Shown: positions 1 through 64,000 of the stretch, piece after piece
How the letters are laid out: every line of letters begins with the position of its first letter
How positions within the stretch are numbered: position 1 is the stretch's first letter
Assembly (NCBI GenBank): GCA_903861205.1
Contig: CAIOTC010000016.1
Coordinates: 10,243-74,242, forward strand
Source of the DNA: an uncultured bacterium
GTDB taxonomy: Bacteria; Patescibacteriota; Minisyncoccia; Phycocordibacterales; DATDWN01
Direction of reading: 5' to 3'
DNA length: 64,000 nt
Made by a program: the position numbers and the translations under genes
The notes under the pieces: model-generated
Databases searched by the model: none
Seen by the model: the letters and a program-made list of their open reading frames with translations, nothing else
What the model was told of the DNA's origin: nothing

Positions 1-1115
1 GACAACAAAGTATCAACGTAAAAATCAATAATATGTTTCGACCTTTTTAGACAATTTTTAAGTTCCTCCAAATCTTCCTTGGCCAAGTCCGCCGGATCTT
101 TGCCTTCCGGCATCTGGGCCACTTTGAGATCCATACCGAGAGAAAGGGCCAATTTCCCGCTTCTGTCCGAGGCGGCGAAACCTGCACTGTCGCCGTCGTA
201 CGACATAATGATGCGGTTGGAAAGCCGTCGCAGTTTGATGAGATGCTCTGCCGACAGCGCCGTACCGCTCGATGCCACCGTGTTTGTGATGCCGACCTGG
301 TGGAGCATGATGAGATCCATCTGACCCTCCACAAGAATCGAATAATCTTTGATCCGAATATCTTTCTTGGCTTTGTCGAGACCAAACAAAATTTCCGATT
401 TGTTGAAAAGTTGCGTCTCCGGACTGTTCAAATATTTTGGCGACTTATCGTCAGCAACCAAAATTCTGCCGGAAAACCCAACTACTCGGCCGGACGAATC
501 ATTAATCGGAAACATGATGCGTCCGCGAAAAGTATCGTAATAAGTAACTTGGTCGTGCGACGAAGTCGCCTCAACTTCTTTACCTTTTATCACTCCCACC
601 GCCAGCATGTCTTTCTTTGACACACCTTTTGAAAGCAAGAAATCGTGAAGCTCCCTCCAATCGTTCGGAGCGAAACCTATCCTGAAATTTTTAATAGTAC
701 TATCATTAACACCTCGTGAATGAAGATAGTCTAAAGCCTGGCTATTCTCCGAAAGCTGTTTTTCAAAGAAAAATAGCGCTTGTTCCAAAACTGAAAACAA
801 TCTGTCTTTTTCCGTTTTTTCCTCGCGGTTGAAGTGGTCAAGTGTGACTCCGGCTTTTTCGGCCAAAACCTTGAGCGAACCGACAAAATCAAGCCCTTCG
901 AATTCCTGAACAAATGTGAAAATGTCGCCTTTGGCGTGACAACCGAAACAGTAGTAATTTCCGCGATCAGGTGACACAAAAAACGACGGCGTTTTTTCGT
1001 TGTGGAACGGACACCTCCCCTTCCAGTTCGCGCCGGCCTTGTCCAACTTTATGTACGAACCGACGAGCGAAACAATGTCTATTTTTGATTTGATTTGATC
1101 GACGGAAGAAGACAT
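1..1115 (-). CDS. dnaG: DNA primase DnaG (partial; 3' end runs off the window start)
   Basis: Minus-strand ATG at 1115 opens MSSSVDQIKSKIDIVSLVGSYIKLDKAGANWKGRCPFHNEKTPSFFVSPDRGNYYCFGCHAKGD (CHC2 zinc finger), then a TOPRIM-like EGQMDLIMLHQVG...MSYDGDSAG. The frame stays open to position 1. Confidence 0.85.
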   Translation of the reverse strand, partial: MSSSVDQIKSKIDIVSLVGSYIKLDKAGANWKGRCPFHNEKTPSFFVSPDRGNYYCFGCHAKGDIFTFVQEFEGLDFVGSLKVLAEKAGVTLDHFNREEKTEKDRLFSVLEQALFFFEKQLSENSQALDYLHSRGVNDSTIKNFRIGFAPNDWRELHDFLLSKGVSKKDMLAVGVIKGKEVEATSSHDQVTYYDTFRGRIMFPINDSSGRVVGFSGRILVADDKSPKYLNSPETQLFNKSEILFGLDKAKKDIRIKDYSILVEGQMDLIMLHQVGITNTVASSGTALSAEHLIKLRRLSNRIIMSYDGDSAGFAASDRSGKLALSLGMDLKVAQMPEGKDPADLAKEDLEELKNCLKRSKHIIDFYVDTLL

Positions 1116-1120
1116 GGGAA

Positions 1121-1254
1121 TAATTTCCAATTAACAATTTCCAATTTCCAATAAATTTTTCAATGAATCAATTTGCAAACAAACACAATTTCCGTTTGTC
1201 TCATTGGAAAATTGTTAATTCATTGGAAATTGTAAATTGAAAATTGATAATTTA
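1121..1254. repeat. AT-rich palindromic intergenic repeat (ttccaat / attggaa arms) between rpoC and dnaG
   Basis: The 24-mer caatttccaataaatttttcaatg (1142-1165) is identical to 18326-18349. Inverted cattggaaa motifs follow. Confidence 0.6.
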
Positions 1255-4200
1255 CTATTGTTCCACCATTTCCCGATTCTCTGCATAGTATTCTGCCTGT
1301 TTGGTTTTTTTCATATCTTCGATCATCTTTTGTTTCTTGCTTCCAGCAAAACCTGAACCGGCAGGAATGAGTCGTCCGAGAATAACATTTTCCATCAATC
1401 CTGAAAGTTTGTCATCATTACCGCGAATGGCGCTCGAGATGAGCATACGAGTGGTGTGTTGGAACGAAGCGGCTGCCAAAAACGATTTGCGAGAAAGCGA
1501 GACGTCGGTAATACCCATGACCACGCCCTCGGCTTTGGCCTCCTGGCCTCCTGACAATCTGACGCGCGCATTTTCTTCGGCCAAAAACGCCGATTCGACG
1601 ATGTCGCCATACGAGAAGACAGTGTCGCCGGCATCTTTGATCAATTTTCTAGCGAACATCTGGCGAACAATCGTCTCGATGTGTTTGCGCGAAACCGTCT
1701 CTCCTTGGAGCTCATACGGTTTGTTGATTTCGTGAATAATATAGTCGACAGTTTTGTCTTTGCCGGCATATTTGAAGAGTTCGTCGATGTCGGCCGAACC
1801 GTCAGTGATGATGTCACCCTTTTTGATTTCATCGCCGACTTTGACCAAAATCACTCTGTTTGGCGGAATCGAATATTCGATTTGTTGTTTGTTTTTCACT
1901 CTGTCTTCCAAATTCGGAGTGATGACAATAATCTTTTCTTTGTTGGAAAGTTTGATGTCGGAAATAGTTCCGGAAACAGAAGAAACGACGGCCGGGCTTT
2001 TTGGTTTGCGCTTCTCGAAAAGTTCCTCGACGCGAGGCAAACCGGACGTAATGTCTCCGCCGACGGAAGCGGTGCCTCCGGTGTGGAAAGTACGCATGGT
2101 CAGCTGAGTTCCCGGCTCGCCGATAGCTTGTCCGGCAACCGTACCGACAGCTTCGCCGAGTTCAACCACTTTGTTTTTACCCAAATCAGCACCGTAACAT
2201 TTAACGCAAATTCCATTTTGAGTTTTACATGTGAGCGGCGAGCGAACCCAGACTTCGGAAACTTTTTCCGCTTCGATTTTTTGAGCGTCTTTTTTGGAAA
2301 GGAAAGTATCTTTTTTGAAAAGCATTTCGCCGGATGGAGAAACAACATCGGCCGCCAAAAATCTGCCGCGGATGTGTTTGCCGATGGAAATCTCGATGCC
2401 GGAAATGGCGTTTTTGCTGATCTTGATGCTATCTTTCGTTCCACAATCCTCCTCCGTAATAATAGTGTCCTGCGCCACAACGAAAAGTTTGCGCGTCAAA
2501 TATCCGGCCTTGGCGGTGTTGAGCGCGGTGTCGGTCAAACCTTTGCGCGAGCCGTGCGTAGTGATGAAATATTCGATCGGAGTCAATCCCTCTTTCGAGC
2601 ATGACAGAATCGGAAACTCGATTGTCTCGCCGGCGGTGTTGGTGATAAGGCCAATCATGCCTCCCATTTGAGTGATATTTCCCATCGAACCTCGAGCGCC
2701 GGAAAGAACCATGTCGGCCACAGAACCGTTGACTTCAAGTGTCGCCGGCATCAATTTTTCCACTTTGTCTTTGGCGCCGTGCCAAATTTCAGTCGTTTGT
2801 CGCAATTTTTCTTCCTTGGAAATCAGTCCAGCATTATAGTGTTCCATGACTGCATCAGATTTTCCTTTGGCTTCGCTAATGACACCTTTTTTGCCTTCCG
2901 GAACCATAATGTCATCAATGCCCCAGGTCACGCCGGAATGAGTGGCAAATTTAAATCCAAACGATTTTATTTTGTCGATAATCGGCGGAATATTTTCGAT
3001 GCCGTATCTTTCGATCAGCTCGTCGACAATGCCGGCCGTTTTCTTGCGGTCAATGGTTGTGTTGATGAAAGGATAATCGCTCGGCAAAACGCTGTTGAAC
3101 AAAAGTCGCCCAACAGTTGTCTCAAATAATTTTCCTTCAAAGCCGGCATACTTGACGGACTTGGTCGGCAAAACTTTTATTTTTGATCTGAACGAAATAA
3201 CGCCGAAATCGTAAGCGGTAATGGCGTTGTTCGGAGTGGCAAAAATCTTGCCTTCGCCAACTTCGCCCGGAACATCTTTGGTCATCCAGTAGCAACCGAG
3301 AACGATATCGAGAAGTTTGGCCACGATGGTCGGATCGCCGGAGCCAGGTTTCAAAAGATTTTTGTCCGAGGCCATGATTTCGCGAGCTTCGGTTTGAGCT
3401 TCGTCGGACAGCGGAACGTGCACAGCCATCTGGTCGCCGTCGAAGTCCGCGTTGAAAGCCGAGCAAACCATCGGGTGAAGTTGAATAGCATTACCCTCGA
3501 TCAGAATCGGTTGGAAAGCTTGAATGCCGAGTCGGTGCAAAGTCGGAGCGCGGTTGAGCAACACATATTTATCGGCGATGACTTCTTCAAGAATGGCCCA
3601 AACTTCCGGAATACCGTCTTCGATCAGTTTCGACGCTCCGCGAATGTTGTAAGCCAATTCTTTTTTCAAAAGTTGTGAAATGATGAATGGTTTGAAAAGT
3701 TCGAGGGCCATGTGTTTCGGCAAACCGCACTGATGCAGTTTCAAATCCGGACCGACAACAATAACCGAACGGCCGGAATAGTCCACTCTTTTTCCGAGCA
3801 AGTTCTGGCGGAAAATGCCGCGCTTGCCTTTGAGGTTGTCGGAAAGGGATTTGAGTGGTCGTCGCTGAGTAAGGTTAACGGCCGAACCGCTGTTGCCGTG
3901 ACGAATCGAGTTGTCGATGAGAGCGTCAACAGCCTCCTGCAAAATTCTTTTTTCGTTGCGCAAAATAACATCCGGAGCGTGAATATCCTTCAGTTTTTTC
4001 AGTCGGTTGTTTCGGTTAATCACTCGTCGGTACAAATCGTTAACGTCCGATGTGGCATAACGGCCTCCATCAAGCGGAACCATCGGGCGAAGCGCTGGAG
4101 GAATAACCGGAATGTGCGTGAGGAACATCCACTCCGGACGCGTGCCGGAATGAACCATGGCCGCGACAGTCGAGATGCGCTTGTTTATTTTGGCTGATTC

Positions 4201-4941
4201 CATGCTGCCGGCTTTTTCCAGATCGGTTTCAAGTTGCTTCAGCAGTTTGTGCATGTCCACTTTTTTGAAAATTTCGTAGATAGCTTCGGCGCCAATTCCC
4301 GCTTCGAACATCGTGCCGTATTTCATCGAAAAATTGTGATATTCCACTTCGTCGAGAACTCTGCCCTCCTGAATTGATTGAATTTCTGTTTTGGCAGTCA
4401 GCAACATTTCCTTGACCGCTTCTTTTGTTTTTTCATCCTGCAAAGATTTGACCTTGGCTTTGTATTCGGAATCCAAATCTTTCAGATATCTGGTGCGATC
4501 TTCCTCGGAAACTTTGGTGATGATGTAGCCAGCAAAATAAACCACTTTTTCAATTTCAATAGTTGGAATGCCGAGGACCAAAGAAATTCGCGATGGCATC
4601 GACTTCAAAAACCAGATGTGAGAGACGGGCGAAGAAAGCTCAATGTGTCCCATTCTTTCGCGTCTGACGATTGAGCGGGTAATTTCAACTCCGCACTTTT
4701 CGCAGACGATACCTTTAAATCTGATACCGCGATATTTTCCGCAGTAACACTCGTAGTCTTTGTCCGGACCGAAAATTTTCTCGTCGAAAAGACCGGCTTT
4801 CTCGCTGCGCTGGGTTCGATAGTTGATCGTTTCCGGTTTGGTCACCTCGCCGAAAGACCACTCCTTGATGCGTTCCGGAGAAGCGATCTTGAGAGCGATG
4901 GTTTCGAAATCGTTTGCGTTTTGTGATTTTGGTTTTATCAT
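1255..4941 (-). CDS. rpoC: DNA-directed RNA polymerase subunit beta'
   Basis: 1228-aa ORF. It has the beta' zinc-binding CYCGKYRG...CEKCGVE and the catalytic NADFDGDQMAVHVPLS motif. Confidence 0.95.
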   Translation of the reverse strand: MIKPKSQNANDFETIALKIASPERIKEWSFGEVTKPETINYRTQRSEKAGLFDEKIFGPDKDYECYCGKYRGIRFKGIVCEKCGVEITRSIVRRERMGHIELSSPVSHIWFLKSMPSRISLVLGIPTIEIEKVVYFAGYIITKVSEEDRTRYLKDLDSEYKAKVKSLQDEKTKEAVKEMLLTAKTEIQSIQEGRVLDEVEYHNFSMKYGTMFEAGIGAEAIYEIFKKVDMHKLLKQLETDLEKAGSMESAKINKRISTVAAMVHSGTRPEWMFLTHIPVIPPALRPMVPLDGGRYATSDVNDLYRRVINRNNRLKKLKDIHAPDVILRNEKRILQEAVDALIDNSIRHGNSGSAVNLTQRRPLKSLSDNLKGKRGIFRQNLLGKRVDYSGRSVIVVGPDLKLHQCGLPKHMALELFKPFIISQLLKKELAYNIRGASKLIEDGIPEVWAILEEVIADKYVLLNRAPTLHRLGIQAFQPILIEGNAIQLHPMVCSAFNADFDGDQMAVHVPLSDEAQTEAREIMASDKNLLKPGSGDPTIVAKLLDIVLGCYWMTKDVPGEVGEGKIFATPNNAITAYDFGVISFRSKIKVLPTKSVKYAGFEGKLFETTVGRLLFNSVLPSDYPFINTTIDRKKTAGIVDELIERYGIENIPPIIDKIKSFGFKFATHSGVTWGIDDIMVPEGKKGVISEAKGKSDAVMEHYNAGLISKEEKLRQTTEIWHGAKDKVEKLMPATLEVNGSVADMVLSGARGSMGNITQMGGMIGLITNTAGETIEFPILSCSKEGLTPIEYFITTHGSRKGLTDTALNTAKAGYLTRKLFVVAQDTIITEEDCGTKDSIKISKNAISGIEISIGKHIRGRFLAADVVSPSGEMLFKKDTFLSKKDAQKIEAEKVSEVWVRSPLTCKTQNGICVKCYGADLGKNKVVELGEAVGTVAGQAIGEPGTQLTMRTFHTGGTASVGGDITSGLPRVEELFEKRKPKSPAVVSSVSGTISDIKLSNKEKIIVITPNLEDRVKNKQQIEYSIPPNRVILVKVGDEIKKGDIITDGSADIDELFKYAGKDKTVDYIIHEINKPYELQGETVSRKHIETIVRQMFARKLIKDAGDTVFSYGDIVESAFLAEENARVRLSGGQEAKAEGVVMGITDVSLSRKSFLAAASFQHTTRMLISSAIRGNDDKLSGLMENVILGRLIPAGSGFAGSKKQKMIEDMKKTKQAEYYAENREMVEQ

Positions 4942-5025
4942 AATAGTTTTATAAGTTTAATAAGGTGTATAAGTTTAATAAGTTTTGCATTCTGACTTAT
5001 TCAACTTTTTAAACTTTTTCAACTT
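4942..5025. repeat. rpoB-rpoC intergenic hairpin element with multi-frame stop motif (gttgaaaaagtttaaaaagttgaataag on the coding strand)
   Basis: The motif overlaps the rpoB stop. Related copies follow infB (19931-19958) and rpsA (56008-56035). It is followed by inverted cttattaaact repeats. Confidence 0.5.
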
Positions 5026-8000
5026 CCCCTCCTCCTCTTTTAATTTGAACATCCAATGCCAGACCTCGCAGGTTGTTCAGAAGCACGTTAAATGACGCCG
5101 GTGTGTTGAGCTGGGTAATCGGTTCGCCTTTGACGATGGCGTCGAATGCCGCCGATCGTCCCAAAATGTCGTCCGACTTGATCGTCAAAATTTCCTGCAA
5201 AGTGTGAGCCGCGCCGTGTCCGAGAAGAGCCCAGACTTCCATTTCTCCGAATCGCTGTCCTCCGTTTTGAGCTTTTCCGCCGAGCGGTTGCTGAGTAATG
5301 AGTGAGTACGGTCCAATCGAACGCATGTGGATTTTGTCTTCCACCATGTGATGCAATTTCAAAATGTACATGTAGCCGACAGCAATATCTTTTTCGAATT
5401 TTTCTCCGGTGCGTCCGTCGTAAAGCGGAATTTTTCCATTCTCGGGAAAACCGGCTTTCTTCAATTCAGATTTTATTTCTTCATCCGTTGCTCCGACGAA
5501 TGGTGGAACAATAGCCTGGTAGCCGAGAGTGTTGGCCGCCAGTCCCAGGTGAATTTCCAAAATTTGTCCGAGGTTCATACGCGAAGGCACGCCAAGCGGT
5601 GTCAAAATGACATCGATCGGAGTTCCGTCCGCCATGTATGGCATGTCTTCCTCCGGCAAGATTCGCGAGATGACACCTTTGTTGCCGTGTCGTCCTGCCA
5701 ATTTGTCGCCGACAGAAATGTTTCTGACCTGCGCCACTTCTATATAAATTTGTTTGATGATTCCCGAATCAAGTTTGTCGCCTTTTTCGCGCGAGAAAAC
5801 TTGAACCTTGATGACACGTCCGCGCTTTCCGCCCTCCATTCTCTTTGACGTATCTTTGACGTCGCGGGCTTTGTCGCCGAAAAGCGATCGAAGTAGCCTC
5901 TCCTCCGGTGTCAGTTGTGTTTCGCCTTTCGGTGTGATTTTGCCGACCAGAATGTCGCCTGGACGAACCTCGGCTCCGACGCGAACGATGCCATCCTCGG
6001 CCAAGTTTTTCAGTTTCAGTTCACCGACGTTCGGAATGTCGCATGTCGTCACTTCCGGTCCGAGTTTGGTGTCGCGAACGTTGACCACGAATTCCTCGAT
6101 GTGAATTGAGGTGAATTTGCTGTTTTTGATAACGCGTTCAGAAAGAATAATAGCGTCTTCATAGTTTGATCCGCTCCATGACATGAAAGCCACCAGCATA
6201 TTTTGGCCGAGCGCGGTCTGGCCGTTTTCCGAAGCGGATGTGTCCGCCAAAACGTCGCCTTTCTTGACTTTGTCGCCGATCGAAACCGACGGTCGCTGAT
6301 GAAAACATGTAAAACCGTTTGTTCTTGAAAAATGAATCAGTTTATAAATAGTATCCTTGCCTTTGTTATCTTTGACGGTCACTTTGGTACTGTCGGCGCT
6401 TGTTACTATTCCGCTTTCGGCGGCAACAACCAAACGTCCGGTGTCTTTCAGGGCGTGAGTTTCCATGCCGGTAGCCACGAGCGGTGCTTCCGGAATGATG
6501 CACGGTGTGGCTTGCTTCTGCATGTTGGAAGCCATCAACGCTCTGGTTGAGTAGTCGTGATTGAGAAACGGAATCATCGACGTGGCAATCGAAAAGGCTT
6601 GATTGGTGGCCACATCCATGAAATCCACTTTGTTTTTTGGCGTCGTACTTGGATTTCCTTCGAAACGCACTTCAACTTCGTCCACCAAAATTTTTCCTTC
6701 ATCGTCATAAGGCGTGGCGGCGTGAGCGATGGCGAAGCTTTCCTCCTCCGACGCGTTCATATAAACAATCTCGTCGGTGATTTTTCCGTTTTTAACTTTG
6801 ACGTATGGAGTTTCAATCATGCCAAAATTGTTCAGTCGCGCATAAATAGCCAAACGCAAAACGAGACCGATGTTCGGGCCTTCCGGCGTGTGGATCGGAC
6901 AAATGCGTCCGTAGTGAGAATGGTGCACGTCGCGAACTTCAAAACCGGCGCGAGCGCGATTCAGTCCTCCGGCTCCGAGCGCGGAGAGCATTCGCAAATG
7001 TTCGATTTCGGCCAACGGATTTTCCTGTTGCATCAATTGAGCCAGCTGGTTGGTCGTGAAAAATTCTTTCATTCTGGCCTGAAGCGGTTTCGGAGAAATA
7101 AATTGGACAGGCAGTGTGACATCGGTATCGATGGTCGACATTCTGTTTTGAATGTTTCGTTTGATTTGCGCCATACCGGTGCGAATTTTTTGCTGGAAAA
7201 GTTCTCCGACAAAACGAACGCGTCGCGATCCGAGGTGATCGATATCGTCTTCCATCGCGCCGACTGTGTTATTAAGCAAAGCAATGTGAGAAACGATGGT
7301 CGTGACATCCTCGAGAGAAACTGTTTTTCGTTTCAACTCCTTTTCGCCCATGTCCTTGCCGAAGCGTTTGTTGAATCGGTATCGTCCGACAGGCGAAAGG
7401 TCGTATCTTTCGGTATCAAAAATGGAATTGACGAAATCGCGAGCATTTTCGGCCGTGGCCAAATCCCCGTCGCGAAGTCGTTTGTGTATGTCTATAAATG
7501 CGTCATCGAGCGTTTTGGCATGATCCTTGGCCAGCGTTTTTTCGATGGCTGTTTTGGTGTTTAGATCACCCTCAAAAAGTTTGACAATGTCTGTATCGGT
7601 GTGCGCGCCCAAAATACGCAGAAGTGCCGTGGCGGAAAACTTTCGCTTGCGGTCGATGCGAACGTAAATCAGTCCATCGGCGTCAGATTCGATTTCCACC
7701 CAAGCTCCGCGAGCCGGAATTATTTTGGCGCCAAAAAGTTTTCGCCCTTTGACTTCCGATGCGGTGAAAAATACTCCATATGATCGGGCCAGTTGGGGCA
7801 CAACCACGCGCTCGATGCCGGAAATAATGAAAGTTCCATGCGAAGTCATCAGTGGAAAATCAGCCATGAAAATTTCCTGCTCTTTGGTCGAGTTCAAAAT
7901 GAGATTTTTCAGGCGGACTTTGACTTTGAGCGGAGCTTCGTAGGAGAGTTTGTTGTCCTTGGCGTAATATTCGTCGTATTTTGGAGAGGCAAGCTCAAAA

Positions 8001-8209
8001 CCGGTGAAATCCAGCTGGAATTTCTTTTCCGAGTAGTCTTTGATCGAGGAAAATTCCTCGAAAACTTCTTTCAGTCCTTTTTCAATCAGCCACTTGAATG
8101 ATTCCACTTGCGGTTCAACAAAATTCGGCGCTTTGACAAAAGGCTCTTTGAACCTTCCAAAAAACTTTTGCGGTCGTGCACTTTGTGCGGTGTGTGTGGA
8201 TGTGGACAT
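5009..8209 (-). CDS. rpoB: DNA-directed RNA polymerase subunit beta
   Basis: 1073-aa ORF (GTG at 8230 or ATG at 8209, MSTSTHTAQ...). It has conserved beta-subunit blocks such as GGQRFGEMEVWALLGHGAAHTLQE. Confidence 0.95.
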   Translation of the reverse strand: MSTSTHTAQSARPQKFFGRFKEPFVKAPNFVEPQVESFKWLIEKGLKEVFEEFSSIKDYSEKKFQLDFTGFELASPKYDEYYAKDNKLSYEAPLKVKVRLKNLILNSTKEQEIFMADFPLMTSHGTFIISGIERVVVPQLARSYGVFFTASEVKGRKLFGAKIIPARGAWVEIESDADGLIYVRIDRKRKFSATALLRILGAHTDTDIVKLFEGDLNTKTAIEKTLAKDHAKTLDDAFIDIHKRLRDGDLATAENARDFVNSIFDTERYDLSPVGRYRFNKRFGKDMGEKELKRKTVSLEDVTTIVSHIALLNNTVGAMEDDIDHLGSRRVRFVGELFQQKIRTGMAQIKRNIQNRMSTIDTDVTLPVQFISPKPLQARMKEFFTTNQLAQLMQQENPLAEIEHLRMLSALGAGGLNRARAGFEVRDVHHSHYGRICPIHTPEGPNIGLVLRLAIYARLNNFGMIETPYVKVKNGKITDEIVYMNASEEESFAIAHAATPYDDEGKILVDEVEVRFEGNPSTTPKNKVDFMDVATNQAFSIATSMIPFLNHDYSTRALMASNMQKQATPCIIPEAPLVATGMETHALKDTGRLVVAAESGIVTSADSTKVTVKDNKGKDTIYKLIHFSRTNGFTCFHQRPSVSIGDKVKKGDVLADTSASENGQTALGQNMLVAFMSWSGSNYEDAIILSERVIKNSKFTSIHIEEFVVNVRDTKLGPEVTTCDIPNVGELKLKNLAEDGIVRVGAEVRPGDILVGKITPKGETQLTPEERLLRSLFGDKARDVKDTSKRMEGGKRGRVIKVQVFSREKGDKLDSGIIKQIYIEVAQVRNISVGDKLAGRHGNKGVISRILPEEDMPYMADGTPIDVILTPLGVPSRMNLGQILEIHLGLAANTLGYQAIVPPFVGATDEEIKSELKKAGFPENGKIPLYDGRTGEKFEKDIAVGYMYILKLHHMVEDKIHMRSIGPYSLITQQPLGGKAQNGGQRFGEMEVWALLGHGAAHTLQEILTIKSDDILGRSAAFDAIVKGEPITQLNTPASFNVLLNNLRGLALDVQIKRGGGEVEKV

Positions 8210-8587
8210 ATATATAGTGTAAATTAACACTGTTAATTAATTTGCAAAAACAAAAAACACACAAACGAAAATGAGCTCTTCCCCAAGAGCTTGTTTATTT
8301 TATTGGTCTTTAGCGATTGTTTCGCAAAATAGTATTTAAAATAGGGACCAATACCTGTTAATCCTCTTTTCTTCGGACGAAACTCAATCGGATGAAGTTA
8401 GGTTGAAGTATACTCTAAAGCTCCACCTCTTGTCAACCCTTTTATCACTTTATCGAAGTCAAGTCCAGCTTGTGCATATCTTTTTCGTTAAATAATGGCT
8501 AATAATATAAATATATTCGCATAATAATGATTGAAACCACTCAAATTAAGTCAACCAACTTATCCACATGTAATGCACAGGAGATTA

Positions 8588-8744
8588 GATTGCAATGTAT
8601 TTTTCCTCGACCGACCGTCGTCTCCTGCGGACGACGGTCTCTGATCCTCGGCCTGAACTTGTCAATGAGCCCCGCCCAAAAAGCGGGGTCGTTGACAAGT
8701 CCAAGCTTCAGGCCTGCGGAGCCGAGGAAAAATACATTGCAATC
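8588..8744. mobile_element. MITE-like palindromic element with 22-bp perfect terminal inverted repeats
   Basis: gattgcaatgtatttttcctcg (8588-8609) is the exact reverse complement of cgaggaaaaatacattgcaatc (8723-8744). Internal GC hairpins gaccgtcgtc/gacgacggtc and ccccgc/gcgggg. The TIR shares tcgaggaaaat with the 17614/52781 element. Confidence 0.5.
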
Positions 8745-8778
8745 GAATCTTCCGTGGTGAATTTGCATTCGCATTCAA

Positions 8779-8816
8779 GGTCTGGCCTTGGGAAATTGGG
8801 CATTAAAGGCCAGACC
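8779..8816. repeat. 38-bp hairpin repeat ggtctggccttgggaaattgggcattaaaggccagacc (copy 1), overlapping the MGMT 3' end
   Basis: 11-bp stem GGTCTGGCCTT/AAGGCCAGACC. A second copy (36/38 identical) sits at 16849-16886 inside iscS. Here it encodes the last five codons QRSGL and the TAA stop of the MGMT gene. Confidence 0.8.
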
Positions 8817-9081
8817 TTTGGAGAATTTTGCACCCCTCCTCTTCCAGTATTTTTCTTTTCTTTATAGTTCCCTTATTGTACCCGCCCAACTTCCCATCCG
8901 ACCGAATCACTCGGTGACACGGAATGTCCGGATCATGATTTGTATGCAAGATATTCCCCACAGCTCTAGACGCCAGTGGACTACCAGCTTTTTCCGCCAC
9001 TTCTTTATACGTTAAAACTTTTCCCTTCGGGATCTTCCTCACAACTTCAAAAACCCTTTCTGTAAATGTTTTCTTTGTCAT
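8803..9081 (-). CDS. Methylated-DNA-protein-cysteine methyltransferase (O6-alkylguanine alkyltransferase) DNA-binding/active-site domain protein
   Basis: 92 aa with the PCHRV active-site motif (HTNHDPDIPCHRVIRSDGKLGGY) typical of Ogt/MGMT C-terminal domains. Confidence 0.7.
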   Translation of the reverse strand: MTKKTFTERVFEVVRKIPKGKVLTYKEVAEKAGSPLASRAVGNILHTNHDPDIPCHRVIRSDGKLGGYNKGTIKKRKILEEEGCKILQRSGL

Positions 9082-9109
9082 AGAACCCTATATCATACCA
9101 ACATGAATT

Positions 9110-10813
9110 TTACAAAAACAACCTCACCAACCGAATTTTAAGATATGTAGATTTTTTCTTGTGTTTGGCCAGATAATTATAAATAGGTGCCAAAGTTTCG
9201 GTTTTGACTGTTTCAAATGCCTCGACAATATCGTCAAACTCACCGCGACGCAATTCCCTTTTGAGATAATCAACATCGGGGCACTGTTTTTTCTCTCTCA
9301 ATTTTTCAATGTGCGAAATAATGGTTTCCGGCGTGACCACTCGCCTGTCGGCAATTTCCGAAAGTGGCAGTTCTTGTTCCAAAAGTTCCTTGGTAAGCAT
9401 TTCCGTCGACTTTTTTGTTTTTTTCTCCAGCAATTTCACTTTCTTTTTTTCATCCGGCTCAATTTTACTCATAAATTCTCTCTGCTTTCCCAAAATTTCC
9501 TCGCCGGACATTAGAGTTAAATCGTTTTCCGCGTCCTCCGACAATTCTCTGAAATATTTGTCCTTTTCCAAAACTTCCGGATCAACACGCAGAGCCATTT
9601 CGTTGAAACCAATGAGCTTCATGCCGGCAAGCGATCGGACACGCGACAAGGCGACATATCCCATTCCAGCCACGAACGATTTCGACAAATCCACTTCCAT
9701 GGCATCAAGCGACATCCCCTGGCTTTTGTGCACGGTGATAGCCCAAGCCAAGCGAAGTGGAAACTGGGTAATTTCGGCTTTTGTTTTTCCATCCTCCTCG
9801 ATTTGCCATGACGTCGGCGAAACACTGATGAGCTCGCGACTGACCAGACGCACCTCAGGTTCGCCGTACTGATTGAAACGTTCCACCACGCCGAGCGTGC
9901 CGTTGACGTATTTTCCCTCCTGATGATTTTTGGTAAACATGACTTTGGCGCCGACTTTCAGCGACAAAACTTCCGGTGACAAACAATTTTTCTTCATCGT
10001 CTCCACCAAATGCCGCGAACCTGTCCAGATCATCTCGAAATCTTTTTGCTCGGCGGAAATGAGCGAGAGATATTTGTTGTTGATGATGTCCACATCAATA
10101 TTGTGTGTGAAAAGTTTTGTCGGCCCGGCTGCGACGAGACTCTCACCTGGTGTCCACGGCGTAGCAACGTTACACCCTGGTGTGAGTCCGGTCGCCTTTC
10201 TTTCCAACAGCTCACGAGTTTTATTACTAACTCTATTTTCCCTAATCTCATTTAAAATTTGCAAATATGCTTTGTCTTTTTGGCGGAACTGCTCGGAAAT
10301 ATAACAAACGGTAAAACCGGAATCCTGCCAGCTGTCCGCCTTGAAGGCAAACTGCGATTCTAAAATTTCTCCGCGTGTTACCGGTGGCAGTTGAAAAAAA
10401 TCTCCGCAGAGAACGATTTGCATTCCACCAAAAGGTTTTTCATTTCGTTTGAATTGCCGGCAAATCCAGTCGATCATATCGAGACGAAAATGGTGGAGCA
10501 TGGAAACTTCGTCGATAACCAAAACTTTAGCATTTTCAAAACGTTTGTAGAGATAGGCCTTTTGCATCATGTCGTCGATGTCGCGGTCGGTCAAAGTGTC
10601 GCGCACGCCAAGCCCCGACCACGAGTGAATGGTTTGCCCGCCGATATGAGTGGCCGCAATGCCCGTCGAGGCCGTAACCGCCACCGAAACCGCGTGCGAT
10701 TTGAGGTAGTCGATGTACTCGCGAAGCACATACGTTTTTCCGCTCCCCGCCGCGCCAGTCAAAAAAACATTCTTACCCATCTTCAAAATATCCAGCGCTT
10801 CTTTTTGTAACAT
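9110..10813 (-). CDS. PIF1-family ATP-dependent DNA helicase with C-terminal HTH-like extension
   Basis: Walker A FLTGAAGSGKT, VLVIDEVSML, CGDFFQLPPV, TVHKSQG. The C-terminal ~110 aa are basic and helical. Confidence 0.8.
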   Translation of the reverse strand: MLQKEALDILKMGKNVFLTGAAGSGKTYVLREYIDYLKSHAVSVAVTASTGIAATHIGGQTIHSWSGLGVRDTLTDRDIDDMMQKAYLYKRFENAKVLVIDEVSMLHHFRLDMIDWICRQFKRNEKPFGGMQIVLCGDFFQLPPVTRGEILESQFAFKADSWQDSGFTVCYISEQFRQKDKAYLQILNEIRENRVSNKTRELLERKATGLTPGCNVATPWTPGESLVAAGPTKLFTHNIDVDIINNKYLSLISAEQKDFEMIWTGSRHLVETMKKNCLSPEVLSLKVGAKVMFTKNHQEGKYVNGTLGVVERFNQYGEPEVRLVSRELISVSPTSWQIEEDGKTKAEITQFPLRLAWAITVHKSQGMSLDAMEVDLSKSFVAGMGYVALSRVRSLAGMKLIGFNEMALRVDPEVLEKDKYFRELSEDAENDLTLMSGEEILGKQREFMSKIEPDEKKKVKLLEKKTKKSTEMLTKELLEQELPLSEIADRRVVTPETIISHIEKLREKKQCPDVDYLKRELRRGEFDDIVEAFETVKTETLAPIYNYLAKHKKKSTYLKIRLVRLFL

Positions 10814-10865
10814 GCAAACATTGTATCAACCTTAAGTTCTCAAGTCTATTAAATTTAAATATTAT

Positions 10866-10895
10866 CAATCTACGCTATAGCTGAGATTGAGGAAT
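10866..10895. repeat. Left copy of direct repeat caatctacgctatagc..gattgaggaat flanking the Cas2-like ORF
   Basis: caatctacgctatagctgagattgaggaat. The right copy at 11306-11377 contains a perfect 22-bp palindrome. Confidence 0.6.
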
Positions 10896-11283
10896 TGTAA
10901 GATTTTGCTAATTTGAATGTTTTGAGTTTGTCTCCAATTTTTATTTCTTTCAAATATTCTAAAAAATCCTTAGGCAAAGGAGATGGTCCAACCCAGACAC
11001 TTTTCTGTATCATCACATATCCGAATCTTATCAGGTGTCGCCTAAACCAATCCCGTTCTTTCTTTTGATTTTCAGGAATATCATACATCAAAATTAAATT
11101 TTTCGGAGAACTTTTCTGAAATGGAGAATTGAAAGATGAATTATAATACGCTAGCTGTTTTTTAGTGATTGGAAAATTATTAGATGATTTTGATATTTGT
11201 TGATTCTGAGATTTATGTGATTTTTTCGAAACAGGAATTCCAAAAGCATTTACTCTTATTCCTTTGTAATAATAATTACTCAT
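10870..11283 (-). CDS. Cas2-like (VapD/Cas2 fold) small protein with low-complexity N-terminal extension; no CRISPR array nearby
   Basis: The C-terminal half NLILMYDIPENQKKERDWFRRHLIRFGYVMIQKSVWV...LKTFKLAKS matches the Cas2 pattern (beta1 YD[IV], KR..L.k.L..yG.R.Q.SVf, terminal l.fYRL). This is pattern recognition only. Confidence 0.35.
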   Translation of the reverse strand: MSNYYYKGIRVNAFGIPVSKKSHKSQNQQISKSSNNFPITKKQLAYYNSSFNSPFQKSSPKNLILMYDIPENQKKERDWFRRHLIRFGYVMIQKSVWVGPSPLPKDFLEYLKEIKIGDKLKTFKLAKSYNSSISAIA

Positions 11284-11305
11284 GTCTAAATTATACTACA
11301 TATTA

Positions 11306-11377
11306 CAATCTACGCTATAGCGTAGATTTGTATAAAAAAATGTTCTTCATTGGGTACCTCGATGAAGATTGAGGAAT
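11306..11377. repeat. Right copy of the direct repeat; contains the perfect palindrome aatctacgctatagcgtagatt (11307-11328)
   Basis: caatctacgctatagcgtagatt...gattgaggaat. It shares both ends with 10866-10895 but has about 40 extra bp between them. Confidence 0.6.
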
Positions 11378-11378
11378 A

Positions 11379-12122
11379 CTACGCTTGAATTCTTTTGAAA
11401 AACTCCGCGCCGATGTAGAGGCAAACGAAAGCGATAACAAAAAGAATAAGTGCATCAAGACCAAAAGAGAAAACATGTTGGCCGATGAGCGCTCCGCGAA
11501 TGCCGTCAACGGCATAGGACAAGGGATTGGCGTGCACTATTATATTAAACACCGTCGGCAATCCAACAATCGGAAAAAGCGCGCCGGAGAGAAAGAACAG
11601 TGGCATGACCAAAAAGTTGATGATGAGCGGAAAACTTTGCATGTCGTCGAGCTTGCTGGCAATCATTGTGCCGAACGCGGTGAAAAACAACGCCAGTAAA
11701 AACATGAAAACAATGGCCAGCGGAACTCCGGAAAGCGCCGGTTTAAATCCGGCCAAAAGCGTGATGAGCAAAACGATAATACCTTGAATAAAGGCCACCG
11801 TTGTCCCGCCTAGCGTTCGGCCGAGCATAATATTGAAACGCGACACCGGCGCAACAAGAGTTTCTTTCAAAAATCCGAATTGCTTGTCCCAAATAATTTC
11901 AATGCCGGAAAAAACGGCCGTGAACATGACAGTCATGGCAATAATACCCGGCGCTAAAAATTGGATGTAGCTTCCTTCGCCCGCTTTGGCAAAAGTGGAG
12001 CCAAATCCAAAACCGAAAGCAAAAAGAAAAAGCAGTGGTTGAGCCAGCGAGGCAAACATACGCTGTTTGCTTCTAACATATCTTTTCAATTGTCGTAACC
12101 ACAAAATGTAAATAGTAGACAT
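11379..12122 (-). CDS. ABC-2 type transporter permease
   Basis: Six predicted TM helices. The best start is ATG at 12122 (MSTIYILWLRQLKRY). The GTG-extended ORF to 12218 reads through the upstream repeat (FPRRRESRYLKLDSRLRGNDK) and is rejected. Confidence 0.7.
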   Translation of the reverse strand: MSTIYILWLRQLKRYVRSKQRMFASLAQPLLFLFAFGFGFGSTFAKAGEGSYIQFLAPGIIAMTVMFTAVFSGIEIIWDKQFGFLKETLVAPVSRFNIMLGRTLGGTTVAFIQGIIVLLITLLAGFKPALSGVPLAIVFMFLLALFFTAFGTMIASKLDDMQSFPLIINFLVMPLFFLSGALFPIVGLPTVFNIIVHANPLSYAVDGIRGALIGQHVFSFGLDALILFVIAFVCLYIGAEFFKRIQA

Positions 12123-12134
12123 TTTATTGTATTT

Positions 12135-12198
12135 GTCATTCCCGCGAAGGCGGGAATCTAATTTTAAATATCTGGATTCCCGCCTTCGCGGGAATGAC
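12135..12198. repeat. Composite REP-like palindrome: gtcattcccgcgaaggcgggaatc plus its inverted copy gattcccgccttcgcgggaatgac
   Basis: Each unit is itself a hairpin (ATTCCCGC / GCGGGAAT). The same family is at 54118-54207 and 56129-56190. Confidence 0.8.
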
Positions 12199-12205
12199 AG
12201 AAACA

Positions 12206-12994
12206 CTACCTGCCCCACATTCTATTTGTTAATCTTTTCGCATCCATACCCGTGCTTTCTTCGCGAATATGCTTCCCCGTCAATTCCAAAAAGGCATCTT
12301 CCAACGTGGCTGATTTGGTACTTTCTTTCAATTCTGCCGGCGTGCCAGAAGCCACGATGACACCCTGATCGATGATCGCCACTCTGTCGGCATTTTTGTC
12401 CGCCTCCTCCATGTAATGCGTGGTGAAAAAAACAGTCAGGCCTTCTTTTTGGTTGAGATTTTTTATATAACTCCACATGTGATTGCGCGTTTGAGGATCG
12501 AGACCAAGTGTCGGCTCGTCGAGAAACAGCACTTTCGGATGATGCAAAAGTCCGCGGGCAATTTCCAAACGACGCTTCATTCCGCCGGAAAAATCTTTGA
12601 CCAAACTGTCCTTCCTATCCCACAAATCGACAAGTTCGAGCAACTCCTGTATGCGCGGTTTGTAAACAGATTTCGGCACGGCGTACATGACAGCGTGCAG
12701 TTCCATGTTTTCGTATGCAGTCATTTCGGTATCGACGGACGGATCCTGAAAGACAATTCCGAACGAATGTCTAGCCTCGTCCGGATATTTGATGACATCA
12801 AAACCATTGAGCACGACAGACCCAGATGTAGGCTCGAGAAGCGTGGTCAACATTTTTATGCTCGTTGTTTTGCCGGCGCCATTGGGTCCCAGAAAAGCAA
12901 AATTCTCGCCTTGTTTGACGGAAAAAGTGATGTTGTTGACGGCTGTAAAATCTCCAAACTTTTTGGTGGCATCCTTGACTTCTATGATATTCAT
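12206..12994 (-). CDS. ABC transporter ATP-binding protein
   Basis: Walker A GPNGAGKTT, signature LSGGMKRRLEIA, Walker B LFLDEPTLGLD. It is the partner of the downstream permease. Confidence 0.9.
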   Translation of the reverse strand: MNIIEVKDATKKFGDFTAVNNITFSVKQGENFAFLGPNGAGKTTSIKMLTTLLEPTSGSVVLNGFDVIKYPDEARHSFGIVFQDPSVDTEMTAYENMELHAVMYAVPKSVYKPRIQELLELVDLWDRKDSLVKDFSGGMKRRLEIARGLLHHPKVLFLDEPTLGLDPQTRNHMWSYIKNLNQKEGLTVFFTTHYMEEADKNADRVAIIDQGVIVASGTPAELKESTKSATLEDAFLELTGKHIREESTGMDAKRLTNRMWGR

Positions 12995-13015
12995 CAAAGT
13001 ATCATATCACAAAAT

Positions 13016-13744
13016 CTAAAGTTTCGATGAAGAATTTTTTGACTTTTTCCACTTTTCTATCTCGGCGCGGTTTCCAGACAGTAATATTTTTGGCACTTTG
13101 TATTTTTTTCCTTTATATTCCAAAACTTCCGGACGAGTGTAAACGTCACTGCTCGCTGTGCGTGATTCCTCGAGTGAGTCAAAATTGCCGAGAACGCCCT
13201 CGACTTGGCGCGAAATACAATCAATCAAAATCATGGCTGGCAATTCCCCTCCGGTCAGCACAAAAGGTCCGACGGAAATTTCTTCCGTTTTGAAAATCTT
13301 TTTGACTCGCGCGTCAATCCCCTCGTACCTGCCGGAAATTAAAATGATGTCGGTGAATTTTGTCGCAACTTTTTTCGCATAGGTTGTATCAAATTGTTTG
13401 CCAGATGGAGAAAACCAAATAATAGAGATTCGAGATGAGAGTTTAGAGGTTAGAGATTTATTTTTTGTTTTTGTGTTTTTTCTAGACTCTTGTCTCTTGA
13501 CTCTTATCTCTATTTTCTTGAGCGCTGCTTCCACCGCTTTTACAACCGGAAGCGCTTGTATGACCATGCCTGGTCCGCCACTGTATGGCTTTTGGTCAAT
13601 ATGTCGAAATTTGTTGTCAGAAAAATCTCTCGGGTTGTAAAATTTTACCGAAATTTTCTTATCTTCAATGGCCCGCTTCAAAATCGACTCACCGAGGTAG
13701 GAGGTGAAACTGTCGGGAAATAATGTGATGATATGGAAATGCAT
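13016..13744 (-). CDS. trmD: tRNA (guanine37-N1)-methyltransferase TrmD carrying an in-frame low-complexity insertion
   Basis: MHFHIITLFPDSF...GRYEGIDARV...LTGGELPA are TrmD hallmarks. An extra about 35 aa (KKIEIRVKRQESRKNTKTKNKSLTSKLSSRISIIW) is encoded by an imperfect agag/ctct palindrome around 13425-13525. Confidence 0.85.
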   Translation of the reverse strand: MHFHIITLFPDSFTSYLGESILKRAIEDKKISVKFYNPRDFSDNKFRHIDQKPYSGGPGMVIQALPVVKAVEAALKKIEIRVKRQESRKNTKTKNKSLTSKLSSRISIIWFSPSGKQFDTTYAKKVATKFTDIILISGRYEGIDARVKKIFKTEEISVGPFVLTGGELPAMILIDCISRQVEGVLGNFDSLEESRTASSDVYTRPEVLEYKGKKYKVPKILLSGNRAEIEKWKKSKNSSSKL

Positions 13745-13840
13745 GAGAACAATTTGTAATTTTGTAATTTTTAATTTTTAAATAATTTTCAAATGTCCAA
13801 ATTTTTAAAAGAATACAATATTTTTGTGATTTAATCAAAT

Positions 13841-14196
13841 TCACCCTGTGATATTGCCCGGAGGGCACCCGTATCACAGGGTAAAATTTTTGCAAACAAA
13901 CAGACGGCCACGAATGGTCGTCTTTTTTAGCGGGAGTGGGGAGATTCTTACTGGAGGACTTCCCCACCCCTAATGGTTTCAACTCGGCTGCAGACCGAGG
14001 GCGGGCACCAGTAACCCCGCGCCAAGCGAAAACATAAAATTTTTTTATCCTCCGGAACATTTCGCAGTGCCGGTCGGACAGGCGTGTCGTAGGCCTAAAA
14101 TGGCCATCACTACCTTCCACTATCTATCCTAGCATACCCCACATTTTTTGTCAAGCGATTTTGGTGGAAAAATAAAAATACTTTTTCAAAATCAAA
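13841..14196. ncRNA. GC-rich, heavily structured intergenic segment where rimM would normally sit; candidate structured RNA of unknown class
   Basis: Nested perfect hairpins accctgtgata/tatcacagggt (13841-13881), gtggggag/cttccccac, ctcgg/ccgag and ggcc/ggcc. A plus-strand terminator-like hairpin (13902-13927) lies inside the span and a bidirectional terminator closes it at 14192-14224. No credible ORF. GC content is far above the local average. Confidence 0.3.
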
Positions 14197-14224
14197 AAAC
14201 ACGGCTTAAAACCGTGCTTTTTTG
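14192..14224. terminator. Bidirectional rho-independent terminator downstream of rpsP-khpA
   Basis: aaaaaacacggcttaaaaccgtgctttttttg: a CACGG/CCGTG stem with an A-tract 5' and a T-tract 3'. Confidence 0.7.
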
Positions 14225-14244
14225 ATAATCAAATTTTATTGAGA

Positions 14245-14568
14245 TTATAGTTTCAAATCGGCCATGGCTTCGTCAACGGTCTTGCTAGCTGAAACTGGTG
14301 ATTTAACTTCTCTCACCATTCCACCTTCCGGCTCGCTAATCTTTAGGTTAACGCGGGCGTTGTTTTTCATTCCAACAACGCGCAAAAGCGTTCTGATCGC
14401 TTTGGCGGTGTTGCCTTCTCGGCCAATAATTTTGCCCATATCAGCTCGGTTGACATCGAGTGTCATGAGCACGCCCATTTCGTCGACTGTTCTGGTAATC
14501 TTGACGTCTGCCGGATTCTCCACCAACGCTTTGACAACGAAATCCAAAAATTGTGTATCTTGTTCCAT
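14245..14568 (-). CDS. khpA: KH-domain RNA-binding protein (KhpA/YlqC family)
   Basis: VENPADVKITRTVDEMGVLMTLDVNRADMGKIIGREGNTAKAIRTLL is a KH GxxG motif. It sits in the conserved position after rpsP. Confidence 0.75.
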   Translation of the reverse strand: MEQDTQFLDFVVKALVENPADVKITRTVDEMGVLMTLDVNRADMGKIIGREGNTAKAIRTLLRVVGMKNNARVNLKISEPEGGMVREVKSPVSASKTVDEAMADLKL

Positions 14569-14628
14569 GAATTCTATCGTTATATTAATAAAGTCTTACT
14601 GCCTATAAGTATAGTATGAACGAAATCT

Positions 14629-15009
14629 CTATGCAACAGGTGTTTCTGTCGGCTCTTCTACTGGCGCTTCCGGAGCAGATTCCTCCGCCGCGACTTCCGC
14701 TTTGGTTTCCTCCGCAACAACTTCTTTCTTGATCGCCTTCTTCAGAGGCAATTTGTTTATTTTCTTGCCGGAAATTATTTTTTTGTCCACAAGCAGATTG
14801 TGAACGGTATCGGAAAGGCCTGCGCCTTTGGACATCCAGTGTGTTATTTTCTCTGTATCAAACTTTGCATCCTGTCCGTGTCGCGCATCGAAATTGCCCA
14901 GCACTTCCAAATATTTTCCGCTCTTAGTCGAGTTTTTCGAGTCAGTCAAAACGAGCCTGAATATCGGTTCGTGTATGCGTCCAACTCTTTGTAGTCGTAT
15001 TTTTAACAT
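14629..15009 (-). CDS. rpsP: 30S ribosomal protein S16 with Lys/Glu/Ala-rich C-terminal tail
   Basis: MLKIRLQRVGRIHEPIFRLVLTDS...LEVLGNFDARHG. The ORF track extends the N-terminus from a TTG at 15045. Confidence 0.9.
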   Translation of the reverse strand: MLKIRLQRVGRIHEPIFRLVLTDSKNSTKSGKYLEVLGNFDARHGQDAKFDTEKITHWMSKGAGLSDTVHNLLVDKKIISGKKINKLPLKKAIKKEVVAEETKAEVAAEESAPEAPVEEPTETPVA

Positions 15010-15049
15010 GTTTGCAATGGTATCAGAATAAAGCGTCGCGGTCAACCTG

Positions 15050-15871
15050 CTATTGGTTTACAATATTCTGCTCTTTATGAATAACAGCTACCGGTGTAAA
15101 CGATCCGGAAACGCCCGAGGACAATTTCATTCCCACCAAATCACCTGACAAATTGAAAAATGGACTGCCTGAAACCAAATCTTTGGTTGAAACATCCGAC
15201 TGAACCCCGGAAATATATTTGACCGTCGACGTTCCCGTGCCAGACTCCTTCATCACAAACGACGACACTCTGCCGACAGCCACGGCGTTTTGCGTTTCGC
15301 CGCCAAGGCCTACAACCGTTTGGCCAAGCTGTAAATCGGCAGAGGCGATAGTGGCCGGCGAGAAATCATATTTTGTTTTTTCCGGCAAATTTACTTTGAA
15401 GAAAATACTGTTCGTGTCTTTGTCGACGCCGAGCGGTACCAGCTTCCACTCGCTTCCGTCGCTCCAAACCGCGCTGTAAACGCTGTCAGCGACGATCGTT
15501 TGTCTGTCCGCCGCGATCAACCCATCTTTACTCACAACCACGCCAATACCGTAGAAAATTTTGGTACCAAGGGAATTCGTTTCGCTGATGCGGACAATAC
15601 TTTTGATGTTTTTGTTTATCGAGCTGATAATCATGTCCTCTTCCTTGACCACCACGGTCGTCACATCTTTCGACGGCGGATTGATGGCCGAGGAAATGCT
15701 GTCCGGCACAACAGTCTGGATGGTGCGTTCAACGACGTTGTTTATGTTGCGCGTCACTTCCACCGGCGCCTGCTGGAGAAGCGAGACAGTCATAATACCG
15801 GTGGCGATTGACGTCACAAAAGTGATGAGGAGAACGAGGAGAATTAGTTGGTGTCTGTTAAGATGTTCCAT
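15050..15871 (-). CDS. Membrane-anchored trypsin-like (S1C/HtrA-like) peptidase-domain protein, possibly catalytically degenerate
   Basis: N-terminal TM. GIGVVVSKDGLIAADRQTI aligns to the HtrA GSGFII..TNNHVV block with Q at the His position. LVSGSPFFNLSGDLVGM aligns to GNSGGPLVNLNGEVIG. No PDZ domain. Confidence 0.45.
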   Translation of the reverse strand: MEHLNRHQLILLVLLITFVTSIATGIMTVSLLQQAPVEVTRNINNVVERTIQTVVPDSISSAINPPSKDVTTVVVKEEDMIISSINKNIKSIVRISETNSLGTKIFYGIGVVVSKDGLIAADRQTIVADSVYSAVWSDGSEWKLVPLGVDKDTNSIFFKVNLPEKTKYDFSPATIASADLQLGQTVVGLGGETQNAVAVGRVSSFVMKESGTGTSTVKYISGVQSDVSTKDLVSGSPFFNLSGDLVGMKLSSGVSGSFTPVAVIHKEQNIVNQ

Positions 15872-15893
15872 TTTTGTGTTCGAATGAATTATA

Positions 15894-17168
15894 TCACATC
15901 ACAATTTTTTTCAAAGCTTTGACCAATACGTCAATGTCTTTTTTTGTCGTCGTTCGGCCGAGCGTGACGCGCAAACTGGAGGCGCTACAATTTTTGCGAC
16001 CAAGTTCGGAGATGACGTACGACGAAGAATTTTCTTTGCTCGTTTGACACGACGACGAATATGAAGTAGCGATGCCCTCCACATCCAAAGCGACGACGAT
16101 GTACTCACTGTCTGGCGCAGGCATATCAGCCATGGCTGAAAAACAAATATTGATGTTGTTTGGCAATCTGTCAGTCTGCGAGCCGTTCAGTTTGGCGTTC
16201 GGGAAAGCCTGGCAAATTTTTTCGATTCCGTAATCACGGATTTTTTGTAGTCGAGCCGATTCCGACTGGCGCAAATTTTCTGCCAGCTCTAGCGCTTTGG
16301 CCATGCCAACCATTCCCTCGACATTTTCCGTACCGCTGCGCAATCCGCCTTGCTGTCCACCGCCAAACATGATCGATTTTATTTTCACGCCCGTTCGCAC
16401 GTACAAAATTCCCACACCTCGCGGACCATGCATTTTGATACCATCGAGTGTCATCAAATCCACGCCAAGTTTTGCAACATCCAGCGGACAATACAAACCG
16501 GCTTGGCAGGCGTCAACATGAAAAATTGGAAATTTTTCATCAATTTTCAATTTACAATTTTTAATTTTTAATGAATTTTTTAATTTCTCAATTTTCCAAT
16601 TTTTAATTGCTTTTCCGATTTCTTTGATTGGCTGGATTGTGCCGATTTCGTTGTTGGCGTACATGACCGAAACCAAAACTGTGTTTTCTTTGATCGCAGC
16701 CAAAATATCTTTCGGCGAAACAAGTCCATCCTCCGAAACTCCAACGTAAGTTACTTCCCCACCGCGTCGTTCAATTTCCTTGCAAACTTCCAAAATAGCC
16801 GGATGCTCGATTCTGGTAGTAACAATGTGCGGAATGAATTTAGCACCCGAGGTCTGGCCTTGGGAAATTGGGCACCAAAGGCCAGACCTCTGGATCTCCT
16901 CAAACACACCCAAAAGCGCCAAGTTGTCCGACTCGGTTCCTCCGGAAGTGAAAATAATTTCGTTGGCTCGCGTGCCCAAAACCCTGGCGATTTTTTCTCG
17001 CGACTCCTTCATCACTTCCTTCGCCTTCATCCCCTCGCCATACAACGCTGACGGATTGGCAAAATTTTTCGCAGAATATTTCGCCATCGCCCCACTCACC
17101 TCTTTGGCCACAGGTGTAATCGACACATAATCCAAAAATATTCTTTTTTTGTTTTTTCGAGAAATCAT
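15894..17168 (-). CDS. iscS: Cysteine desulfurase (IscS/NifS family) with two in-frame repeat-derived insertions
   Basis: TSGGTESDN, HVDACQAG, HKMHGPRGVGILYV, GGGQQGGLRSGTENV. Best start is ATG at 17168 (MISRKNKKRIFLDY); the track extends from a TTG at 17291. Insert 1 (QRSGLWCPISQGQTSGA) is encoded by the 16849-16886 hairpin repeat. Insert 2 (NWKIEKLKNSLKIKNCKLKIDEK) is encoded by AT-rich repeat 16521-16616. Confidence 0.85.
   Translation of the reverse strand: MISRKNKKRIFLDYVSITPVAKEVSGAMAKYSAKNFANPSALYGEGMKAKEVMKESREKIARVLGTRANEIIFTSGGTESDNLALLGVFEEIQRSGLWCPISQGQTSGAKFIPHIVTTRIEHPAILEVCKEIERRGGEVTYVGVSEDGLVSPKDILAAIKENTVLVSVMYANNEIGTIQPIKEIGKAIKNWKIEKLKNSLKIKNCKLKIDEKFPIFHVDACQAGLYCPLDVAKLGVDLMTLDGIKMHGPRGVGILYVRTGVKIKSIMFGGGQQGGLRSGTENVEGMVGMAKALELAENLRQSESARLQKIRDYGIEKICQAFPNAKLNGSQTDRLPNNINICFSAMADMPAPDSEYIVVALDVEGIATSYSSSCQTSKENSSSYVISELGRKNCSASSLRVTLGRTTTKKDIDVLVKALKKIVM
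16849..16886. repeat. Hairpin repeat ggtctggccttgggaaattgggcaccaaaggccagacc (copy 2), in-frame inside iscS
   Basis: Differs from copy 1 only at cattaaagg versus caccaaagg. Those two changes remove the TAA that terminates the MGMT gene in copy 1. Confidence 0.8.
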
Positions 17169-17199
17169 TATGTCAATAGAATAACATGAAAAATGAGAC

Positions 17200-17228
17200 T
17201 TGACAAAAAATTGGTGGTGGGTAATATA
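17200..17228 (+). promoter_or_regulatory. Sigma70-type promoter for ORF 17245 (TTGACA, 17-nt spacer, AATATA), with GGAGG RBS at 17235-17239
   Basis: cTTGACAaaaaattggtggtgggtAATATAaaaatcGGAGGtaaatATG. Confidence 0.6.
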
Positions 17229-17244
17229 AAAATCGGAGGTAAAT

Positions 17245-17541
17245 ATGTCGACAAAAAACGTTCCATTGATAATGACGGACGAAATTGCCAAGGCACTTTA
17301 CAACGAACTTTCCATGTTTGGTCGTGTTCAAGTAACCGATGAGTTGGCATTTGTAGCTGCGAGATGGCAGAAAAACCGAATTATTCAAGAGCTAAAGGTT
17401 TTTTTAGCTCACCACCAAAAAAACTTGGATGAGTTGAATAGAAACCCAAGACCTCAGCTCGCGACAACAACGACCTATATAAAAGGAATTACTGAAGGAA
17501 AAATTGAAACGTTAAAATCTTTGATCGCTATCTTGGAATAA
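17245..17541 (+). CDS. Hypothetical protein (98 aa)
   Basis: Clean ORF with a consensus promoter and RBS and a downstream terminator. No motif recognised. Confidence 0.5.
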   Translation: MSTKNVPLIMTDEIAKALYNELSMFGRVQVTDELAFVAARWQKNRIIQELKVFLAHHQKNLDELNRNPRPQLATTTTYIKGITEGKIETLKSLIAILE

Positions 17542-17558
17542 AATGCAAACCTTCCCCA

Positions 17559-17583
17559 CCCGCCATCTCGGCGGGATTTTTTT
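17559..17583 (+). terminator. Rho-independent terminator (cccgcc atctc ggcggg then a T-run)
   Basis: GC stem immediately after the ORF 17245-17541 stop, followed by attttttt. Confidence 0.7.
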
Positions 17584-17613
17584 GCAAAATAAATTCGAAA
17601 ATGACACTAAACA

Positions 17614-17793
17614 AATTTTGTCGAGGAAAATCATTTTGGGCGCATTGCGGAATGCGTGAAGACATGAGCAGGAAGAAAAATCCCAGCAGGGATTTATTCT
17701 GGCGACCAAAATGATTTTCCTCGACAAAATTTGTGGTCTCGAATAGTTCGCTCACACCCGGTGATCACGTTGCTGCGCCGTGGACACCAGGTG
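17614..17793. mobile_element. MITE-like palindromic element, copy 1 (25-bp TIRs aaattttgtcgaggaaaatcatttt / aaaatgattttcctcgacaaaattt) plus adjacent cacccggtg...caccaggtg hairpin module
   Basis: Core 17614-17732, hairpin module 17755-17793. The core and hairpin module recur in inverse orientation at 52726-52969, with about 85-90% core identity. Confidence 0.7.
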
Positions 17794-17824
17794 AGAGCTC
17801 CGGTTTTGCAAATGTGAAGTTTAG

Positions 17825-18307
17825 ATGTATAATGACGCCATGGTCTTTGACCCGCTTATTTTGATATATGTGCTGGGAGCAATCATCATTTTGTTGCTCG
17901 GTTTCATTTTGCGCCTAGAAATCAAACTGCGACGACTCTCAGCGGGCAAAAACGGCAAATCGCTCGAGGACACCATTTTGGAAGCGCACAAAGCCATCGG
18001 CGATCTGCACGAGTTCCGCAAAGATTCGATCGAATATTTCAAAGACGTCGAAAAAAGATTGTCGCGAAGCATTCAGGCAGTGGAGACAATTCGCTTCAAC
18101 CCATTCAAGGGCACGGGCGAGGGTGGCAGTCAGAGTTTTTGCACGACATTTTCGAACGAGCGAGGCGATGGAGTGGTCATTTCCAGCCTTTACTCGCGCG
18201 ATCGCGTGAGCATCTTTTCAAAGCCGCTCCAAAAATTCGAAAGCACGTTTGAACTGACGCCGGAAGAAGCAGAAACGTTGGAGACAGCGAGAAAGAATCT
18301 TCAATAA
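17825..18307 (+). CDS. DUF4446-like membrane-anchored protein
   Basis: N-terminal TM then IRFNPFKGTGEGGSQSFCTTFSNERGDGVVISSL. The family assignment is from memory of DUF4446 architecture. Confidence 0.4.
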   Translation: MYNDAMVFDPLILIYVLGAIIILLLGFILRLEIKLRRLSAGKNGKSLEDTILEAHKAIGDLHEFRKDSIEYFKDVEKRLSRSIQAVETIRFNPFKGTGEGGSQSFCTTFSNERGDGVVISSLYSRDRVSIFSKPLQKFESTFELTPEEAETLETARKNLQ

Positions 18308-18420
18308 TTTTCAAGTAACAATTTTCAATTTCCAATAAATTTTTCAATGTCACAATGTTTCAATTGAAGAATTGTTTTATTGCTTCATTCATTGGAAATT
18401 GGAAATTGGAAATTTTTTAA
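18301..18420. repeat. AT-rich palindromic intergenic repeat (same family as 1121-1254)
   Basis: Shares the exact 24-mer caatttccaataaatttttcaatg (18326-18349) and inverted cattggaaattggaaattggaaat. Confidence 0.6.
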
Positions 18421-18425
18421 ATGCC

Positions 18426-19925
18426 ATGGTTACAACAGAATCGAACACAAAAACAGAACGCTCTCCGGTCGTGGCCATCATGGGTCATATTGATCATGGA
18501 AAAAGTACCATTCTCTCTTTCATTCGCAAGAACACCAAGGAGCTAAACGAAGCGGGTGGCATTACTCAACACGTCTCTGCTTACGAGGTCACTCACACTG
18601 ACGAATCCGGCGCCGTGCGCAAAATCACTTTTCTGGACACACCCGGTCATGAGGCTTTTTCCGGCATTCGCCGACGCGGGGCAAAGGTGGCCGACATTGC
18701 CGTACTGGTTGTTTCAGCCGAGGATGGCGTCAAACCGCAAACGCTCGAAGCGCTCAAATCAATTACCGACAGCAAAACACCCTACGTTGTAGCCATAAAC
18801 AAAATCGACAAACCGGATGCCAGCGTCGAACGAACAAAGCAATCGTTGGCCGAAAATTCAATATTCGTCGAAGGTTACGGCGGAGACATTCCGGTGGTGT
18901 CAGTTTCCGGAAAAACCGGCGAGGGCATCGGCGAGCTACTCGACATGATCTTGCTCGTGGCGACCATTTCAGAGCTCACCGGCGACCCTTCCCTGCCCGG
19001 CCAAGGCGTCATCATCGAAAGCAATCGCGACATAAAAAAGGGCATCTCGGCCGTCTGCGTTATCAAAAACGGCACTTTGAAAAAAGGAACTTTCATCGCC
19101 TCAAGCGGTGCTGTCGCCCCCGTGCGAATCATGGAAAATTATTTGGGCGAGCAAATTTCGGAGACGTCATTTTCCAGTCCGGTCAGAATTATCGGCTGGG
19201 ACAATTTGCCTATTGTCGGCAGCGAATTTATGACATTTGATACTCGCGAAGAAGCTACCAGCTACGCAAATAATGAAAAAAATAAAGCACAAGCTACAAC
19301 TGCGACAGAAAGAGATTCAGAGCACAAAATTCCACTCATCGTCAAAGCTGACACCAGCGGAAGCCTTGAAGCTGTCTTGCAAGAAATAAAAAAAATGGCG
19401 AACGATCGCGTTGGCGCGCAAGTTATTTTCTCCGGCATTGGAGAAATTTCGGAAAGCGATGTTAAACTGGCGGGCGGTTCGCAAAAAGCCGTGGTCATTG
19501 GTTTTAACACCAAAGTCAGTTCACTAGCCAAGCAAGTAGCCGAGAGATCCGAAATCCAGGTTGAAACATTCACCATTATTTACAAAATGAGCGAGTGGCT
19601 TTCGGAATTTCTGACAACGCAGACGCCGAAAAAATCAGTCGAGGAATCAACCGGCGAAGCAAAAGTTCTGAAAATTTTCAGCAAAATAAAAGACAAGCAA
19701 ATAATCGGATGTCGAGTGGAGACCGGATCCATTTCCGTTGGCTCCATTTTCAAAATCAAACGCCGCGACGAGGAAATCGGTCAGGGAAAAATAAAAGGAT
19801 TGGAATTGCAAAAAAACAAAACCGACCAAGTGAGCGAAGGCAAAGAATGCGGAGTGATGGCGGAAGCCAAAATCGAAATCGCCCCTGGAGATAAGATTGA
19901 AAGCTTTATTATTGTTGAAAAATAA
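18426..19925 (+). CDS. infB: Translation initiation factor IF-2 (compact form lacking the long N-terminal region)
   Basis: G domain GHIDHGKSTIL, DTPGHEAF, NKIDK. ATG at 18426 (MVTTESN); the track ORF starts at an upstream alternative start, 18372. Confidence 0.9.
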   Translation: MVTTESNTKTERSPVVAIMGHIDHGKSTILSFIRKNTKELNEAGGITQHVSAYEVTHTDESGAVRKITFLDTPGHEAFSGIRRRGAKVADIAVLVVSAEDGVKPQTLEALKSITDSKTPYVVAINKIDKPDASVERTKQSLAENSIFVEGYGGDIPVVSVSGKTGEGIGELLDMILLVATISELTGDPSLPGQGVIIESNRDIKKGISAVCVIKNGTLKKGTFIASSGAVAPVRIMENYLGEQISETSFSSPVRIIGWDNLPIVGSEFMTFDTREEATSYANNEKNKAQATTATERDSEHKIPLIVKADTSGSLEAVLQEIKKMANDRVGAQVIFSGIGEISESDVKLAGGSQKAVVIGFNTKVSSLAKQVAERSEIQVETFTIIYKMSEWLSEFLTTQTPKKSVEESTGEAKVLKIFSKIKDKQIIGCRVETGSISVGSIFKIKRRDEEIGQGKIKGLELQKNKTDQVSEGKECGVMAEAKIEIAPGDKIESFIIVEK

Positions 19926-20020
19926 ATTTAGTTGAATAAGTTTAAAAAGTTGAATAAGGAAATGCAAGAAACTTATACAACTTATTAAACTAAAGCGAAG
20001 CGTAACTTATTAAACTTGCC

Positions 20021-20341
20021 ATGAGCATACGAAACGAAAAAATTACCGGAATAATTCGCGACCTGGCCGCGCGTTTTTTGGAAGAGGAAAACAACGGCTC
20101 GTCACTCATTACCGTCACGTCCGTGGAGCTGTCAAAAGACGCCAAATATGCTACCATTTTATTTACGGTATTTCCCGATTCGCATCAGAAAACCGCGCTT
20201 GAATTCGCCAAGCGAAAACGCAGCGATTTCAAGAAATATGTCCGTGACAATTCAACTCTCGGCCGAATTCCACTGTTCGATTTCGCAATCGATTTCGGCG
20301 AAAAAAATAGGCAAAAAATAGACGGGTTGTTGAATCAGTAG
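20021..20341 (+). CDS. rbfA: Ribosome-binding factor A
   Basis: Conserved position after infB. RbfA-like 106 aa (RDLAARFLEEE...ITVTSVELSKDAKYATILFTV). Confidence 0.75.
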   Translation: MSIRNEKITGIIRDLAARFLEEENNGSSLITVTSVELSKDAKYATILFTVFPDSHQKTALEFAKRKRSDFKKYVRDNSTLGRIPLFDFAIDFGEKNRQKIDGLLNQ

Positions 20342-20374
20342 ATATTGTTAGACACTGAGTGTCTAACAAATTAA

Positions 20375-20446
20375 GGCCTGGTAGCCAAGTAGAAAGGCGT
20401 TCCTCTGCAAAAGGAATATGCGCGGGTGCGATTCCCGCCCAGGCCT
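20375..20446 (+). tRNA. tRNA-Cys (GCA)
   Basis: Acceptor ggcctgg/ccaggcc, anticodon loop ctGCAaa, T-arm gcgggtgcgattcccgc, discriminator U. CCA is not encoded. Confidence 0.75.
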
Positions 20447-20477
20447 CAGAAAAAGCAAAACTTTTTCTAACAAGTTT

Positions 20478-20559
20478 GCCCGAGTGGCGGAATTGGCATA
20501 CGCGCACGACTTAAGATCGTGTTCCGAAAGGAATGTGGGTTCGATGCCCACCTCGGGCA
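20478..20559 (+). tRNA. tRNA-Leu (TAA)
   Basis: Acceptor gcccgag/ctcgggc, E. coli-like D-arm tggcggaattggcatacgcg, anticodon stem cacga/tcgtg with loop ctTAAga, long variable arm ttccgaaaggaa, T-arm gtgggttcgatgcccac. The anticodon loop is uninterrupted, so there is no intron. Confidence 0.8.
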
Positions 20560-20612
20560 CTTTGAAAAGAAAAACTGTAAATGAAAATTTCTTTAAGATA
20601 TGGACTCATGAA

Positions 20613-21302
20613 ATGAGTTATGTTTTAGGCTATGTTGCGGCAGATGGATGTATATTCAAAGATAAAACAAGAGAAAATTCTTGGGTTTTTACTATAACCT
20701 CAAAAGACAAAAGCCATTTATATAAAATTAAAAAAGTATTAAGTTCAGAATATAAAATTTCTCAAAAACCAAACGGTACGGGTGGCATAGCTTACCATAT
20801 ACAGATTCGTAATAATACCCTTTGTAAAGATTTGTTAAATCTTGGTATTACACCCAAAAAAACTTACGATTTGAAACCACTTTTAATACCAACAAAATTT
20901 TTAAGTGATTTTGTACGTGGCTTTTTTGATGGCGATGGAAGTGTATATATTTATGAGGTTAATAATACACCACAAATCAAACTTGGATTTGTTAGTGTAA
21001 GCCTACCTTTTATTAAAGATTTAAATGATAAACTTTGTAAAAAATTAAAGATACCTCTCAAAATAATCCACTCTTATGAAATGAGTGGAAGAGCAACTAA
21101 ATACACTGTTGATTTTTATGTAGATGATAGTAAAAAATTTTACAAATATATTTATGGTAACGAACCAACCATTTATCTTTCTAGAAAAAGAAAAATATTT
21201 GAAAAATGGAATCGAATAAATAGAAGGTCTTATTCTAAAAAATCATATCCGTCTAAAATAGGATGGCACCTGAATTCAAGTAATGTAGAAATTACAAAAT
21301 AA
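20613..21302 (+). CDS. LAGLIDADG-family homing endonuclease (two-motif, free-standing between tRNA genes)
   Basis: MSYVLGYVAADGCIF (motif 1) and VRGFFDGDGSVYI (motif 2). The track ORF from 20418 overlaps both upstream tRNAs, so the start was trimmed to ATG 20613. Confidence 0.8.
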   Translation: MSYVLGYVAADGCIFKDKTRENSWVFTITSKDKSHLYKIKKVLSSEYKISQKPNGTGGIAYHIQIRNNTLCKDLLNLGITPKKTYDLKPLLIPTKFLSDFVRGFFDGDGSVYIYEVNNTPQIKLGFVSVSLPFIKDLNDKLCKKLKIPLKIIHSYEMSGRATKYTVDFYVDDSKKFYKYIYGNEPTIYLSRKRKIFEKWNRINRRSYSKKSYPSKIGWHLNSSNVEITK

Positions 21303-22943
21303 TTATGCTATAAATATATTATTGCACCCGTAGCTCAGCAGGTAGTAGCAGCTCGCTCTTAACGAGACGGTCGTTGGTTCGATTCCAACCGGGTGCACCA
21401 TAGTAGAATTTGGAGTATCAATTAGCTGTTTTAGCGTGTAAATATGGGCTGTTTTTGTGGTTCCAAATGCCGAATAGTCGTATAAAACGCCTTCTGGAAA
21501 AATCATCTCTTGAAACTTAATCTTATCGGTCAGTTTTACCTCGTACCAAAGCTTGTAAATGTTGACCATAAAGTACAGGCAGTAGTTGACGCAAGTTTCC
21601 ACATCAAATTCCTCGATCTGCAAGTCATTCCGGTTTAATCGGAGTACGGTTATTTTTTCTTTGATGCGATCCAGCTCCTCTTTGGCCGTCTCACTATCAA
21701 AGACATTTTGTTTGGTTAATTCAACGACTCTCACTTTCTCCTCCTCAACTTTCTCAATGTTCCGGTCGATGGTAGCTATGTCGGTATTGAGTTCAGTGTG
21801 CTTGCCTTCCCAATAATCAATAATTAAAGATCGGAACATGCCCATTTCCTCTTTCTTGGGAGCAAGCCGAGTAAGAAATTCCATGAAATGTTCCTCGAAC
21901 ACTTCTTTCTTGACGCTTTTCTTGTGGCACTTGGCACAGTGGTAATAGGCATAGCGACCGCCCAGCTGGCCTCGTGACCAGCTTCCGGTAAATCTGCCAC
22001 CGCACACGCACCGGGCAGTCACTCGGAGAGGAAAGTCTGGATTGAGTGCGCGTTTCGGATGGTTGGTGAGTCGGCCACTTTTAGTGCGTATATAAAACTG
22101 GACCCGTTCAAATAGTTCGGTAGTAATCAACGGCTCAAACACGCCCTGGTTTTCTTTGCCTTTATGCATGAAGGTGCCAGTATAGATTTTGCTTCGAAGC
22201 ATTTTGTGGATGACCTGCTGTCTGATTTTATTTCCTTTACCAGTAGTGAATCCTAACTGATTGGCCATTCTGGTGATCTCCGACTCTTTGTAAATTCCTT
22301 TGGCGTATTCCTCAAAAAGTTTTTTCACCATCGGCGCACGTTCCGGATCGGGTACGATAGTTTTATATCCGCCCGGCTTCATGACATTGTTATAGCCAAC
22401 CGGGGCGACCCATGAAATCTCTCCTTTGCTCACTCTTTTATTTATGCCGTCTTTGGTGCGTTCGCTTTTGGCATCGTTATCAAACTGGGCAAACGAGGCC
22501 ATGACGTTTTCCAAAAGTTTGCTCGTGGAGTTGTCACCGCCGATCGGTTCGGTCACCGAGTAAATTCTCACGCCATACTGGCTTAAGAGGGACCGGATCG
22601 CGACGTGGTCGGCCATGTTCCGGGCAATGCGATCTATTTTGTAAATTAGGACGGCATCTACTTTGCCTTTGTGTGTTCGGCAGTATTCCAAAAGTCTCAC
22701 TAGAGCTTTCCTATTCATGGTCTTGGCCGATTCACCGGCATCGATGAATGGTTCGCAGGCCAGTTTGAAGTGATGGTCAATAACCCATTTTCTGGAGAGA
22801 TCGACTTGCGACTCCAAGCTGAAGTTATGCTTGGCCTGTTCCTCGGTGGAGACACGTGCATAAATCACCGCTCGCATCGTTGTATTTTTTTGTTCAATCT
22901 GCTCATTCATAGGTTTTTCTTTGAAAGGGCTCGGCAACAACAC
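21303..22943 (-). CDS. Large serine recombinase (phage-integrase type)
   Basis: N-terminal resolvase catalytic block AVIYARVSTEEQ...SLESQ, a recombinase domain, and the zinc-ribbon CVCGGRFTGSW...YYHCAKCHKKS. The last about 25 codons are antisense to tRNA-Lys. Confidence 0.8.
   Translation of the reverse strand: MLLPSPFKEKPMNEQIEQKNTTMRAVIYARVSTEEQAKHNFSLESQVDLSRKWVIDHHFKLACEPFIDAGESAKTMNRKALVRLLEYCRTHKGKVDAVLIYKIDRIARNMADHVAIRSLLSQYGVRIYSVTEPIGGDNSTSKLLENVMASFAQFDNDAKSERTKDGINKRVSKGEISWVAPVGYNNVMKPGGYKTIVPDPERAPMVKKLFEEYAKGIYKESEITRMANQLGFTTGKGNKIRQQVIHKMLRSKIYTGTFMHKGKENQGVFEPLITTELFERVQFYIRTKSGRLTNHPKRALNPDFPLRVTARCVCGGRFTGSWSRGQLGGRYAYYHCAKCHKKSVKKEVFEEHFMEFLTRLAPKKEEMGMFRSLIIDYWEGKHTELNTDIATIDRNIEKVEEEKVRVVELTKQNVFDSETAKEELDRIKEKITVLRLNRNDLQIEEFDVETCVNYCLYFMVNIYKLWYEVKLTDKIKFQEMIFPEGVLYDYSAFGTTKTAHIYTLKQLIDTPNSTMVHPVGIEPTTVSLRASCYYLLSYGCNNIFIA
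21324..21400 (+). tRNA. tRNA-Lys (CTT), CCA encoded
   Basis: Acceptor gcacccg/cgggtgc, anticodon loop ctCTTaa, T-arm gttggttcgattccaac, then a-cca. It lies entirely inside the 3' end of the opposite-strand recombinase ORF. Confidence 0.75.
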
Positions 22944-22949
22944 ACTATG

Positions 22950-23174
22950 CTATCCCTCGGCACAAGCCAAGCTAATGTTACCCACAATGCTAAACCGGTA
23001 AGTAATCTCGATAGACACCTTGACCAAAACTGGATGCCTCTTTCGTTCGTGCCATACGTCGAACATGAAAGCGGCCATTTGGTAGTATTGGTTTCGCATG
23101 AGCTCAATTTCTTTGTCGCTTTTTGAAGCGTAGGATTTTGGCAGTAATTTTCTGCAAGCGTTGATCGTTAACAT
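22950..23174 (-). CDS. Hypothetical protein (74 aa) in phage-like cluster
   Basis: Same strand as, and contiguous with, the recombinase cluster. Confidence 0.3.
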   Translation of the reverse strand: MLTINACRKLLPKSYASKSDKEIELMRNQYYQMAAFMFDVWHERKRHPVLVKVSIEITYRFSIVGNISLACAEG

Positions 23175-23178
23175 ATAT

Positions 23179-23721
23179 TTATTTTATCTTTCCTTCCGCT
23201 ACCCAGTGCAAAACTTTCTCTTTGACCTCTTTTGAGTACTGGTCTCTGGAAAGTCGTAGTCGCATTTCGTACGGGATAAGATTCCAACGGTCTTCATGAG
23301 ATAGCTCTGCCAATTCCTGTTCGCTCACATGAATGGTTTCTTTCGGCTTGCCCTCGACTCGATCCAAAATCTCTTTGATAGCGGCCAACTTTACCCCGTC
23401 ACTAGAGCTACCCATCAGAGCTACGAGCATCTCGTTGGCTAGACGGAAATTCTGCTCTCTAATTCTTGCCCCGGCTCGGCGGACAACAGCCATTGTCTCA
23501 GTATGGATTTGATCCATTTCCTCCTCGTACATGCGATAGGCTTCATGTAATGTTCCAGCTTCTTTGAACCAGTCTTTGACACTTTGCTCGGTAAACTTGG
23601 CATTTCTACTTTTTGGCCCCTTCTTATTAAGAGTTTCGGCAATGCTTTGGTATGAATTACCTTTGTACTTCAGCTCAAATGCCAATTTGTGGTACTCAGA
23701 TAGATGTTTAATTCTTGGCAT
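23179..23721 (-). CDS. HTH DNA-binding protein (possible terminase small subunit or regulator), phage-like
   Basis: N-terminal HTH-like NSYQSIAETLNKKG, then a coiled-coil-rich remainder. Confidence 0.3.
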   Translation of the reverse strand: MPRIKHLSEYHKLAFELKYKGNSYQSIAETLNKKGPKSRNAKFTEQSVKDWFKEAGTLHEAYRMYEEEMDQIHTETMAVVRRAGARIREQNFRLANEMLVALMGSSSDGVKLAAIKEILDRVEGKPKETIHVSEQELAELSHEDRWNLIPYEMRLRLSRDQYSKEVKEKVLHWVAEGKIK

Positions 23722-23732
23722 AAAAAGTTGGG

Positions 23733-23945
23733 TTAAGTAGACCTTTTTAGGTGGTTATATCTATCAACCACGAGAATAATCGGCCTACTGGTGATTTTCT
23801 CGATAACATAATTAGTGGCAGACATTCTGACTCTCTCGTCTCTGCTATTTAGAAGTGAGATCATCGTCTCGGCCGCTTTGACTAAGTTTTTCTCGAATAT
23901 TTCATCGGATTGTTCTATCGGTGTTTTGCGTTGTGATTTTTTCAT
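23733..23945 (-). CDS. Hypothetical protein (70 aa)
   Basis: Small ORF inside the phage-like gene string. Confidence 0.3.
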   Translation of the reverse strand: MKKSQRKTPIEQSDEIFEKNLVKAAETMISLLNSRDERVRMSATNYVIEKITSRPIILVVDRYNHLKRST

Positions 23946-23953
23946 AGATTTAA

Positions 23954-24736
23954 TTATTGGTTAGTTTGTAATAAGAAATTAAAATACGCACCTTTCTTTT
24001 GGATCGACCTCTCCGGACTATCTCTCATCAGCTTGTATATTTGCTCGAGCTTCATCAGTCCATATTTCTTGAGAGCCGAAAGCATAAAGCTCATGTCTGT
24101 CTCCTCGAGGTATCGGGCGATCTCCAGACAACGTTCCTCTTCAAAGGTTCTAGGACTAAAACTTCTTACGGGACGACGACTCGATCGATTGTTTTTGTTT
24201 TCTTTCTCGTTATCGTTCTTAGGACTTCTGCCGAACGAACTTTTTTGATTGAATGAAAACCGCTCTACCAAAGCACTTTTATCACTTTCCAACTTCTGCC
24301 GAACATCACCGACTTCTGTCGGCACTTCTGCCGGTGATTGCTGGTCTATATCATTCTCACTTCTGCCGGACTTCTGTTTGCGACAGTGTTCAAGGTCTGT
24401 AAATGTGCCATTGGATAAAGGATAATTGGCAATATCCACATGGAAGGAACTTCTGCGACCTTGCTGTCCGGTAAACCATATCCACTCCTTACGTTTAAGG
24501 TTCAGCATCAATCGGTTGATGTGATTTTTGGAATACTTTTCTTTGAAATCTTTTGAAAGACCAGCGTAGCTCACATGAGCTTTGCCGTTCCGAGGATTGG
24601 CATTGATCCAAAGCCAGACGAGCACGGAGTATTCCTCAAACCGCAAATAGCCGTCTATAAGGGCGGTCTTTATGCTTCGAGGAAGCTTTACATAATCGTT
24701 ATTGTCTATTTCGAATGGTAGATTTTCCATATTCAT
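23954..24736 (-). CDS. Hypothetical protein, possible winged-helix replication or regulatory protein
   Basis: N-terminal wHTH-like region (YLRFEEYSVLVWLWINANPRNGKAHVSYAGLS...INRLMLNLKRKEWIWF), then a low-complexity Ser/Arg/Lys linker. Confidence 0.3.
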   Translation of the reverse strand: MNMENLPFEIDNNDYVKLPRSIKTALIDGYLRFEEYSVLVWLWINANPRNGKAHVSYAGLSKDFKEKYSKNHINRLMLNLKRKEWIWFTGQQGRRSSFHVDIANYPLSNGTFTDLEHCRKQKSGRSENDIDQQSPAEVPTEVGDVRQKLESDKSALVERFSFNQKSSFGRSPKNDNEKENKNNRSSRRPVRSFSPRTFEEERCLEIARYLEETDMSFMLSALKKYGLMKLEQIYKLMRDSPERSIQKKGAYFNFLLQTNQ

Positions 24737-24755
24737 ATTCCATGTTGGACCGGTT

Positions 24756-25016
24756 TTAGCTCATGGCATCGTTATACATGAGCGACTTCAGCTCTTTGAT
24801 TGCCGTCACGAACGATTTAGCGTTGACCTCGACTAAACCAGCAAAGAAAGCACTTACGAGCTGGGGGCGATCGGGTTCATTGGTAAAAATAAAATGAAAC
24901 CGGCGCGAATCGGCTTTGTCTATGCCCAGCAACTTATATCCCTTGGCCACAAGAAAAGCGGCCGCGTAGAAGTCGCTAGTAGTAAAATTTTTATCAGTTA
25001 CATTTTTCATACTCAT
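24756..25016 (-). CDS. DUF5659-like small phage-associated protein
   Basis: SDFYAAAFLVAKGYKLLGID...RFHFIF resembles the DUF5659 consensus as I recall it. Confidence 0.35.
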   Translation of the reverse strand: MSMKNVTDKNFTTSDFYAAAFLVAKGYKLLGIDKADSRRFHFIFTNEPDRPQLVSAFFAGLVEVNAKSFVTAIKELKSLMYNDAMS

Positions 25017-25020
25017 TGCT

Positions 25021-25058
25021 TATAAATTAAAAAACAGACTGCTTTCTTTCAGTCTGCT
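25021..25058 (-). terminator. Rho-independent terminator (cagactg / cagtctg stem, T-run on the minus strand) after ORF 25092-25802
   Basis: ggagagcagactgaaagaaagcagtctgttttttaattt read on the minus strand. Confidence 0.55.
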
Positions 25059-25091
25059 CTCCGGTCGCTGATTCACTTTTGATTCACCGAT

Positions 25092-25802
25092 TCACTTTGA
25101 GTGATTGACCCATACTCTGCCCGCATTCCACTTAAAGAGTTTCTCTATGCCGAGATTTTGCTTAGCTTTTTTATTCACAGCAAGCATGGCGTCATAGACG
25201 CTTCGCTTCGTATCTCTTGCCCAGTCGATCATATCTAGAATGTCTATTTCCTTTACCGGTGTACCTAATGCAACGCTGAACATTTTCCTGCAGAGGAAGT
25301 ATTGATTGGTGTTAATGGGTATCTGGCATCGAATACTACCAAAAAGAATTTGACCGGTTTCCTCGTTAAACTGCAGTTTACCTGTCACTGGTTTGTCTGC
25401 ACGACTAGGAATGACTTCCGCTTCGAGGTCGGAGAGATATTTGAGCAGGACGTTTTTGGCTGGCTTGGATATGACGAATCCGTCCTGATCCTGACGATAA
25501 TTAAGTATGGCCTTTATCTTTTTTAAGTCCTTGATGACCTGCTTTTGCTGTTCAATGCCAAAACCCGGGTAATAGAAATTAATAATTACCTTATCTACTC
25601 TGACTCCGGCATCTATACCAATACGTACCTGCTCAATCAGGTCTTTAATAAAAACTAATTTTCCATGCTCTTTTTTCATTTTCATTTTTGAGAGTGAATA
25701 AGGTCTATTTTTTAGCCTCCATTCACTAATCCTTGCATCATGTCTAAAACCCTTGCATTCCCTTACTTTATGCATTATAATGCTTGTACTGGACAAAAAC
25801 AA
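25092..25802 (-). CDS. Hypothetical protein (236 aa)
   Basis: No motif recognised. It is the last minus-strand gene of the phage-like block. Confidence 0.35.
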   Translation of the reverse strand: MFLSSTSIIMHKVRECKGFRHDARISEWRLKNRPYSLSKMKMKKEHGKLVFIKDLIEQVRIGIDAGVRVDKVIINFYYPGFGIEQQKQVIKDLKKIKAILNYRQDQDGFVISKPAKNVLLKYLSDLEAEVIPSRADKPVTGKLQFNEETGQILFGSIRCQIPINTNQYFLCRKMFSVALGTPVKEIDILDMIDWARDTKRSVYDAMLAVNKKAKQNLGIEKLFKWNAGRVWVNHSK

Positions 25803-25831
25803 GGTATTCTGTCCAACACAAGTAAAATAAT

Positions 25832-27115
25832 ATGCTTAAAAACATAGTTTCTAACCAAAAACTGCAAAAAGAGCAACTTTTAACTCTTTCGTATATAGGC
25901 CGAACCAAAGAGCCATTTGCTAGAAAATGGCTGGATTCAAATTTAATAAAAGTTGTTTTGGGACCTCGCCGAGCTGGGAAATCGGTATTTTCTCTTATGC
26001 TCTTAAGGGATCGTCCGTTCATGTATTTCAACTTTGATGATGAGGTGTTGTCGAGTGCAGGCGGAATAGCCACCGATGAATTAATGAAAGAACTGCACGC
26101 CGCGTATGGCCAAGTGAAAACCGTTCTGTTTGATGAAATACAAAATCTTCCAAATTGGGAACTCTTTGTTAACCGGCTACACCGGGAAGGATACAATCTC
26201 GTACTCACCGGATCGAACGCACATCTCCTCTCAAAAGAACTCGCCACGCATTTGACCGGCAGACACATGCCGATAGAAATACTGCCGTTTGATTTCAATG
26301 AATTTCTCCGCGCAAAGAAGTTTCAAATAAACGAAGAGTACATTGCTCTACCGCAACAGCGCGGCGAGCTTTTAAATCTCATGGAAAACTATCTTGTCAA
26401 CGGCGGATTTCCTGAAGTGGCGGTTAATAACGTTGATCCTAAAGATTATCTTGAAGTCTTGTTTGATGCTTTGGTTTTCAAAGATGTGGTTAAAAGGCAC
26501 AGGGTTAAATTTTCGACTCAAGTAGCAAATTTGGGAGGACATTTAATAAACAATTTTGCAAATCTATACACAATACGAAAGATTCTTGAAATTCTAAATT
26601 TAAAGAGCGCATCCACTATAGAGAAGTACATAAAATACTTAGAAGAAGCATACCTCATATTTTCTCTGCTCCGGTATTCGCCAAAATCCATACAACGGAT
26701 AAAGTCTCCCCGAAAAGTGTACGCAGTCGACAACGGTTTTATAACCGCAAAAGCAATTCAACACTCTCCGGACAAAGGCAAACTCATGGAGAATCTTGTT
26801 TTTACCGAGCTGGTAAAACGAGGAGTGAAGCCAAATCGGGAACTGTTTTACTACAAAACCCGAAATGACAAGGAGATTGATTTTGTTGTAAAAAAAGGGA
26901 CGGAAGTAACCGAATTGATACAGGTATGCTACGAGTCCATAAATTCTGACGTTGAGCAGAGAGAAACAAAGGCGTTAGTTGAAGCAAGCGGCGAATTAAA
27001 AGTAGAAAAACTTACCGTACTTACCTGGGATGAAAAGCGAGAGATAAAAAGGGACGGCAAAGTAATACAGCTCATACCTCTCTGGGAATGGTTGCTTGAA
27101 GAGACTCAAAAATAA
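25832..27115 (+). CDS. AAA-type ATPase with DUF4143-like C-terminal domain
   Basis: Walker A VVLGPRRAGKS, Walker B VLFDEIQ. The overall layout matches the widespread ATPase/DUF4143 family. Confidence 0.65.
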   Translation: MLKNIVSNQKLQKEQLLTLSYIGRTKEPFARKWLDSNLIKVVLGPRRAGKSVFSLMLLRDRPFMYFNFDDEVLSSAGGIATDELMKELHAAYGQVKTVLFDEIQNLPNWELFVNRLHREGYNLVLTGSNAHLLSKELATHLTGRHMPIEILPFDFNEFLRAKKFQINEEYIALPQQRGELLNLMENYLVNGGFPEVAVNNVDPKDYLEVLFDALVFKDVVKRHRVKFSTQVANLGGHLINNFANLYTIRKILEILNLKSASTIEKYIKYLEEAYLIFSLLRYSPKSIQRIKSPRKVYAVDNGFITAKAIQHSPDKGKLMENLVFTELVKRGVKPNRELFYYKTRNDKEIDFVVKKGTEVTELIQVCYESINSDVEQRETKALVEASGELKVEKLTVLTWDEKREIKRDGKVIQLIPLWEWLLEETQK

Positions 27116-27119
27116 ATTT

Positions 27120-27578
27120 ATGCCACAGGAAATCGCCATCAAAAACTTAATATTCGTGGATTGCGAGGGACACGGACCGGCACCGACATTGAATGATCCG
27201 GTGGGTTTTGAATTTGGCGCGGTCGCGTATCCCTCAAAGCAAACATTTCATGGAACTGGGGCGACAAAAGAAACGTTTGAGGATTTCGACAAATGGATTT
27301 CGTCCGTGGTAGAGAAAGGTTTCAGGCCTCTATTTGTCAGTGATAATCCGGCATACGACTGGCAGTTCATAAACTATTACTTCCACTTGCATCTCGGCAA
27401 AAACCCGTTCGGCCACTCGGCACGAAGGATCGGTGATTTTTATGCCGGACTTGTCGGTGACTTTACCAATGCGAGCTCATGGAAAAAGCTACGGGTTACG
27501 GCGCATGATCACAATCCGGTAAACGATGCTATGGGTAATCTCGAGGCATTCGAGAGGATACTAAGCGGAGAAAGATAA
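27120..27578 (+). CDS. DEDDh 3'-5' exonuclease domain protein (DnaQ-like)
   Basis: FVDCEGHG (Exo I), VSDNPAYDWQFI (Exo II), HDHNPVNDA (Exo III, H-x4-D). Starts TAAatttATG directly after the ATPase stop. Confidence 0.6.
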   Translation: MPQEIAIKNLIFVDCEGHGPAPTLNDPVGFEFGAVAYPSKQTFHGTGATKETFEDFDKWISSVVEKGFRPLFVSDNPAYDWQFINYYFHLHLGKNPFGHSARRIGDFYAGLVGDFTNASSWKKLRVTAHDHNPVNDAMGNLEAFERILSGER

Positions 27579-27583
27579 AATAT

Positions 27584-27775
27584 ATGCCAAAGGAAATCGC
27601 CAACAAAATCAAAGGAGAGACTTACTACAAATGCGCTCATTGCGGAGATGAGATTTTTTGGAACACCCATAAAAAATTTACTTACTGCAAGTGCAAGAAA
27701 ATCTGGGTTGATGGTTGCGAGGATTATGTCCGGGTTGGTGGCAACGAGGAAGACCGTAAGGTGATCAAAAAATAA
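27584..27775 (+). CDS. Small zinc-ribbon protein (CxxC...CxC)
   Basis: YYKCAHCGDEIFWNTHKKFTYCKCKK. It shares its first about 27 nt with the flanking genes. Confidence 0.5.
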   Translation: MPKEIANKIKGETYYKCAHCGDEIFWNTHKKFTYCKCKKIWVDGCEDYVRVGGNEEDRKVIKK

Positions 27776-27779
27776 ATTT

Positions 27780-30101
27780 ATGCCCAAAGAAGCCGCCAAC
27801 AATCAAAATCAGACATTCACCGAGCAGGACGCTCGTATTGTTATTAATCGTAAACTTCAGGATGCTGGATGGATTTTGGAGGGACCGGACAAAAATGTTC
27901 TGACTGAACAACACTCCGAAGCTGGTTTTATGGACTATCTCTTACTGGACCGGAATGGTCGTAATCTTGCGCTAGTAGAAGCAAAGAAAGATACGATTGA
28001 TCCATACACGGCAAAGAATCAGGCACGCGGTTATGCGGATGCAAACAAATGCAGGTATGTATTTCTCGCTAATTCCGAACAGCTGTATTTTTGGGACATT
28101 GAGGATGGTGATGCAAATCCGATTGAACGCTTTATTTCTCCTCAAGATTTGCAACGTCGGCACGACCTCAAGCTATCTCGCAAACCCATCTCATCAGTGC
28201 CACATGATACCAAGATTTCTGATCGGCCGTATCAAGTCGAAGCTTCAAATATCATTGCCAAAGAATACGACGAGGGCAAACGTTCGTTTCTTTTGGAAAT
28301 GGCAACGGGGACCGGTAAGACTCGATTAGCCGCGGCTATCATTGACCGTTTTCTTAAAGCTCATCAGGCAGAGCGAATACTTTTTATCGTTGATCGAATA
28401 GAACTTGCTAAACAAACGCTGGATGCTTTTCAAGTTGCCTTCAAAGATGACTACCGCGCTGTTCGTTATAAACCCGGCAAACATGCGGTATTTGGTGGGG
28501 CAAATATTGTTGTCGCTACAATCCAAAGTTTGAATATTCACTTCAAAAAAGATTTTACGCCTGGCTATTTCGATCTGGTTTTTAACGACGAAGCCCATCG
28601 ATCTATTTATGGTGAACTGCCACGTCAGGTGGTGGAATATTTTCAAGCAGTTCGGATAGGCCTTACCGCTACTCCAAACGATTTTCTCAAAAATATCGAT
28701 GTTGAGAAATTGCAGGACAATGATCCACTGAAGCTGGAGTATCGCTACACGCGCGATACTTACAAGCACTTCGGATGCGAAATGAGCACCCCCACGTTCC
28801 GCTATACCATTCAGGATGGTGTTCGCGAGGGGTTCTTGGTTGCTCCCAAAATTGCCCGAATGGTTTCTTTAATTACTAAAGAAGCAGTATCCGAGGAGGG
28901 TTGGAAAATTGAGATAGACGGAGAAGATTACACATATAGAATCTCTCAGCTTGAAAAACAGGTACTCATACCAAAGCGCAATGAGCTTATCTGCCGACAG
29001 TTTTTGGAGAACGCACTAAAAACTCCGGACGGTGCAATTGGTAAATCGATTATTTTTGCGGTCTCACAAAATCATGCTGTTGCTCTTGCTCGAGAACTGA
29101 ATCGTCTAACTCCTGAACATAATGGCAAATTTGCGGAAGTCATCACCTCTCGTGTTAAAGGAGCTTCTGATCTCGCTAAACAATTCCGCAAAGATGAAAA
29201 CTTCTATCCTCGCGTGGCGGTAAGTGTAGACATGCTCACAACTGGCTTTGATTGTCCGGAAGTATTGAATATCGTCCTTGCTCGTCCGATCGCCTCGCCG
29301 ACCTCATACATTCAGATCAAGGGTCGCGGCACTCGCAAATACACCTTTCCGGACGGGACTGAGAAAAAGCAATTTCTAATCCACGACTTTTGTGAAGTAG
29401 TTAAATATTTTGAGGAAGAATATGACTTTGAAGCCCCTCTCCCAACTCCAACCGGCGGTACTGGGACCGGCGGAGGAACGCCGCCCCCACCTCCACCGCC
29501 CGTGGAAGTAAAAACGTATGAAGGTGCAGATGTGCTGGCTTTTACCGAGATGATGGAGATCGGCCCGGAGGGAGAAAAAGTTGATCGTCTAAGCTACATC
29601 ACAAAGTGGGAGAAAACCATCAAACAGGTTATTGCCGAAAACCCCGGCTTTGAAGAAAAAATCAAAGTGGGCGGTGAAGACGAAGAAATAAGCGAGTACT
29701 TGAGAGTAAATGTGTTTGATAAACCCACTGAATTTTTCAATGAACGCAATCTTTCGCGTGCTTATAGAGTATTTGCTGACCTATTGGATTATGTTCGGGC
29801 TGGACTTGGCATTGAAAAGCTACCAACGAGAGAAGAGCAACTCACAGAACTTATTGAGAGCATTAAAGCTGACCATGATCTTGATCTCGAGCAAGCACGG
29901 CTATTAAAAATTCTCGTTCGTCAGCTAAGTCAGAGCCCTCGTCTTATCACGCAGTTTGAGCAGGGCGATTATTCATTCCTTGATCAGCCGCCGTTTACGC
30001 AATTCGGTGGCACGCGTATGTATGTGTCCCGTTTTGATGGCAAGATAAAACCGGTATTTGAAGCCGTGCGAACCAGTCCGGCTTTTACCATAGTCCAATA
30101 A
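27780..30101 (+). CDS. hsdR: Type I restriction enzyme R subunit (HsdR)
   Basis: N-terminal PD-(D/E)xK nuclease MDYLLLDRNGRNLALVEAKK. SF2 helicase motifs EMATGTGKT, FNDEAHR, LTATP. A Pro/Gly linker PTPTGGTGTGGGTPPPPPPP and a C-terminal region follow. Confidence 0.85.
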   Translation: MPKEAANNQNQTFTEQDARIVINRKLQDAGWILEGPDKNVLTEQHSEAGFMDYLLLDRNGRNLALVEAKKDTIDPYTAKNQARGYADANKCRYVFLANSEQLYFWDIEDGDANPIERFISPQDLQRRHDLKLSRKPISSVPHDTKISDRPYQVEASNIIAKEYDEGKRSFLLEMATGTGKTRLAAAIIDRFLKAHQAERILFIVDRIELAKQTLDAFQVAFKDDYRAVRYKPGKHAVFGGANIVVATIQSLNIHFKKDFTPGYFDLVFNDEAHRSIYGELPRQVVEYFQAVRIGLTATPNDFLKNIDVEKLQDNDPLKLEYRYTRDTYKHFGCEMSTPTFRYTIQDGVREGFLVAPKIARMVSLITKEAVSEEGWKIEIDGEDYTYRISQLEKQVLIPKRNELICRQFLENALKTPDGAIGKSIIFAVSQNHAVALARELNRLTPEHNGKFAEVITSRVKGASDLAKQFRKDENFYPRVAVSVDMLTTGFDCPEVLNIVLARPIASPTSYIQIKGRGTRKYTFPDGTEKKQFLIHDFCEVVKYFEEEYDFEAPLPTPTGGTGTGGGTPPPPPPPVEVKTYEGADVLAFTEMMEIGPEGEKVDRLSYITKWEKTIKQVIAENPGFEEKIKVGGEDEEISEYLRVNVFDKPTEFFNERNLSRAYRVFADLLDYVRAGLGIEKLPTREEQLTELIESIKADHDLDLEQARLLKILVRQLSQSPRLITQFEQGDYSFLDQPPFTQFGGTRMYVSRFDGKIKPVFEAVRTSPAFTIVQ

Positions 30102-30105
30102 ATTT

Positions 30106-31584
30106 ATGGCACTTCAATTCACAAATTCAGATATAAAACAAAAAGTAGATCGCATTATGGACGAGCTTTTTGCTGGTGGCGTAAATAACCCCATGACTGC
30201 TATTGAGCAAGTGAGCTATCTGATGTTTTTAAAATCTCTAACTGAACTTGATGAACACCAGCAGAAGATCGCTGAACTATCCGGCAAAAAATACGAGAGT
30301 ATATTTAACGGTAAAATCAGCAAATTCGGCTGGCGTGTTTTGAGCCGATTGTCCGGAGATGAACTGTATAACACGCTCACAGAAGTGTTTGAACATTTAC
30401 ATGAACTGCCAAATCTTACCCAAACTGGCAAGACGCTTTTTCGGCAGGCGCATCTTAAAATCTACAATCGACCAACACTCAAGTCGGTAGTGAGTATTAT
30501 CGACGGAATGGATTTCAACAACACTGAAAAATATGACACCGATGTTAAGGGCGACATGTATGAGTATCTTTTAAATCGTATCGCGGTCTCCGGTACAAAT
30601 GGCCAATTTCGCACACCACGCCATATTATCAAGATGATGATTGAGCTGGTAAAACCAAAACCCTCGGACCTCATTCTCGATCCTGCTTGTGGTACAGCTG
30701 GTTTTCTTATTGAAGCCTACAAATATATTCTCCGTGCCAACACGAGCGAAGAAGAGCTCTCTAGTGGCCATGACACCGGAGACAAGCTCACACAAGCCCA
30801 GCACGAATTTTTACGCACGAAGGCTATCAACGGTTTCGATAACGATGCCGACATGATTAAGGTGGCGATTATGAACCTCTATCTCCATGATCTTTCTCAG
30901 TCCAACGTTCTAAATTTTGATCCCCTTACTCTTCCTGAAGAGAAGAAGCGCAAGTATGACCTCGTGCTCGCTAACCCTCCATTTGCCGGGACTATCAATT
31001 CCGAAGCAATTCAGGAGGATATAAGCCTGACCACCTCAAAAACCGAATTACTCTTTTTGAAATACATGTATGACCATTTGGTGGATGGCGGTCGCTCGGC
31101 GGTAATCGTTCCCGAAGGAGTTTTGTTTGGTTCAACCGGAGCACACAAGAAAATGCGTGAGCTTTTGGTGGATACCTGCAAAATTGATGCCGTTGTCAGC
31201 TTGCCGTCCGGAGTCTTTAAGCCATACGCCGGAGTGAAGACGGCGATTATTTTCTATACCAAAGGCGGTAAAACCGACAAAGCTTGGTTTTACGAAGTTA
31301 TTGGTGACGGATTCACCCTTGATGATAAACGCCAGCCGGACGAGAAAAATAATAATCTCAAGGACTTGCCGACGGCATACGAGAAAAAAGAAGTCAGTCC
31401 TTGCAGTTGGTTTGCCGCGCGCGAGCAGATTATTGCCGAGGATTACAATCTTACCGCTTCACGCTACAAGCCGGTAACAGTTGACCAAACAAGTCATCGC
31501 GATCCGAAAGAGATCATCGCCGAAGTTCAAGAACTTGAAGCTGAGATTGTCGATGGACTTAAAAAGCTTGGCAACAAAATATGA
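30106..31584 (+). CDS. hsdM: Type I restriction-modification methyltransferase subunit (HsdM, N6-adenine)
   Basis: Motif I LDPACGTAGFL, motif IV LANPPFAG. Confidence 0.9.
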   Translation: MALQFTNSDIKQKVDRIMDELFAGGVNNPMTAIEQVSYLMFLKSLTELDEHQQKIAELSGKKYESIFNGKISKFGWRVLSRLSGDELYNTLTEVFEHLHELPNLTQTGKTLFRQAHLKIYNRPTLKSVVSIIDGMDFNNTEKYDTDVKGDMYEYLLNRIAVSGTNGQFRTPRHIIKMMIELVKPKPSDLILDPACGTAGFLIEAYKYILRANTSEEELSSGHDTGDKLTQAQHEFLRTKAINGFDNDADMIKVAIMNLYLHDLSQSNVLNFDPLTLPEEKKRKYDLVLANPPFAGTINSEAIQEDISLTTSKTELLFLKYMYDHLVDGGRSAVIVPEGVLFGSTGAHKKMRELLVDTCKIDAVVSLPSGVFKPYAGVKTAIIFYTKGGKTDKAWFYEVIGDGFTLDDKRQPDEKNNNLKDLPTAYEKKEVSPCSWFAAREQIIAEDYNLTASRYKPVTVDQTSHRDPKEIIAEVQELEAEIVDGLKKLGNKI

Positions 31585-31585
31585 T

Positions 31586-32758
31586 ATGGCAACAAAATGG
31601 AAACAATTCAATCTGTCGGATATCACTACAATCTCTGAGCATAGAGTATCTCATTTCGATGGAGAAAAAGACTATATTGCGACTGGTGATATATATTTGA
31701 ACAAAATTATCGGTAATCAGCGAGTGAGTTACGAGAATCGGCCAAGTCGTGCCGATTTAATCATGAGTGAAAACGATGTGCTGTTTGCCAAAATGAAAGA
31801 TACGGTAAAAGTTTTGGTCGGCTCAAAAGATACCTCGGATAAGATATTTTCGACTGGTTTCTACATCCTAACGCCGCACAAAGATGTTTCGAAAGAATTC
31901 CTATATTTCAATTTTCTGTCTGATGATTTCAATCGCCAAAAGAATTTACTCTGCACCGGGGCAACAATGTCTGGCTTGAATAATGTTGGGTTAAAAAAAA
32001 TAACTCTTCAACTTCCTGTAAAAAGTGACGGAAGTCCTGACATTGATGAGCAGAAACGGATCGTCGCTATGCTTGAAGAAGCGGAAACATTAAAAAAGAA
32101 ACGTGCTGAAGCAGATCAGAAAATGAATGAGTTGGCCCCAGCACTTTTCTCAGAGATGTTTAGTGGAAATAAATTCGATGATCCTAAGCTGGGGACATAT
32201 ATTACGAACTTAACGAGTGGTGCTCGTGGATGGGCAAAGTATTACACTGGCGTGCCTGGCTACAAATATATTCGTATTCAGAATGTAAAAAACGCTAAGT
32301 TACATTTCGATGACGTGCAATATGTTGAGGTGCTGGATTCTGCCGAATCAAAAAGGATAAAAGTACAAGAGGGTGATCTGCTTATCAGTATTACGGCTGA
32401 TCTGGGTCGTACTGCTGTAGTTGATAGAAAAACCGCAAATGAAGGTGCCTATATAAACCAGCACATTGCACTGGTACGGCTTAATAATGAGTACAACCCT
32501 CTGTTTGTAGCTCACTATCTTGAAAATGATGGCAAGGGACAATTTTTGAAATACGGACAAGCCGCCTCAAAAAAGGGCTTAAATTTTGACTCTATAAGAT
32601 CACTCAGGATTCCGAAACCACCTATTGAATTGCAAAACAGTTTTGTAGATAAGGTAAACGAAATTGAGATGCAAAAAGAGAAGCAAAAACAATCCGCCAT
32701 TCAGCTGGAAGTTCTTTTCTCATCGCTATTGTCGAGAACTTATAGTGGTCAATTATAA
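31586..32758 (+). CDS. hsdS: Type I restriction-modification specificity subunit (HsdS, two target-recognition domains)
   Basis: ATG at 31586 overlaps the hsdM TGA (ATGATATGG). Repeated TRD/coiled-coil architecture and the conserved C-terminal SRTYSGQL. Confidence 0.8.
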   Translation: MATKWKQFNLSDITTISEHRVSHFDGEKDYIATGDIYLNKIIGNQRVSYENRPSRADLIMSENDVLFAKMKDTVKVLVGSKDTSDKIFSTGFYILTPHKDVSKEFLYFNFLSDDFNRQKNLLCTGATMSGLNNVGLKKITLQLPVKSDGSPDIDEQKRIVAMLEEAETLKKKRAEADQKMNELAPALFSEMFSGNKFDDPKLGTYITNLTSGARGWAKYYTGVPGYKYIRIQNVKNAKLHFDDVQYVEVLDSAESKRIKVQEGDLLISITADLGRTAVVDRKTANEGAYINQHIALVRLNNEYNPLFVAHYLENDGKGQFLKYGQAASKKGLNFDSIRSLRIPKPPIELQNSFVDKVNEIEMQKEKQKQSAIQLEVLFSSLLSRTYSGQL

Positions 32759-32760
32759 TT

Positions 32761-33657
32761 ATGTCGACTATATCTGCAACAAGAAGAGGATTTTTATATC
32801 AAGATCGTTTTGCAACCGCGACCTATCTTGAGCAGTGGCAAAGTAAGAATATCAAGCAGTTTTTCATTGATTATCCATTACCAAATCAAAAATCAATTGA
32901 TGTCCGGCATATTGATGTTTTGGATCAAGAAAATGTATATGAGGTAAAATCTGGCGAAGAATTCAAAAAAGATAAGCGCAAAAAAGAGTCATCAGGGATA
33001 AGAGATGCACTAATAAACTTAAAAGAATATTTTGATTCAAGAAATTCATGTTTACTAAATTTAGTGATTCGAAAGGGTTTTAGAGGCAACATAACCACTT
33101 ATTGGGATCATATAACACAAGTTCAGACGCATTCTTTTTCACTACCGCAAACAAAAACTCAAGTTACGTGGTTGTTCAATAAATTACTATTACCTGGAAT
33201 TAATTCCCATAAAGAATTATTTGATTTTTGTAAAATCGTAAAAGTTGCTGACTTTGCTGACGACGAACCGAATAATGGCAATGATCCATTCCCAGATATT
33301 GATGACTTTGTTATGGGGAAAATAACGGATATAACGAAGGAATTTAACGCACAAGTGTCTTGTGTTGAATATCCAGATCAAATTTTGATGAATGACTTAT
33401 ATCACAAATGTAGATTATATGCTGGAACAGGAGAGGATGTGCATGAGATTTTTACTTCTATCATAATTGATTTTATTACACACAGAGTTTTTCTAGATGC
33501 AAACTATACCCCCAATTCAAATAGAGGTAAGAGTAGAGATGACATAAAGAAAGAAATCGATAAAAAAGTCAATCAATATTTGAATGGAAACTTGGCGGCG
33601 AATATGAATAGTACGAACGCAGATCCACGTCTTACAAACGAAGGAAAAACACCATGA
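32761..33657 (+). CDS. Uncharacterised protein with predicted PD-(D/E)xK-like nuclease core
   Basis: N-terminal helix RRGFLYQDRFATATYLEQW, then hydrophobic strand plus D (HIDVLDQ) and E-V-K (NVYEVKSGEE). Start is 3 nt after the hsdS stop; stop overlaps the next start (ATGA). Confidence 0.4.
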   Translation: MSTISATRRGFLYQDRFATATYLEQWQSKNIKQFFIDYPLPNQKSIDVRHIDVLDQENVYEVKSGEEFKKDKRKKESSGIRDALINLKEYFDSRNSCLLNLVIRKGFRGNITTYWDHITQVQTHSFSLPQTKTQVTWLFNKLLLPGINSHKELFDFCKIVKVADFADDEPNNGNDPFPDIDDFVMGKITDITKEFNAQVSCVEYPDQILMNDLYHKCRLYAGTGEDVHEIFTSIIIDFITHRVFLDANYTPNSNRGKSRDDIKKEIDKKVNQYLNGNLAANMNSTNADPRLTNEGKTP

Positions 33658-36600
33658 AAAAAATAACGAGCGGACAAGCTAATATAGCAGGAATAAATGC
33701 ACAAGCATGGGCTTCGATGTCTCTGTTTTTACAGTATTTGCGTGATCCACGATTTTCGCATATTCATCTCGAAGTACCTAACTTTCAAGACTTTAATCTT
33801 GTTTTTAATGATGGTCATAAAATTATTTGCGAATCAAAGGATAGAAAAGTTAATTTTAATTACGGACATTTAAGGCCTATCTTAGAGAATATAAACAGGA
33901 GCAAGGCTATTGGTGATCAAGATGAAATTCTTATCGTGTGTCGTAACGCAAATAAAAGCTTAATCTCTGACGTGGAGCATGTAAAGTATTTTGAAGAACT
34001 AAAAAATAAATTTAAGAAAAAAGGTTATGCCGGGACAGAAATTGCATTGCTTCCGAAGGTAAAATTTTGGGTAGTGCCACCCTCTTTTAATTCAGAGGTA
34101 ATTTATTCTTTATTTTCGGAATTAATAAATTTTTGGCTTCCTCCCGAGGATGTCAAGAGATTTATTGACAGTATTTTGATCCAAAAGATTTACAAAGGCT
34201 CGGCAAGTGGGGCTACTTATAGTCGTTCCGATATTCTTAAAGAAATAGAAGAATTCAAAAAAGAAGTTCAGAAAGGGAGTGATTATTTCAATTTACGAAC
34301 AAAGAAAGATAAGCAATTCAAGGAGCTAGAAAAGATTGTTAAGAGCAATGGAAAAGTCACTCTAGGGAGCCGTTCGCTTTCTGCTTTTTCAACCCGATGG
34401 GATTTAATGTCATTTGCGATGGATAGACTCAAGGCTAGGAGCGATCTTGATTTAAAAAAATGGGGTGATCTATGGCAGTTGAACCGGGTTTATTATTTTA
34501 CCTTCGGTATTTTCCACGTCTTTGAAGCCAACCTACAAACAGACAAAAATCGGAAGTATATTTTGGGCTATATAAAAAAATACACAAAAACAATCCGAGG
34601 TTTTTACCGATCTGATTTTTTTGATGTGGATGTCGTAAAGATTGTCACCAAAATTATAGAGGGGCCTGATGGTGAAAAATACTTCAATGATGCTTTTGCT
34701 ATCATCAAGGATTTAATCACTTTTAACGAAAAGGAGTTTTTCTATCTTAAGGATAGCGGTTATGATCGTGGCGAATGGGAAAAAGGAGAACTTTGTAAGC
34801 TCCTACATAAGATTTACACCCGTGCAGATGCGGTTCTGAAGCAAAAGATTTTCGATCTGCTTGTTTCGGGATTTAATGTCACAGAGGACGACGGAGAATT
34901 CATTCACCATGCACCGACTGATGTGTACGGGATACTTCGTGAATGGCTGGATGACGATTTCAAGGGCAGATTTAAGAAAATAGTGAAACTCGCCAGCGAT
35001 CAATATCAGCGTTACTACAAGAAATTTGGTAGCAAAATTGAGTTTAAGGGCTGGGAACATATGGGTGGAGGCACATCCTTTGGTCCGGGTGGCCACCATG
35101 TTGGGGATCGCCATTTTGTCGGCTTTATCCTTGCACCAGCTATTCGTAAATATTACGACACGGATAAAATTAAGGGGTGGAATTTTATCAAACAGCAGTG
35201 CATTACCACAACAGCAAAGGTCAGCAAAACGAGACCGGATTTTCTTAATCGCTCAGTATACGAAATAGTCTTAAGCCGTTATGCAGATTCCAATAAGAAA
35301 ATATCAAATGAGGCGTTTGGCATCTTGAAAGAGTTTATTCTTTCCAGAAGAGGCATACCCCACAAGACCGACTTAATCTACCAAGCGGTCGTTGGTTCTG
35401 ATATGCCGGATGAAAAAAAATGGAGACTGGTTGAAATTACCACTAAGAAATATGGGATACCGGTCAATCCTTTTGCCGAGCTGATAGTCACTGATCTTGC
35501 AAAGAAGAGTTACGGACCGGCAAAAACCACACTGAAGCAGTGGTTTGCCGATCCAAAGTATTATAAGAACTTCAGATTTGATCTCGACTCAGTTTCGAGT
35601 ATTAAGGCGCTCCTTGATAGCGACCTAACTTTTGCTGTCGAATTATTCAAGGCACTTATCACAAGTGACTATATAAAAAATGGAAAGAGCGACCACTTTG
35701 GTGCTTATACTGTCGCGGCTTTGTTAAACGATATCATCAGGAGAGATTACGCTATGGGATTGTCCATAATTCGCCTACTGGAGAAGGAGGAGAAGTTGAG
35801 CGATGACCAGCAAATTATTTATTCATTCAGCCTGTTCAACCATCACGGAAACGATGATTCAGATGATCAGGAATTGTTATTAAAAACATATGATGAAGTA
35901 GTTGACCCATTCTTAAAAAAATACAGCGATGATATCTCTAAAATCTGCCAAAGATTAACAGATGCCAATTGCAGAGAAGCTTTTGTTCAGTTTGCGGCTA
36001 GACTGGCGGTCAAGAAAAAAATGGCAGATGCATTAAGGATTGTTCGTACTTTCGTAAACGATCCCGATCCATATCTCCCAGGCAAAGACCCCCATGACCT
36101 CGAAGATAAATACAATGAGCATAAGAGCGTGATGGAAGGTAAAGAGCCGAGCTCAATTAGGTCGGTTCGTGGTTGGTGTGGTTGGGTTCTTATGAAATGT
36201 TCCGTTCTTGATGGACGAGATCAGGTTCCAGAAGTTATTGAGCTTACTAAAAAGTTAATCAACGATGAAAATTACTATGTGATTCACATGGCTTGTTTTG
36301 CTCTCGGTCAAATAGCAAGAAATCGCCTTACTGTTTTACCGTCTGATAAAAACACACTCTTTTTTAATGATGATAAAGAAAAAGCTCTCCGCATGGCTAA
36401 AGAAGTTGAGGTCATTGCTTTCGGCCTTTTGGACAGTCTTATTTCGTGGCTACCGTTAGTGCAGAAAGCTATGACCAAGAGTGTTTTGCATGTATTTGAC
36501 CCACTCAGAGCACTCAACGAAAAAGACTCGCTTAGACTTATAACCGCCCTCGCCAAACTTCCAGCTGACGCGACGGAGGAATCTGCCCCATTATTTGTTT

Positions 36601-37295
36601 TTTGTGCTGAATTCAGAAAAAATGCTTATAAGGACTGGCGATTTGGTATGCCTGGGTTATATGACGATCTTGGGCCGGAAAAATATGATGAGAAGAAATT
36701 TAAAGCTATTTTGATGGACACTATCAAAGAGCTACAAAAGAAGGACTCGGACAATTGTTTCCGGTTTGCTTCATCTGTTGAGCATGCAATGAGAGAAGCC
36801 TCACCAGAAAACGGCGAGCTCGAAAAGAATACAGAGATTGCTCTTGAATATCTCGATCTACTTTCAAATGTTTATGCCCATAATGTTTTCAACTTGATCT
36901 ATCAGATTATGGAGACAAAATTCGGTACTCCGGATAAATATGTTGAGAAGTGGTATAGCTTATTGATCAAATGTTTGAGTGTTGAAAAAGGATTCTACGA
37001 AGAGCAGGCTAAAAAAGGCAACATGGCAAATGTCTATTGGTATCCTGCTCTATATCACTCTCGAATAATGGAGTTAGTCCATGAAAAGCTTGGTCAAGAC
37101 AAATTTATGCAAGCGGCCAAGATATTCTTTTCTTTCCCGAAAGAACTCGATCTCCACGAGACAGCTAACTTGGTTTCAATTATCCAAGAGCTAGCGAAAA
37201 CCGATAAAGATGCAAAGGCGATTATAAAAACACTTATCGATAAAAATCCGAGCAAATATTGGTCGTTGAAAGATAAATCTAAAAAATCAAAATGA
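33654..37295 (+). CDS. Large (1213 aa) uncharacterised protein: N-terminal module paralogous to ORF 32761 fused to about 1100 aa of alpha-helical repeat-like sequence
   Basis: The N-terminus SGQANIAGINAQAWASMSLFLQYL...NLVFNDGHKIICESKDRK repeats the helix / D / E-x-K layout of the preceding ORF. The remainder has no recognisable catalytic motif. ATGA overlaps at both ends. Confidence 0.4.
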   Translation: MKKITSGQANIAGINAQAWASMSLFLQYLRDPRFSHIHLEVPNFQDFNLVFNDGHKIICESKDRKVNFNYGHLRPILENINRSKAIGDQDEILIVCRNANKSLISDVEHVKYFEELKNKFKKKGYAGTEIALLPKVKFWVVPPSFNSEVIYSLFSELINFWLPPEDVKRFIDSILIQKIYKGSASGATYSRSDILKEIEEFKKEVQKGSDYFNLRTKKDKQFKELEKIVKSNGKVTLGSRSLSAFSTRWDLMSFAMDRLKARSDLDLKKWGDLWQLNRVYYFTFGIFHVFEANLQTDKNRKYILGYIKKYTKTIRGFYRSDFFDVDVVKIVTKIIEGPDGEKYFNDAFAIIKDLITFNEKEFFYLKDSGYDRGEWEKGELCKLLHKIYTRADAVLKQKIFDLLVSGFNVTEDDGEFIHHAPTDVYGILREWLDDDFKGRFKKIVKLASDQYQRYYKKFGSKIEFKGWEHMGGGTSFGPGGHHVGDRHFVGFILAPAIRKYYDTDKIKGWNFIKQQCITTTAKVSKTRPDFLNRSVYEIVLSRYADSNKKISNEAFGILKEFILSRRGIPHKTDLIYQAVVGSDMPDEKKWRLVEITTKKYGIPVNPFAELIVTDLAKKSYGPAKTTLKQWFADPKYYKNFRFDLDSVSSIKALLDSDLTFAVELFKALITSDYIKNGKSDHFGAYTVAALLNDIIRRDYAMGLSIIRLLEKEEKLSDDQQIIYSFSLFNHHGNDDSDDQELLLKTYDEVVDPFLKKYSDDISKICQRLTDANCREAFVQFAARLAVKKKMADALRIVRTFVNDPDPYLPGKDPHDLEDKYNEHKSVMEGKEPSSIRSVRGWCGWVLMKCSVLDGRDQVPEVIELTKKLINDENYYVIHMACFALGQIARNRLTVLPSDKNTLFFNDDKEKALRMAKEVEVIAFGLLDSLISWLPLVQKAMTKSVLHVFDPLRALNEKDSLRLITALAKLPADATEESAPLFVFCAEFRKNAYKDWRFGMPGLYDDLGPEKYDEKKFKAILMDTIKELQKKDSDNCFRFASSVEHAMREASPENGELEKNTEIALEYLDLLSNVYAHNVFNLIYQIMETKFGTPDKYVEKWYSLLIKCLSVEKGFYEEQAKKGNMANVYWYPALYHSRIMELVHEKLGQDKFMQAAKIFFSFPKELDLHETANLVSIIQELAKTDKDAKAIIKTLIDKNPSKYWSLKDKSKKSK

Positions 37296-37804
37296 CAATC
37301 TTTTACATCATCATCGGCATTATCATAGTCACCGCTATAGTAATCGCTATCTCGCGTGGAGGTCTTGCTGATGTAGAGGAAAAAGCTAAATATCGCTATA
37401 ACCGCAAGAACTTTTTTCTTACTCGAGCGGAGCATGAATGCTACGACGCTCTCGTCGAAGCTGTCGGTGCCGAGTATCACATCTTTGCCCAAGTGCATTT
37501 GCCTACTTTGGTCGATCATACAGTTCGAGGACAGGACTGGCGTGCGGCTTTGGCGCATATCAATCGGAAGTCTGTTGATTTTGTGCTTTGTGACAAAGCA
37601 TATCTCTCGCCAAAACTTGCTATCGAGCTTGATGATAAATCGCACGAACGCGCGGACCGGCAGGAACGTGATCGTGAAGTAGAACGTATCTTGCGTGAAG
37701 CCGGTGTATCGCTCTTGAGACTTGAAAATCGCGGCAGTTTTAGCCCCAGCGAATTGGCTCAAAAAATCAAAGAGACACTTAACCCCAAGTCGACATCATT
37801 ATGA
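37292..37804 (+). CDS. Membrane-anchored DUF2726-like (nuclease-related) protein
   Basis: N-terminal TM. YRYNRKNFFLTRAEHECYDAL...IFAQVHL...DFVLCDK...AIELDDKSH matches the DUF2726 pattern. ATGA overlap with the upstream gene. Confidence 0.5.
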   Translation: MTIFYIIIGIIIVTAIVIAISRGGLADVEEKAKYRYNRKNFFLTRAEHECYDALVEAVGAEYHIFAQVHLPTLVDHTVRGQDWRAALAHINRKSVDFVLCDKAYLSPKLAIELDDKSHERADRQERDREVERILREAGVSLLRLENRGSFSPSELAQKIKETLNPKSTSL

Positions 37805-38274
37805 AAATCAACAACACATTCAAACTCATCATTTCGCTTATTATCCCGCAGTTGGCAGGAGGACTGGGTAGCTACTTTACCATCGGTTCGGTGAAAGATT
37901 GGTATCCGGTGCTGGAGAAGCCCGTTCTCAATCCACCGGCATGGATATTCGGACCGGTTTGGACGACGTTGTTTCTTTTGATGGGCTATGCACTTTATCT
38001 TGTCTGGAAGGACGAGAGTGGAAAAAGCAAAGGCCTGGCCTATTGGGCTTTTGGAATTCAAATGGTTTTAAACGCGCTATGGTCGATCATCTTTTTCGGC
38101 CTGCATAGCCCGGGCGGAGCACTTTTTGAGATGATTTTTCTTTGGCTAGCCATTCTCGCCACGATCATCGCTTTTGCTAAAATATCAAAACCGGCCGCAT
38201 GGCTCCTCGTGCCCTATATTCTCTGGGTCAGCTTTGCCGGGTATCTTAACTACGCCATCTGGGCATTAAATTAA
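37801..38274 (+). CDS. tspO: TspO/MBR family tryptophan-rich sensory protein
   Basis: Five TM helices with Trp/Pro-rich loops (NPPAWIFGPVWTTLF...AYWAFGIQMVLNALWSIIFF). ATGA overlap with the upstream gene. Confidence 0.75.
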   Translation: MKINNTFKLIISLIIPQLAGGLGSYFTIGSVKDWYPVLEKPVLNPPAWIFGPVWTTLFLLMGYALYLVWKDESGKSKGLAYWAFGIQMVLNALWSIIFFGLHSPGGALFEMIFLWLAILATIIAFAKISKPAAWLLVPYILWVSFAGYLNYAIWALN

Positions 38275-38275
38275 A

Positions 38276-38452
38276 ATGAGCACCGACGATCCAATCAAAG
38301 GCGAGCCTAGCGAAGAAGCTCCGGACGAGGATGTTAAGGATCTGATGGAAAGTCACGATCTCGATAAGGACACGGCCGAGCGCGTGCAAGAAATCATGGA
38401 CGATCTTGGTGTGGACGAGGACGACGCCGTTGAGATCGAGGAAAACTCATAA
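38276..38452 (+). CDS. Small acidic protein (58 aa), hypothetical
   Basis: ATG 2 nt after the tspO stop. MSTDDPIKGEPSEEAPDEDVKDLMESHDLDKDTAERVQEIMDDLGVDEDDAVEIEENS. Below the ORF-track size cutoff. Confidence 0.4.
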   Translation: MSTDDPIKGEPSEEAPDEDVKDLMESHDLDKDTAERVQEIMDDLGVDEDDAVEIEENS

Positions 38453-38457
38453 GACAT

Positions 38458-38664
38458 ATGCCAGAAACAAAAAAGAGCAACAAAAAGGAATGGAGACCTC
38501 GCACATTGCCTAAAGGCATGACAGTTAAGCAGATGGAGGAAATTTTTACTGATCGCTTGGCCAATCTGATTGTCCGACTTTTGGATTACCGGCACGAGCA
38601 GAAACTCAAGGCTCAAACCACGGGAGAAAGTAAGCCGGAAGATAACAATAAAAATCATGCTTAG
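38458..38664 (+). CDS. Small basic hypothetical protein (68 aa)
   Basis: ORF with an ATG 5 nt after the previous stop. Confidence 0.35.
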   Translation: MPETKKSNKKEWRPRTLPKGMTVKQMEEIFTDRLANLIVRLLDYRHEQKLKAQTTGESKPEDNNKNHA

Positions 38665-38845
38665 CGTTGAACGAGTAAAAGAGTTGATAAACGATCCGAA
38701 GCTCTCCGATAAGGAGGTTGAGGAAATTCGGGATCAGCTGTACATGCTTTCCGAGATTATGTTCGAACAGTGGCAGGCGGAAAGGATAAAAGCTAAAAAA
38801 GCCGAGCAAAAAGACAATGAGAAAAAAGAGGAACCCAAAATTTAA
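38657..38845 (+). CDS. Small hypothetical protein (62 aa)
   Basis: MLSVERVKELINDPKLSDKEVEEIRDQLYMLSEIMFEQWQAE. The ATG overlaps the previous stop. Confidence 0.35.
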   Translation: MLSVERVKELINDPKLSDKEVEEIRDQLYMLSEIMFEQWQAERIKAKKAEQKDNEKKEEPKI

Positions 38846-38997
38846 GGTTGAAGTGGAATACAGGGAGGTGCCGGATAAGAAAGACCGGGTGCGCCAGCTT
38901 TGGGATTTATTGGTTGTCTTACCCGATCCGGATAAAGCACCAAAAGAAACCGGTGAGTCGAGCAAGTAAGGCTGGCAGAATTTACTATGTCACTACG

Positions 38998-39027
38998 TTG
39001 ATATAGTAAGGCCGGTTACTATATCAA
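38998..39027. promoter_or_regulatory. 12-bp perfect inverted repeat ttgatatagtaa-ggccgg-ttactatatcaa upstream of ORF 39034; operator-like
   Basis: The arms are exact reverse complements around a 6-bp centre, 7 bp before the ATG of the zinc-ribbon protein. Confidence 0.35.
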
Positions 39028-39033
39028 TCGAGT

Positions 39034-40128
39034 ATGATAGAAGTCGCAAATACAGCTAAAGACACTTTGCATAGCGATGAATACGATCGAGAGACGGTTG
39101 AGGAATGCCGTCGGCTTGAACAGCGTTTTAGTGATAAGGAAAAAGAGGGAGACAAACCAGCCCCTTGGTACGGCTTAACTCGTGATCTAGCCCTTTATGC
39201 TTTGCGTGGCGAGAGATATCGCCGGAAGGAAGAAACCATCGCCCGACGTAGGAATGCGATGGCTGAATATCACGAGAAGCTGGACAAAGCAAAACCGGCA
39301 TCAATTGTGTATTGTCTGGCATGCCGATCGCAGATGAATGTTGTTGAGAAGGATTTACGAGGGTTTGGTAAAAAAGAACAAATTCTATTCTATTTTCGCT
39401 GTCCGGAGTGCAACGAGATGAGACGATTCTTTGATAACGGTGAGGAATACCGGCCAGCTCCACCATCGTGCATTAAATGCAGTACTCCGGTTGATCAGAC
39501 GTTCAAACGAGAAGGTTCTAAGCTGATCCATTCTTACACATGCGCCAAGTGTGGCTACCACGAGGACGACGTTATTGATCTCGATGAGAAACCGAAGGCT
39601 CCCAAAATTGATAAAGACTTCATCAAAGACCGAGAGAAGTATTGCATGAGTAAAAAGGAGGGCGACGATTACGTTAACTGGATAGTCCTCATGGAGCTTC
39701 CGCAGACAAAAGAAATGCTGGAAAGATATTCAGACGATCCTAAAGCCGACGTTATAAGCCAGATTAAAAAATTAAACATCGCTCAAGTTGAGGCTCTTTT
39801 GAAACCGGCCGTTGAGAAGGAAAAGTATCAGGACCTAGTTTTCGGCAAGCCAGAAATATATCAAGGGACTGTTATCTTGCCGTTTACGATTCAAGATACT
39901 TCGGCCGATAGGAACGACTACGACAGCCAGCTTTTTCTTAAACGTTTGATCGACGAGGCACTCGGCGAGACTAACTGGCGTGCCATGAGCGATGACTTTG
40001 GTTATAAGCTTGGATTGCTTAACGGACGGATACGAGGCGTGGAGAGTGAGAAGGACTTGGCCGAGTTGGCAAGGGTGCGACAGAAAAAACAGGACAAAGT
40101 ATCCGGTTCGGTTGAGGACAAAAGTTAA
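39034..40128 (+). CDS. Multi-zinc-ribbon hypothetical protein (364 aa)
   Basis: Four CxxC pairs (CLACRS, CPECNE, CIKCST, CAKCGY). No other motif recognised. Confidence 0.45.
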   Translation: MIEVANTAKDTLHSDEYDRETVEECRRLEQRFSDKEKEGDKPAPWYGLTRDLALYALRGERYRRKEETIARRRNAMAEYHEKLDKAKPASIVYCLACRSQMNVVEKDLRGFGKKEQILFYFRCPECNEMRRFFDNGEEYRPAPPSCIKCSTPVDQTFKREGSKLIHSYTCAKCGYHEDDVIDLDEKPKAPKIDKDFIKDREKYCMSKKEGDDYVNWIVLMELPQTKEMLERYSDDPKADVISQIKKLNIAQVEALLKPAVEKEKYQDLVFGKPEIYQGTVILPFTIQDTSADRNDYDSQLFLKRLIDEALGETNWRAMSDDFGYKLGLLNGRIRGVESEKDLAELARVRQKKQDKVSGSVEDKS

Positions 40129-40511
40129 GCAATTATGACTCGGTGCAATTTGCTTAACATTGTTTGAGTTAAGCAAATCGTCCCACGTTCTCAAATTTGG
40201 TTTTACGGCTCGTCAGTGTCTCAATTGGTGCAAAGCTCTTACTCTCGGCACAAAGCTCGCCACAAGGGCAAACACGTGGCAACAACCGGGGCGTTTATTT
40301 GGGAGCCGATGTGGTCTGGAATGATCCCGATTTTTCTGATAAAATTACGGTTGTAAAAGGCAGGTTCCATGTGTTTAGGCATAAAGCGTTGAAAAGTCCG
40401 GAATTATGCCTGCCTCCGGGAGGACGACCGTTAAAAGGTCTTTAATCTCTCGGATATTTCGGAGAATTCCGTTCCAATTCAATTCCTTGATGGGCACTAG
40501 CATTTTTTATT

Positions 40512-40594
40512 GGGCGAGTGGTGCAACTGGCTAGACACGCTAGTCTTAGGAACTAGTGGAGTAATCCTTGGAGGTTCGAATCCTCTCTCGCCCA
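40512..40594 (+). tRNA. tRNA-Leu (TAG)
   Basis: Acceptor gggcgag/ctcgccc, anticodon stem ctagt/actag with loop ctTAGga, long variable arm, T-arm gaggttcgaatcctc, discriminator A. Confidence 0.7.
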
Positions 40595-40627
40595 CAAAAT
40601 TTGAAACCGCGAAAGCGGTTTTAATTT

Positions 40628-40670
40628 TGTGGACGAGAGCAAAGCATTGCTTTGCGAAGAGGATTCGAAC
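40628..40670 (-). repeat. Inverted partial copy of the tRNA-Leu(TAG) 3' end (T-arm plus acceptor) interrupted by a short hairpin; candidate att-site remnant
   Basis: The minus strand reads gttcgaatcctct[tcgcaaagcaatgctttgc]tctcgtccaca, against gttcgaatcctctctcgcccaca in the tRNA. A small hairpin aaaccgc-gaaa-gcggttt lies between the two. Confidence 0.45.
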
Positions 40671-40849
40671 GACGGAGCGGGTACCAGCTTAGCAAAGCTG
40701 GTCGCGAGTCGGTGCCCAGCCTAAAATTTTCTGGCGAGAAAATTTTAAGGCGAGGGAGACATCCCCCTCGCCCACTGGACAAAATAACTTTTTGTGATAC
40801 AATGCACCCCAGAGTGTCGTTCTTTGACACTTGAAAGGAAAGGACAAAA

Positions 40850-42151
40850 ATGGCAACAACACCGCCAAGTCTTCCGCCGCCCAACACTCCAGTTGTGGCT
40901 ATTAGTTATGCTGCTGGAATTTCCGCGACAGCGTTGGTAACCAACTTGGTCTTCCTCGCTTTATCGGCGTCGATGATCTTCACAGGAGTATTTCTTGGAC
41001 AACATAAGTCCATCTCAACTCTTGTCACGATTAACGTGTTCTCGCTAGGTATTACGCTTTTGCTTTTGCAAGCAATACATCTCGGATTGAGTTTGCAGAT
41101 AGTACTGGAAAATCGTTCTGCCATGCTGCTCCGATTCGGAGCATACGCCGGAAACGTAAAACCTGGTCTGGTATATGTTATGTGGCCGCTCTATCAACTG
41201 ATTTCGGTTACAAAAAACATGATCGAGTTCGATATTCCGGATTCGCCAGAAAAAATATTTCACGGTGATCTCACCGAAGACACCAGTGACGGTGTTGTGC
41301 CAAAAGGCTACACACCGGCATTAAGAATTACATTTGCACCTCCGCAACCACTTGAAAAGGACAAGGATGGCTACGAGGTGACTATCAAGGATCCAATCAA
41401 GGGCGGTCAGGAGACAAAATCACTGATCATTCCCAAAGATGATGCCTATTACAAACGAAACACGACGGAAATTGAAGCCTCAGTCGGTTTTTGTGTGACA
41501 AACCTGCGAACTTTCTACGAAAAAATTGGGAGTGTAGACAACGCCAGCCGCAGCATGAACGATCATGCTGTCTCCGGTCTGAACAGTCGACTTCCAAAAT
41601 TCACATTAGCCGAAGCTTTGCTCCGACTCGACGAATTTGCCTTCGGTATGATAGAGGATCTGACTCAGTACTCCAACGATTGGGGTATCTGCGTGGTTTT
41701 CTTCCGCTTCAAACACCCCGGCGTTAGCCACACCTTAAACGCTGCTGTGTCCGGTGTCGCTGTTGCGGGCGAAAACCTGAAGACAACAAGGCTCGCGGCC
41801 GAAGGAATAAAAACAACGTTGACACAAACCGGTCTTGGCAAAGCAAATGCTGAGTTCGATCTCCTGTCAGCTAGAGGTCATGCATTAAAAGAAATGGCCG
41901 ATGTCGCGGCTACTCCCGGTGGCGCGCTCGCAATGACCGTCAACGCAACGCAGGAAGCATTAGTTGCGGCAAAAACCGTGATCGTTCCGACTGATAACAT
42001 CATGGGAATGATTGCCGGAGCATCAGGAATGCTCAAAAATATTCCGGATATACCAACCGCAAATCAGGATCAAACTCCTCCGAAAAAAGAGCAGGAGTAT
42101 GGAGCTGACGTGAAGAAATACGGTGGCAAGAAAGGAAAGGATAAGAAATGA
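40850..42151 (+). CDS. SPFH/Band-7 domain membrane protein
   Basis: N-terminal TM helices, then LRFGAYAGNVKPGLVYVMWPLYQLISVTKNMIEFDIP, the SPFH beta-region pattern. Lys-rich C-terminal tail. Confidence 0.55.
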   Translation: MATTPPSLPPPNTPVVAISYAAGISATALVTNLVFLALSASMIFTGVFLGQHKSISTLVTINVFSLGITLLLLQAIHLGLSLQIVLENRSAMLLRFGAYAGNVKPGLVYVMWPLYQLISVTKNMIEFDIPDSPEKIFHGDLTEDTSDGVVPKGYTPALRITFAPPQPLEKDKDGYEVTIKDPIKGGQETKSLIIPKDDAYYKRNTTEIEASVGFCVTNLRTFYEKIGSVDNASRSMNDHAVSGLNSRLPKFTLAEALLRLDEFAFGMIEDLTQYSNDWGICVVFFRFKHPGVSHTLNAAVSGVAVAGENLKTTRLAAEGIKTTLTQTGLGKANAEFDLLSARGHALKEMADVAATPGGALAMTVNATQEALVAAKTVIVPTDNIMGMIAGASGMLKNIPDIPTANQDQTPPKKEQEYGADVKKYGGKKGKDKK

Positions 42152-43323
42152 TTCCAATCCTAATCTTGATCGCTTTTGTGGCAGTGATTATCATTGCTAT
42201 ACGTAGATTTTTTCCAAAACTTGGATCGACGGAGGACCTTGATTCAAAACCAAAGCCCCCGTCTCAAAACAAACAAAACGAGGATGAGACTAAAGCGCCT
42301 GCAAAAACTCCACCAAAGCCTCGGTGGAAAACTTCGTGGAACTCTACATGGGCCAAAATCCAAGAAAATTGGCAGGTGCTAGCTGGTATAGTAATATGCC
42401 ACGTACTTCTGTTGATTTTCTTTTACCGCCGATTTGAGTGGTATAGAGATCTCTTTTGGTGCTGGCTCTATTGGTTTGATCACCTAGTGATTCTTGTCGC
42501 TCTTGTGTTTTTTCGCAAGCGCGACGATAAAGGCAAACCAACCAAAGAATTGCATGCGTTTGGAAGTTTAATGCTGGTTCTGCTTCTCATCGGAAATTGC
42601 TTTGCCTTGGCAGAGTGGAACTGGGGACCGCACGAAACTTGGTGGATGTTCAGCCCTTCGGCCTCACATTCTCCAAGCGTTCAAAACGAAAGGGCCCCCG
42701 AATCTCCCGTAATCTCCGCCAAGTTGTCAGCCGCGAATCCGGATGGCGAAATCAGGGTGCGGGAGTTCTGGGACAAAAATCCGCCAAAGGGTCCGGTGAT
42801 CGAAATCGCAAACGTCGCCTGGATGGAATCGGACTTTCAACAGTTCAATCCGACTGATAGGACAGAGCCGTTTATCCATGTGAACGATGACGGGAGTAAG
42901 GATATCGGAGTTTACATGATCAACGACGTCCAGTGGAAAAAAGAACTTGCTTCGCCGAAAATTCCACCCGAGATCAGGTCATACGATTTGACAACTTGGG
43001 AAGGAAATTTGGCGGCAGCACATTACCTCGAAAATAAGTACGGGGCAAAGAACTGGAGCACGTACGACGATGTCAGGCTCAGATTGTCTGGTGAGCCATA
43101 CACTAGAACCGCTCCGGTGGATGGTTGGAGTAAGCGTGTTTACGCTCACCCAGATATTGTCGTAAACATTTACGTCGACGGCGATGTGGTAGTTCGAAAC
43201 GACAAAGGCCAATTTTTCAAGGGCGGGCCAAAAATATTTCAAAACTATGGTCTGTCGAAATGGGTTCAGTACCAGTCCGCAACCGGACAGCCAGTAACAT
43301 TGTCCATAAAACCTTTCAAGTAA
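42148..43323 (+). CDS. Membrane protein with C-terminal lytic transglycosylase (VirB1/SLT-like) domain
   Basis: ANVAWMESDFQQFNP...GSKDIGVYMINDVQW matches the family-1 SLT/VirB1 ES-x-F-x-P...D-x-G-L-M-Q-I-N block. N-terminal TM segments. Confidence 0.5.
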   Translation: MIPILILIAFVAVIIIAIRRFFPKLGSTEDLDSKPKPPSQNKQNEDETKAPAKTPPKPRWKTSWNSTWAKIQENWQVLAGIVICHVLLLIFFYRRFEWYRDLFWCWLYWFDHLVILVALVFFRKRDDKGKPTKELHAFGSLMLVLLLIGNCFALAEWNWGPHETWWMFSPSASHSPSVQNERAPESPVISAKLSAANPDGEIRVREFWDKNPPKGPVIEIANVAWMESDFQQFNPTDRTEPFIHVNDDGSKDIGVYMINDVQWKKELASPKIPPEIRSYDLTTWEGNLAAAHYLENKYGAKNWSTYDDVRLRLSGEPYTRTAPVDGWSKRVYAHPDIVVNIYVDGDVVVRNDKGQFFKGGPKIFQNYGLSKWVQYQSATGQPVTLSIKPFK

Positions 43324-43330
43324 AACAAAA

Positions 43331-43366
43331 CCACGCAACCCGAACGGGATGCGTGGCTTTTTTTAT
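43331..43366. terminator. Bidirectional rho-independent terminator (ccacgca...tgcgtgg with flanking A/T runs)
   Basis: Lies between the convergent ORF 42148-43323 (+) and the pilin array (-). Confidence 0.65.
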
Positions 43367-43377
43367 TTTTTATTTTC

Positions 43378-43644
43378 CTACAACGTCAGGTTACTCGGCT
43401 TTGGGATCCCGAATGATGTCAGAACAAAATTTATGATGCCGTAGACCGAAAACATAATGACCATGCCGACAATCCCATATATTATTGCGTCTCTTGCCTC
43501 CGTTCTCTTGCTGTCGCCGGCTTCCAAGTTTAAAAACTTGAAAATGCCGTAAACAAAATACAAGAAAGAAAGCGCAAACAAAAGCAAGATGAGTGGATTT
43601 AGGATTAAATCACTGACCTTTTGAAGAAATGGGACAATTGACAT
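43378..43644 (-). CDS. VirB2/TrbC-like pilin-family small membrane protein (paralog 1, no signal peptide)
   Basis: Two hydrophobic helices around the charged loop EAGDSKRTEARDAIIYG. Same family as the five upstream ORFs. Confidence 0.4.
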   Translation of the reverse strand: MSIVPFLQKVSDLILNPLILLLFALSFLYFVYGIFKFLNLEAGDSKRTEARDAIIYGIVGMVIMFSVYGIINFVLTSFGIPKPSNLTL

Positions 43645-43657
43645 GCAGGATTATGGA

Positions 43658-44020
43658 TTATTGCAATGGAACCTGAGGGAGAGATCCGGGTATGGCAGTA
43701 CCCGTCAAGCCAGTTGCATTAACAAGAAACGTAACCAGACCGAATATTGCGATAATAACAACCAAACCGATAATACCCCAGAGCATAGCTTGCTTGCCTT
43801 CTTTTCGTTTTTCCTCATCACCGGCGTTCATAACGAATTTGACCACACCGTAGATGAAGTAGACGATAGCGACAGCGAACAAAATTGGAATGATTGTGCT
43901 GTTTATAAAGGTCAGTATCGTACCGCCAAAACTAGTTAAACTGCCAGCTACAGCTGACGGTGCCTGTGCAAGAGCCAAAACTGGACCAAATGCCAACAAA
44001 CCATAAATAATTTTTTTCAT
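43658..44020 (-). CDS. VirB2/TrbC-like pilin-family protein (paralog 2)
   Basis: Signal peptide MKKIIYGLLAFGPVLALA, then TM-loop-TM with NAGDEEKRKEGKQAMLWGI. Confidence 0.45.
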   Translation of the reverse strand: MKKIIYGLLAFGPVLALAQAPSAVAGSLTSFGGTILTFINSTIIPILFAVAIVYFIYGVVKFVMNAGDEEKRKEGKQAMLWGIIGLVVIIAIFGLVTFLVNATGLTGTAIPGSLPQVPLQ

Positions 44021-44145
44021 TTGTTAATTAATTATTAATAAAACTAATAATAGTAAACCTCAAAACACACCGACCACTTTTGATAAAGTTATGTATAAAT
44101 TATAATACTTGCCGGACTGCAAGACAAGAGACCTGTGGATAGCGA

Positions 44146-44523
44146 TTAACAACCTGGAATAGTCCATGATTCGGCTACATTGCAATTTGGATTACCACTT
44201 CCCACGCTTGGCTTTATACCTGTTGTATTTCCAATAAATGTCAAAATACCATAAATGGAAACAATGACAAAAAGCGCCACGATGCCCCAAAGCATGCGCT
44301 GTTTGCCTTCCTCGCGAGCATCCTTGTCATCGGCATGCAAAATAAATTGCGCCATACCCCAGAAAAAGAAAATCAGGGCTATACCGAAAACAATCGGAAT
44401 GGTCAGATTAATTAATTTTGTTGCTGATGTCAGCAAATCCGTCAGGCCTTGCAGGGCGGCGAAGGAAACGACTGGTGTGATAATGCTCAAAACAAAAGCG
44501 ATTGATATTATATTTTTTTTCAT
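44146..44523 (-). CDS. VirB2/TrbC-like pilin-family protein (paralog 3)
   Basis: Signal peptide, then IPIVFGIALIFFFWGMAQFILHADDKDAREEGKQRMLWGIVALFVIV. Confidence 0.45.
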   Translation of the reverse strand: MKKNIISIAFVLSIITPVVSFAALQGLTDLLTSATKLINLTIPIVFGIALIFFFWGMAQFILHADDKDAREEGKQRMLWGIVALFVIVSIYGILTFIGNTTGIKPSVGSGNPNCNVAESWTIPGC

Positions 44524-44536
44524 ATTAATAAATAAG

Positions 44537-44971
44537 TTACTTAATTTTTATTTGTGGCACAATCCCGCCAGTGTTGTCGATAAAGCGATTATCCGGAGTT
44601 GTCTGGTTACTTCCAGGCAAAAGCGGTTTGACAATGTCGTTTTTGCCGAAAAATTCGTTGGAAACTATGCCCAGAATACTGCGAACCGAAACAAGAACAA
44701 ACAGCACGACCGCGCCCCAGATCATATATTGCCTGCCGGTTTTTAATTCGTCTTTGTTGCCGGCGTTTATGAGAAATTTGGTCAAACCCCAGAAAAAAGC
44801 GATAAAACAGAGAACGTAAAGAATCGGAATGACCAAGTAGATCAGGTTAGTGGCTTCCTCGACAACGCCTTTAAACGTCATGCCACCGGTCGAAAGACTG
44901 AAATCGGCAAAAAGCGGAAGCGGAGTCAAGAAAAACAAAAATAATAAATATTTTTTCATTTTAATGGGCAA
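44537..44971 (-). CDS. VirB2/TrbC-like pilin-family protein (paralog 4)
   Basis: Signal peptide, then IPILYVLCFIAFFWGLTKFLINAGNKDELKTGRQYMIWGAVVLFVLV. Confidence 0.45.
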   Translation of the reverse strand: MPIKMKKYLLFLFFLTPLPLFADFSLSTGGMTFKGVVEEATNLIYLVIPILYVLCFIAFFWGLTKFLINAGNKDELKTGRQYMIWGAVVLFVLVSVRSILGIVSNEFFGKNDIVKPLLPGSNQTTPDNRFIDNTGGIVPQIKIK

Positions 44972-45377
44972 TAAAAGAATTAACTGTGGTTTGAACGACC
45001 GCCGATATTCCGGCCGCGCCGAGCAGAACCCCCGCGCCTATGAGCGCCCACAACAAATTACGATTTGCATCCTCGATGGCTTTTGGATTGCCTTGGGCTT
45101 GAACATATTTCCAACCGGCCCAGATGATATAGCAGACCACCGCCACCGCGGCGATAGGCATGATGATGTTGTTTAGGATGGCCGTGATAAGTCCCAGAAG
45201 AGTGCTGCAATCCTGGCCGTCGCATTTGAGAGGGTTTGATATGGTGATTTGTTGGTTAACAGGAGTAGGGTTGTTATCGCCCGCTGGATTGAGTTGGCCT
45301 TGGGAATAAGCGACAAAAGGCAAAATAAAAAATACAAGTGTTGAACAAAACAATAAAATTCCTTTAAATTTTTTCAT
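44961..45377 (-). CDS. VirB2/TrbC-like pilin-family protein (paralog 5, divergent, Cys-containing N-domain)
   Basis: Signal peptide, then IMPIAAVAVVCYIIWAGWKYVQAQGNPKAIEDANRNLLWALIGAGVLL. Confidence 0.4.
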   Translation of the reverse strand: MKKFKGILLFCSTLVFFILPFVAYSQGQLNPAGDNNPTPVNQQITISNPLKCDGQDCSTLLGLITAILNNIIMPIAAVAVVCYIIWAGWKYVQAQGNPKAIEDANRNLLWALIGAGVLLGAAGISAVVQTTVNSFIAH

Positions 45378-45388
45378 AAATAATTTAT

Positions 45389-45856
45389 TTACTTCATAAG
45401 ATTAGTTACTTTACTCGGATCCACCAGCGCCGTGACGATTAGGTTCACGATGAGCCATGCCGCCAGAACCCAGCCGATGCCCCAGGCCACCTTTTCGAAC
45501 ATTGCATTTGCTTTGGTTCTTTTGGCTGGTTCGCCGCCGGATGTCATATATTGCCAACCTGCCCAAGCGATAATGACCACCGAAAAGGCCAGAGCCAGGG
45601 CAACGACTGTGTTGATGACATTTTTGACGGCTTGGATGAGCTGAAAAAAGCTATCGCATGGCACTTCCTTACCGCTTTGTTGGCAACCGGTCACGATCCC
45701 GGACTGAAATGTCACTGTTCCTTGAGTCGGTCCGACTGGAATATTCTGGGCATATAAAACAAACGCTGGTACAAAAAACATTAGAAAAAATAACCCGCTA
45801 ATTATTATATTTATTTTGTATTTATTCGTAGCCATTCGTAGATTCGAATCATTCAC
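45389..45856 (-). CDS. VirB2/TrbC-like pilin-family protein (paralog 6)
   Basis: Signal peptide, then VVALALAFSVVIIAWAGWQYMTSGGEPAKRTKANAMFEKVAWGIGWVLAAWLIV. Confidence 0.4.
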   Translation of the reverse strand: MNDSNLRMATNKYKINIIISGLFFLMFFVPAFVLYAQNIPVGPTQGTVTFQSGIVTGCQQSGKEVPCDSFFQLIQAVKNVINTVVALALAFSVVIIAWAGWQYMTSGGEPAKRTKANAMFEKVAWGIGWVLAAWLIVNLIVTALVDPSKVTNLMK

Positions 45857-45868
45857 AGATTCGTATAT

Positions 45869-47155
45869 TTATTTTAAAAGCAATGAATCAATGCTACTGT
45901 TCGCATTCCCCAACGCCTCCGAAACCCTGGCCTGACCGCTTGTGATTGATTCAATCATATCACGAAATGTGTTCCCGGTAGCTGTGGAATCCGGATCAAG
46001 CCATGATCGGCTGACTAGTGCCGAGCTGTAAAAAACCGAGCGGAAAGGATCGCTGGGCTTGTTGGCTAAAAGGTCGCGCCTCACCGGTGGCAGATTGGTC
46101 GCCGCTTCCATCGCGGTCTGGGCCGCCGGTTCTGTGAGCGCTATAATGACGCTGAAAGCCGCACTGGCCGATTTGGACTGTTTGACGATGGCCCCGGCGT
46201 ACATGTGAGCAAAATCTATTTTTGTTTTGGACTGGCGATCTTGCGGAATGTTGGTTACGTCAAAATTCAGATTCGGATTTTTCTGCTGGATGGAAAAAAT
46301 CTCGCTGGCAAAACCGACATAAAGCGACAAATTGCCGGAGAGGAAAAAGTTGAGCGATGACGGCAACGAGCGGTTCCACGAATACGCGGCCGATGTCGGA
46401 TTGGAAAATTGAGTGTAGTAATCCAGCGCGGCCTGACCCGGCAGGACCTGACTGTTTAATTGTGATGACAAAACGGACAAATACGCGCCGTTTGTGTAAC
46501 TGACTATCGGCGTGCCGGCCTGCAGAAACAAAAGCGACAAAATGGCCTTGGCGTTCGTCACATTGTTGTATTCGCCAAAGGAAATCGCGCTTTGCATGAC
46601 GTTTCCGGAGCTGTCGCGCCTGGTCATGGTCTTAACCAGTCCGTAAATTTCGTCCCAATATTTTGGCGGTTGCGAGACCAGGTTGTTTGTAAAAATGTCG
46701 CGATTCCAATACATGACCAGCGGATCAATCGCCAAAGGAACGGCCATAACACCCTCGTCTTTCAAAAACATTTCGCCTTCCTGAATAAATTGATCTTTGA
46801 AAGTTCGCTCGGAATAGGTGGCGTACGGAATGGTTAAAAACTTGTTGCGGTTTTTGTAAATGGAATCTTCGCGCAAGATAACCGCGTCCGGACCGGCGCC
46901 ATCAGCCAGTGCCTCGACAAAATCAGCGTCGAAACTGTCAGCGTCTTTTTTGACGTAATTGACCGTGACATATTTATTGCCTGAAATGGACGAAGCTTTG
47001 TAAGCCGCGTTGAAAGCTTGGCCTGGAATCGTTCCCCAAATAGTAATGTTAGCAGTAGTTTGTCCCGCGCCGGCTTTGTACATGGCAAAAAGAACAATAC
47101 CAACGACGAAGCAAACGGAGAAAATGGCGATAACAGCGATTTTAAAATTGGACAT
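45869..47155 (-). CDS. Membrane-anchored extracellular solute-binding-protein-like protein
   Basis: N-terminal TM, then a 400-aa periplasmic-type domain with the general look of ABC family-1 substrate-binding proteins. Weak call. Confidence 0.35.
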   Translation of the reverse strand: MSNFKIAVIAIFSVCFVVGIVLFAMYKAGAGQTTANITIWGTIPGQAFNAAYKASSISGNKYVTVNYVKKDADSFDADFVEALADGAGPDAVILREDSIYKNRNKFLTIPYATYSERTFKDQFIQEGEMFLKDEGVMAVPLAIDPLVMYWNRDIFTNNLVSQPPKYWDEIYGLVKTMTRRDSSGNVMQSAISFGEYNNVTNAKAILSLLFLQAGTPIVSYTNGAYLSVLSSQLNSQVLPGQAALDYYTQFSNPTSAAYSWNRSLPSSLNFFLSGNLSLYVGFASEIFSIQQKNPNLNFDVTNIPQDRQSKTKIDFAHMYAGAIVKQSKSASAAFSVIIALTEPAAQTAMEAATNLPPVRRDLLANKPSDPFRSVFYSSALVSRSWLDPDSTATGNTFRDMIESITSGQARVSEALGNANSSIDSLLLK

Positions 47156-47257
47156 GATAATAGTTTATAAAGTTAAAAGTCCTTAAAGTCTATAAAGTCA
47201 GGAATCTAAAAATTTTTGCATTTTCTTTATAGACTTTTGACTTTACGGACTTGTGAC

Positions 47258-47785
47258 TTATAGTTTCTTAAATATTATACCATAATGGTGGCTCCCCGCA
47301 GAGATCTCGCGGTCCATATGAAAACCATTTTTCTCCATCATTTCCAAAACGGTTTCTTTTTTGACCACTACATCGGGTTTTGGCCCAATTCCGCCGAACG
47401 AATCCGCCCAATCCACAACCAAAACTCGTCCGGCCGGTTTCAAAATGCGCTTGATTTCCGCGACGGCCGATTGTTTGTTTTCCAGCTGAAAAAGGACGTT
47501 GCAAATCAGCGCCAAATCGATCGATGCGTCACGCAAATGCGTTCCGCCGACTTTTTCGATGTCGCCCCAAATGACTTCGACGTTGTATAGTCCCTCGCGG
47601 ACAGCGTTATTTTTTATTTTGGTCAGCAAATCTTTCTGCGCGTCAATAGCGTAAACCCGGCCGGTGGCGATCAGCGCCTTGGCCGCCGACATAGTATAAA
47701 ATCCCGATCCGGCGCCGAGATCGGCAATTTCCATACCAACCTGAATCCCGCACTGCTCGATATTTTTTTGAGGATCCGAGAACAT
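47258..47785 (-). CDS. Class I SAM-dependent methyltransferase
   Basis: Motif I IADLGAGSGFYT. Post-I acidic residue and RILKPAGRVLVVDW. Confidence 0.75.
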   Translation of the reverse strand: MFSDPQKNIEQCGIQVGMEIADLGAGSGFYTMSAAKALIATGRVYAIDAQKDLLTKIKNNAVREGLYNVEVIWGDIEKVGGTHLRDASIDLALICNVLFQLENKQSAVAEIKRILKPAGRVLVVDWADSFGGIGPKPDVVVKKETVLEMMEKNGFHMDREISAGSHHYGIIFKKL

Positions 47786-47848
47786 GACTATATTATACCA
47801 CCCAATTTCCTAATTCAAAAATTTTCTGTTGAAAAGTTTAAATACGAA

Positions 47849-47892
47849 GGACTGCCCTTTGTATTTTTGGGTAATTGCTACAAAGGGCAGTC
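47849..47892. repeat. REP-like hairpin upstream of the RAYT gene (ggactgccctttgta ... tacaaagggcagtc)
   Basis: Perfect 15/14-bp inverted arms with a 15-bp loop. The unit tacaaagggcagtc recurs at 48579. Confidence 0.7.
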
Positions 47893-47910
47893 TTTTGTAT
47901 AATTATTGGT

Positions 47911-48567
47911 ATGAATAACAGAGACTACAAAGAATTTGCTTCCGGAGGTGTTTATCACATTTTTAACCGAGGTAATAATAAGGAAAACATTTTTCTTAAT
48001 GAAAATGATTATGGAGCCTTTCTTTTTAGATTAGCAATCTCTTTGGGTTTCGATATGAACGATCTTAAAAATTATAAGCTGATGTATTTTCCCTACTCAC
48101 GGATGGCAATTTCTGAAACTAGCAAAAACAATTTTAAGTTACATTCTTTTTGTCTCATGCCAAACCATTTTCACTTGGTTATCGAGCAATGTAAGGACGT
48201 GCCCGTATCAAAGCTAATTTCAAAAACTTGCACAAGTTATTCGATGTATTTTAATAAAAAATACACCAGAGTTGGGCACTTATTTCAAGATCGATTCAAA
48301 GCAGTTTTAATAGATAACAACCCCCAACTAATGTGGACATCATCATACATTCACATGAACCCGGTCAAAGACGGATTAGTAAAATCACCCGAAGATTATG
48401 TTTGGAGTAGTTACAGAGACTACACTGAAGAAAGAAATTTACCTATTGTGTCAAAAGAATTTTTACTGGAATTATTTGGTGGTGAAAAATTTTTAAAAAA
48501 AGAAACTTTGGCTTATTTTTCCAAAGAAAACTCTGCTATGATTGATATTCTTGATGATGATAATTAG
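47911..48567 (+). CDS. REP-associated tyrosine transposase (RAYT; IS200-like Y1 HUH transposase)
   Basis: HUH motif FCLMPNHFHLVIE and catalytic Tyr region SSYIHMNPVKDGLV...YVWSSYRDY. Flanked on both sides by REP-like hairpins. Confidence 0.75.
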   Translation: MNNRDYKEFASGGVYHIFNRGNNKENIFLNENDYGAFLFRLAISLGFDMNDLKNYKLMYFPYSRMAISETSKNNFKLHSFCLMPNHFHLVIEQCKDVPVSKLISKTCTSYSMYFNKKYTRVGHLFQDRFKAVLIDNNPQLMWTSSYIHMNPVKDGLVKSPEDYVWSSYRDYTEERNLPIVSKEFLLELFGGEKFLKKETLAYFSKENSAMIDILDDDN

Positions 48568-48578
48568 AAAACCATAAT

Positions 48579-48618
48579 TACAAAGGGCAGTCCTTTGTAA
48601 CTTTGTAACCTTTGTACA
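48579..48618. repeat. REP-like hairpins downstream of the RAYT gene (tacaaagggcagtcctttgta, then repeated ctttgta units)
   Basis: acaaagg-gcagtc-cctttgt palindrome sharing the unit with 47879-47892. Confidence 0.65.
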
Positions 48619-48672
48619 GAAAGCAAAAAAGTGGAAAAGAAAAAGTGCCGGTTCCCCGACACTCTGATTTGC

Positions 48673-49011
48673 TTATTTATTTGGACAAGAACATTGTTCC
48701 AAATTTTCACTGGGTTGCCCAGATTCTATACCATGACAATCCTGACAAAAAGTTCTTTTGCACATATTGCATTTATGATCTTCCACTTCACCAATCCTGC
48801 AAACCGGGCAACTTCCTTCGCACCAACATTTTACCGCAACAACCTCCTTTTTTGGTTTGTGGCAATGGCAATTACAAAAAACTGTTCTGCCCCCGCCATC
48901 ATCGAATTCGTGCAAACAGTTTTCGTGTTTGTTTAAGTTGCATTTCCGCGAGATCCACTCATCTTTGTCGTTTAAAGGCATGGCAATCCTTTCCGTTACC
49001 GATATTAGCAA
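48673..49011 (-). CDS. Cys/His-rich small protein (zinc-binding, hypothetical)
   Basis: CNLNKHENCLHEF...CNCHCHKP...CWCEGSCPVCRIG...HKCNMCKRTFCQDCHG. The opposite-strand ORF 48612-49286 has no motifs and runs into gyrA, so it is rejected. Confidence 0.4.
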   Translation of the reverse strand: MLISVTERIAMPLNDKDEWISRKCNLNKHENCLHEFDDGGGRTVFCNCHCHKPKKEVVAVKCWCEGSCPVCRIGEVEDHKCNMCKRTFCQDCHGIESGQPSENLEQCSCPNK

Positions 49012-49015
49012 AATG

Positions 49016-52000
49016 TTATAGGCAAATCAAACTGGCGATCGAGTCGCCGTCGCGGAGCTTCATGATGCGGACGCCTTGGGTCTGGCGGCCGAGAACCGGC
49101 ACTTCCTTGGCGTCGACGCGGATGACTTGCGATTTTTTGGACATGGCTACGATTTCCACTTCCTCGCCTTCGAAAACTTTGGCCGAAATGAGCGGGCCGG
49201 TTTTGGCGGTAACATTAGCCGTTTTGATACCGGAGCCACCGCGGTTTTGGATTTTGTATTCGTCGACATCCGAGCGCTTGCCGTAGCCGTTTTGCGAAAT
49301 AACCATCAGTGTCGGCACGTCAGACTCCTTGAGCACCACCTCGGAAGCAATAACGTAGTCTCCCTTGCCGAGCTTCATACCGCGTACGCCCATGGCTGTT
49401 CGGCCCATCTCACGGATGTCAGACTCTTTGAAATGAATCGATTGCCCCTTGGCCGTGACCACGATATTGGTGTCACCTTTCTTGACAAAGCTGGCAGAAA
49501 TAAGTTCATCACCCGCGTCGAGCTTGATAGCGATAATGCCGGAAATGCGCACATCGTGGAAGCTAGCCGCACTACATTTTTTGGCCACGCCGTGTTTAGT
49601 AACCATAAGAAGCGAAGCGTCGGATTTTTTGATTTCTTTCGGCATCGGCAAAATGGAGGTGATTTTCTCGCCTTCGGACAGTGGCAAAAAGTTCTGAACG
49701 GATTTGCCACGCGTCGCTCGCCTTCCCTCCGGAATATCATACATTTTGGTTTGGTAAGCCTTGCCTTTGTCGGTGAAGAAAAGCAAATCGCTGTGCGTCG
49801 AAGTGATGAGAAGCGTCGTCACAAAATCCTCTTCCTTTGTATCAAGATCCACCACGCCAACTCCCCCGCGTCGCTGTTTGCGGAATTCGTCCGGGTTGGT
49901 GCGTTTGATGTAACCACCGGCCGTCAGCACCAGCGCGTTTTCCTCGTCGGCGATCAAATCCTCCACCGACAAAACCGCTGCGCCGCCTTTGATGATTTTC
50001 GTTTTGCGCTCATCGCCGTATTTTTCCTTAATCTGTTTGCATTCGTCTTTGATGATGGCTAAAATTTTCTTGGCGCTGCCCAAAATGGCTTTCAATTCCT
50101 CAATCAAAAGTTGCACCGCTTTGAGTTCGTCCTCCACTTTTTTGCGTTCCAGTCCGGCCAAGCGCTGCAATTTCATTTCCAAAATAGCCGTGGCTTGGAT
50201 AGCCGAGAATTTAAACTCTTTCATCAAATTCCTGTGTGCTTCAGGCGTGTCTTTGCTGGCGCGGATCAGTTTGATGATAGCGTCGATATGATCGAGTGCT
50301 TTTTTGAGGCCGAGCAAAATGTGCTCACGCTCCAGCGCCTTTTTCAAATCATATTCCGTGCGGCGTTTGATAATTTCCTTTCGGTGGATGATAAATTCCT
50401 CCAAAATTCCCTTGAGCGACAATGTTTGTGGCACGCCGTTAACCAGCGCCACCATGTTGTAATGAAAAGCTTCCTCGAGCTGAGTGTGTTTGTACAAATA
50501 ATTCAAAACGGTCTGCGGATGAGCAGTGCCTTTGAGGTCGAGGACCACGCGAATATCCTCGGCCGATTCGTCGCGGATATCCTTGATGCCTTCCAATTTT
50601 TTGTCGTGAATGAGGTCGACAATTTTGACAATCAGATCGGATTTGTTGACGCGAAACGGAATGGAAGTGATGATAATCTGAAACTGGCCGGCTTTGTTTT
50701 CCACAATCTCGGCCGTTCCGCGCACCACCACGCCACCACGACCGGTCGAGTAAGCGTGTGCAATATCTTTTGCATTGAAAGCGATACCGCCGGTCGGAAA
50801 ATCCGGACCTTTGACAAATTGCAAAAGGTCTTCGTTGGTCGCGTCGGGATTATCGACAAGGTGTGTCAGCGCGTCCATCACTTCGCCCAGATTGTGTGGC
50901 GGAATGTTCGTGGCCATACCGACGGCGATTCCCAGTCCGCCGTTAAAGAGCAAATTGGGCACTCGGCTCGGCAAAACGGTCGGCTCTTTGCGCGTACCTT
51001 CGTAGTTCGGAATCCAATCCACCGTTTCCTTGTCGATGTCAGCCAAAAGTTCGCTGGTGATGCGGGACATTTTGGCCTCGGTATACCTGTCAGCCGCCGC
51101 ACCATCACCGTCGATCGAGTTGTGGACAAATACTCCCGCAGATAAAGCAAAGTTATGGGTGTCATCAACAGTCAAATCATAAACGTCTTCTTTCGCATCT
51201 AAAAATTCCACCCCAATAACCTTGTGATTATAGAATACATCCTTAGAAATTCGCGAGACACCGCCATTTGAATAATATTTAGGAAAAGCAGACCCCCATT
51301 TTGGAGCACTTCCGTAAGGGTACACTTCGTTTCTGTATTTTTCATATAAAATCTCGTCGATCAAACCTTCTTTCTCAATAACTCTTTTGCATATTGCCAA
51401 AAATTTTTTCTTGCCTGTCAGATTTGTGGTGTGATTCTTGTTTCCCTTCAAAATTTTATCGTGCATTAACACTCGATATTCCGGATCTTGCCACAATCTT
51501 TTCAGAGTTTTTGTAATGCGTTTACTTATAATTTCCCTTAGCTCAGGATGATTCTTGTAGTGATTTTTATTCACACGGCTAAGAGTTTCTCTCATATATT
51601 CGGCGTATTTCTCATCTTGCCAATTTTCAATATTTCTAGCTGACAGGCGCGCAGAATAAGCATCTCGATTTTTCTGATCAGACCAAAAATTTTCTCTTCC
51701 CTCTTTCAATCTCTGAACATATGTCTGATCATTTTTATGACGGTTCTTGGAAAGATTGGCATGCATCATCCAGTGGTCTTTCCAATGCATTCTTTGAATA
51801 TTGTCTGGATTTGAATTTAATTTATTGAAATCTTTGTGATGTCTGACTCGGCCGGCTGAAAGAGAATATTCCCCCATTATTATATTTAACTTATCGGCAA
51901 GGTGATGGGCAAAATCCCATTTATCATTTTTCGGCTGGAGTATCATTGGATATCCGATAAGTTCTGGTTTTGCATCAGATATGGCGGATAGTTTTTTGTA

Positions 52001-52657
52001 CAAAGGCATAAGAGAATCTCCTGTTTTTAATTCTTTAGCCTCCTTATATTTTCCGTCACGAAGCATAAATCTGTGATTTGTAGTGCAACGAATCTCTTTT
52101 CCATTATCAAGAACCACTCTCATAATTTCCGCGTTTTTGATCGTCAAACGAGGATTTCTTATTTTAGCGATTTTTATCAATCCGTTACTACCGACAGTAT
52201 ACGTGTAATTTTTTCTTCCTTGCTTTTCTTCTTCAATTAAATCGCTGAACGATAACGCGCGACCATCCGAAAGTTCCACCTTTGTATCTTTCGTAAAACA
52301 ACCAAAATTTCCCTGGCCGATGACCAACTTGTACCTCATCGAAAAATCCTGCGCCAAAACAACCAGCGCGCCGTAAGCGGCGGCTGTGCCGTGAGGATGA
52401 TAGTTACCGGTCACATCTCCGATGATTTTGGCCGATTTTCTGGTTTTCCCGCCGGCGGTCAGGCCGAGTTCGTGCATGGTGTAAAGGATCCTGCGTTGAA
52501 CGGGTTTCAGTCCGTCGCGAACGTTCGGTAAAGCGCGGTCGGTAATAACCGACATGGAATAGTCGAGAAAAGACTTCTTCATCTCGTCCGTAATTTCCCG
52601 GGGAATAACGTTGATATGGGCGGGTTTTATCGGTTCTGATTCTTCCTTTTTGGCCAT
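49016..52657 (-). CDS. gyrA: DNA gyrase subunit A interrupted by a 394-aa intein
   Basis: GyrA blocks [24 protein letters not shown], then GQGNFG | intein | [18 protein letters not shown], and the C-terminal beta-pinwheel repeats. Extein length is about 819 aa. Confidence 0.9.
51119..52300 (-). other. GyrA intein (mini-intein splicing blocks plus HNH homing-endonuclease domain)
   Basis: Begins with Cys ([13 protein letters not shown]), ends VFVHN followed by the +1 Ser. Internal HNH motif [31 protein letters not shown]. Confidence 0.8.
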
Positions 52658-52725
52658 AGAATAAAAAGCTTAGTGGCTTCATTATATCATATCCACACAT
52701 TGAATTCAAAGCTTTTTGGAGCACT

Positions 52726-52969
52726 CACTCGGTGTATGTTGGTAATCCAACTTCACCGAGTGCGGGCAAACTTATATCGCAAATTTCTTACGAGAAAACT
52801 CATTTTGGTCGCCAGAATAAATCGCTGCTGCGATTTTTCTTCCTGCTCGTGTCTTCACGCACTCCGCAATGCGCCCAAAATGAGTTTTCTCGCCAAAATT
52901 TGCTTAGTGGTGAATCGAAAAATTTTTTCTCACCCGGTGTCGGCGGCGAAGCAACGCAGTCACCGGGTG
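52726..52969. mobile_element. MITE-like palindromic element, copy 2 (inverse orientation of 17614-17793) with flanking hairpin modules
   Basis: Core 52781-52902 with TIRs aaatttcttacgagaaaactcatttt / aaaatgagttttctcgccaaaattt. Hairpins cactcggtg...caccgagtg (52726-52762) and cacccggtg...caccgggtg (52931-52969). Confidence 0.7.
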
Positions 52970-52977
52970 TGGAAAAA

Positions 52978-53313
52978 TTATTGAGTAGTTGAAGCAGTCG
53001 CTTCAGGAGTTGTTGTCGCCAGATTATAATAATCCGCTCCACCGTAAAGACTGGAGCCAAGTTGTTTAATTTTGGAAATTTGCTCGCCGATGGCCGAGGT
53101 GCTTTGGGACAAAATAGCGGTGAATGTCGAAAACGGACTTGTTTCGCTCGCCGAGATACGGTCAGAAATACTTTTTTCCTGTCCAAACTGCGGATAAATG
53201 GCCGTAATCCAAACAACAAAAATAATTCCAACGCACAAAAAAGAAACGAGAAAAGCAATCCGCTTTTTCGCCCCATCCGGCTTCTGTCTCAATTTTTCCA
53301 AGTAGTTGAACAC
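52978..53313 (-). CDS. Small membrane protein, hypothetical
   Basis: One TM helix (IAFLVSFLCVGIIFVVWITAIY), then a Ser/Thr-rich tail. Confidence 0.35.
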   Translation of the reverse strand: MFNYLEKLRQKPDGAKKRIAFLVSFLCVGIIFVVWITAIYPQFGQEKSISDRISASETSPFSTFTAILSQSTSAIGEQISKIKQLGSSLYGGADYYNLATTTPEATASTTQ

Positions 53314-53319
53314 AATAAT

Positions 53320-53410
53320 AATTTAGAATTTTTAATTTAGAATTTAAAATAAATTTAAAATGATTAAATTTAAAAATTATAAATTCTAAATTTATTTTAA
53401 ATTATAAATT
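53320..53410. repeat. AT-rich tandem/palindromic repeat (aatttagaat / attctaaatt units)
   Basis: Nearly palindromic across its centre. Related tracts at 54067-54105 and 58669-58768. Confidence 0.5.
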
Positions 53411-54070
53411 CTAAATTTGTTGCAAAACCGTCACCTCCCCTTCCTTGCCCTCCAAATCTTTCTTTTTGATCGTCAATTTGTCCAGCGATTCTGCTTTTTC
53501 CTCGCCGGCTTCTTTTAGGAATTTTTTCAGCGCGTCCTTTTCGCCGACTTCACCGTAATGGCTGGGAATAATCAGTTTCGGTTCAAATTGCAGAGCCAAC
53601 TTGTGCGCCACGGCCGGTGACAAAACTCCGTCGCCTCCGATCGGCACGAACAAAATATCCACGCCGTCGATTGCCTCCACCACATTAGCCGGAATTTTTT
53701 CATCGCCGAGCGCGCCAAAAAAACAGAGGGTAATGCCTTCCAGATTTATCGTATATATAGTATTGATTCGCTCCTCGCCTCCGTAGGACGATTTGGACAA
53801 AAAGCCTTTGATAAAAACTCCGCGCACTTCGTATTCGCCGGGACCGTTTATGATGAAGGATTCTTTTTCTCCGCGAGATGTCACGTCCGTGCCGTTGTGT
53901 TCAGGGCTGTTCAAAAGCGAAACGAGCGTAATGTCACTGCCAAACCGCGTGCTCTTGACCGGCGAATCTTTGGAAATCGGATTAACCGCCAAAGTGGTGT
54001 CGCCGAATGTAACCTTAAAAAAGTCTGCGCCGTGGTAAGTGATGATCATAATGTGCTTATTATATAGCAC
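53411..54070 (-). CDS. MBL-fold metallo-hydrolase (UPF0173/YtkL-like)
   Basis: MIITYHGADFFKV start region, then conserved His/Asp blocks ILFVPIGGDGVLSP...IIPSHYGEVG. Confidence 0.6.
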   Translation of the reverse strand: MLYNKHIMIITYHGADFFKVTFGDTTLAVNPISKDSPVKSTRFGSDITLVSLLNSPEHNGTDVTSRGEKESFIINGPGEYEVRGVFIKGFLSKSSYGGEERINTIYTINLEGITLCFFGALGDEKIPANVVEAIDGVDILFVPIGGDGVLSPAVAHKLALQFEPKLIIPSHYGEVGEKDALKKFLKEAGEEKAESLDKLTIKKKDLEGKEGEVTVLQQI

Positions 54071-54117
54071 AAAATTTTAAATTTCAAATTCTAAATTTTA
54101 AATGAATTTTTAGTTCT

Positions 54118-54207
54118 GTCATTCCCGCATAACTTTCTGTCATTCCCGCGAAAGCGGGAATCCAGACCCTGTTCAATCACCCAGATTTCCGCCTACGCGG
54201 GAATGAC
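54118..54207. repeat. REP-like gtcattcccgcg family, locus 2 (one partial plus an inverted pair of units)
   Basis: gtcattcccgcgaaagcgggaatc (54139-54162) and gatttccgcctacgcgggaatgac (54184-54207). Confidence 0.75.
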
Positions 54208-54278
54208 ACAAAACACAAAACAAAAGCCGTCATCCCGAAGGGTAACGGCTGTGCAGGGCCTAAACCTTGCGTATTAGA

Positions 54279-54641
54279 TTACTCGTGATCTGCGTCAGGA
54301 ACATATTCCCCGGACGCAATCATGTTCAGAACAGCCTCTTCGCCGAGCAACTCGTGCATATGCTTCTTTTGGCAGAGATCGTCTGTGCACGCCGGCTTAC
54401 CGTGAAGTTCCTTCTTACGAAGACAAGCCTGGGCTTCGTTCCAAAGTGGATTGCTCTTCCTCACGTCAGTGTAATTCTCGTCGCAGATAGACGTGACGTT
54501 CACATCCGCCGCGAAGGCCGGCTTTGCTCCGCAGAAGCGACAAGATTCAGTTGAATCGGCACACTGTTGCTTCGAGTAATAAACTGCCAATTCTCTGCCA
54601 CGAACCGAGAGATTCTGATGCCAGATCTGTATGCTTTCCAT
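54279..54641 (-). CDS. Cys-rich hypothetical protein
   Basis: The ORF from ATG 54641 (MESIQIWHQNL...) has nine Cys in 120 aa. No family recognised. Confidence 0.3.
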   Translation of the reverse strand: MESIQIWHQNLSVRGRELAVYYSKQQCADSTESCRFCGAKPAFAADVNVTSICDENYTDVRKSNPLWNEAQACLRKKELHGKPACTDDLCQKKHMHELLGEEAVLNMIASGEYVPDADHE

Positions 54642-54841
54642 TTGTACTCTCCTACACACTATTATACACCTAAACGATTTTATTGTCAAGTAGCAAAAAG
54701 TCCTTATTTTTGTTATACTTTTCGCCAGTTCTTATTAACAATAATAACGCTAAATTCACCTCGCTCATTTAAAATGAGTTGCGAATCTTTTTGGGACTTA
54801 CTCAAAAACATTACGAGATGAACCATTATTATTAAATTATT

Positions 54842-56005
54842 ATGATTAAAAAATTAAAGGACGACGAGGTAATAAATCCTACTTCGCCAGAGGCTACGCA
54901 GGACGAGTCCGAAAAGGCTCGGAAAGAAAATTTGATGGACAAGGTGCTAAACTCGAGCGCCAATCCCCCGTCGGTTGATGATGTTATCGAAGGCACAGTT
55001 ATCGGCATAGAAAAATCAAAAGTTTACATTGATATACCGCCGTTCGGGACGGGTATTATTTTTGGCCGTGAATACATCAACGCTCGCGACATTATCAAGA
55101 AAATCAACATTGGTGACAGCGTGGCCGGCAAGGTGGTCAGCGTCAGCAACAAAGACGGCTACATTGAAATTTCATTAAAGGAGGCTCGCCAAGCGCTCAT
55201 CTGGAGCGAAGCCGAGGACGCTATCCGCGACAAGAAAATTTTCGAACTTCCGGTGATCGAGGCCAACAAAGGCGGTTTGATTTTGGTTTGGCAGGGCATT
55301 TCCGGTTTCTTGCCGGCTTCCCAGCTCAAAACCGAGCACTACCCGCGTGTAGCTGACGGCGATAAAGACAGAATTTTGGAAGAATTGCGCAAATTGGTCG
55401 GACAGAAAATTTCGGTGGCTATCATTGGCGCATCACCAAAGGAAGGCAAGCTCATTTTCTCCGAGAAAAATCCGGAGCAGAAAAATAAAGATCATATTAT
55501 CGGCAAGTACGCTCTCGGCGACGAGCTGACCGGCGAAGTGACCGGCATGGTTGACTTCGGTGTGTTCGTTAAACTCGAGGAAGGCTTGGAGGGACTGGTG
55601 CACATCTCGGAAATCGACTGGGCGCTGGTGGAGAATCCAAAACTACTCTTCCATATCGGTGAGAAAGTGAAAGTCAAAATAATCGAAATCAAGGAAGGTA
55701 AAATTTCCCTGTCCATCAAAGCCCTGAAAGAAAATCCGTGGCATGACGCCGAGAAGAAATATAAAAAAGATGATGTGGTGGATGGCGTAGTCATCAAATT
55801 CAACAAACACGGCGCACTGGCCTCGATCGAGGAAGGCATCGCCGGCTTGGTCCACATTTCCGAATTCGGCTCGGATGAAAAACTGCACTCAACACTCGAA
55901 CTTGGCAAATCGTACAAATTCAAAATCACACTCTTTGATGCAAAGGAGCAGAAGATGACACTGAGTTTCATTGATCCAAGCAAGAAAGCAGAAGAAGTTA
56001 AATAA
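54842..56005 (+). CDS. rpsA: 30S ribosomal protein S1 (four S1 domains)
   Basis: Four repeats of the S1 fold: GTVIGIEKSKVYIDI, GKVVSVSNKDGYIEISLK, GEVTGMVDFGVFVKL, GVVIKFNKHGALASI. Confidence 0.8.
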   Translation: MIKKLKDDEVINPTSPEATQDESEKARKENLMDKVLNSSANPPSVDDVIEGTVIGIEKSKVYIDIPPFGTGIIFGREYINARDIIKKINIGDSVAGKVVSVSNKDGYIEISLKEARQALIWSEAEDAIRDKKIFELPVIEANKGGLILVWQGISGFLPASQLKTEHYPRVADGDKDRILEELRKLVGQKISVAIIGASPKEGKLIFSEKNPEQKNKDHIIGKYALGDELTGEVTGMVDFGVFVKLEEGLEGLVHISEIDWALVENPKLLFHIGEKVKVKIIEIKEGKISLSIKALKENPWHDAEKKYKKDDVVDGVVIKFNKHGALASIEEGIAGLVHISEFGSDEKLHSTLELGKSYKFKITLFDAKEQKMTLSFIDPSKKAEEVK

Positions 56006-56036
56006 GTTTAAAAAGTTGAATAAGTAAAAATCATTC

Positions 56037-56072
56037 GCCTTGGACGGCGAATGATTTTTTGTAAAAGAAAAA
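56037..56072. terminator. Rho-independent terminator after rpsA (atcattcgcc ttggac ggcgaatgat then a T-run), preceded by the multi-frame stop motif
   Basis: 10-bp perfect stem. The 5' A-tract could also let it act on the minus strand. Confidence 0.7.
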
Positions 56073-56128
56073 CGCAAGGACTGTCCATGCGAGTTTGAAA
56101 TTTTTCCGTCACTAGAATATTAATTCAT

Positions 56129-56190
56129 GTCATCCCCGCGAATACGGGGATCCAGTCCAAACTCTAGATTCCCGCATTCGCGGGAATGAC
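56129..56190. repeat. REP-like gtcattcccgcg family, locus 3
   Basis: gtcatccccgcgaatacggggatc (56129-56152) and gattcccgcattcgcgggaatgac (56167-56190). Confidence 0.75.
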
Positions 56191-56219
56191 AAAATCGCGC
56201 AAGTGGCTCGCCGAAATTT

Positions 56220-56573
56220 TTATTTTTTATCTTCCCAATATGGTTTAAAATATTCTTGTTCCTTTTTTATAAAAACATTAGCCTCATCTTCAGTTACAAA
56301 AGTTACACCATTGATTTGACCTGATCTGTGATAATAATTTACCTTTGCATATTGAACTGTACCATCACTTTCGGTGACTTTGACTACCGCATCATCGTCA
56401 CGACTAGTGCCAGTTTCTGGTTCCGTTCCTGTATCGTACACACACTCAATTTTATAATCACCTTGATCCTCTGGTTCACAATAATTGCCAACGATAACAC
56501 CTTCCAATAAAACTGATTTAATTTTAGCAAGATTTTCAGGTAACTTTTCTTCCTCTGATCCTTCAAAATTCAT
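56220..56573 (-). CDS. Acidic hypothetical protein (117 aa)
   Basis: No motif recognised. Confidence 0.35.
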   Translation of the reverse strand: MNFEGSEEEKLPENLAKIKSVLLEGVIVGNYCEPEDQGDYKIECVYDTGTEPETGTSRDDDAVVKVTESDGTVQYAKVNYYHRSGQINGVTFVTEDEANVFIKKEQEYFKPYWEDKK

Positions 56574-56633
56574 AGATTTATAATTAAGTATTAATAATTA
56601 TATTTTAACACCGACACAGATTTTTACAAACCA

Positions 56634-57248
56634 CTAGTTAAACTCTGTCATCGCTGAACCAAGACCAGATTCTACGAAAGTGGTTAGTGCTACGGAGACT
56701 TTTTTGGAAAGTTTTTTGAGGACCAACATTTCTTCGGGTTTGAATTTGCCGAGAATGACTTTCATCACTTTTTCCTCGCCTTGGGGTTTGCGAAGTTTGC
56801 CGGTGGGAGATGTCGGTGAAATGCCGATGCGAATGCGGGCGAATTTTTCGGTTTTGAGCGCTTTGATGATTGACTCGAGACCTTTGTGTCCACCAGATGA
56901 TTTGTTGAAAGAAATTTTGGATGAGCCGAATGGCAAATCCAAGTCGTCATAAACGACCACCAGTTTCTCCGCTGCTTTCTCCACCTTCTTTTTGTCCCAG
57001 GTGACACCTGGGACCAACAAGGGTTTGACTGATTTGCCGGAATTATTCATAAAAGTGTCGGGCAAAAGCAAGGTTGCCGAAGTTTTGCCGATTTTTACCT
57101 TGGCTGTTTGACCATTCAGCTTCTTGTCGTACTTCCACTCGGCTTTCATTTCCTTGGCGAAAAATTCTATCATCATTCGCCCGGTGTTATGACGCGTCCC
57201 AACGTATTCCTCGCCCGGATTGCCCAAACCAACAAAAATGTATGTCAT
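56634..57248 (-). CDS. pth: Peptidyl-tRNA hydrolase
   Basis: MTYIFVGLGNPGEEYVGTRHNTG, the canonical Pth N-terminal motif. Confidence 0.85.
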   Translation of the reverse strand: MTYIFVGLGNPGEEYVGTRHNTGRMMIEFFAKEMKAEWKYDKKLNGQTAKVKIGKTSATLLLPDTFMNNSGKSVKPLLVPGVTWDKKKVEKAAEKLVVVYDDLDLPFGSSKISFNKSSGGHKGLESIIKALKTEKFARIRIGISPTSPTGKLRKPQGEEKVMKVILGKFKPEEMLVLKKLSKKVSVALTTFVESGLGSAMTEFN

Positions 57249-57362
57249 CCTGATAGTAGAAAATGGCATCGCTCTTCGAGCGAAATGTCATTTCAATAAT
57301 TATTTTCTATTAATTTAAATTTGTTACATAACCACGTAGTCAATGTAATTAATGCCATTTTC

Positions 57363-57433
57363 ACTACGGGATGAACCCTGTAGTGAAGTTAGTGTCTTAT
57401 TTCCTGTGCGGTATTCCGCACAACACTAACTTC
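57363..57433. other. Nested perfect hairpins upstream of pth (cactacggg...ccctgtagtg; gaagttagtgt...acactaacttc enclosing tgtgcgg...ccgcaca)
   Basis: Stems of 10, 11 and 7 bp within 70 nt in an otherwise AT-rich spacer. Regulatory or terminator function is unresolved. Confidence 0.4.
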
Positions 57434-57502
57434 TACTACCGGGTCATATAATATATAGTATCAAAAACAATTTTTAAAAACAAAGCCGCCTATTTGAGAC
57501 GG

Positions 57503-57793
57503 CTAGTGAAAAATGATGTGAAAAGCGCAAACGCCTTTTTTGACTTCTCTCATCCCATGTTCGAGACACCTTAAATTCAATCTTCGAATTTCGGCCAGAG
57601 GCATTATTTTCAAAATAATTTCTATTTCACCGTACTCGGACAGACCAAACCCCCATTCACGCTGGTCGTCCGGAATGTTGGTAAGCCCGTTGGCCACCAC
57701 CCATCTTTTTTCCAATTTACCCTTATATTCAAAGCTAAGTTCGGCAAAAACCAGTTCAACTTTTCTTGTGCGTCTCATACAACTCTCCGACAA
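57503..57793 (-). CDS. Hypothetical protein (about 90 aa)
   Basis: No motif recognised. Confidence 0.3.
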   Translation of the reverse strand: MSESCMRRTRKVELVFAELSFEYKGKLEKRWVVANGLTNIPDDQREWGFGLSEYGEIEIILKIMPLAEIRRLNLRCLEHGMREVKKGVCAFHIIFH

Positions 57794-57855
57794 TAGAATA
57801 CCGCGAACCCCAAAACTGTCAACCCGTCCAAAAAAGTGGCACGACGATGTTTAAA

Positions 57856-57964
57856 AAAAATAAAAAATCTTGCTTGCTTGCATTTTTTCGGAGACTCCGG
57901 ACGCCGGCGGGCGGAGGCTTGAGGAATTTTTCAGCAGAAAAATATCCGTGCTCCGAAAAAATGC
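57856..57964. repeat. 26-bp perfect inverted repeat tcttgcttgcttgcattttttcggag / ctccgaaaaaatgcaagcaagcaaga separated by 57 bp
   Basis: Arms are at 57856-57881 and 57939-57964 with exact reverse-complementarity. The spacer contains a GC-rich ccggacgccggcgggcgg. It lies about 90 bp upstream of lepB. Confidence 0.7.
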
Positions 57965-58050
57965 AAGCAAGCAAGAAATTTTTTTTGAAAATCGTCATAC
58001 CACGCCAAACTCTATTGTGTCAAGCCAATCAATACTGTATACTTGATTTC

Positions 58051-58668
58051 ATGAATGACGAACAAATCATTGAACCTATTGCACAAAACGAGAAAAAACC
58101 AAGTGGACTGATGAGCTTGCTAAAGGAAGTTCTGATTTTTGCAGTCATCGCTTTTTGTATCATCCTACCCTTCCGCGCTTTTGTAGCCGAGCCTTACATC
58201 GTCTCCGGCGCTTCAATGGATCCGACGTTCGCTACCGGCCACTATCTCATTGTGGACAAAATTTCGCATGAGCTAGGCGCACAACTGCAGAGAAATTCCG
58301 TCGTTATTTTTCAATTTCCAAAAAGCGCCAATATTCCTTCCGAAGACGGCAAAAACCTGATAAAACGCGTTATCGGCCTGCCCGGCGACACCGTAATCGA
58401 GACCGGAAACACCGTCACCATCAAAAACGCGTCAAATCCCGACGGCTTCGTTTTGGACCAATCATACGTCACTCACCCGCTGCCGGGATCTTTTGCCATC
58501 ACACTGAAACCGGGCGAATATTTTGTCATGGGCGACAATCGCGCCGAAAGTTTTGACTCGCGAAGCTGGGGAGTTTTGCCATCAAGCGATGTTATCGGAC
58601 GGCCGATTCTGCGACTATGGCCGCTTTCGGAAATAGGAGTTTTGCCGGGACAGGACAATACAAAATAA
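58051..58668 (+). CDS. lepB: Signal peptidase I
   Basis: SGASMDPTF (Ser box), KRVIGLPGD, GDNRAESFDSR. The track ORF from TTG 57766 reads through the inverted repeat, so the start was trimmed to ATG 58051. Confidence 0.85.
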   Translation: MNDEQIIEPIAQNEKKPSGLMSLLKEVLIFAVIAFCIILPFRAFVAEPYIVSGASMDPTFATGHYLIVDKISHELGAQLQRNSVVIFQFPKSANIPSEDGKNLIKRVIGLPGDTVIETGNTVTIKNASNPDGFVLDQSYVTHPLPGSFAITLKPGEYFVMGDNRAESFDSRSWGVLPSSDVIGRPILRLWPLSEIGVLPGQDNTK

Positions 58669-58768
58669 TTTTTAATTTTTAATTTAAAATTTTTAATGAA
58701 TTTTCAATGTCAAATTTTTAAATTCAATAAAAATTCTAAATTTTAAATTTTAAATTTTTATATTTACA

Positions 58769-59968
58769 ATGCCCAAAATCTCGGAAAAGGAAAATCAAAA
58801 ACCCTACCTGGCTTGCGAGTGCGACAAAATCGGAGAAACCGCCATCAGTTACGGTTTTAGCGTTGTCACCGCTCCCCATATCGCGCCGGAAGACATTTCC
58901 AAAGCCAAGCAATTCAAAGAATTTGACATTTACGAAGATTGCGAGGAAAAAGTGGCCTTGATGAAATGGTTTGAGCAGAACAGCTTGGCCTCGGAACCTC
59001 TGCCAATGATGGTTCATTACAAAAAACCTCTCCACGGCAGCGCGGCCAAAAAGAAACCAAGTGAAGAAATGTATGGTTTTGAAATAATGGGAAGCACTCG
59101 CTCGACCTCCGAAGCCGTCCTCATCAAAACCGCGCTATCGCTCCTGTCCGACCTCGGTTATAAAGATTTGTATGTCGATATAAACAGCATGGGCGACAAA
59201 GAATCGATCGCCAAATTTGACCGCGAACTCGGAAGCTACTACCGCAAGCACGGTAGCGAATTGCCGGCCAAAATGCGAGAATCTTTCAAAAAAAATCCAT
59301 ATTTATTTTTGGCAAATAATTCTCCCGAGTCGGAAGTTTTCGTCCAAGGCGCTCCGCAAACCATCGCCACTTTGTCGGATTTGAGCCGAGCGCATTTCAA
59401 GGAAGTTTTGGAATATCTCGAATCGTTCGACTGCGTTTACAAAATCCGCCACAACCTATTGTCGAACAAAACTTTCGCCTCCGGAACAGTTTTTGAAATC
59501 AGACAGATGACCGAAAATCCAAAGGAAGATTCTTTGCTGGCCTACGGTTATCGCTACAACTACCTGGCCAAAAAAATCGGCGGCAAAAAAGACGTGCCAA
59601 GCGTCGGACTGACCGTCATCGTCAAAAAAACCGACATTGCCAGCAAAAAAGTTGTCATTAAAAAATTGAAAAAGCCGTGCCTGTATTTGGTCCAACTAGG
59701 GAGCACTGCTAAACTGAAAGCGCTCAATGTTGTTGAAACTTTGCGCAAAAATCGAATCACCATTTGCCACTCCATCACCAAGGACAAAATCGGCGGACAG
59801 CTTTCCGGCGCCGACTACATGCACGCCTCGCACTTGCTCATTATCGGACAAAAGGAAGCCATTGAAAACACTGTGGTCGTCCGCAACGCAGTGACCCGCG
59901 AACAAGAAACAGTTTGCGTTTCCGAGCTGGCTGAATTTTTGAAACAATTGGATAAGGGAACGAAGTGA
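58769..59968 (+). CDS. Histidyl-tRNA synthetase-like class II protein with anticodon-binding domain and degenerate motif 2
   Basis: HisRS-like motif 1 region (ISYGFSVVTAPHIAPE), motif 3-like YGYRYNYLAKKIGGKKDVPSVGL (cf. GGGRYDGL...PAVGF), and a C-terminal HGTP-anticodon-like domain. Motif 2 Arg residues are replaced: HYKKPLHGSAAKKKPSEEMYGFE where HisRS has fRYErPQ.GRyReFhQ. Confidence 0.45.
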   Translation: MPKISEKENQKPYLACECDKIGETAISYGFSVVTAPHIAPEDISKAKQFKEFDIYEDCEEKVALMKWFEQNSLASEPLPMMVHYKKPLHGSAAKKKPSEEMYGFEIMGSTRSTSEAVLIKTALSLLSDLGYKDLYVDINSMGDKESIAKFDRELGSYYRKHGSELPAKMRESFKKNPYLFLANNSPESEVFVQGAPQTIATLSDLSRAHFKEVLEYLESFDCVYKIRHNLLSNKTFASGTVFEIRQMTENPKEDSLLAYGYRYNYLAKKIGGKKDVPSVGLTVIVKKTDIASKKVVIKKLKKPCLYLVQLGSTAKLKALNVVETLRKNRITICHSITKDKIGGQLSGADYMHASHLLIIGQKEAIENTVVVRNAVTREQETVCVSELAEFLKQLDKGTK

Positions 59969-60016
59969 ACACTTATGCCGAGGTAAGGGCACACTTATGC
60001 AAAGCTAATTCGAGGC

Positions 60017-60053
60017 AAAAAAATAAAGCTCGCACATTTCTGTGCGAGTTTTT
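60017..60053. terminator. Rho-independent terminator (ctcgcaca tttc tgtgcgag then a T-run) after ORF 58769-59968
   Basis: 8-bp perfect stem with an A-tract upstream and a T-tract downstream. Confidence 0.7.
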
Positions 60054-60067
60054 CCACCGAAGCAGTC

Positions 60068-60373
60068 TCAGTTCTCAAATCTGAAAACCAAGTCTTTTGT
60101 GCAAACAGAATCTTTCTGTTGGGTTGCGCCTTTGGCAAACGGGATGGTAATTCCTGAAATTACATATACATCCCACGTGTCATGCCTGAGAGATTTTATA
60201 GGCAACGTTGCCAAAAACTCTGTCAGATTGTGACCGTCGCCAGATTGATTTTTTACGGCAGACCATCTGGCCGAACTATATTCAAAGTAGGCCCTCAATC
60301 CACTTTCAAACTGAATATACATTGGTTCTCCCAAAATAGCGTGCAAAGTTGCTTTTTGTTCAGCAATTCTCAT
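60068..60373 (-). CDS. Hypothetical protein (101 aa)
   Basis: No motif recognised. Confidence 0.3.
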   Translation of the reverse strand: MRIAEQKATLHAILGEPMYIQFESGLRAYFEYSSARWSAVKNQSGDGHNLTEFLATLPIKSLRHDTWDVYVISGITIPFAKGATQQKDSVCTKDLVFRFEN

Positions 60374-60459
60374 ATAAAGAACCTCCGCCAGTTATTATCC
60401 ACACTTTCGCTTCTCTGTCAATATCTCGCTTATTTTAAAAAAATGTTATTATATTTTAT

Positions 60460-62283
60460 ATGGAAACACAAAATTTAGAAAATCAGCGACACTCGCTTTC
60501 GCATCTCATGAGTATGGCGGTTTCCGAGCTGTACCCAAATGTCGGACTCGGTGTTGGACCAGTTATTGAAAACGGTTTTTATCAGGACTACGATTTGCCG
60601 GAAGTTATCACACCGGAAATTTTGCCGAAATTGGAAAAACGGATGAGAGAACTGATCAAAAAAGACATCAAATTCGAACAGCACGACATGAATTTTGACC
60701 AAGCGCTTGACCTTTACAAAAACGACCCATACAAAACAGAACTGGTGAACGACCTGAAAGCTCGTGGCGAGGAAAAAGTCAGTTTTTATAAATCAGGGAG
60801 TTTTGACAATCTATGCGCGGGTCCTCACGTCGAATCAACCAAAGAAATCGATCCAAACGCTTTCAAACTGACAACCATTGCTGGCGCATATTGGCGAGGC
60901 GATGAGAAAAACAAAATGCTCACTCGCATTTACGGTTTGGCTTTCGAGTCAAAGGAAAAGTTGGATGAATATATCACTCGACAGGAAGAGGCCAGAAAGC
61001 GCGACCACAGAGTTTTGGGTAAAGAACTTGGGCTTTTCGTGTTCTCCGACTTGGTGGGCAAAGGACTGCCAACATTTGGACCAAAAGGCGCCACAATCAA
61101 AAGAATACTGGAGCGCTTCACCATCGATGAAGAATTGAAGCGTGGTTATCATCATATCGTTACTCCAGACTTGGCTAAAGTTGATCTTTATAAAAAGTCC
61201 GGACACTACCCATACTACAAAGACACCATGTACCCTGTAATGAAAATTGACGAGGAAGAATTGATTCTCCGCCCGATGACTTGTCCCCACCATTTCATGT
61301 TCTACAAATCAGAGCCGCACAGCTATCGAGATTTGCCGTACCGCATAGGCGAAATCGCTCACCAATACCGCTACGAAAAAAGTGGCGAGCTGTCCGGACT
61401 GACTCGTGTCAGAATGTTTTGCCTGGCTGACGCTCACATTATCGCCGCAAAAGACCAGGCCAAACAAACGATTAAAGAAGTTCTCGAGTTGATTGATTTT
61501 ATAAACGAAACGCTTGGGTTGGTCAAAGGTGTCGATTACCGTTATCGCCTCTCGCTAGGTGATCTTTCCGACACAAAAAAATATTACAAGGATGACGCCT
61601 CGTGGAATTATGCCGAAAATGTTTTGCGTGAAGTTCTGACAGAAGTCAAAGCGCCATTCTATGAAGCCAGTAATGAAGCCGCTTTTTACGGTCCGAAAAT
61701 TGATATTCAAGTGAAAAAAGTTGATGGCAAAGAAGAAACCGCGTTCACTGTCCAATATGACTTTGTTATGCCAGAACGTTTTGATTTGTCATTCACTAAC
61801 AAAAATGGAGAGGAGGAAAAACCGATTGTCATTCACCGTTCTTCAATCGGCTGTCTGGAAAGAACGATGGCTTTCTTGATTGAGAAATACGCCGGGAATT
61901 TCCCTCTTTGGCTCTCGCCGGTGCAGGTCAAAGTCATTCCTGTGCGCGAAACGCACAACGAGTACGCGGAGAAAATTCATGACGCACTTTTGGAAGCCGG
62001 CGTGCGAAGCGAGTTCGACGATCGCGATCAAAACCTCGGCAAAAAAGTGCGCGAAACGAAAAACGAACACGTGCCATACTGGATTGTCATCGGCGATAAG
62101 GAGGTGGAGTCCGACACGGTTACTTTGGAATCCCGCGACGCCGGCCGAAGCGTTAGCGGAGGTGCATCAGATGAACAATCTGAAAGTAAGAAAGCAAACA
62201 AAAATAACAACGAGTCTGATGCCCAAATGAAATTATCTGAACTTTTGGAAAAATTAACTAAGGAAATCAAGGAGAAAAAGTAA
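60460..62283 (+). CDS. thrS: Threonyl-tRNA synthetase (no TGS domain; N-terminal editing-type domain present)
   Basis: RDHRVLGKELGLF, motif 2 HQYRYEKSGELSGLTRVRMF, motif 3 region, and a C-terminal anticodon-binding domain with an acidic/Lys-rich tail. Confidence 0.85.
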   Translation: METQNLENQRHSLSHLMSMAVSELYPNVGLGVGPVIENGFYQDYDLPEVITPEILPKLEKRMRELIKKDIKFEQHDMNFDQALDLYKNDPYKTELVNDLKARGEEKVSFYKSGSFDNLCAGPHVESTKEIDPNAFKLTTIAGAYWRGDEKNKMLTRIYGLAFESKEKLDEYITRQEEARKRDHRVLGKELGLFVFSDLVGKGLPTFGPKGATIKRILERFTIDEELKRGYHHIVTPDLAKVDLYKKSGHYPYYKDTMYPVMKIDEEELILRPMTCPHHFMFYKSEPHSYRDLPYRIGEIAHQYRYEKSGELSGLTRVRMFCLADAHIIAAKDQAKQTIKEVLELIDFINETLGLVKGVDYRYRLSLGDLSDTKKYYKDDASWNYAENVLREVLTEVKAPFYEASNEAAFYGPKIDIQVKKVDGKEETAFTVQYDFVMPERFDLSFTNKNGEEEKPIVIHRSSIGCLERTMAFLIEKYAGNFPLWLSPVQVKVIPVRETHNEYAEKIHDALLEAGVRSEFDDRDQNLGKKVRETKNEHVPYWIVIGDKEVESDTVTLESRDAGRSVSGGASDEQSESKKANKNNNESDAQMKLSELLEKLTKEIKEKK

Positions 62284-62284
62284 T

Positions 62285-62503
62285 ATGGAAATTTCATTCA
62301 CCCATCATGCAAAATATCGCATAATGGAAAGAAACATTTCTGTTTTGAACGTCAGACAAACAATCAAACATCCCGATAGTCAAAGAATAGACGAGTATGG
62401 TATGATAGTCGCGAGAAAGAAAATAGCTGGAAAACTTTTGGAAGTAGTTTATCGTATTAAAGGCAGTAAACGTATTGTAATAACCGCATATTATGAAAAT
62501 TGA
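62285..62503 (+). CDS. DUF4258-like small protein (putative toxin of a two-gene pair)
   Basis: FTHHAKYRIMERNISVLNVRQTI...VVYRIKGSKRIVITAYY fits the DUF4258 pattern. The start is 2 nt after the thrS stop. Confidence 0.45.
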   Translation: MEISFTHHAKYRIMERNISVLNVRQTIKHPDSQRIDEYGMIVARKKIAGKLLEVVYRIKGSKRIVITAYYEN

Positions 62504-62708
62504 ATATGACAAAACAGCAGACGCTGTCTACATAAGAATAAAAAAAGGGGTTGTTAAAAAAACAGCCCGTCTTTCAAACTTGATAAATGCTGATTTGGAT
62601 AAAAATGGCAAAGTACTGGGAGTGGAAATATTAAAGGCTTCTCTAAAACTTTCAAAAGATAAAAATCTAAAATCTATCTTGAGTATTCCAGTTTCCGTGA
62701 CTATTTAG
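62493..62708 (+). CDS. DUF2283-like small protein (partner of the DUF4258 gene)
   Basis: MKIEYDKTADAVYIRIKK...DLDKNGKVLGVEILKAS is the typical DUF2283 signature. Overlaps the upstream gene by 11 nt. Confidence 0.5.
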   Translation: MKIEYDKTADAVYIRIKKGVVKKTARLSNLINADLDKNGKVLGVEILKASLKLSKDKNLKSILSIPVSVTI

Positions 62709-62710
62709 TT

Positions 62711-64000
62711 TTAAATATCTAGTGTCGCTTTTGTTGCATTCGACTGAATGAAAGATTTTCGAGACGGCACGTCGGTGCCCATGAGCATGTCAAAAACTTT
62801 GTCAGCAGAAACGGTGTCCTCGATTGTCACTTGTTTCAAAATGCGTCGCGCCGGATCCATGGTCGTTTCCCACAGTTCATCGGCGTTCATTTCTCCGAGA
62901 CCTTTGTAGCGCTGAATCATCACTTTTGTAGTTTTCGGTTTGCCGGAAGCAGTATTCGGTGAATTTTCTTCCGTTTCTTCTTCATTCTCATTTTCGCTTT
63001 CTGAAACGGTCAGATCTTCTGTCTTGGTTTTATCGAGGCCATGTTTTTTCTTGAAAACTTCCATGTCGCCCTCGGTGTAAACATAGTGAATCTCCTTGCC
63101 CATTTTTATTTTGTAAAGCGGCGGTTGAGCGATGTAAATATAACCGGCATCCAAAATCGGTCGGAAAAATCTGTAGAACAGCGTCAAAATCAAAGTGCAA
63201 ATGTGCGCGCCGTCCACGTCGGCATCGGCCGCGATGATTATTTTGTGATAACGGATTTTGGACAGGTCGAATGTGTCGCCGATAGCTGTACCAAGCGCCA
63301 CTACGATATTTTTGATCTGCTCCGACTCGAGCATTCTATCCAGTCGCGCCCGTTCGATGTTCAAAATTTTTCCGCGCAGTGGCAGAATGGCTTGCGTTCG
63401 TCTGTCGCGTCCGGTCTTGGCCGTACCGCCGGCCGAATCTCCCTCCACAATAAACAGCTCCGATTCACTGGCAGATTTCGACTGGCAGTCGGCCAGCTTG
63501 CCGGGCAAGGTCATGCCCTCCAGCGCGCCTTTGCGCAAGACGGAATCCTTGGCCGCTTTGGCCGCTTTGCGAGCCTTGAGAGCTAGCACCACCTTGTTTA
63601 TGATTGCTTTGGCGTCGTCCGGATTTTCCTCCAAAAAGTAGTTGAACGCCTCGGAAAAAACCGTGTTGACGGAGGCCTGCGCCTCGACCGTACCGAGCTT
63701 GGCCTTGGTTTGGCCCTCGAATTGAATCTCCTGAAGTTTGACCGAAATAACCGCAGTCAGTCCCTCCAGCACGTCATCGCCGGTGAAGTTGTCCTCGCTT
63801 TCTTTGATCAAATTATTTTTTCGGCCATATGCGTTCAGCGTACGAGTCAGGGCCGTTTTGAAACCAGTGACATGCGTGCCACCTTCTGACGTGTAAATGT
63901 TATTGGCGAAAGGCAAGATGCGCGATGAAATGTCATCAACGTACTGAAGCGACACTTCGACCGATTCCCATTCGTTCGTTTTCTTTTCGATGTAAAAAAC
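62711..64000 (-). CDS. gyrB: DNA gyrase subunit B (partial; 5' part beyond window end)
   Basis: TOPRIM block LFIVEGDSAGGTAK, GKILNIERARLDRM, and the C-terminal tail domain. The frame is still open at 64000 (..VFYIEKKTNEWESVEVSLQYVDD). Confidence 0.85.
   Translation of the reverse strand, partial: VFYIEKKTNEWESVEVSLQYVDDISSRILPFANNIYTSEGGTHVTGFKTALTRTLNAYGRKNNLIKESEDNFTGDDVLEGLTAVISVKLQEIQFEGQTKAKLGTVEAQASVNTVFSEAFNYFLEENPDDAKAIINKVVLALKARKAAKAAKDSVLRKGALEGMTLPGKLADCQSKSASESELFIVEGDSAGGTAKTGRDRRTQAILPLRGKILNIERARLDRMLESEQIKNIVVALGTAIGDTFDLSKIRYHKIIIAADADVDGAHICTLILTLFYRFFRPILDAGYIYIAQPPLYKIKMGKEIHYVYTEGDMEVFKKKHGLDKTKTEDLTVSESENENEEETEENSPNTASGKPKTTKVMIQRYKGLGEMNADELWETTMDPARRILKQVTIEDTVSADKVFDMLMGTDVPSRKSFIQSNATKATLDI

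Follow-up and report, generated by a model that had tools for sequence, protein, structure and literature searches.

Which structure do six small, related membrane proteins serve when they are encoded side by side in a Patescibacterium, with no gene of a type IV secretion system (T4SS) recognized in the surrounding 64 kb? The question is posed by a 64,000-nucleotide stretch of DNA (the window) in which the original prediction had placed six VirB2/TrbC-like pilin genes facing an SPFH gene and a gene for a VirB1-like transglycosylase. All eight open reading frames were recovered as predicted, including the six consecutive minus-strand genes at positions 43378–45856 (Table 1). We propose that the locus is probably a representative, from the Paceibacteria (Parcubacteria, Zambryskibacteria-like), of the VirB2-like pilin arrays of Patescibacteria. 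It is thus not a new kind of system, as this kind has already been published.

Table 1. Features of the pilin locus and its neighbourhood (positions in the window).
Feature	Position	Strand	Match or property
SPFH/Band_7 membrane protein, 433 aa	40850..42151	+	PF01145, 37.7 bits, E 2.8e-9
Protein X, 391 aa	42148..43323	+	Four membrane helices, lysozyme-like domain, C-terminal beta-helix domain
Hairpin between convergent units	43322..43375	.	Stem CCACGCATCCCG...CGGGTTGCGTGG, ~43331-43357, read from sequence
Pilin paralog 1, 88 aa, without signal peptide	43378..43644	-	PF18895, 32.2 bits
Pilin paralog 2, 120 aa	43658..44020	-	PF18895, 46.1 bits, E 5e-12; NF045849, 48.9 bits
Conserved internal promoter before paralogs 2 and 1	44099..44142	-	Promoter scan 10/12
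Pilin paralog 3, 125 aa, C-terminal Cys pair	44146..44523	-	PF18895, 40.8 bits
Pilin paralog 4, 140 aa from MKKY (MKKYLL) start	44537..44959	-	PF18895, 22.9 bits, E 9e-5
Pilin paralog 5, 138 aa	44961..45377	-	PF18895, 27.9 bits; PF04956 TrbC, 20.1 bits, E 7e-4
Pilin paralog 6, 155 aa	45389..45856	-	PF18895, 28.6 bits, E 1.5e-6
SBP-like gene, membrane-anchored, 428 aa	45869..47155	-	Weak MalE match, E 8e-7

Assignment of the six proteins to a pilin family, as had been claimed, was confirmed by profile searches. PF18895 (T4SS_pilin) matches all of them with E values from 5e-12 to 9e-5, five lying above the gathering cut-off of 26.6 bits and paralog 4 below it (22.9 bits). Paralog 2 fits the family models best and also passes the 40-bit cut-off of NF045849 (Mbov_0395, a 'pilin-like conjugal transfer protein' of a Mycoplasma ICE) with 48.9 bits, the other five scoring 13–38 bits. 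Among members of related arrays, PF18895 matches 65 of 66, and PF04956 (TrbC/VirB2) matches 13 of 66 at E <= 0.01, the best with E 1e-7. No protein of the window reaches the PF04956 cut-off of 27.9 bits; the highest score, 20.1 bits, belongs to paralog 5, the type nearest to classical TrbC/VirB2. Direct comparison with VirB2 of Agrobacterium tumefaciens was not significant (hhalign probability 0.7%), and the sole match of a six-paralog profile in the PDB was the helical hairpin of cytochrome oxidase subunit II (CoxII), which indicates that the sequence signal is weak for two-helix hairpins.

Two long hydrophobic segments flank a positively charged loop in all six proteins, as predicted, whereas the Sec-type signal peptide that was part of the same prediction is found in five and is missing from the 88-aa protein, which is a hairpin only. 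The proposed loop motif AGDEEKRKEGKQAMLWG occurs literally in the 120-aa protein only; it is recognizable in the 125- and 140-aa proteins but much looser in the other three. In their long signal peptide, two hydrophobic helices and basic loop the proteins resemble VirB2/TrbC/TraA (PF04956; Agrobacterium T-pilin, PDB 8cue/8exh), a likeness that extends to the sub-threshold match of paralog 5 and to the TrbC matches, with E values down to 1e-7, in orthologous arrays. They differ from classical VirB2 in being encoded by six genes rather than one, in a monoderm host and without adjacent virB3–virB11, and in lacking a significant direct profile match; moreover, neither cyclization nor a pilus is in evidence.

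The predicted lack of VirB4, VirB6, VirB10 and VirD4 in the window holds at the Pfam level for every open reading frame of at least 230 aa, and no VirB4-containing T4SS was recognized together with the pilins within these 64 kb. A 1213-aa open reading frame at 33654–37295 had no match in Pfam or PADLOC. Nor were T4SS ATPase or channel genes recognized in the 10-kb flanks of 30 related loci, which were retrieved with the paralog 5 type as query. The novelty that the original prediction implied was not borne out, because VirB2-like arrays and virB4-distant pilin genes have already been catalogued (PMC12102498). In that survey, 2,417 of 3,035 Patescibacteria assemblies contain VirB4. Of these VirB4-containing assemblies, 1,948 also have VirB2-like genes, which lie near virB4 in only 1,135 and apart from it in 813. 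The 441 VirB2 arrays described there by Quiñonero-Coronel et al. (2025) comprise 2–11 genes with a mean identity of 25% and a maximum of 54%. The locus studied here shares with them the tandem arrangement of divergent PF18895/TrbC-like genes on the chromosome with no relaxase nearby, and the pairwise identity of its six paralogs (15–42%) fits the published values. In the Saccharibacterium Southlakia epibionticum ML1 the pilin series lies, unlike here, inside a T4SS cluster and is essential (Wang et al. 2023; PMC10633639; PMC12857230). Few systems have been shown to be indispensable to a Patescibacterium in its host-dependent life, and the T4SS with its pilin series is one of them.

In the explanation that we consider probable, the genes encode six distinct, old pilin paralogs of a VirB4-driven T4SS filament. 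All six proteins would insert into the cytoplasmic membrane, where signal peptidase would trim five of them and a membrane pool would form. From this pool a VirB4-driven type IV secretion machine of the monoderm type, encoded elsewhere in the genome, would extract the pilins, which would polymerize into an envelope-spanning or surface filament for contact with the host cell. Within such a filament the paralogs would most likely have non-redundant structural roles, for example that of one abundant subunit and of minor, base or tip subunits. The membrane-anchored protein with similarity to solute-binding proteins (SBP) encoded upstream and, downstream, an SPFH scaffold coupled to protein X are candidate accessory factors. 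Judged only by their genomic association with the array, they may contribute surface sugar binding, organization of membrane microdomains and local opening of the cell wall.

The SBP-like gene ends 12 nt before paralog 6, and a common transcript with the array is probable. Orthologs of the gene carry SBP_bac_1 and SBP_bac_8, and in 27 of the 30 related species genomes the array has this gene as its immediate upstream neighbour. The same number share a block of gyrA, a methyltransferase gene, the SBP gene and three to seven pilin genes, and in 14 of them the array is followed by an X-family protein. Since the synteny reaches housekeeping genes (gyrA, methyltransferase), neighbourhood alone is no proof that SBP, X or SPFH act together with the pilins. 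The tight (12 nt) and very widespread SBP linkage could even be taken to mean that the six are small integral membrane proteins of an envelope, transport or membrane-organization module, formed with the SBP-like protein and SPFH/X, for which 'T4SS_pilin' is a family label only and which neither form a pilus nor depend on a T4SS. The missing T4SS genes in the window and in the flanks of the 30 related loci would fit such a module, as would the non-significant VirB2 comparison and the generic CoxII hairpin match. So would the fact that no pilus has been seen experimentally in any member of the phylum, for which the wording chosen in PMC12857230 is 'Potential to elaborate conjugative pili'. We nevertheless consider this module unlikely, given that the proteins belong to PF18895 and NF045849, the latter defined on a protein of a conjugative element, that 13 of 66 array members reach TrbC/VirB2, and that such genes lie beside virB4 in the 1,135 assemblies mentioned and inside the essential T4SS cluster of S. 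epibionticum. Furthermore, the locus contains no gene for an ABC permease or ATPase beside the SBP-like gene.

If the array is one of T4SS pilins, the number of its members calls for an explanation. For every paralog, an ortholog occupies the corresponding position, in the same order, in genomes whose SPFH proteins are only 40–70% identical. Between genomes, identity amounts to 41–66% on the diagonal and mostly to 20–40% off it, from which we conclude that the set of paralogs is old and stable. Paralog 1 shows the strongest conservation (59–66% identity to its orthologs in L005 and L006; none was found among the called genes of L008), and like its orthologs it begins straight at the first helix. 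The corresponding values are 45–46% for paralog 2, 45–53% for paralog 3, 43–48% for paralog 4, 50–58% for paralog 5 and 41–50% for paralog 6 (in L005, L006 and L008). Paralog 4 is 42% identical to paralog 3, and its orthologs are members of the same arrays. In paralog 6, the signal peptide leads into an extracellular N-terminal region, whose Cys pair is kept in the orthologs, followed by the two-helix hairpin. An HMM built from the arrays found no seventh copy in the window.

These data do not support the proposal that the array serves antigenic or functional diversification of a surface filament. Interchangeable, fast-diversifying subunit variants that generate antigenic or host-range diversity have been proposed for the VirB2 paralogs of Bartonella and Anaplasma, and the same idea was offered for Patescibacteria arrays (PMC12102498). 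It would agree with six copies that are only 15–42% identical, and with pilin orthologs (41–66%) that diverge somewhat faster than those of the SBP (62–65%) and the methyltransferase (69–80%). Old, ordered one-to-one orthology argues against recent antigenic diversification, however, and nothing points to lineage-specific duplication or homogenization. Features specific to individual types are likewise conserved, namely the missing signal peptide of paralog 1, the Cys pairs of paralogs 5 and 6, and the promoter at paralog 2 only, and the same five to six types recur in most Zambryskibacteria-like loci. We therefore regard a diversity generator as improbable. Because each of the fixed, ordered paralogs retains its identity and place in distant genomes, a distinct and non-redundant role for every one is most likely, and a heteromeric structure is favoured over antigenic variation.

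On the other side of the array, the SPFH call was substantiated by a Band_7 match (PF01145) above the cut-off of 23.6 bits; homologs of this protein are named HflC/stomatin-like at JGI. The start of the X gene overlaps the SPFH stop codon by four bases (ATGA), which indicates translational coupling, and next to all SPFH homologs of 39–65% identity an X-type gene lies immediately downstream, with a pilin array facing the two. In X, four membrane helices are followed by a disordered linker, an extracytoplasmic lysozyme-like domain (approximately residues 198–315) and a small double-stranded beta-helix domain (approximately residues 318–390) that matches cupin-like double-stranded beta-helices. 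The predicted ES...GVYMIN block was confirmed at residues 227–259, with ES at 227–228, D252 and GVYMIN at 254–259. X has a lysozyme fold, and E227-S228 stands where the first long helix ends, the position of the catalytic Glu; 81 of 88 family members keep this Glu and 84 of 88 the Ser. The lysozyme or transglycosylase assignment thus stands at the level of fold and motif but not at that of profiles, the test originally proposed, as neither SLT (PF01464) nor Lys (PF00062) matches X at E <= 1. SLT matches only short, distant members of the family (for example P0102 with 24.8 bits, the cut-off being 21.3). The domain may act as a hydrolase or as a lytic transglycosylase, two activities that sequence does not distinguish.

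The VirB1-like helper role envisaged for X found no support. Genes for helpers of the VirB1 type lie inside, or are co-transcribed with, a T4SS or pilin operon, whereas the X gene is convergent to the array and forms its own operon with the SPFH gene. The role is further weakened by the X orthologs. Of the 17 that could be scored (the window and 16 distinct loci, without L021, which a contig end truncates), 6 lack the lysozyme domain altogether, and the full-length ortholog of L008 has Val instead of the catalytic Glu. From the specialized lytic transglycosylases of secretion systems (VirB1, IagB/IpgF, EtgA; PDB 4xp8) and from c-type (GH22) lysozymes X differs in its lack of a Pfam SLT or Lys match, its four-helix membrane anchor, C-terminal cupin-like domain and coupling to SPFH, and in a gene that is convergent to the pilin genes instead of lying in a virB-type operon; some lineages also do without the domain. 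The array thus has as its neighbour a protein of lysozyme fold that escapes the standard models for VirB1 and SLT. The coupling of SPFH to a multi-helix membrane protein that ends in a small beta domain is reminiscent of SPFH-NfeD operons (YuaG/FloT-YuaF, QmcA-YbbJ); X has no Pfam match to NfeD (PF01957) or an OB-fold, its C-terminal domain matching the cupin-like beta-helices instead.

Whether the SPFH/X pair belongs to the pilin system at all deserves separate consideration. It is a realistic, though not the favoured, possibility that the pair is a general membrane module of an SPFH protein and its partner, equipped with a wall-hydrolase domain for growth or division, and that it neighbours the pilins merely through inherited gene order. 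The convergent orientation with a putative shared terminator, the loss or alteration of the lysozyme domain, a synteny that also takes in gyrA and the methyltransferase gene, and the much faster evolution of X (28% identity) relative to its neighbours are all compatible with this interpretation. On the other hand, the pair stays against the array despite a variable far side of SPFH, which is occupied by tRNA-Leu and an island in the window, by HisRS in L006 and by enolase in L008. Likewise, two genes inserted between the pair and the array in L005 have not dispersed the block, and homologs of a peptidase and a lysozyme adjoining virB4 are essential in S. epibionticum (PMC12102498). As for the shared terminator, the hairpin between the convergent units, flanked by T-runs on both strands, is a probable bidirectional intrinsic terminator common to both; this function is deduced from the sequence, as a scan for consensus terminators did not list the hairpin at 43322–43375.

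The internal promoter consists of a DnaA-box-like element, CTATCCACA (44142–44134), a −35 hexamer TTGTCT (44127–44122) and a −10 hexamer TATAAT (44104–44099). The DnaA-box-like element is invariant in four genomes whose surrounding spacer is variable; box, −35 and −10 occur in the same intergenic gap of 16 loci including the window, usually with no other exact copy of the set in 9–20 kb. As paralogs 2 and 1 have their own conserved strong promoter, the 120-aa paralog 2 is the prime candidate for the role of major subunit. Published descriptions of arrays (PMC12102498, PMC10633639) make no mention of a fixed context, one-to-one orthology or a DnaA-box-like promoter, and the terms SPFH, solute-binding and gyrA do not occur in the text of PMC12102498. 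Our additions to the published picture are the old one-to-one paralogs, the recurrent block, the partial loss of the X domain and the conserved promoter, which may be of use for the annotation of Parcubacteria genomes and for the choice of targets in structural and expression work. It is tempting, if decidedly speculative, to regard the Paceibacteria array as half of a host-contact apparatus that is split and fixed in the chromosome. This half, a filament module of six non-redundant pilin types, an anchored sugar-binding protein, and an SPFH scaffold coupled to X with an optional wall-cutting domain, would be kept apart from the VirB4 motor genes, and production of the major subunit would be wired to DnaA via the DnaA box at the internal promoter. 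With such wiring, the contact organelle would be assembled in step with epibiont growth and replication; the DnaA-box-like promoter makes this regulatory link directly testable.

The SPFH gene, the gene of protein X (a protein with a lysozyme-like domain) and the pilin-like genes form two convergent transcription units (see table). The surrounding 64 kb window is chromosomal DNA of a small-genome Patescibacterium, with rpoB/rpoC, dnaG, infB, an intein-bearing gyrA, gyrB and thrS, and is free of respiratory or biosynthetic gene clutter. Between the two stop codons lies a GC-rich hairpin with T-runs on either strand. We read it as a common terminator from the sequence itself; it was not among the terminators listed by a consensus scan. 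Rfam had no match at the pilin/X/SPFH locus and found only tRNAs elsewhere in the window.

Features of the pilin locus and positions of X orthologs devoid of the lysozyme domain (window coordinates unless a related locus is named)
Feature	Location	Strand	Remark
SPFH gene, 433 aa	40850-42151	plus	4-base overlap with start of X gene
X gene, 391 aa	42148-43323	plus	
Six consecutive short pilin-like genes	45856-43378	minus	
Promoter with DnaA-box-like element	44099-44142	minus	sole sizeable gap in array, ahead of 120 aa gene
Solute-binding-protein (SBP)-type gene, 428 aa	47155-45869	minus	only 12 nt ahead of six-gene run
X ortholog without lysozyme domain	L012:11987-12406		after pilin array
X ortholog without lysozyme domain	L013:12078-12884		after pilin array
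X ortholog without lysozyme domain	L014:12472-13167		after pilin array
X ortholog without lysozyme domain	L017:12043-12699		after pilin array
X ortholog without lysozyme domain	L019:11856-12623		after pilin array
X ortholog without lysozyme domain	L025:11836-12465		after pilin array

The six pilin-like genes noticed in the original prediction are real. All six products match the Pfam family PF18895 'T4SS_pilin' (E 5e-12 to 9e-5), five of them above the curated cut-off and the sixth at 22.9 versus 26.6 bits, and all have a charged loop between two long hydrophobic helices. Their best NCBIfam match is NF045849, a pilin-like conjugal-transfer protein from Mycoplasma integrative elements, whose cut-off is passed only by the 120 aa protein. 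Two details need minor correction: a cleavable-looking signal peptide is present in five proteins but not in the 88 aa protein, and the loop motif quoted for the family occurs literally in only one paralog. Pairwise identity among the paralogs is 15-42%, with paralogs 1-4 and 5-6 forming two subgroups. A profile built from related arrays detected no further pilin copy in the window.

Assignment of these genes to VirB2 itself is less direct. Paralog 5 has a sub-threshold TrbC/VirB2 match (E 7e-4), and among 66 members of related arrays PF18895 is found in 65 and PF04956 (TrbC) additionally in 13, with a best E value of 1e-7. Direct homology was not supported when a profile of the 66 sequences was aligned by hhalign with Agrobacterium tumefaciens VirB2, whose sequence had been confirmed against PDB 8cue (0.7% probability, not significant), and a PDB profile search with the six paralogs returned nothing but a hairpin of helices from cytochrome oxidase subunit II (CoxII). 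As judged from sequence, the VirB2 link is thus transitive, the direct tests being weak. In Patescibacteria, VirB2-like genes found by PF18895 and PF04956 adjoin virB4 in 1,135 of 1,948 assemblies (PMC12102498), and in Southlakia epibionticum a series of predicted pilins is part of the essential T4SS cluster (PMC10633639, PMC12857230). Based on the transitive TrbC matches and this literature context, we file the six genes as PF18895 members that probably work like VirB2-type pilins, and not as demonstrated members of PF04956.

The arrangement of the locus is conserved. SPFH homologs with 65%, 48% and 39% identity are encoded in the same order, SPFH followed by X, opposite five or six pilin genes, and further upstream of those arrays, contig permitting, are an SBP-type gene, a 175 aa methyltransferase gene and gyrA. 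When an alignment of paralog 5 was scanned against one genome per species, 30 loci were obtained from Zambryskibacteria, Kaiserbacteria, Vogelbacteria and other Parcubacteria-type MAGs. In 27 of them the SBP gene is immediately followed by an array of 3-7 genes and is usually preceded by the methyltransferase gene and a gyrA of 820 aa. On the other side of the array, 14 loci have an X-family gene, the next gene being matched by the SPFH profile in 10; further divergent X/SPFH pairs were linked by Blast. In the flanks of the 30 loci we recognised no P-loop protein of VirB4 size; the Walker-A ORFs of 500 aa there carry the GHIDHGKS motif of translation GTPases, as does IF-2 of the window. One relative has an insertion between X and the pilin array (L005:3493-5842) that encodes a GT2 glycosyltransferase and a membrane protein of 546 aa with multiple helices, a possible hint that surface components are glycosylated.

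Comparison of arrays bears on the age of the paralogs. Paralogs 1-6 of the window and genes 1-6 of the related loci L005 and L006 correspond in order with 41-66% identity, off-diagonal values being mostly 20-40%; in a third locus, L008, type 1 alone is missing from the ordered set. This one-to-one orthology in gene order implies that the duplication is ancient and that each type has been retained. The types also differ in specific traits, namely the absent signal peptide of type 1 and the cysteine pairs of types 5 and 6. Ordered orthology and type-specific traits argue for distinct structural roles and speak against a fast-diversifying antigenic repertoire, which had been considered for the six-member array. 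The proposed dN/dS comparison would be meaningless, because at amino acid identities of 15-66% among paralogs and orthologs synonymous sites are saturated. In paralogs 5 and 6 (44961-45377 and 45389-45856), the cysteine pair lies in the extracellular stretch ahead of the first helix (e.g. KCDGQDC, GCQQSGKEVPC); it is kept in the type 6 orthologs of L005, L006 and L008 and in one of three type 5 orthologs (L005). Paralog 3 (44146-44523) has a cysteine pair at its C-terminus. The pairs of types 3, 5 and 6 may form exposed disulfide loops.

The array is interrupted by an internal promoter, in which TTATCCACA, the DnaA-box consensus (in the window CTATCCACA), is followed after 5-6 nt by CTTGT (-35) and, about 17 nt further on, by TATAAT (-10). 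Counting the window, 16 loci share this layout (among them, at the same position, L005, L006, L008, L010-L015, L017, L019, L020, L023 and L025), and the pilin downstream is of the 113-120 aa type. The exact 9-mer usually occurs once in the 9-20 kb of each locus, as compared with about 0.2 copies expected by chance. This layout marks the last two pilin genes as a unit with its own, probably strong, expression and suggests that DnaA or another factor controls the internal promoter. Other exact copies of the 9-mer in the window are at 8560 (plus) and, 65 nt ahead of thrS, at 60395 (plus).

The 433 aa protein belongs to the SPFH/Band_7 family (37.7 bits, cut-off 23.6). Its partner X is cryptic: Pfam and NCBIfam gave no match, and in a word-indexed database of 5.8 billion proteins X found only itself and a profile query one ortholog. 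Relatives were reached via the neighbours of SPFH homologs and by searching 1.84 billion representatives exhaustively with an HMM, which yielded 218 family members, about 70 of them full length; many are short, core-only proteins, some of which match Pfam SLT, Lys or SLT_3. A profile of four X orthologs matched 88 c-type lysozymes in the PDB (E from 0.013 upward) over the span from the catalytic glutamate to an N-x-D-G-S-x-D-x-G-x-x-Q-I-N block, with an hhalign probability of 79% for hen lysozyme. In an alignment of 88 family sequences Glu227 is present in 81, Ser228 in 84, Asp252 in 63 of 82 and Trp303 in 87. AlphaFold, unusable on the single sequence (pLDDT 45), became reliable only with this alignment and gave pLDDT >90 at residues 200-390. 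Thus, the transglycosylase motif of the original prediction was a true lead to a lysozyme-like domain, although the profile search with standard models proposed for it fails. The last 70 residues fold into a small, cupin-like double-stranded beta-helix and not the OB fold of NfeD, which rules out X as an NfeD-type SPFH partner. The N-terminal part contains four membrane helices whose positive-inside pattern, taken with the AlphaFold model, predicts an extracellular lysozyme domain. This domain is a candidate wall-cutting enzyme, muramidase and lytic transglycosylase not being separable from sequence.

Six of 17 scorable X orthologs cleanly lack the lysozyme-like domain while retaining the C-terminal beta domain along with the membrane part, so the conserved core of the family is not the enzyme domain. 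Moreover, valine replaces the catalytic glutamate in X of L008, and X evolves far faster than the other proteins of the block (28% identity where SPFH has 70%). It is therefore unlikely that pilin assembly generally has a strict, VirB1-like need for wall cutting.

We propose that the pilin-like proteins would be inserted by Sec, with type 1, which has no signal peptide, taking another route, and would gather in the membrane before a VirB4-type machine whose genes lie elsewhere polymerises them. The six types may be non-redundant components of a single structure, with type 2, the 120 aa protein, as the abundant subunit, and SBP, X and SPFH might help at the envelope. A VirB4 elsewhere in the source genome has a good prior, because VirB4 is present in 2,417 of 3,035 Patescibacteria assemblies and VirB2-like genes lie away from virB4 in 813 of the 1,948 assemblies having them (PMC12102498). 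The closest known systems are the 441 published Patescibacteria VirB2 arrays, which have 2-11 genes and a mean identity of 25% and are described as abundant in Microgenomatia and Saccharimonadia (PMC12102498); the present locus is another member, from a Parcubacteria-type lineage and detached from virB4. SPFH, SBP or gyrA context of arrays is unmentioned in that study. What we add is modest: the paralogs keep a stable orthology, their neighbourhood is conserved, and the locus holds a cryptic protein with a lysozyme fold as well as the promoter element.

Several other features of the window deserve mention. GyrA (49016-52657, minus) reaches 1213 aa through an intein (Intein_splicing domain at residues 129-513); the gyrA at this place in related genomes is about 820 aa long and has no intein. 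Between the methyltransferase gene and gyrA lies an IS200-like Y1 transposase gene of the REP-associated type (47875-48567, plus), which looks domesticated or long-resident because a relative with an SPFH protein of about 65-70% identity carries it at that site too (L005:10424-11083). A probable integrated island (21303-38274) beside tRNA-Lys (21324-21400), with GC falling to 0.36-0.39 at 32-36 kb, encodes a large serine recombinase, type I restriction HsdR and HsdM, a DUF2726 nuclease-like protein, and a PADLOC PDC-S01 AAA_14/DUF4143 ATPase with an exonuclease-like 'effector'; for another gene pair of the island (298 aa and 1213 aa), neither Pfam nor PADLOC gave a match. A 364 aa protein without family match (39034-40128, plus), encoded between the island and tRNA-Leu (40512-40595), carries several CxxC zinc-ribbon-like motifs.
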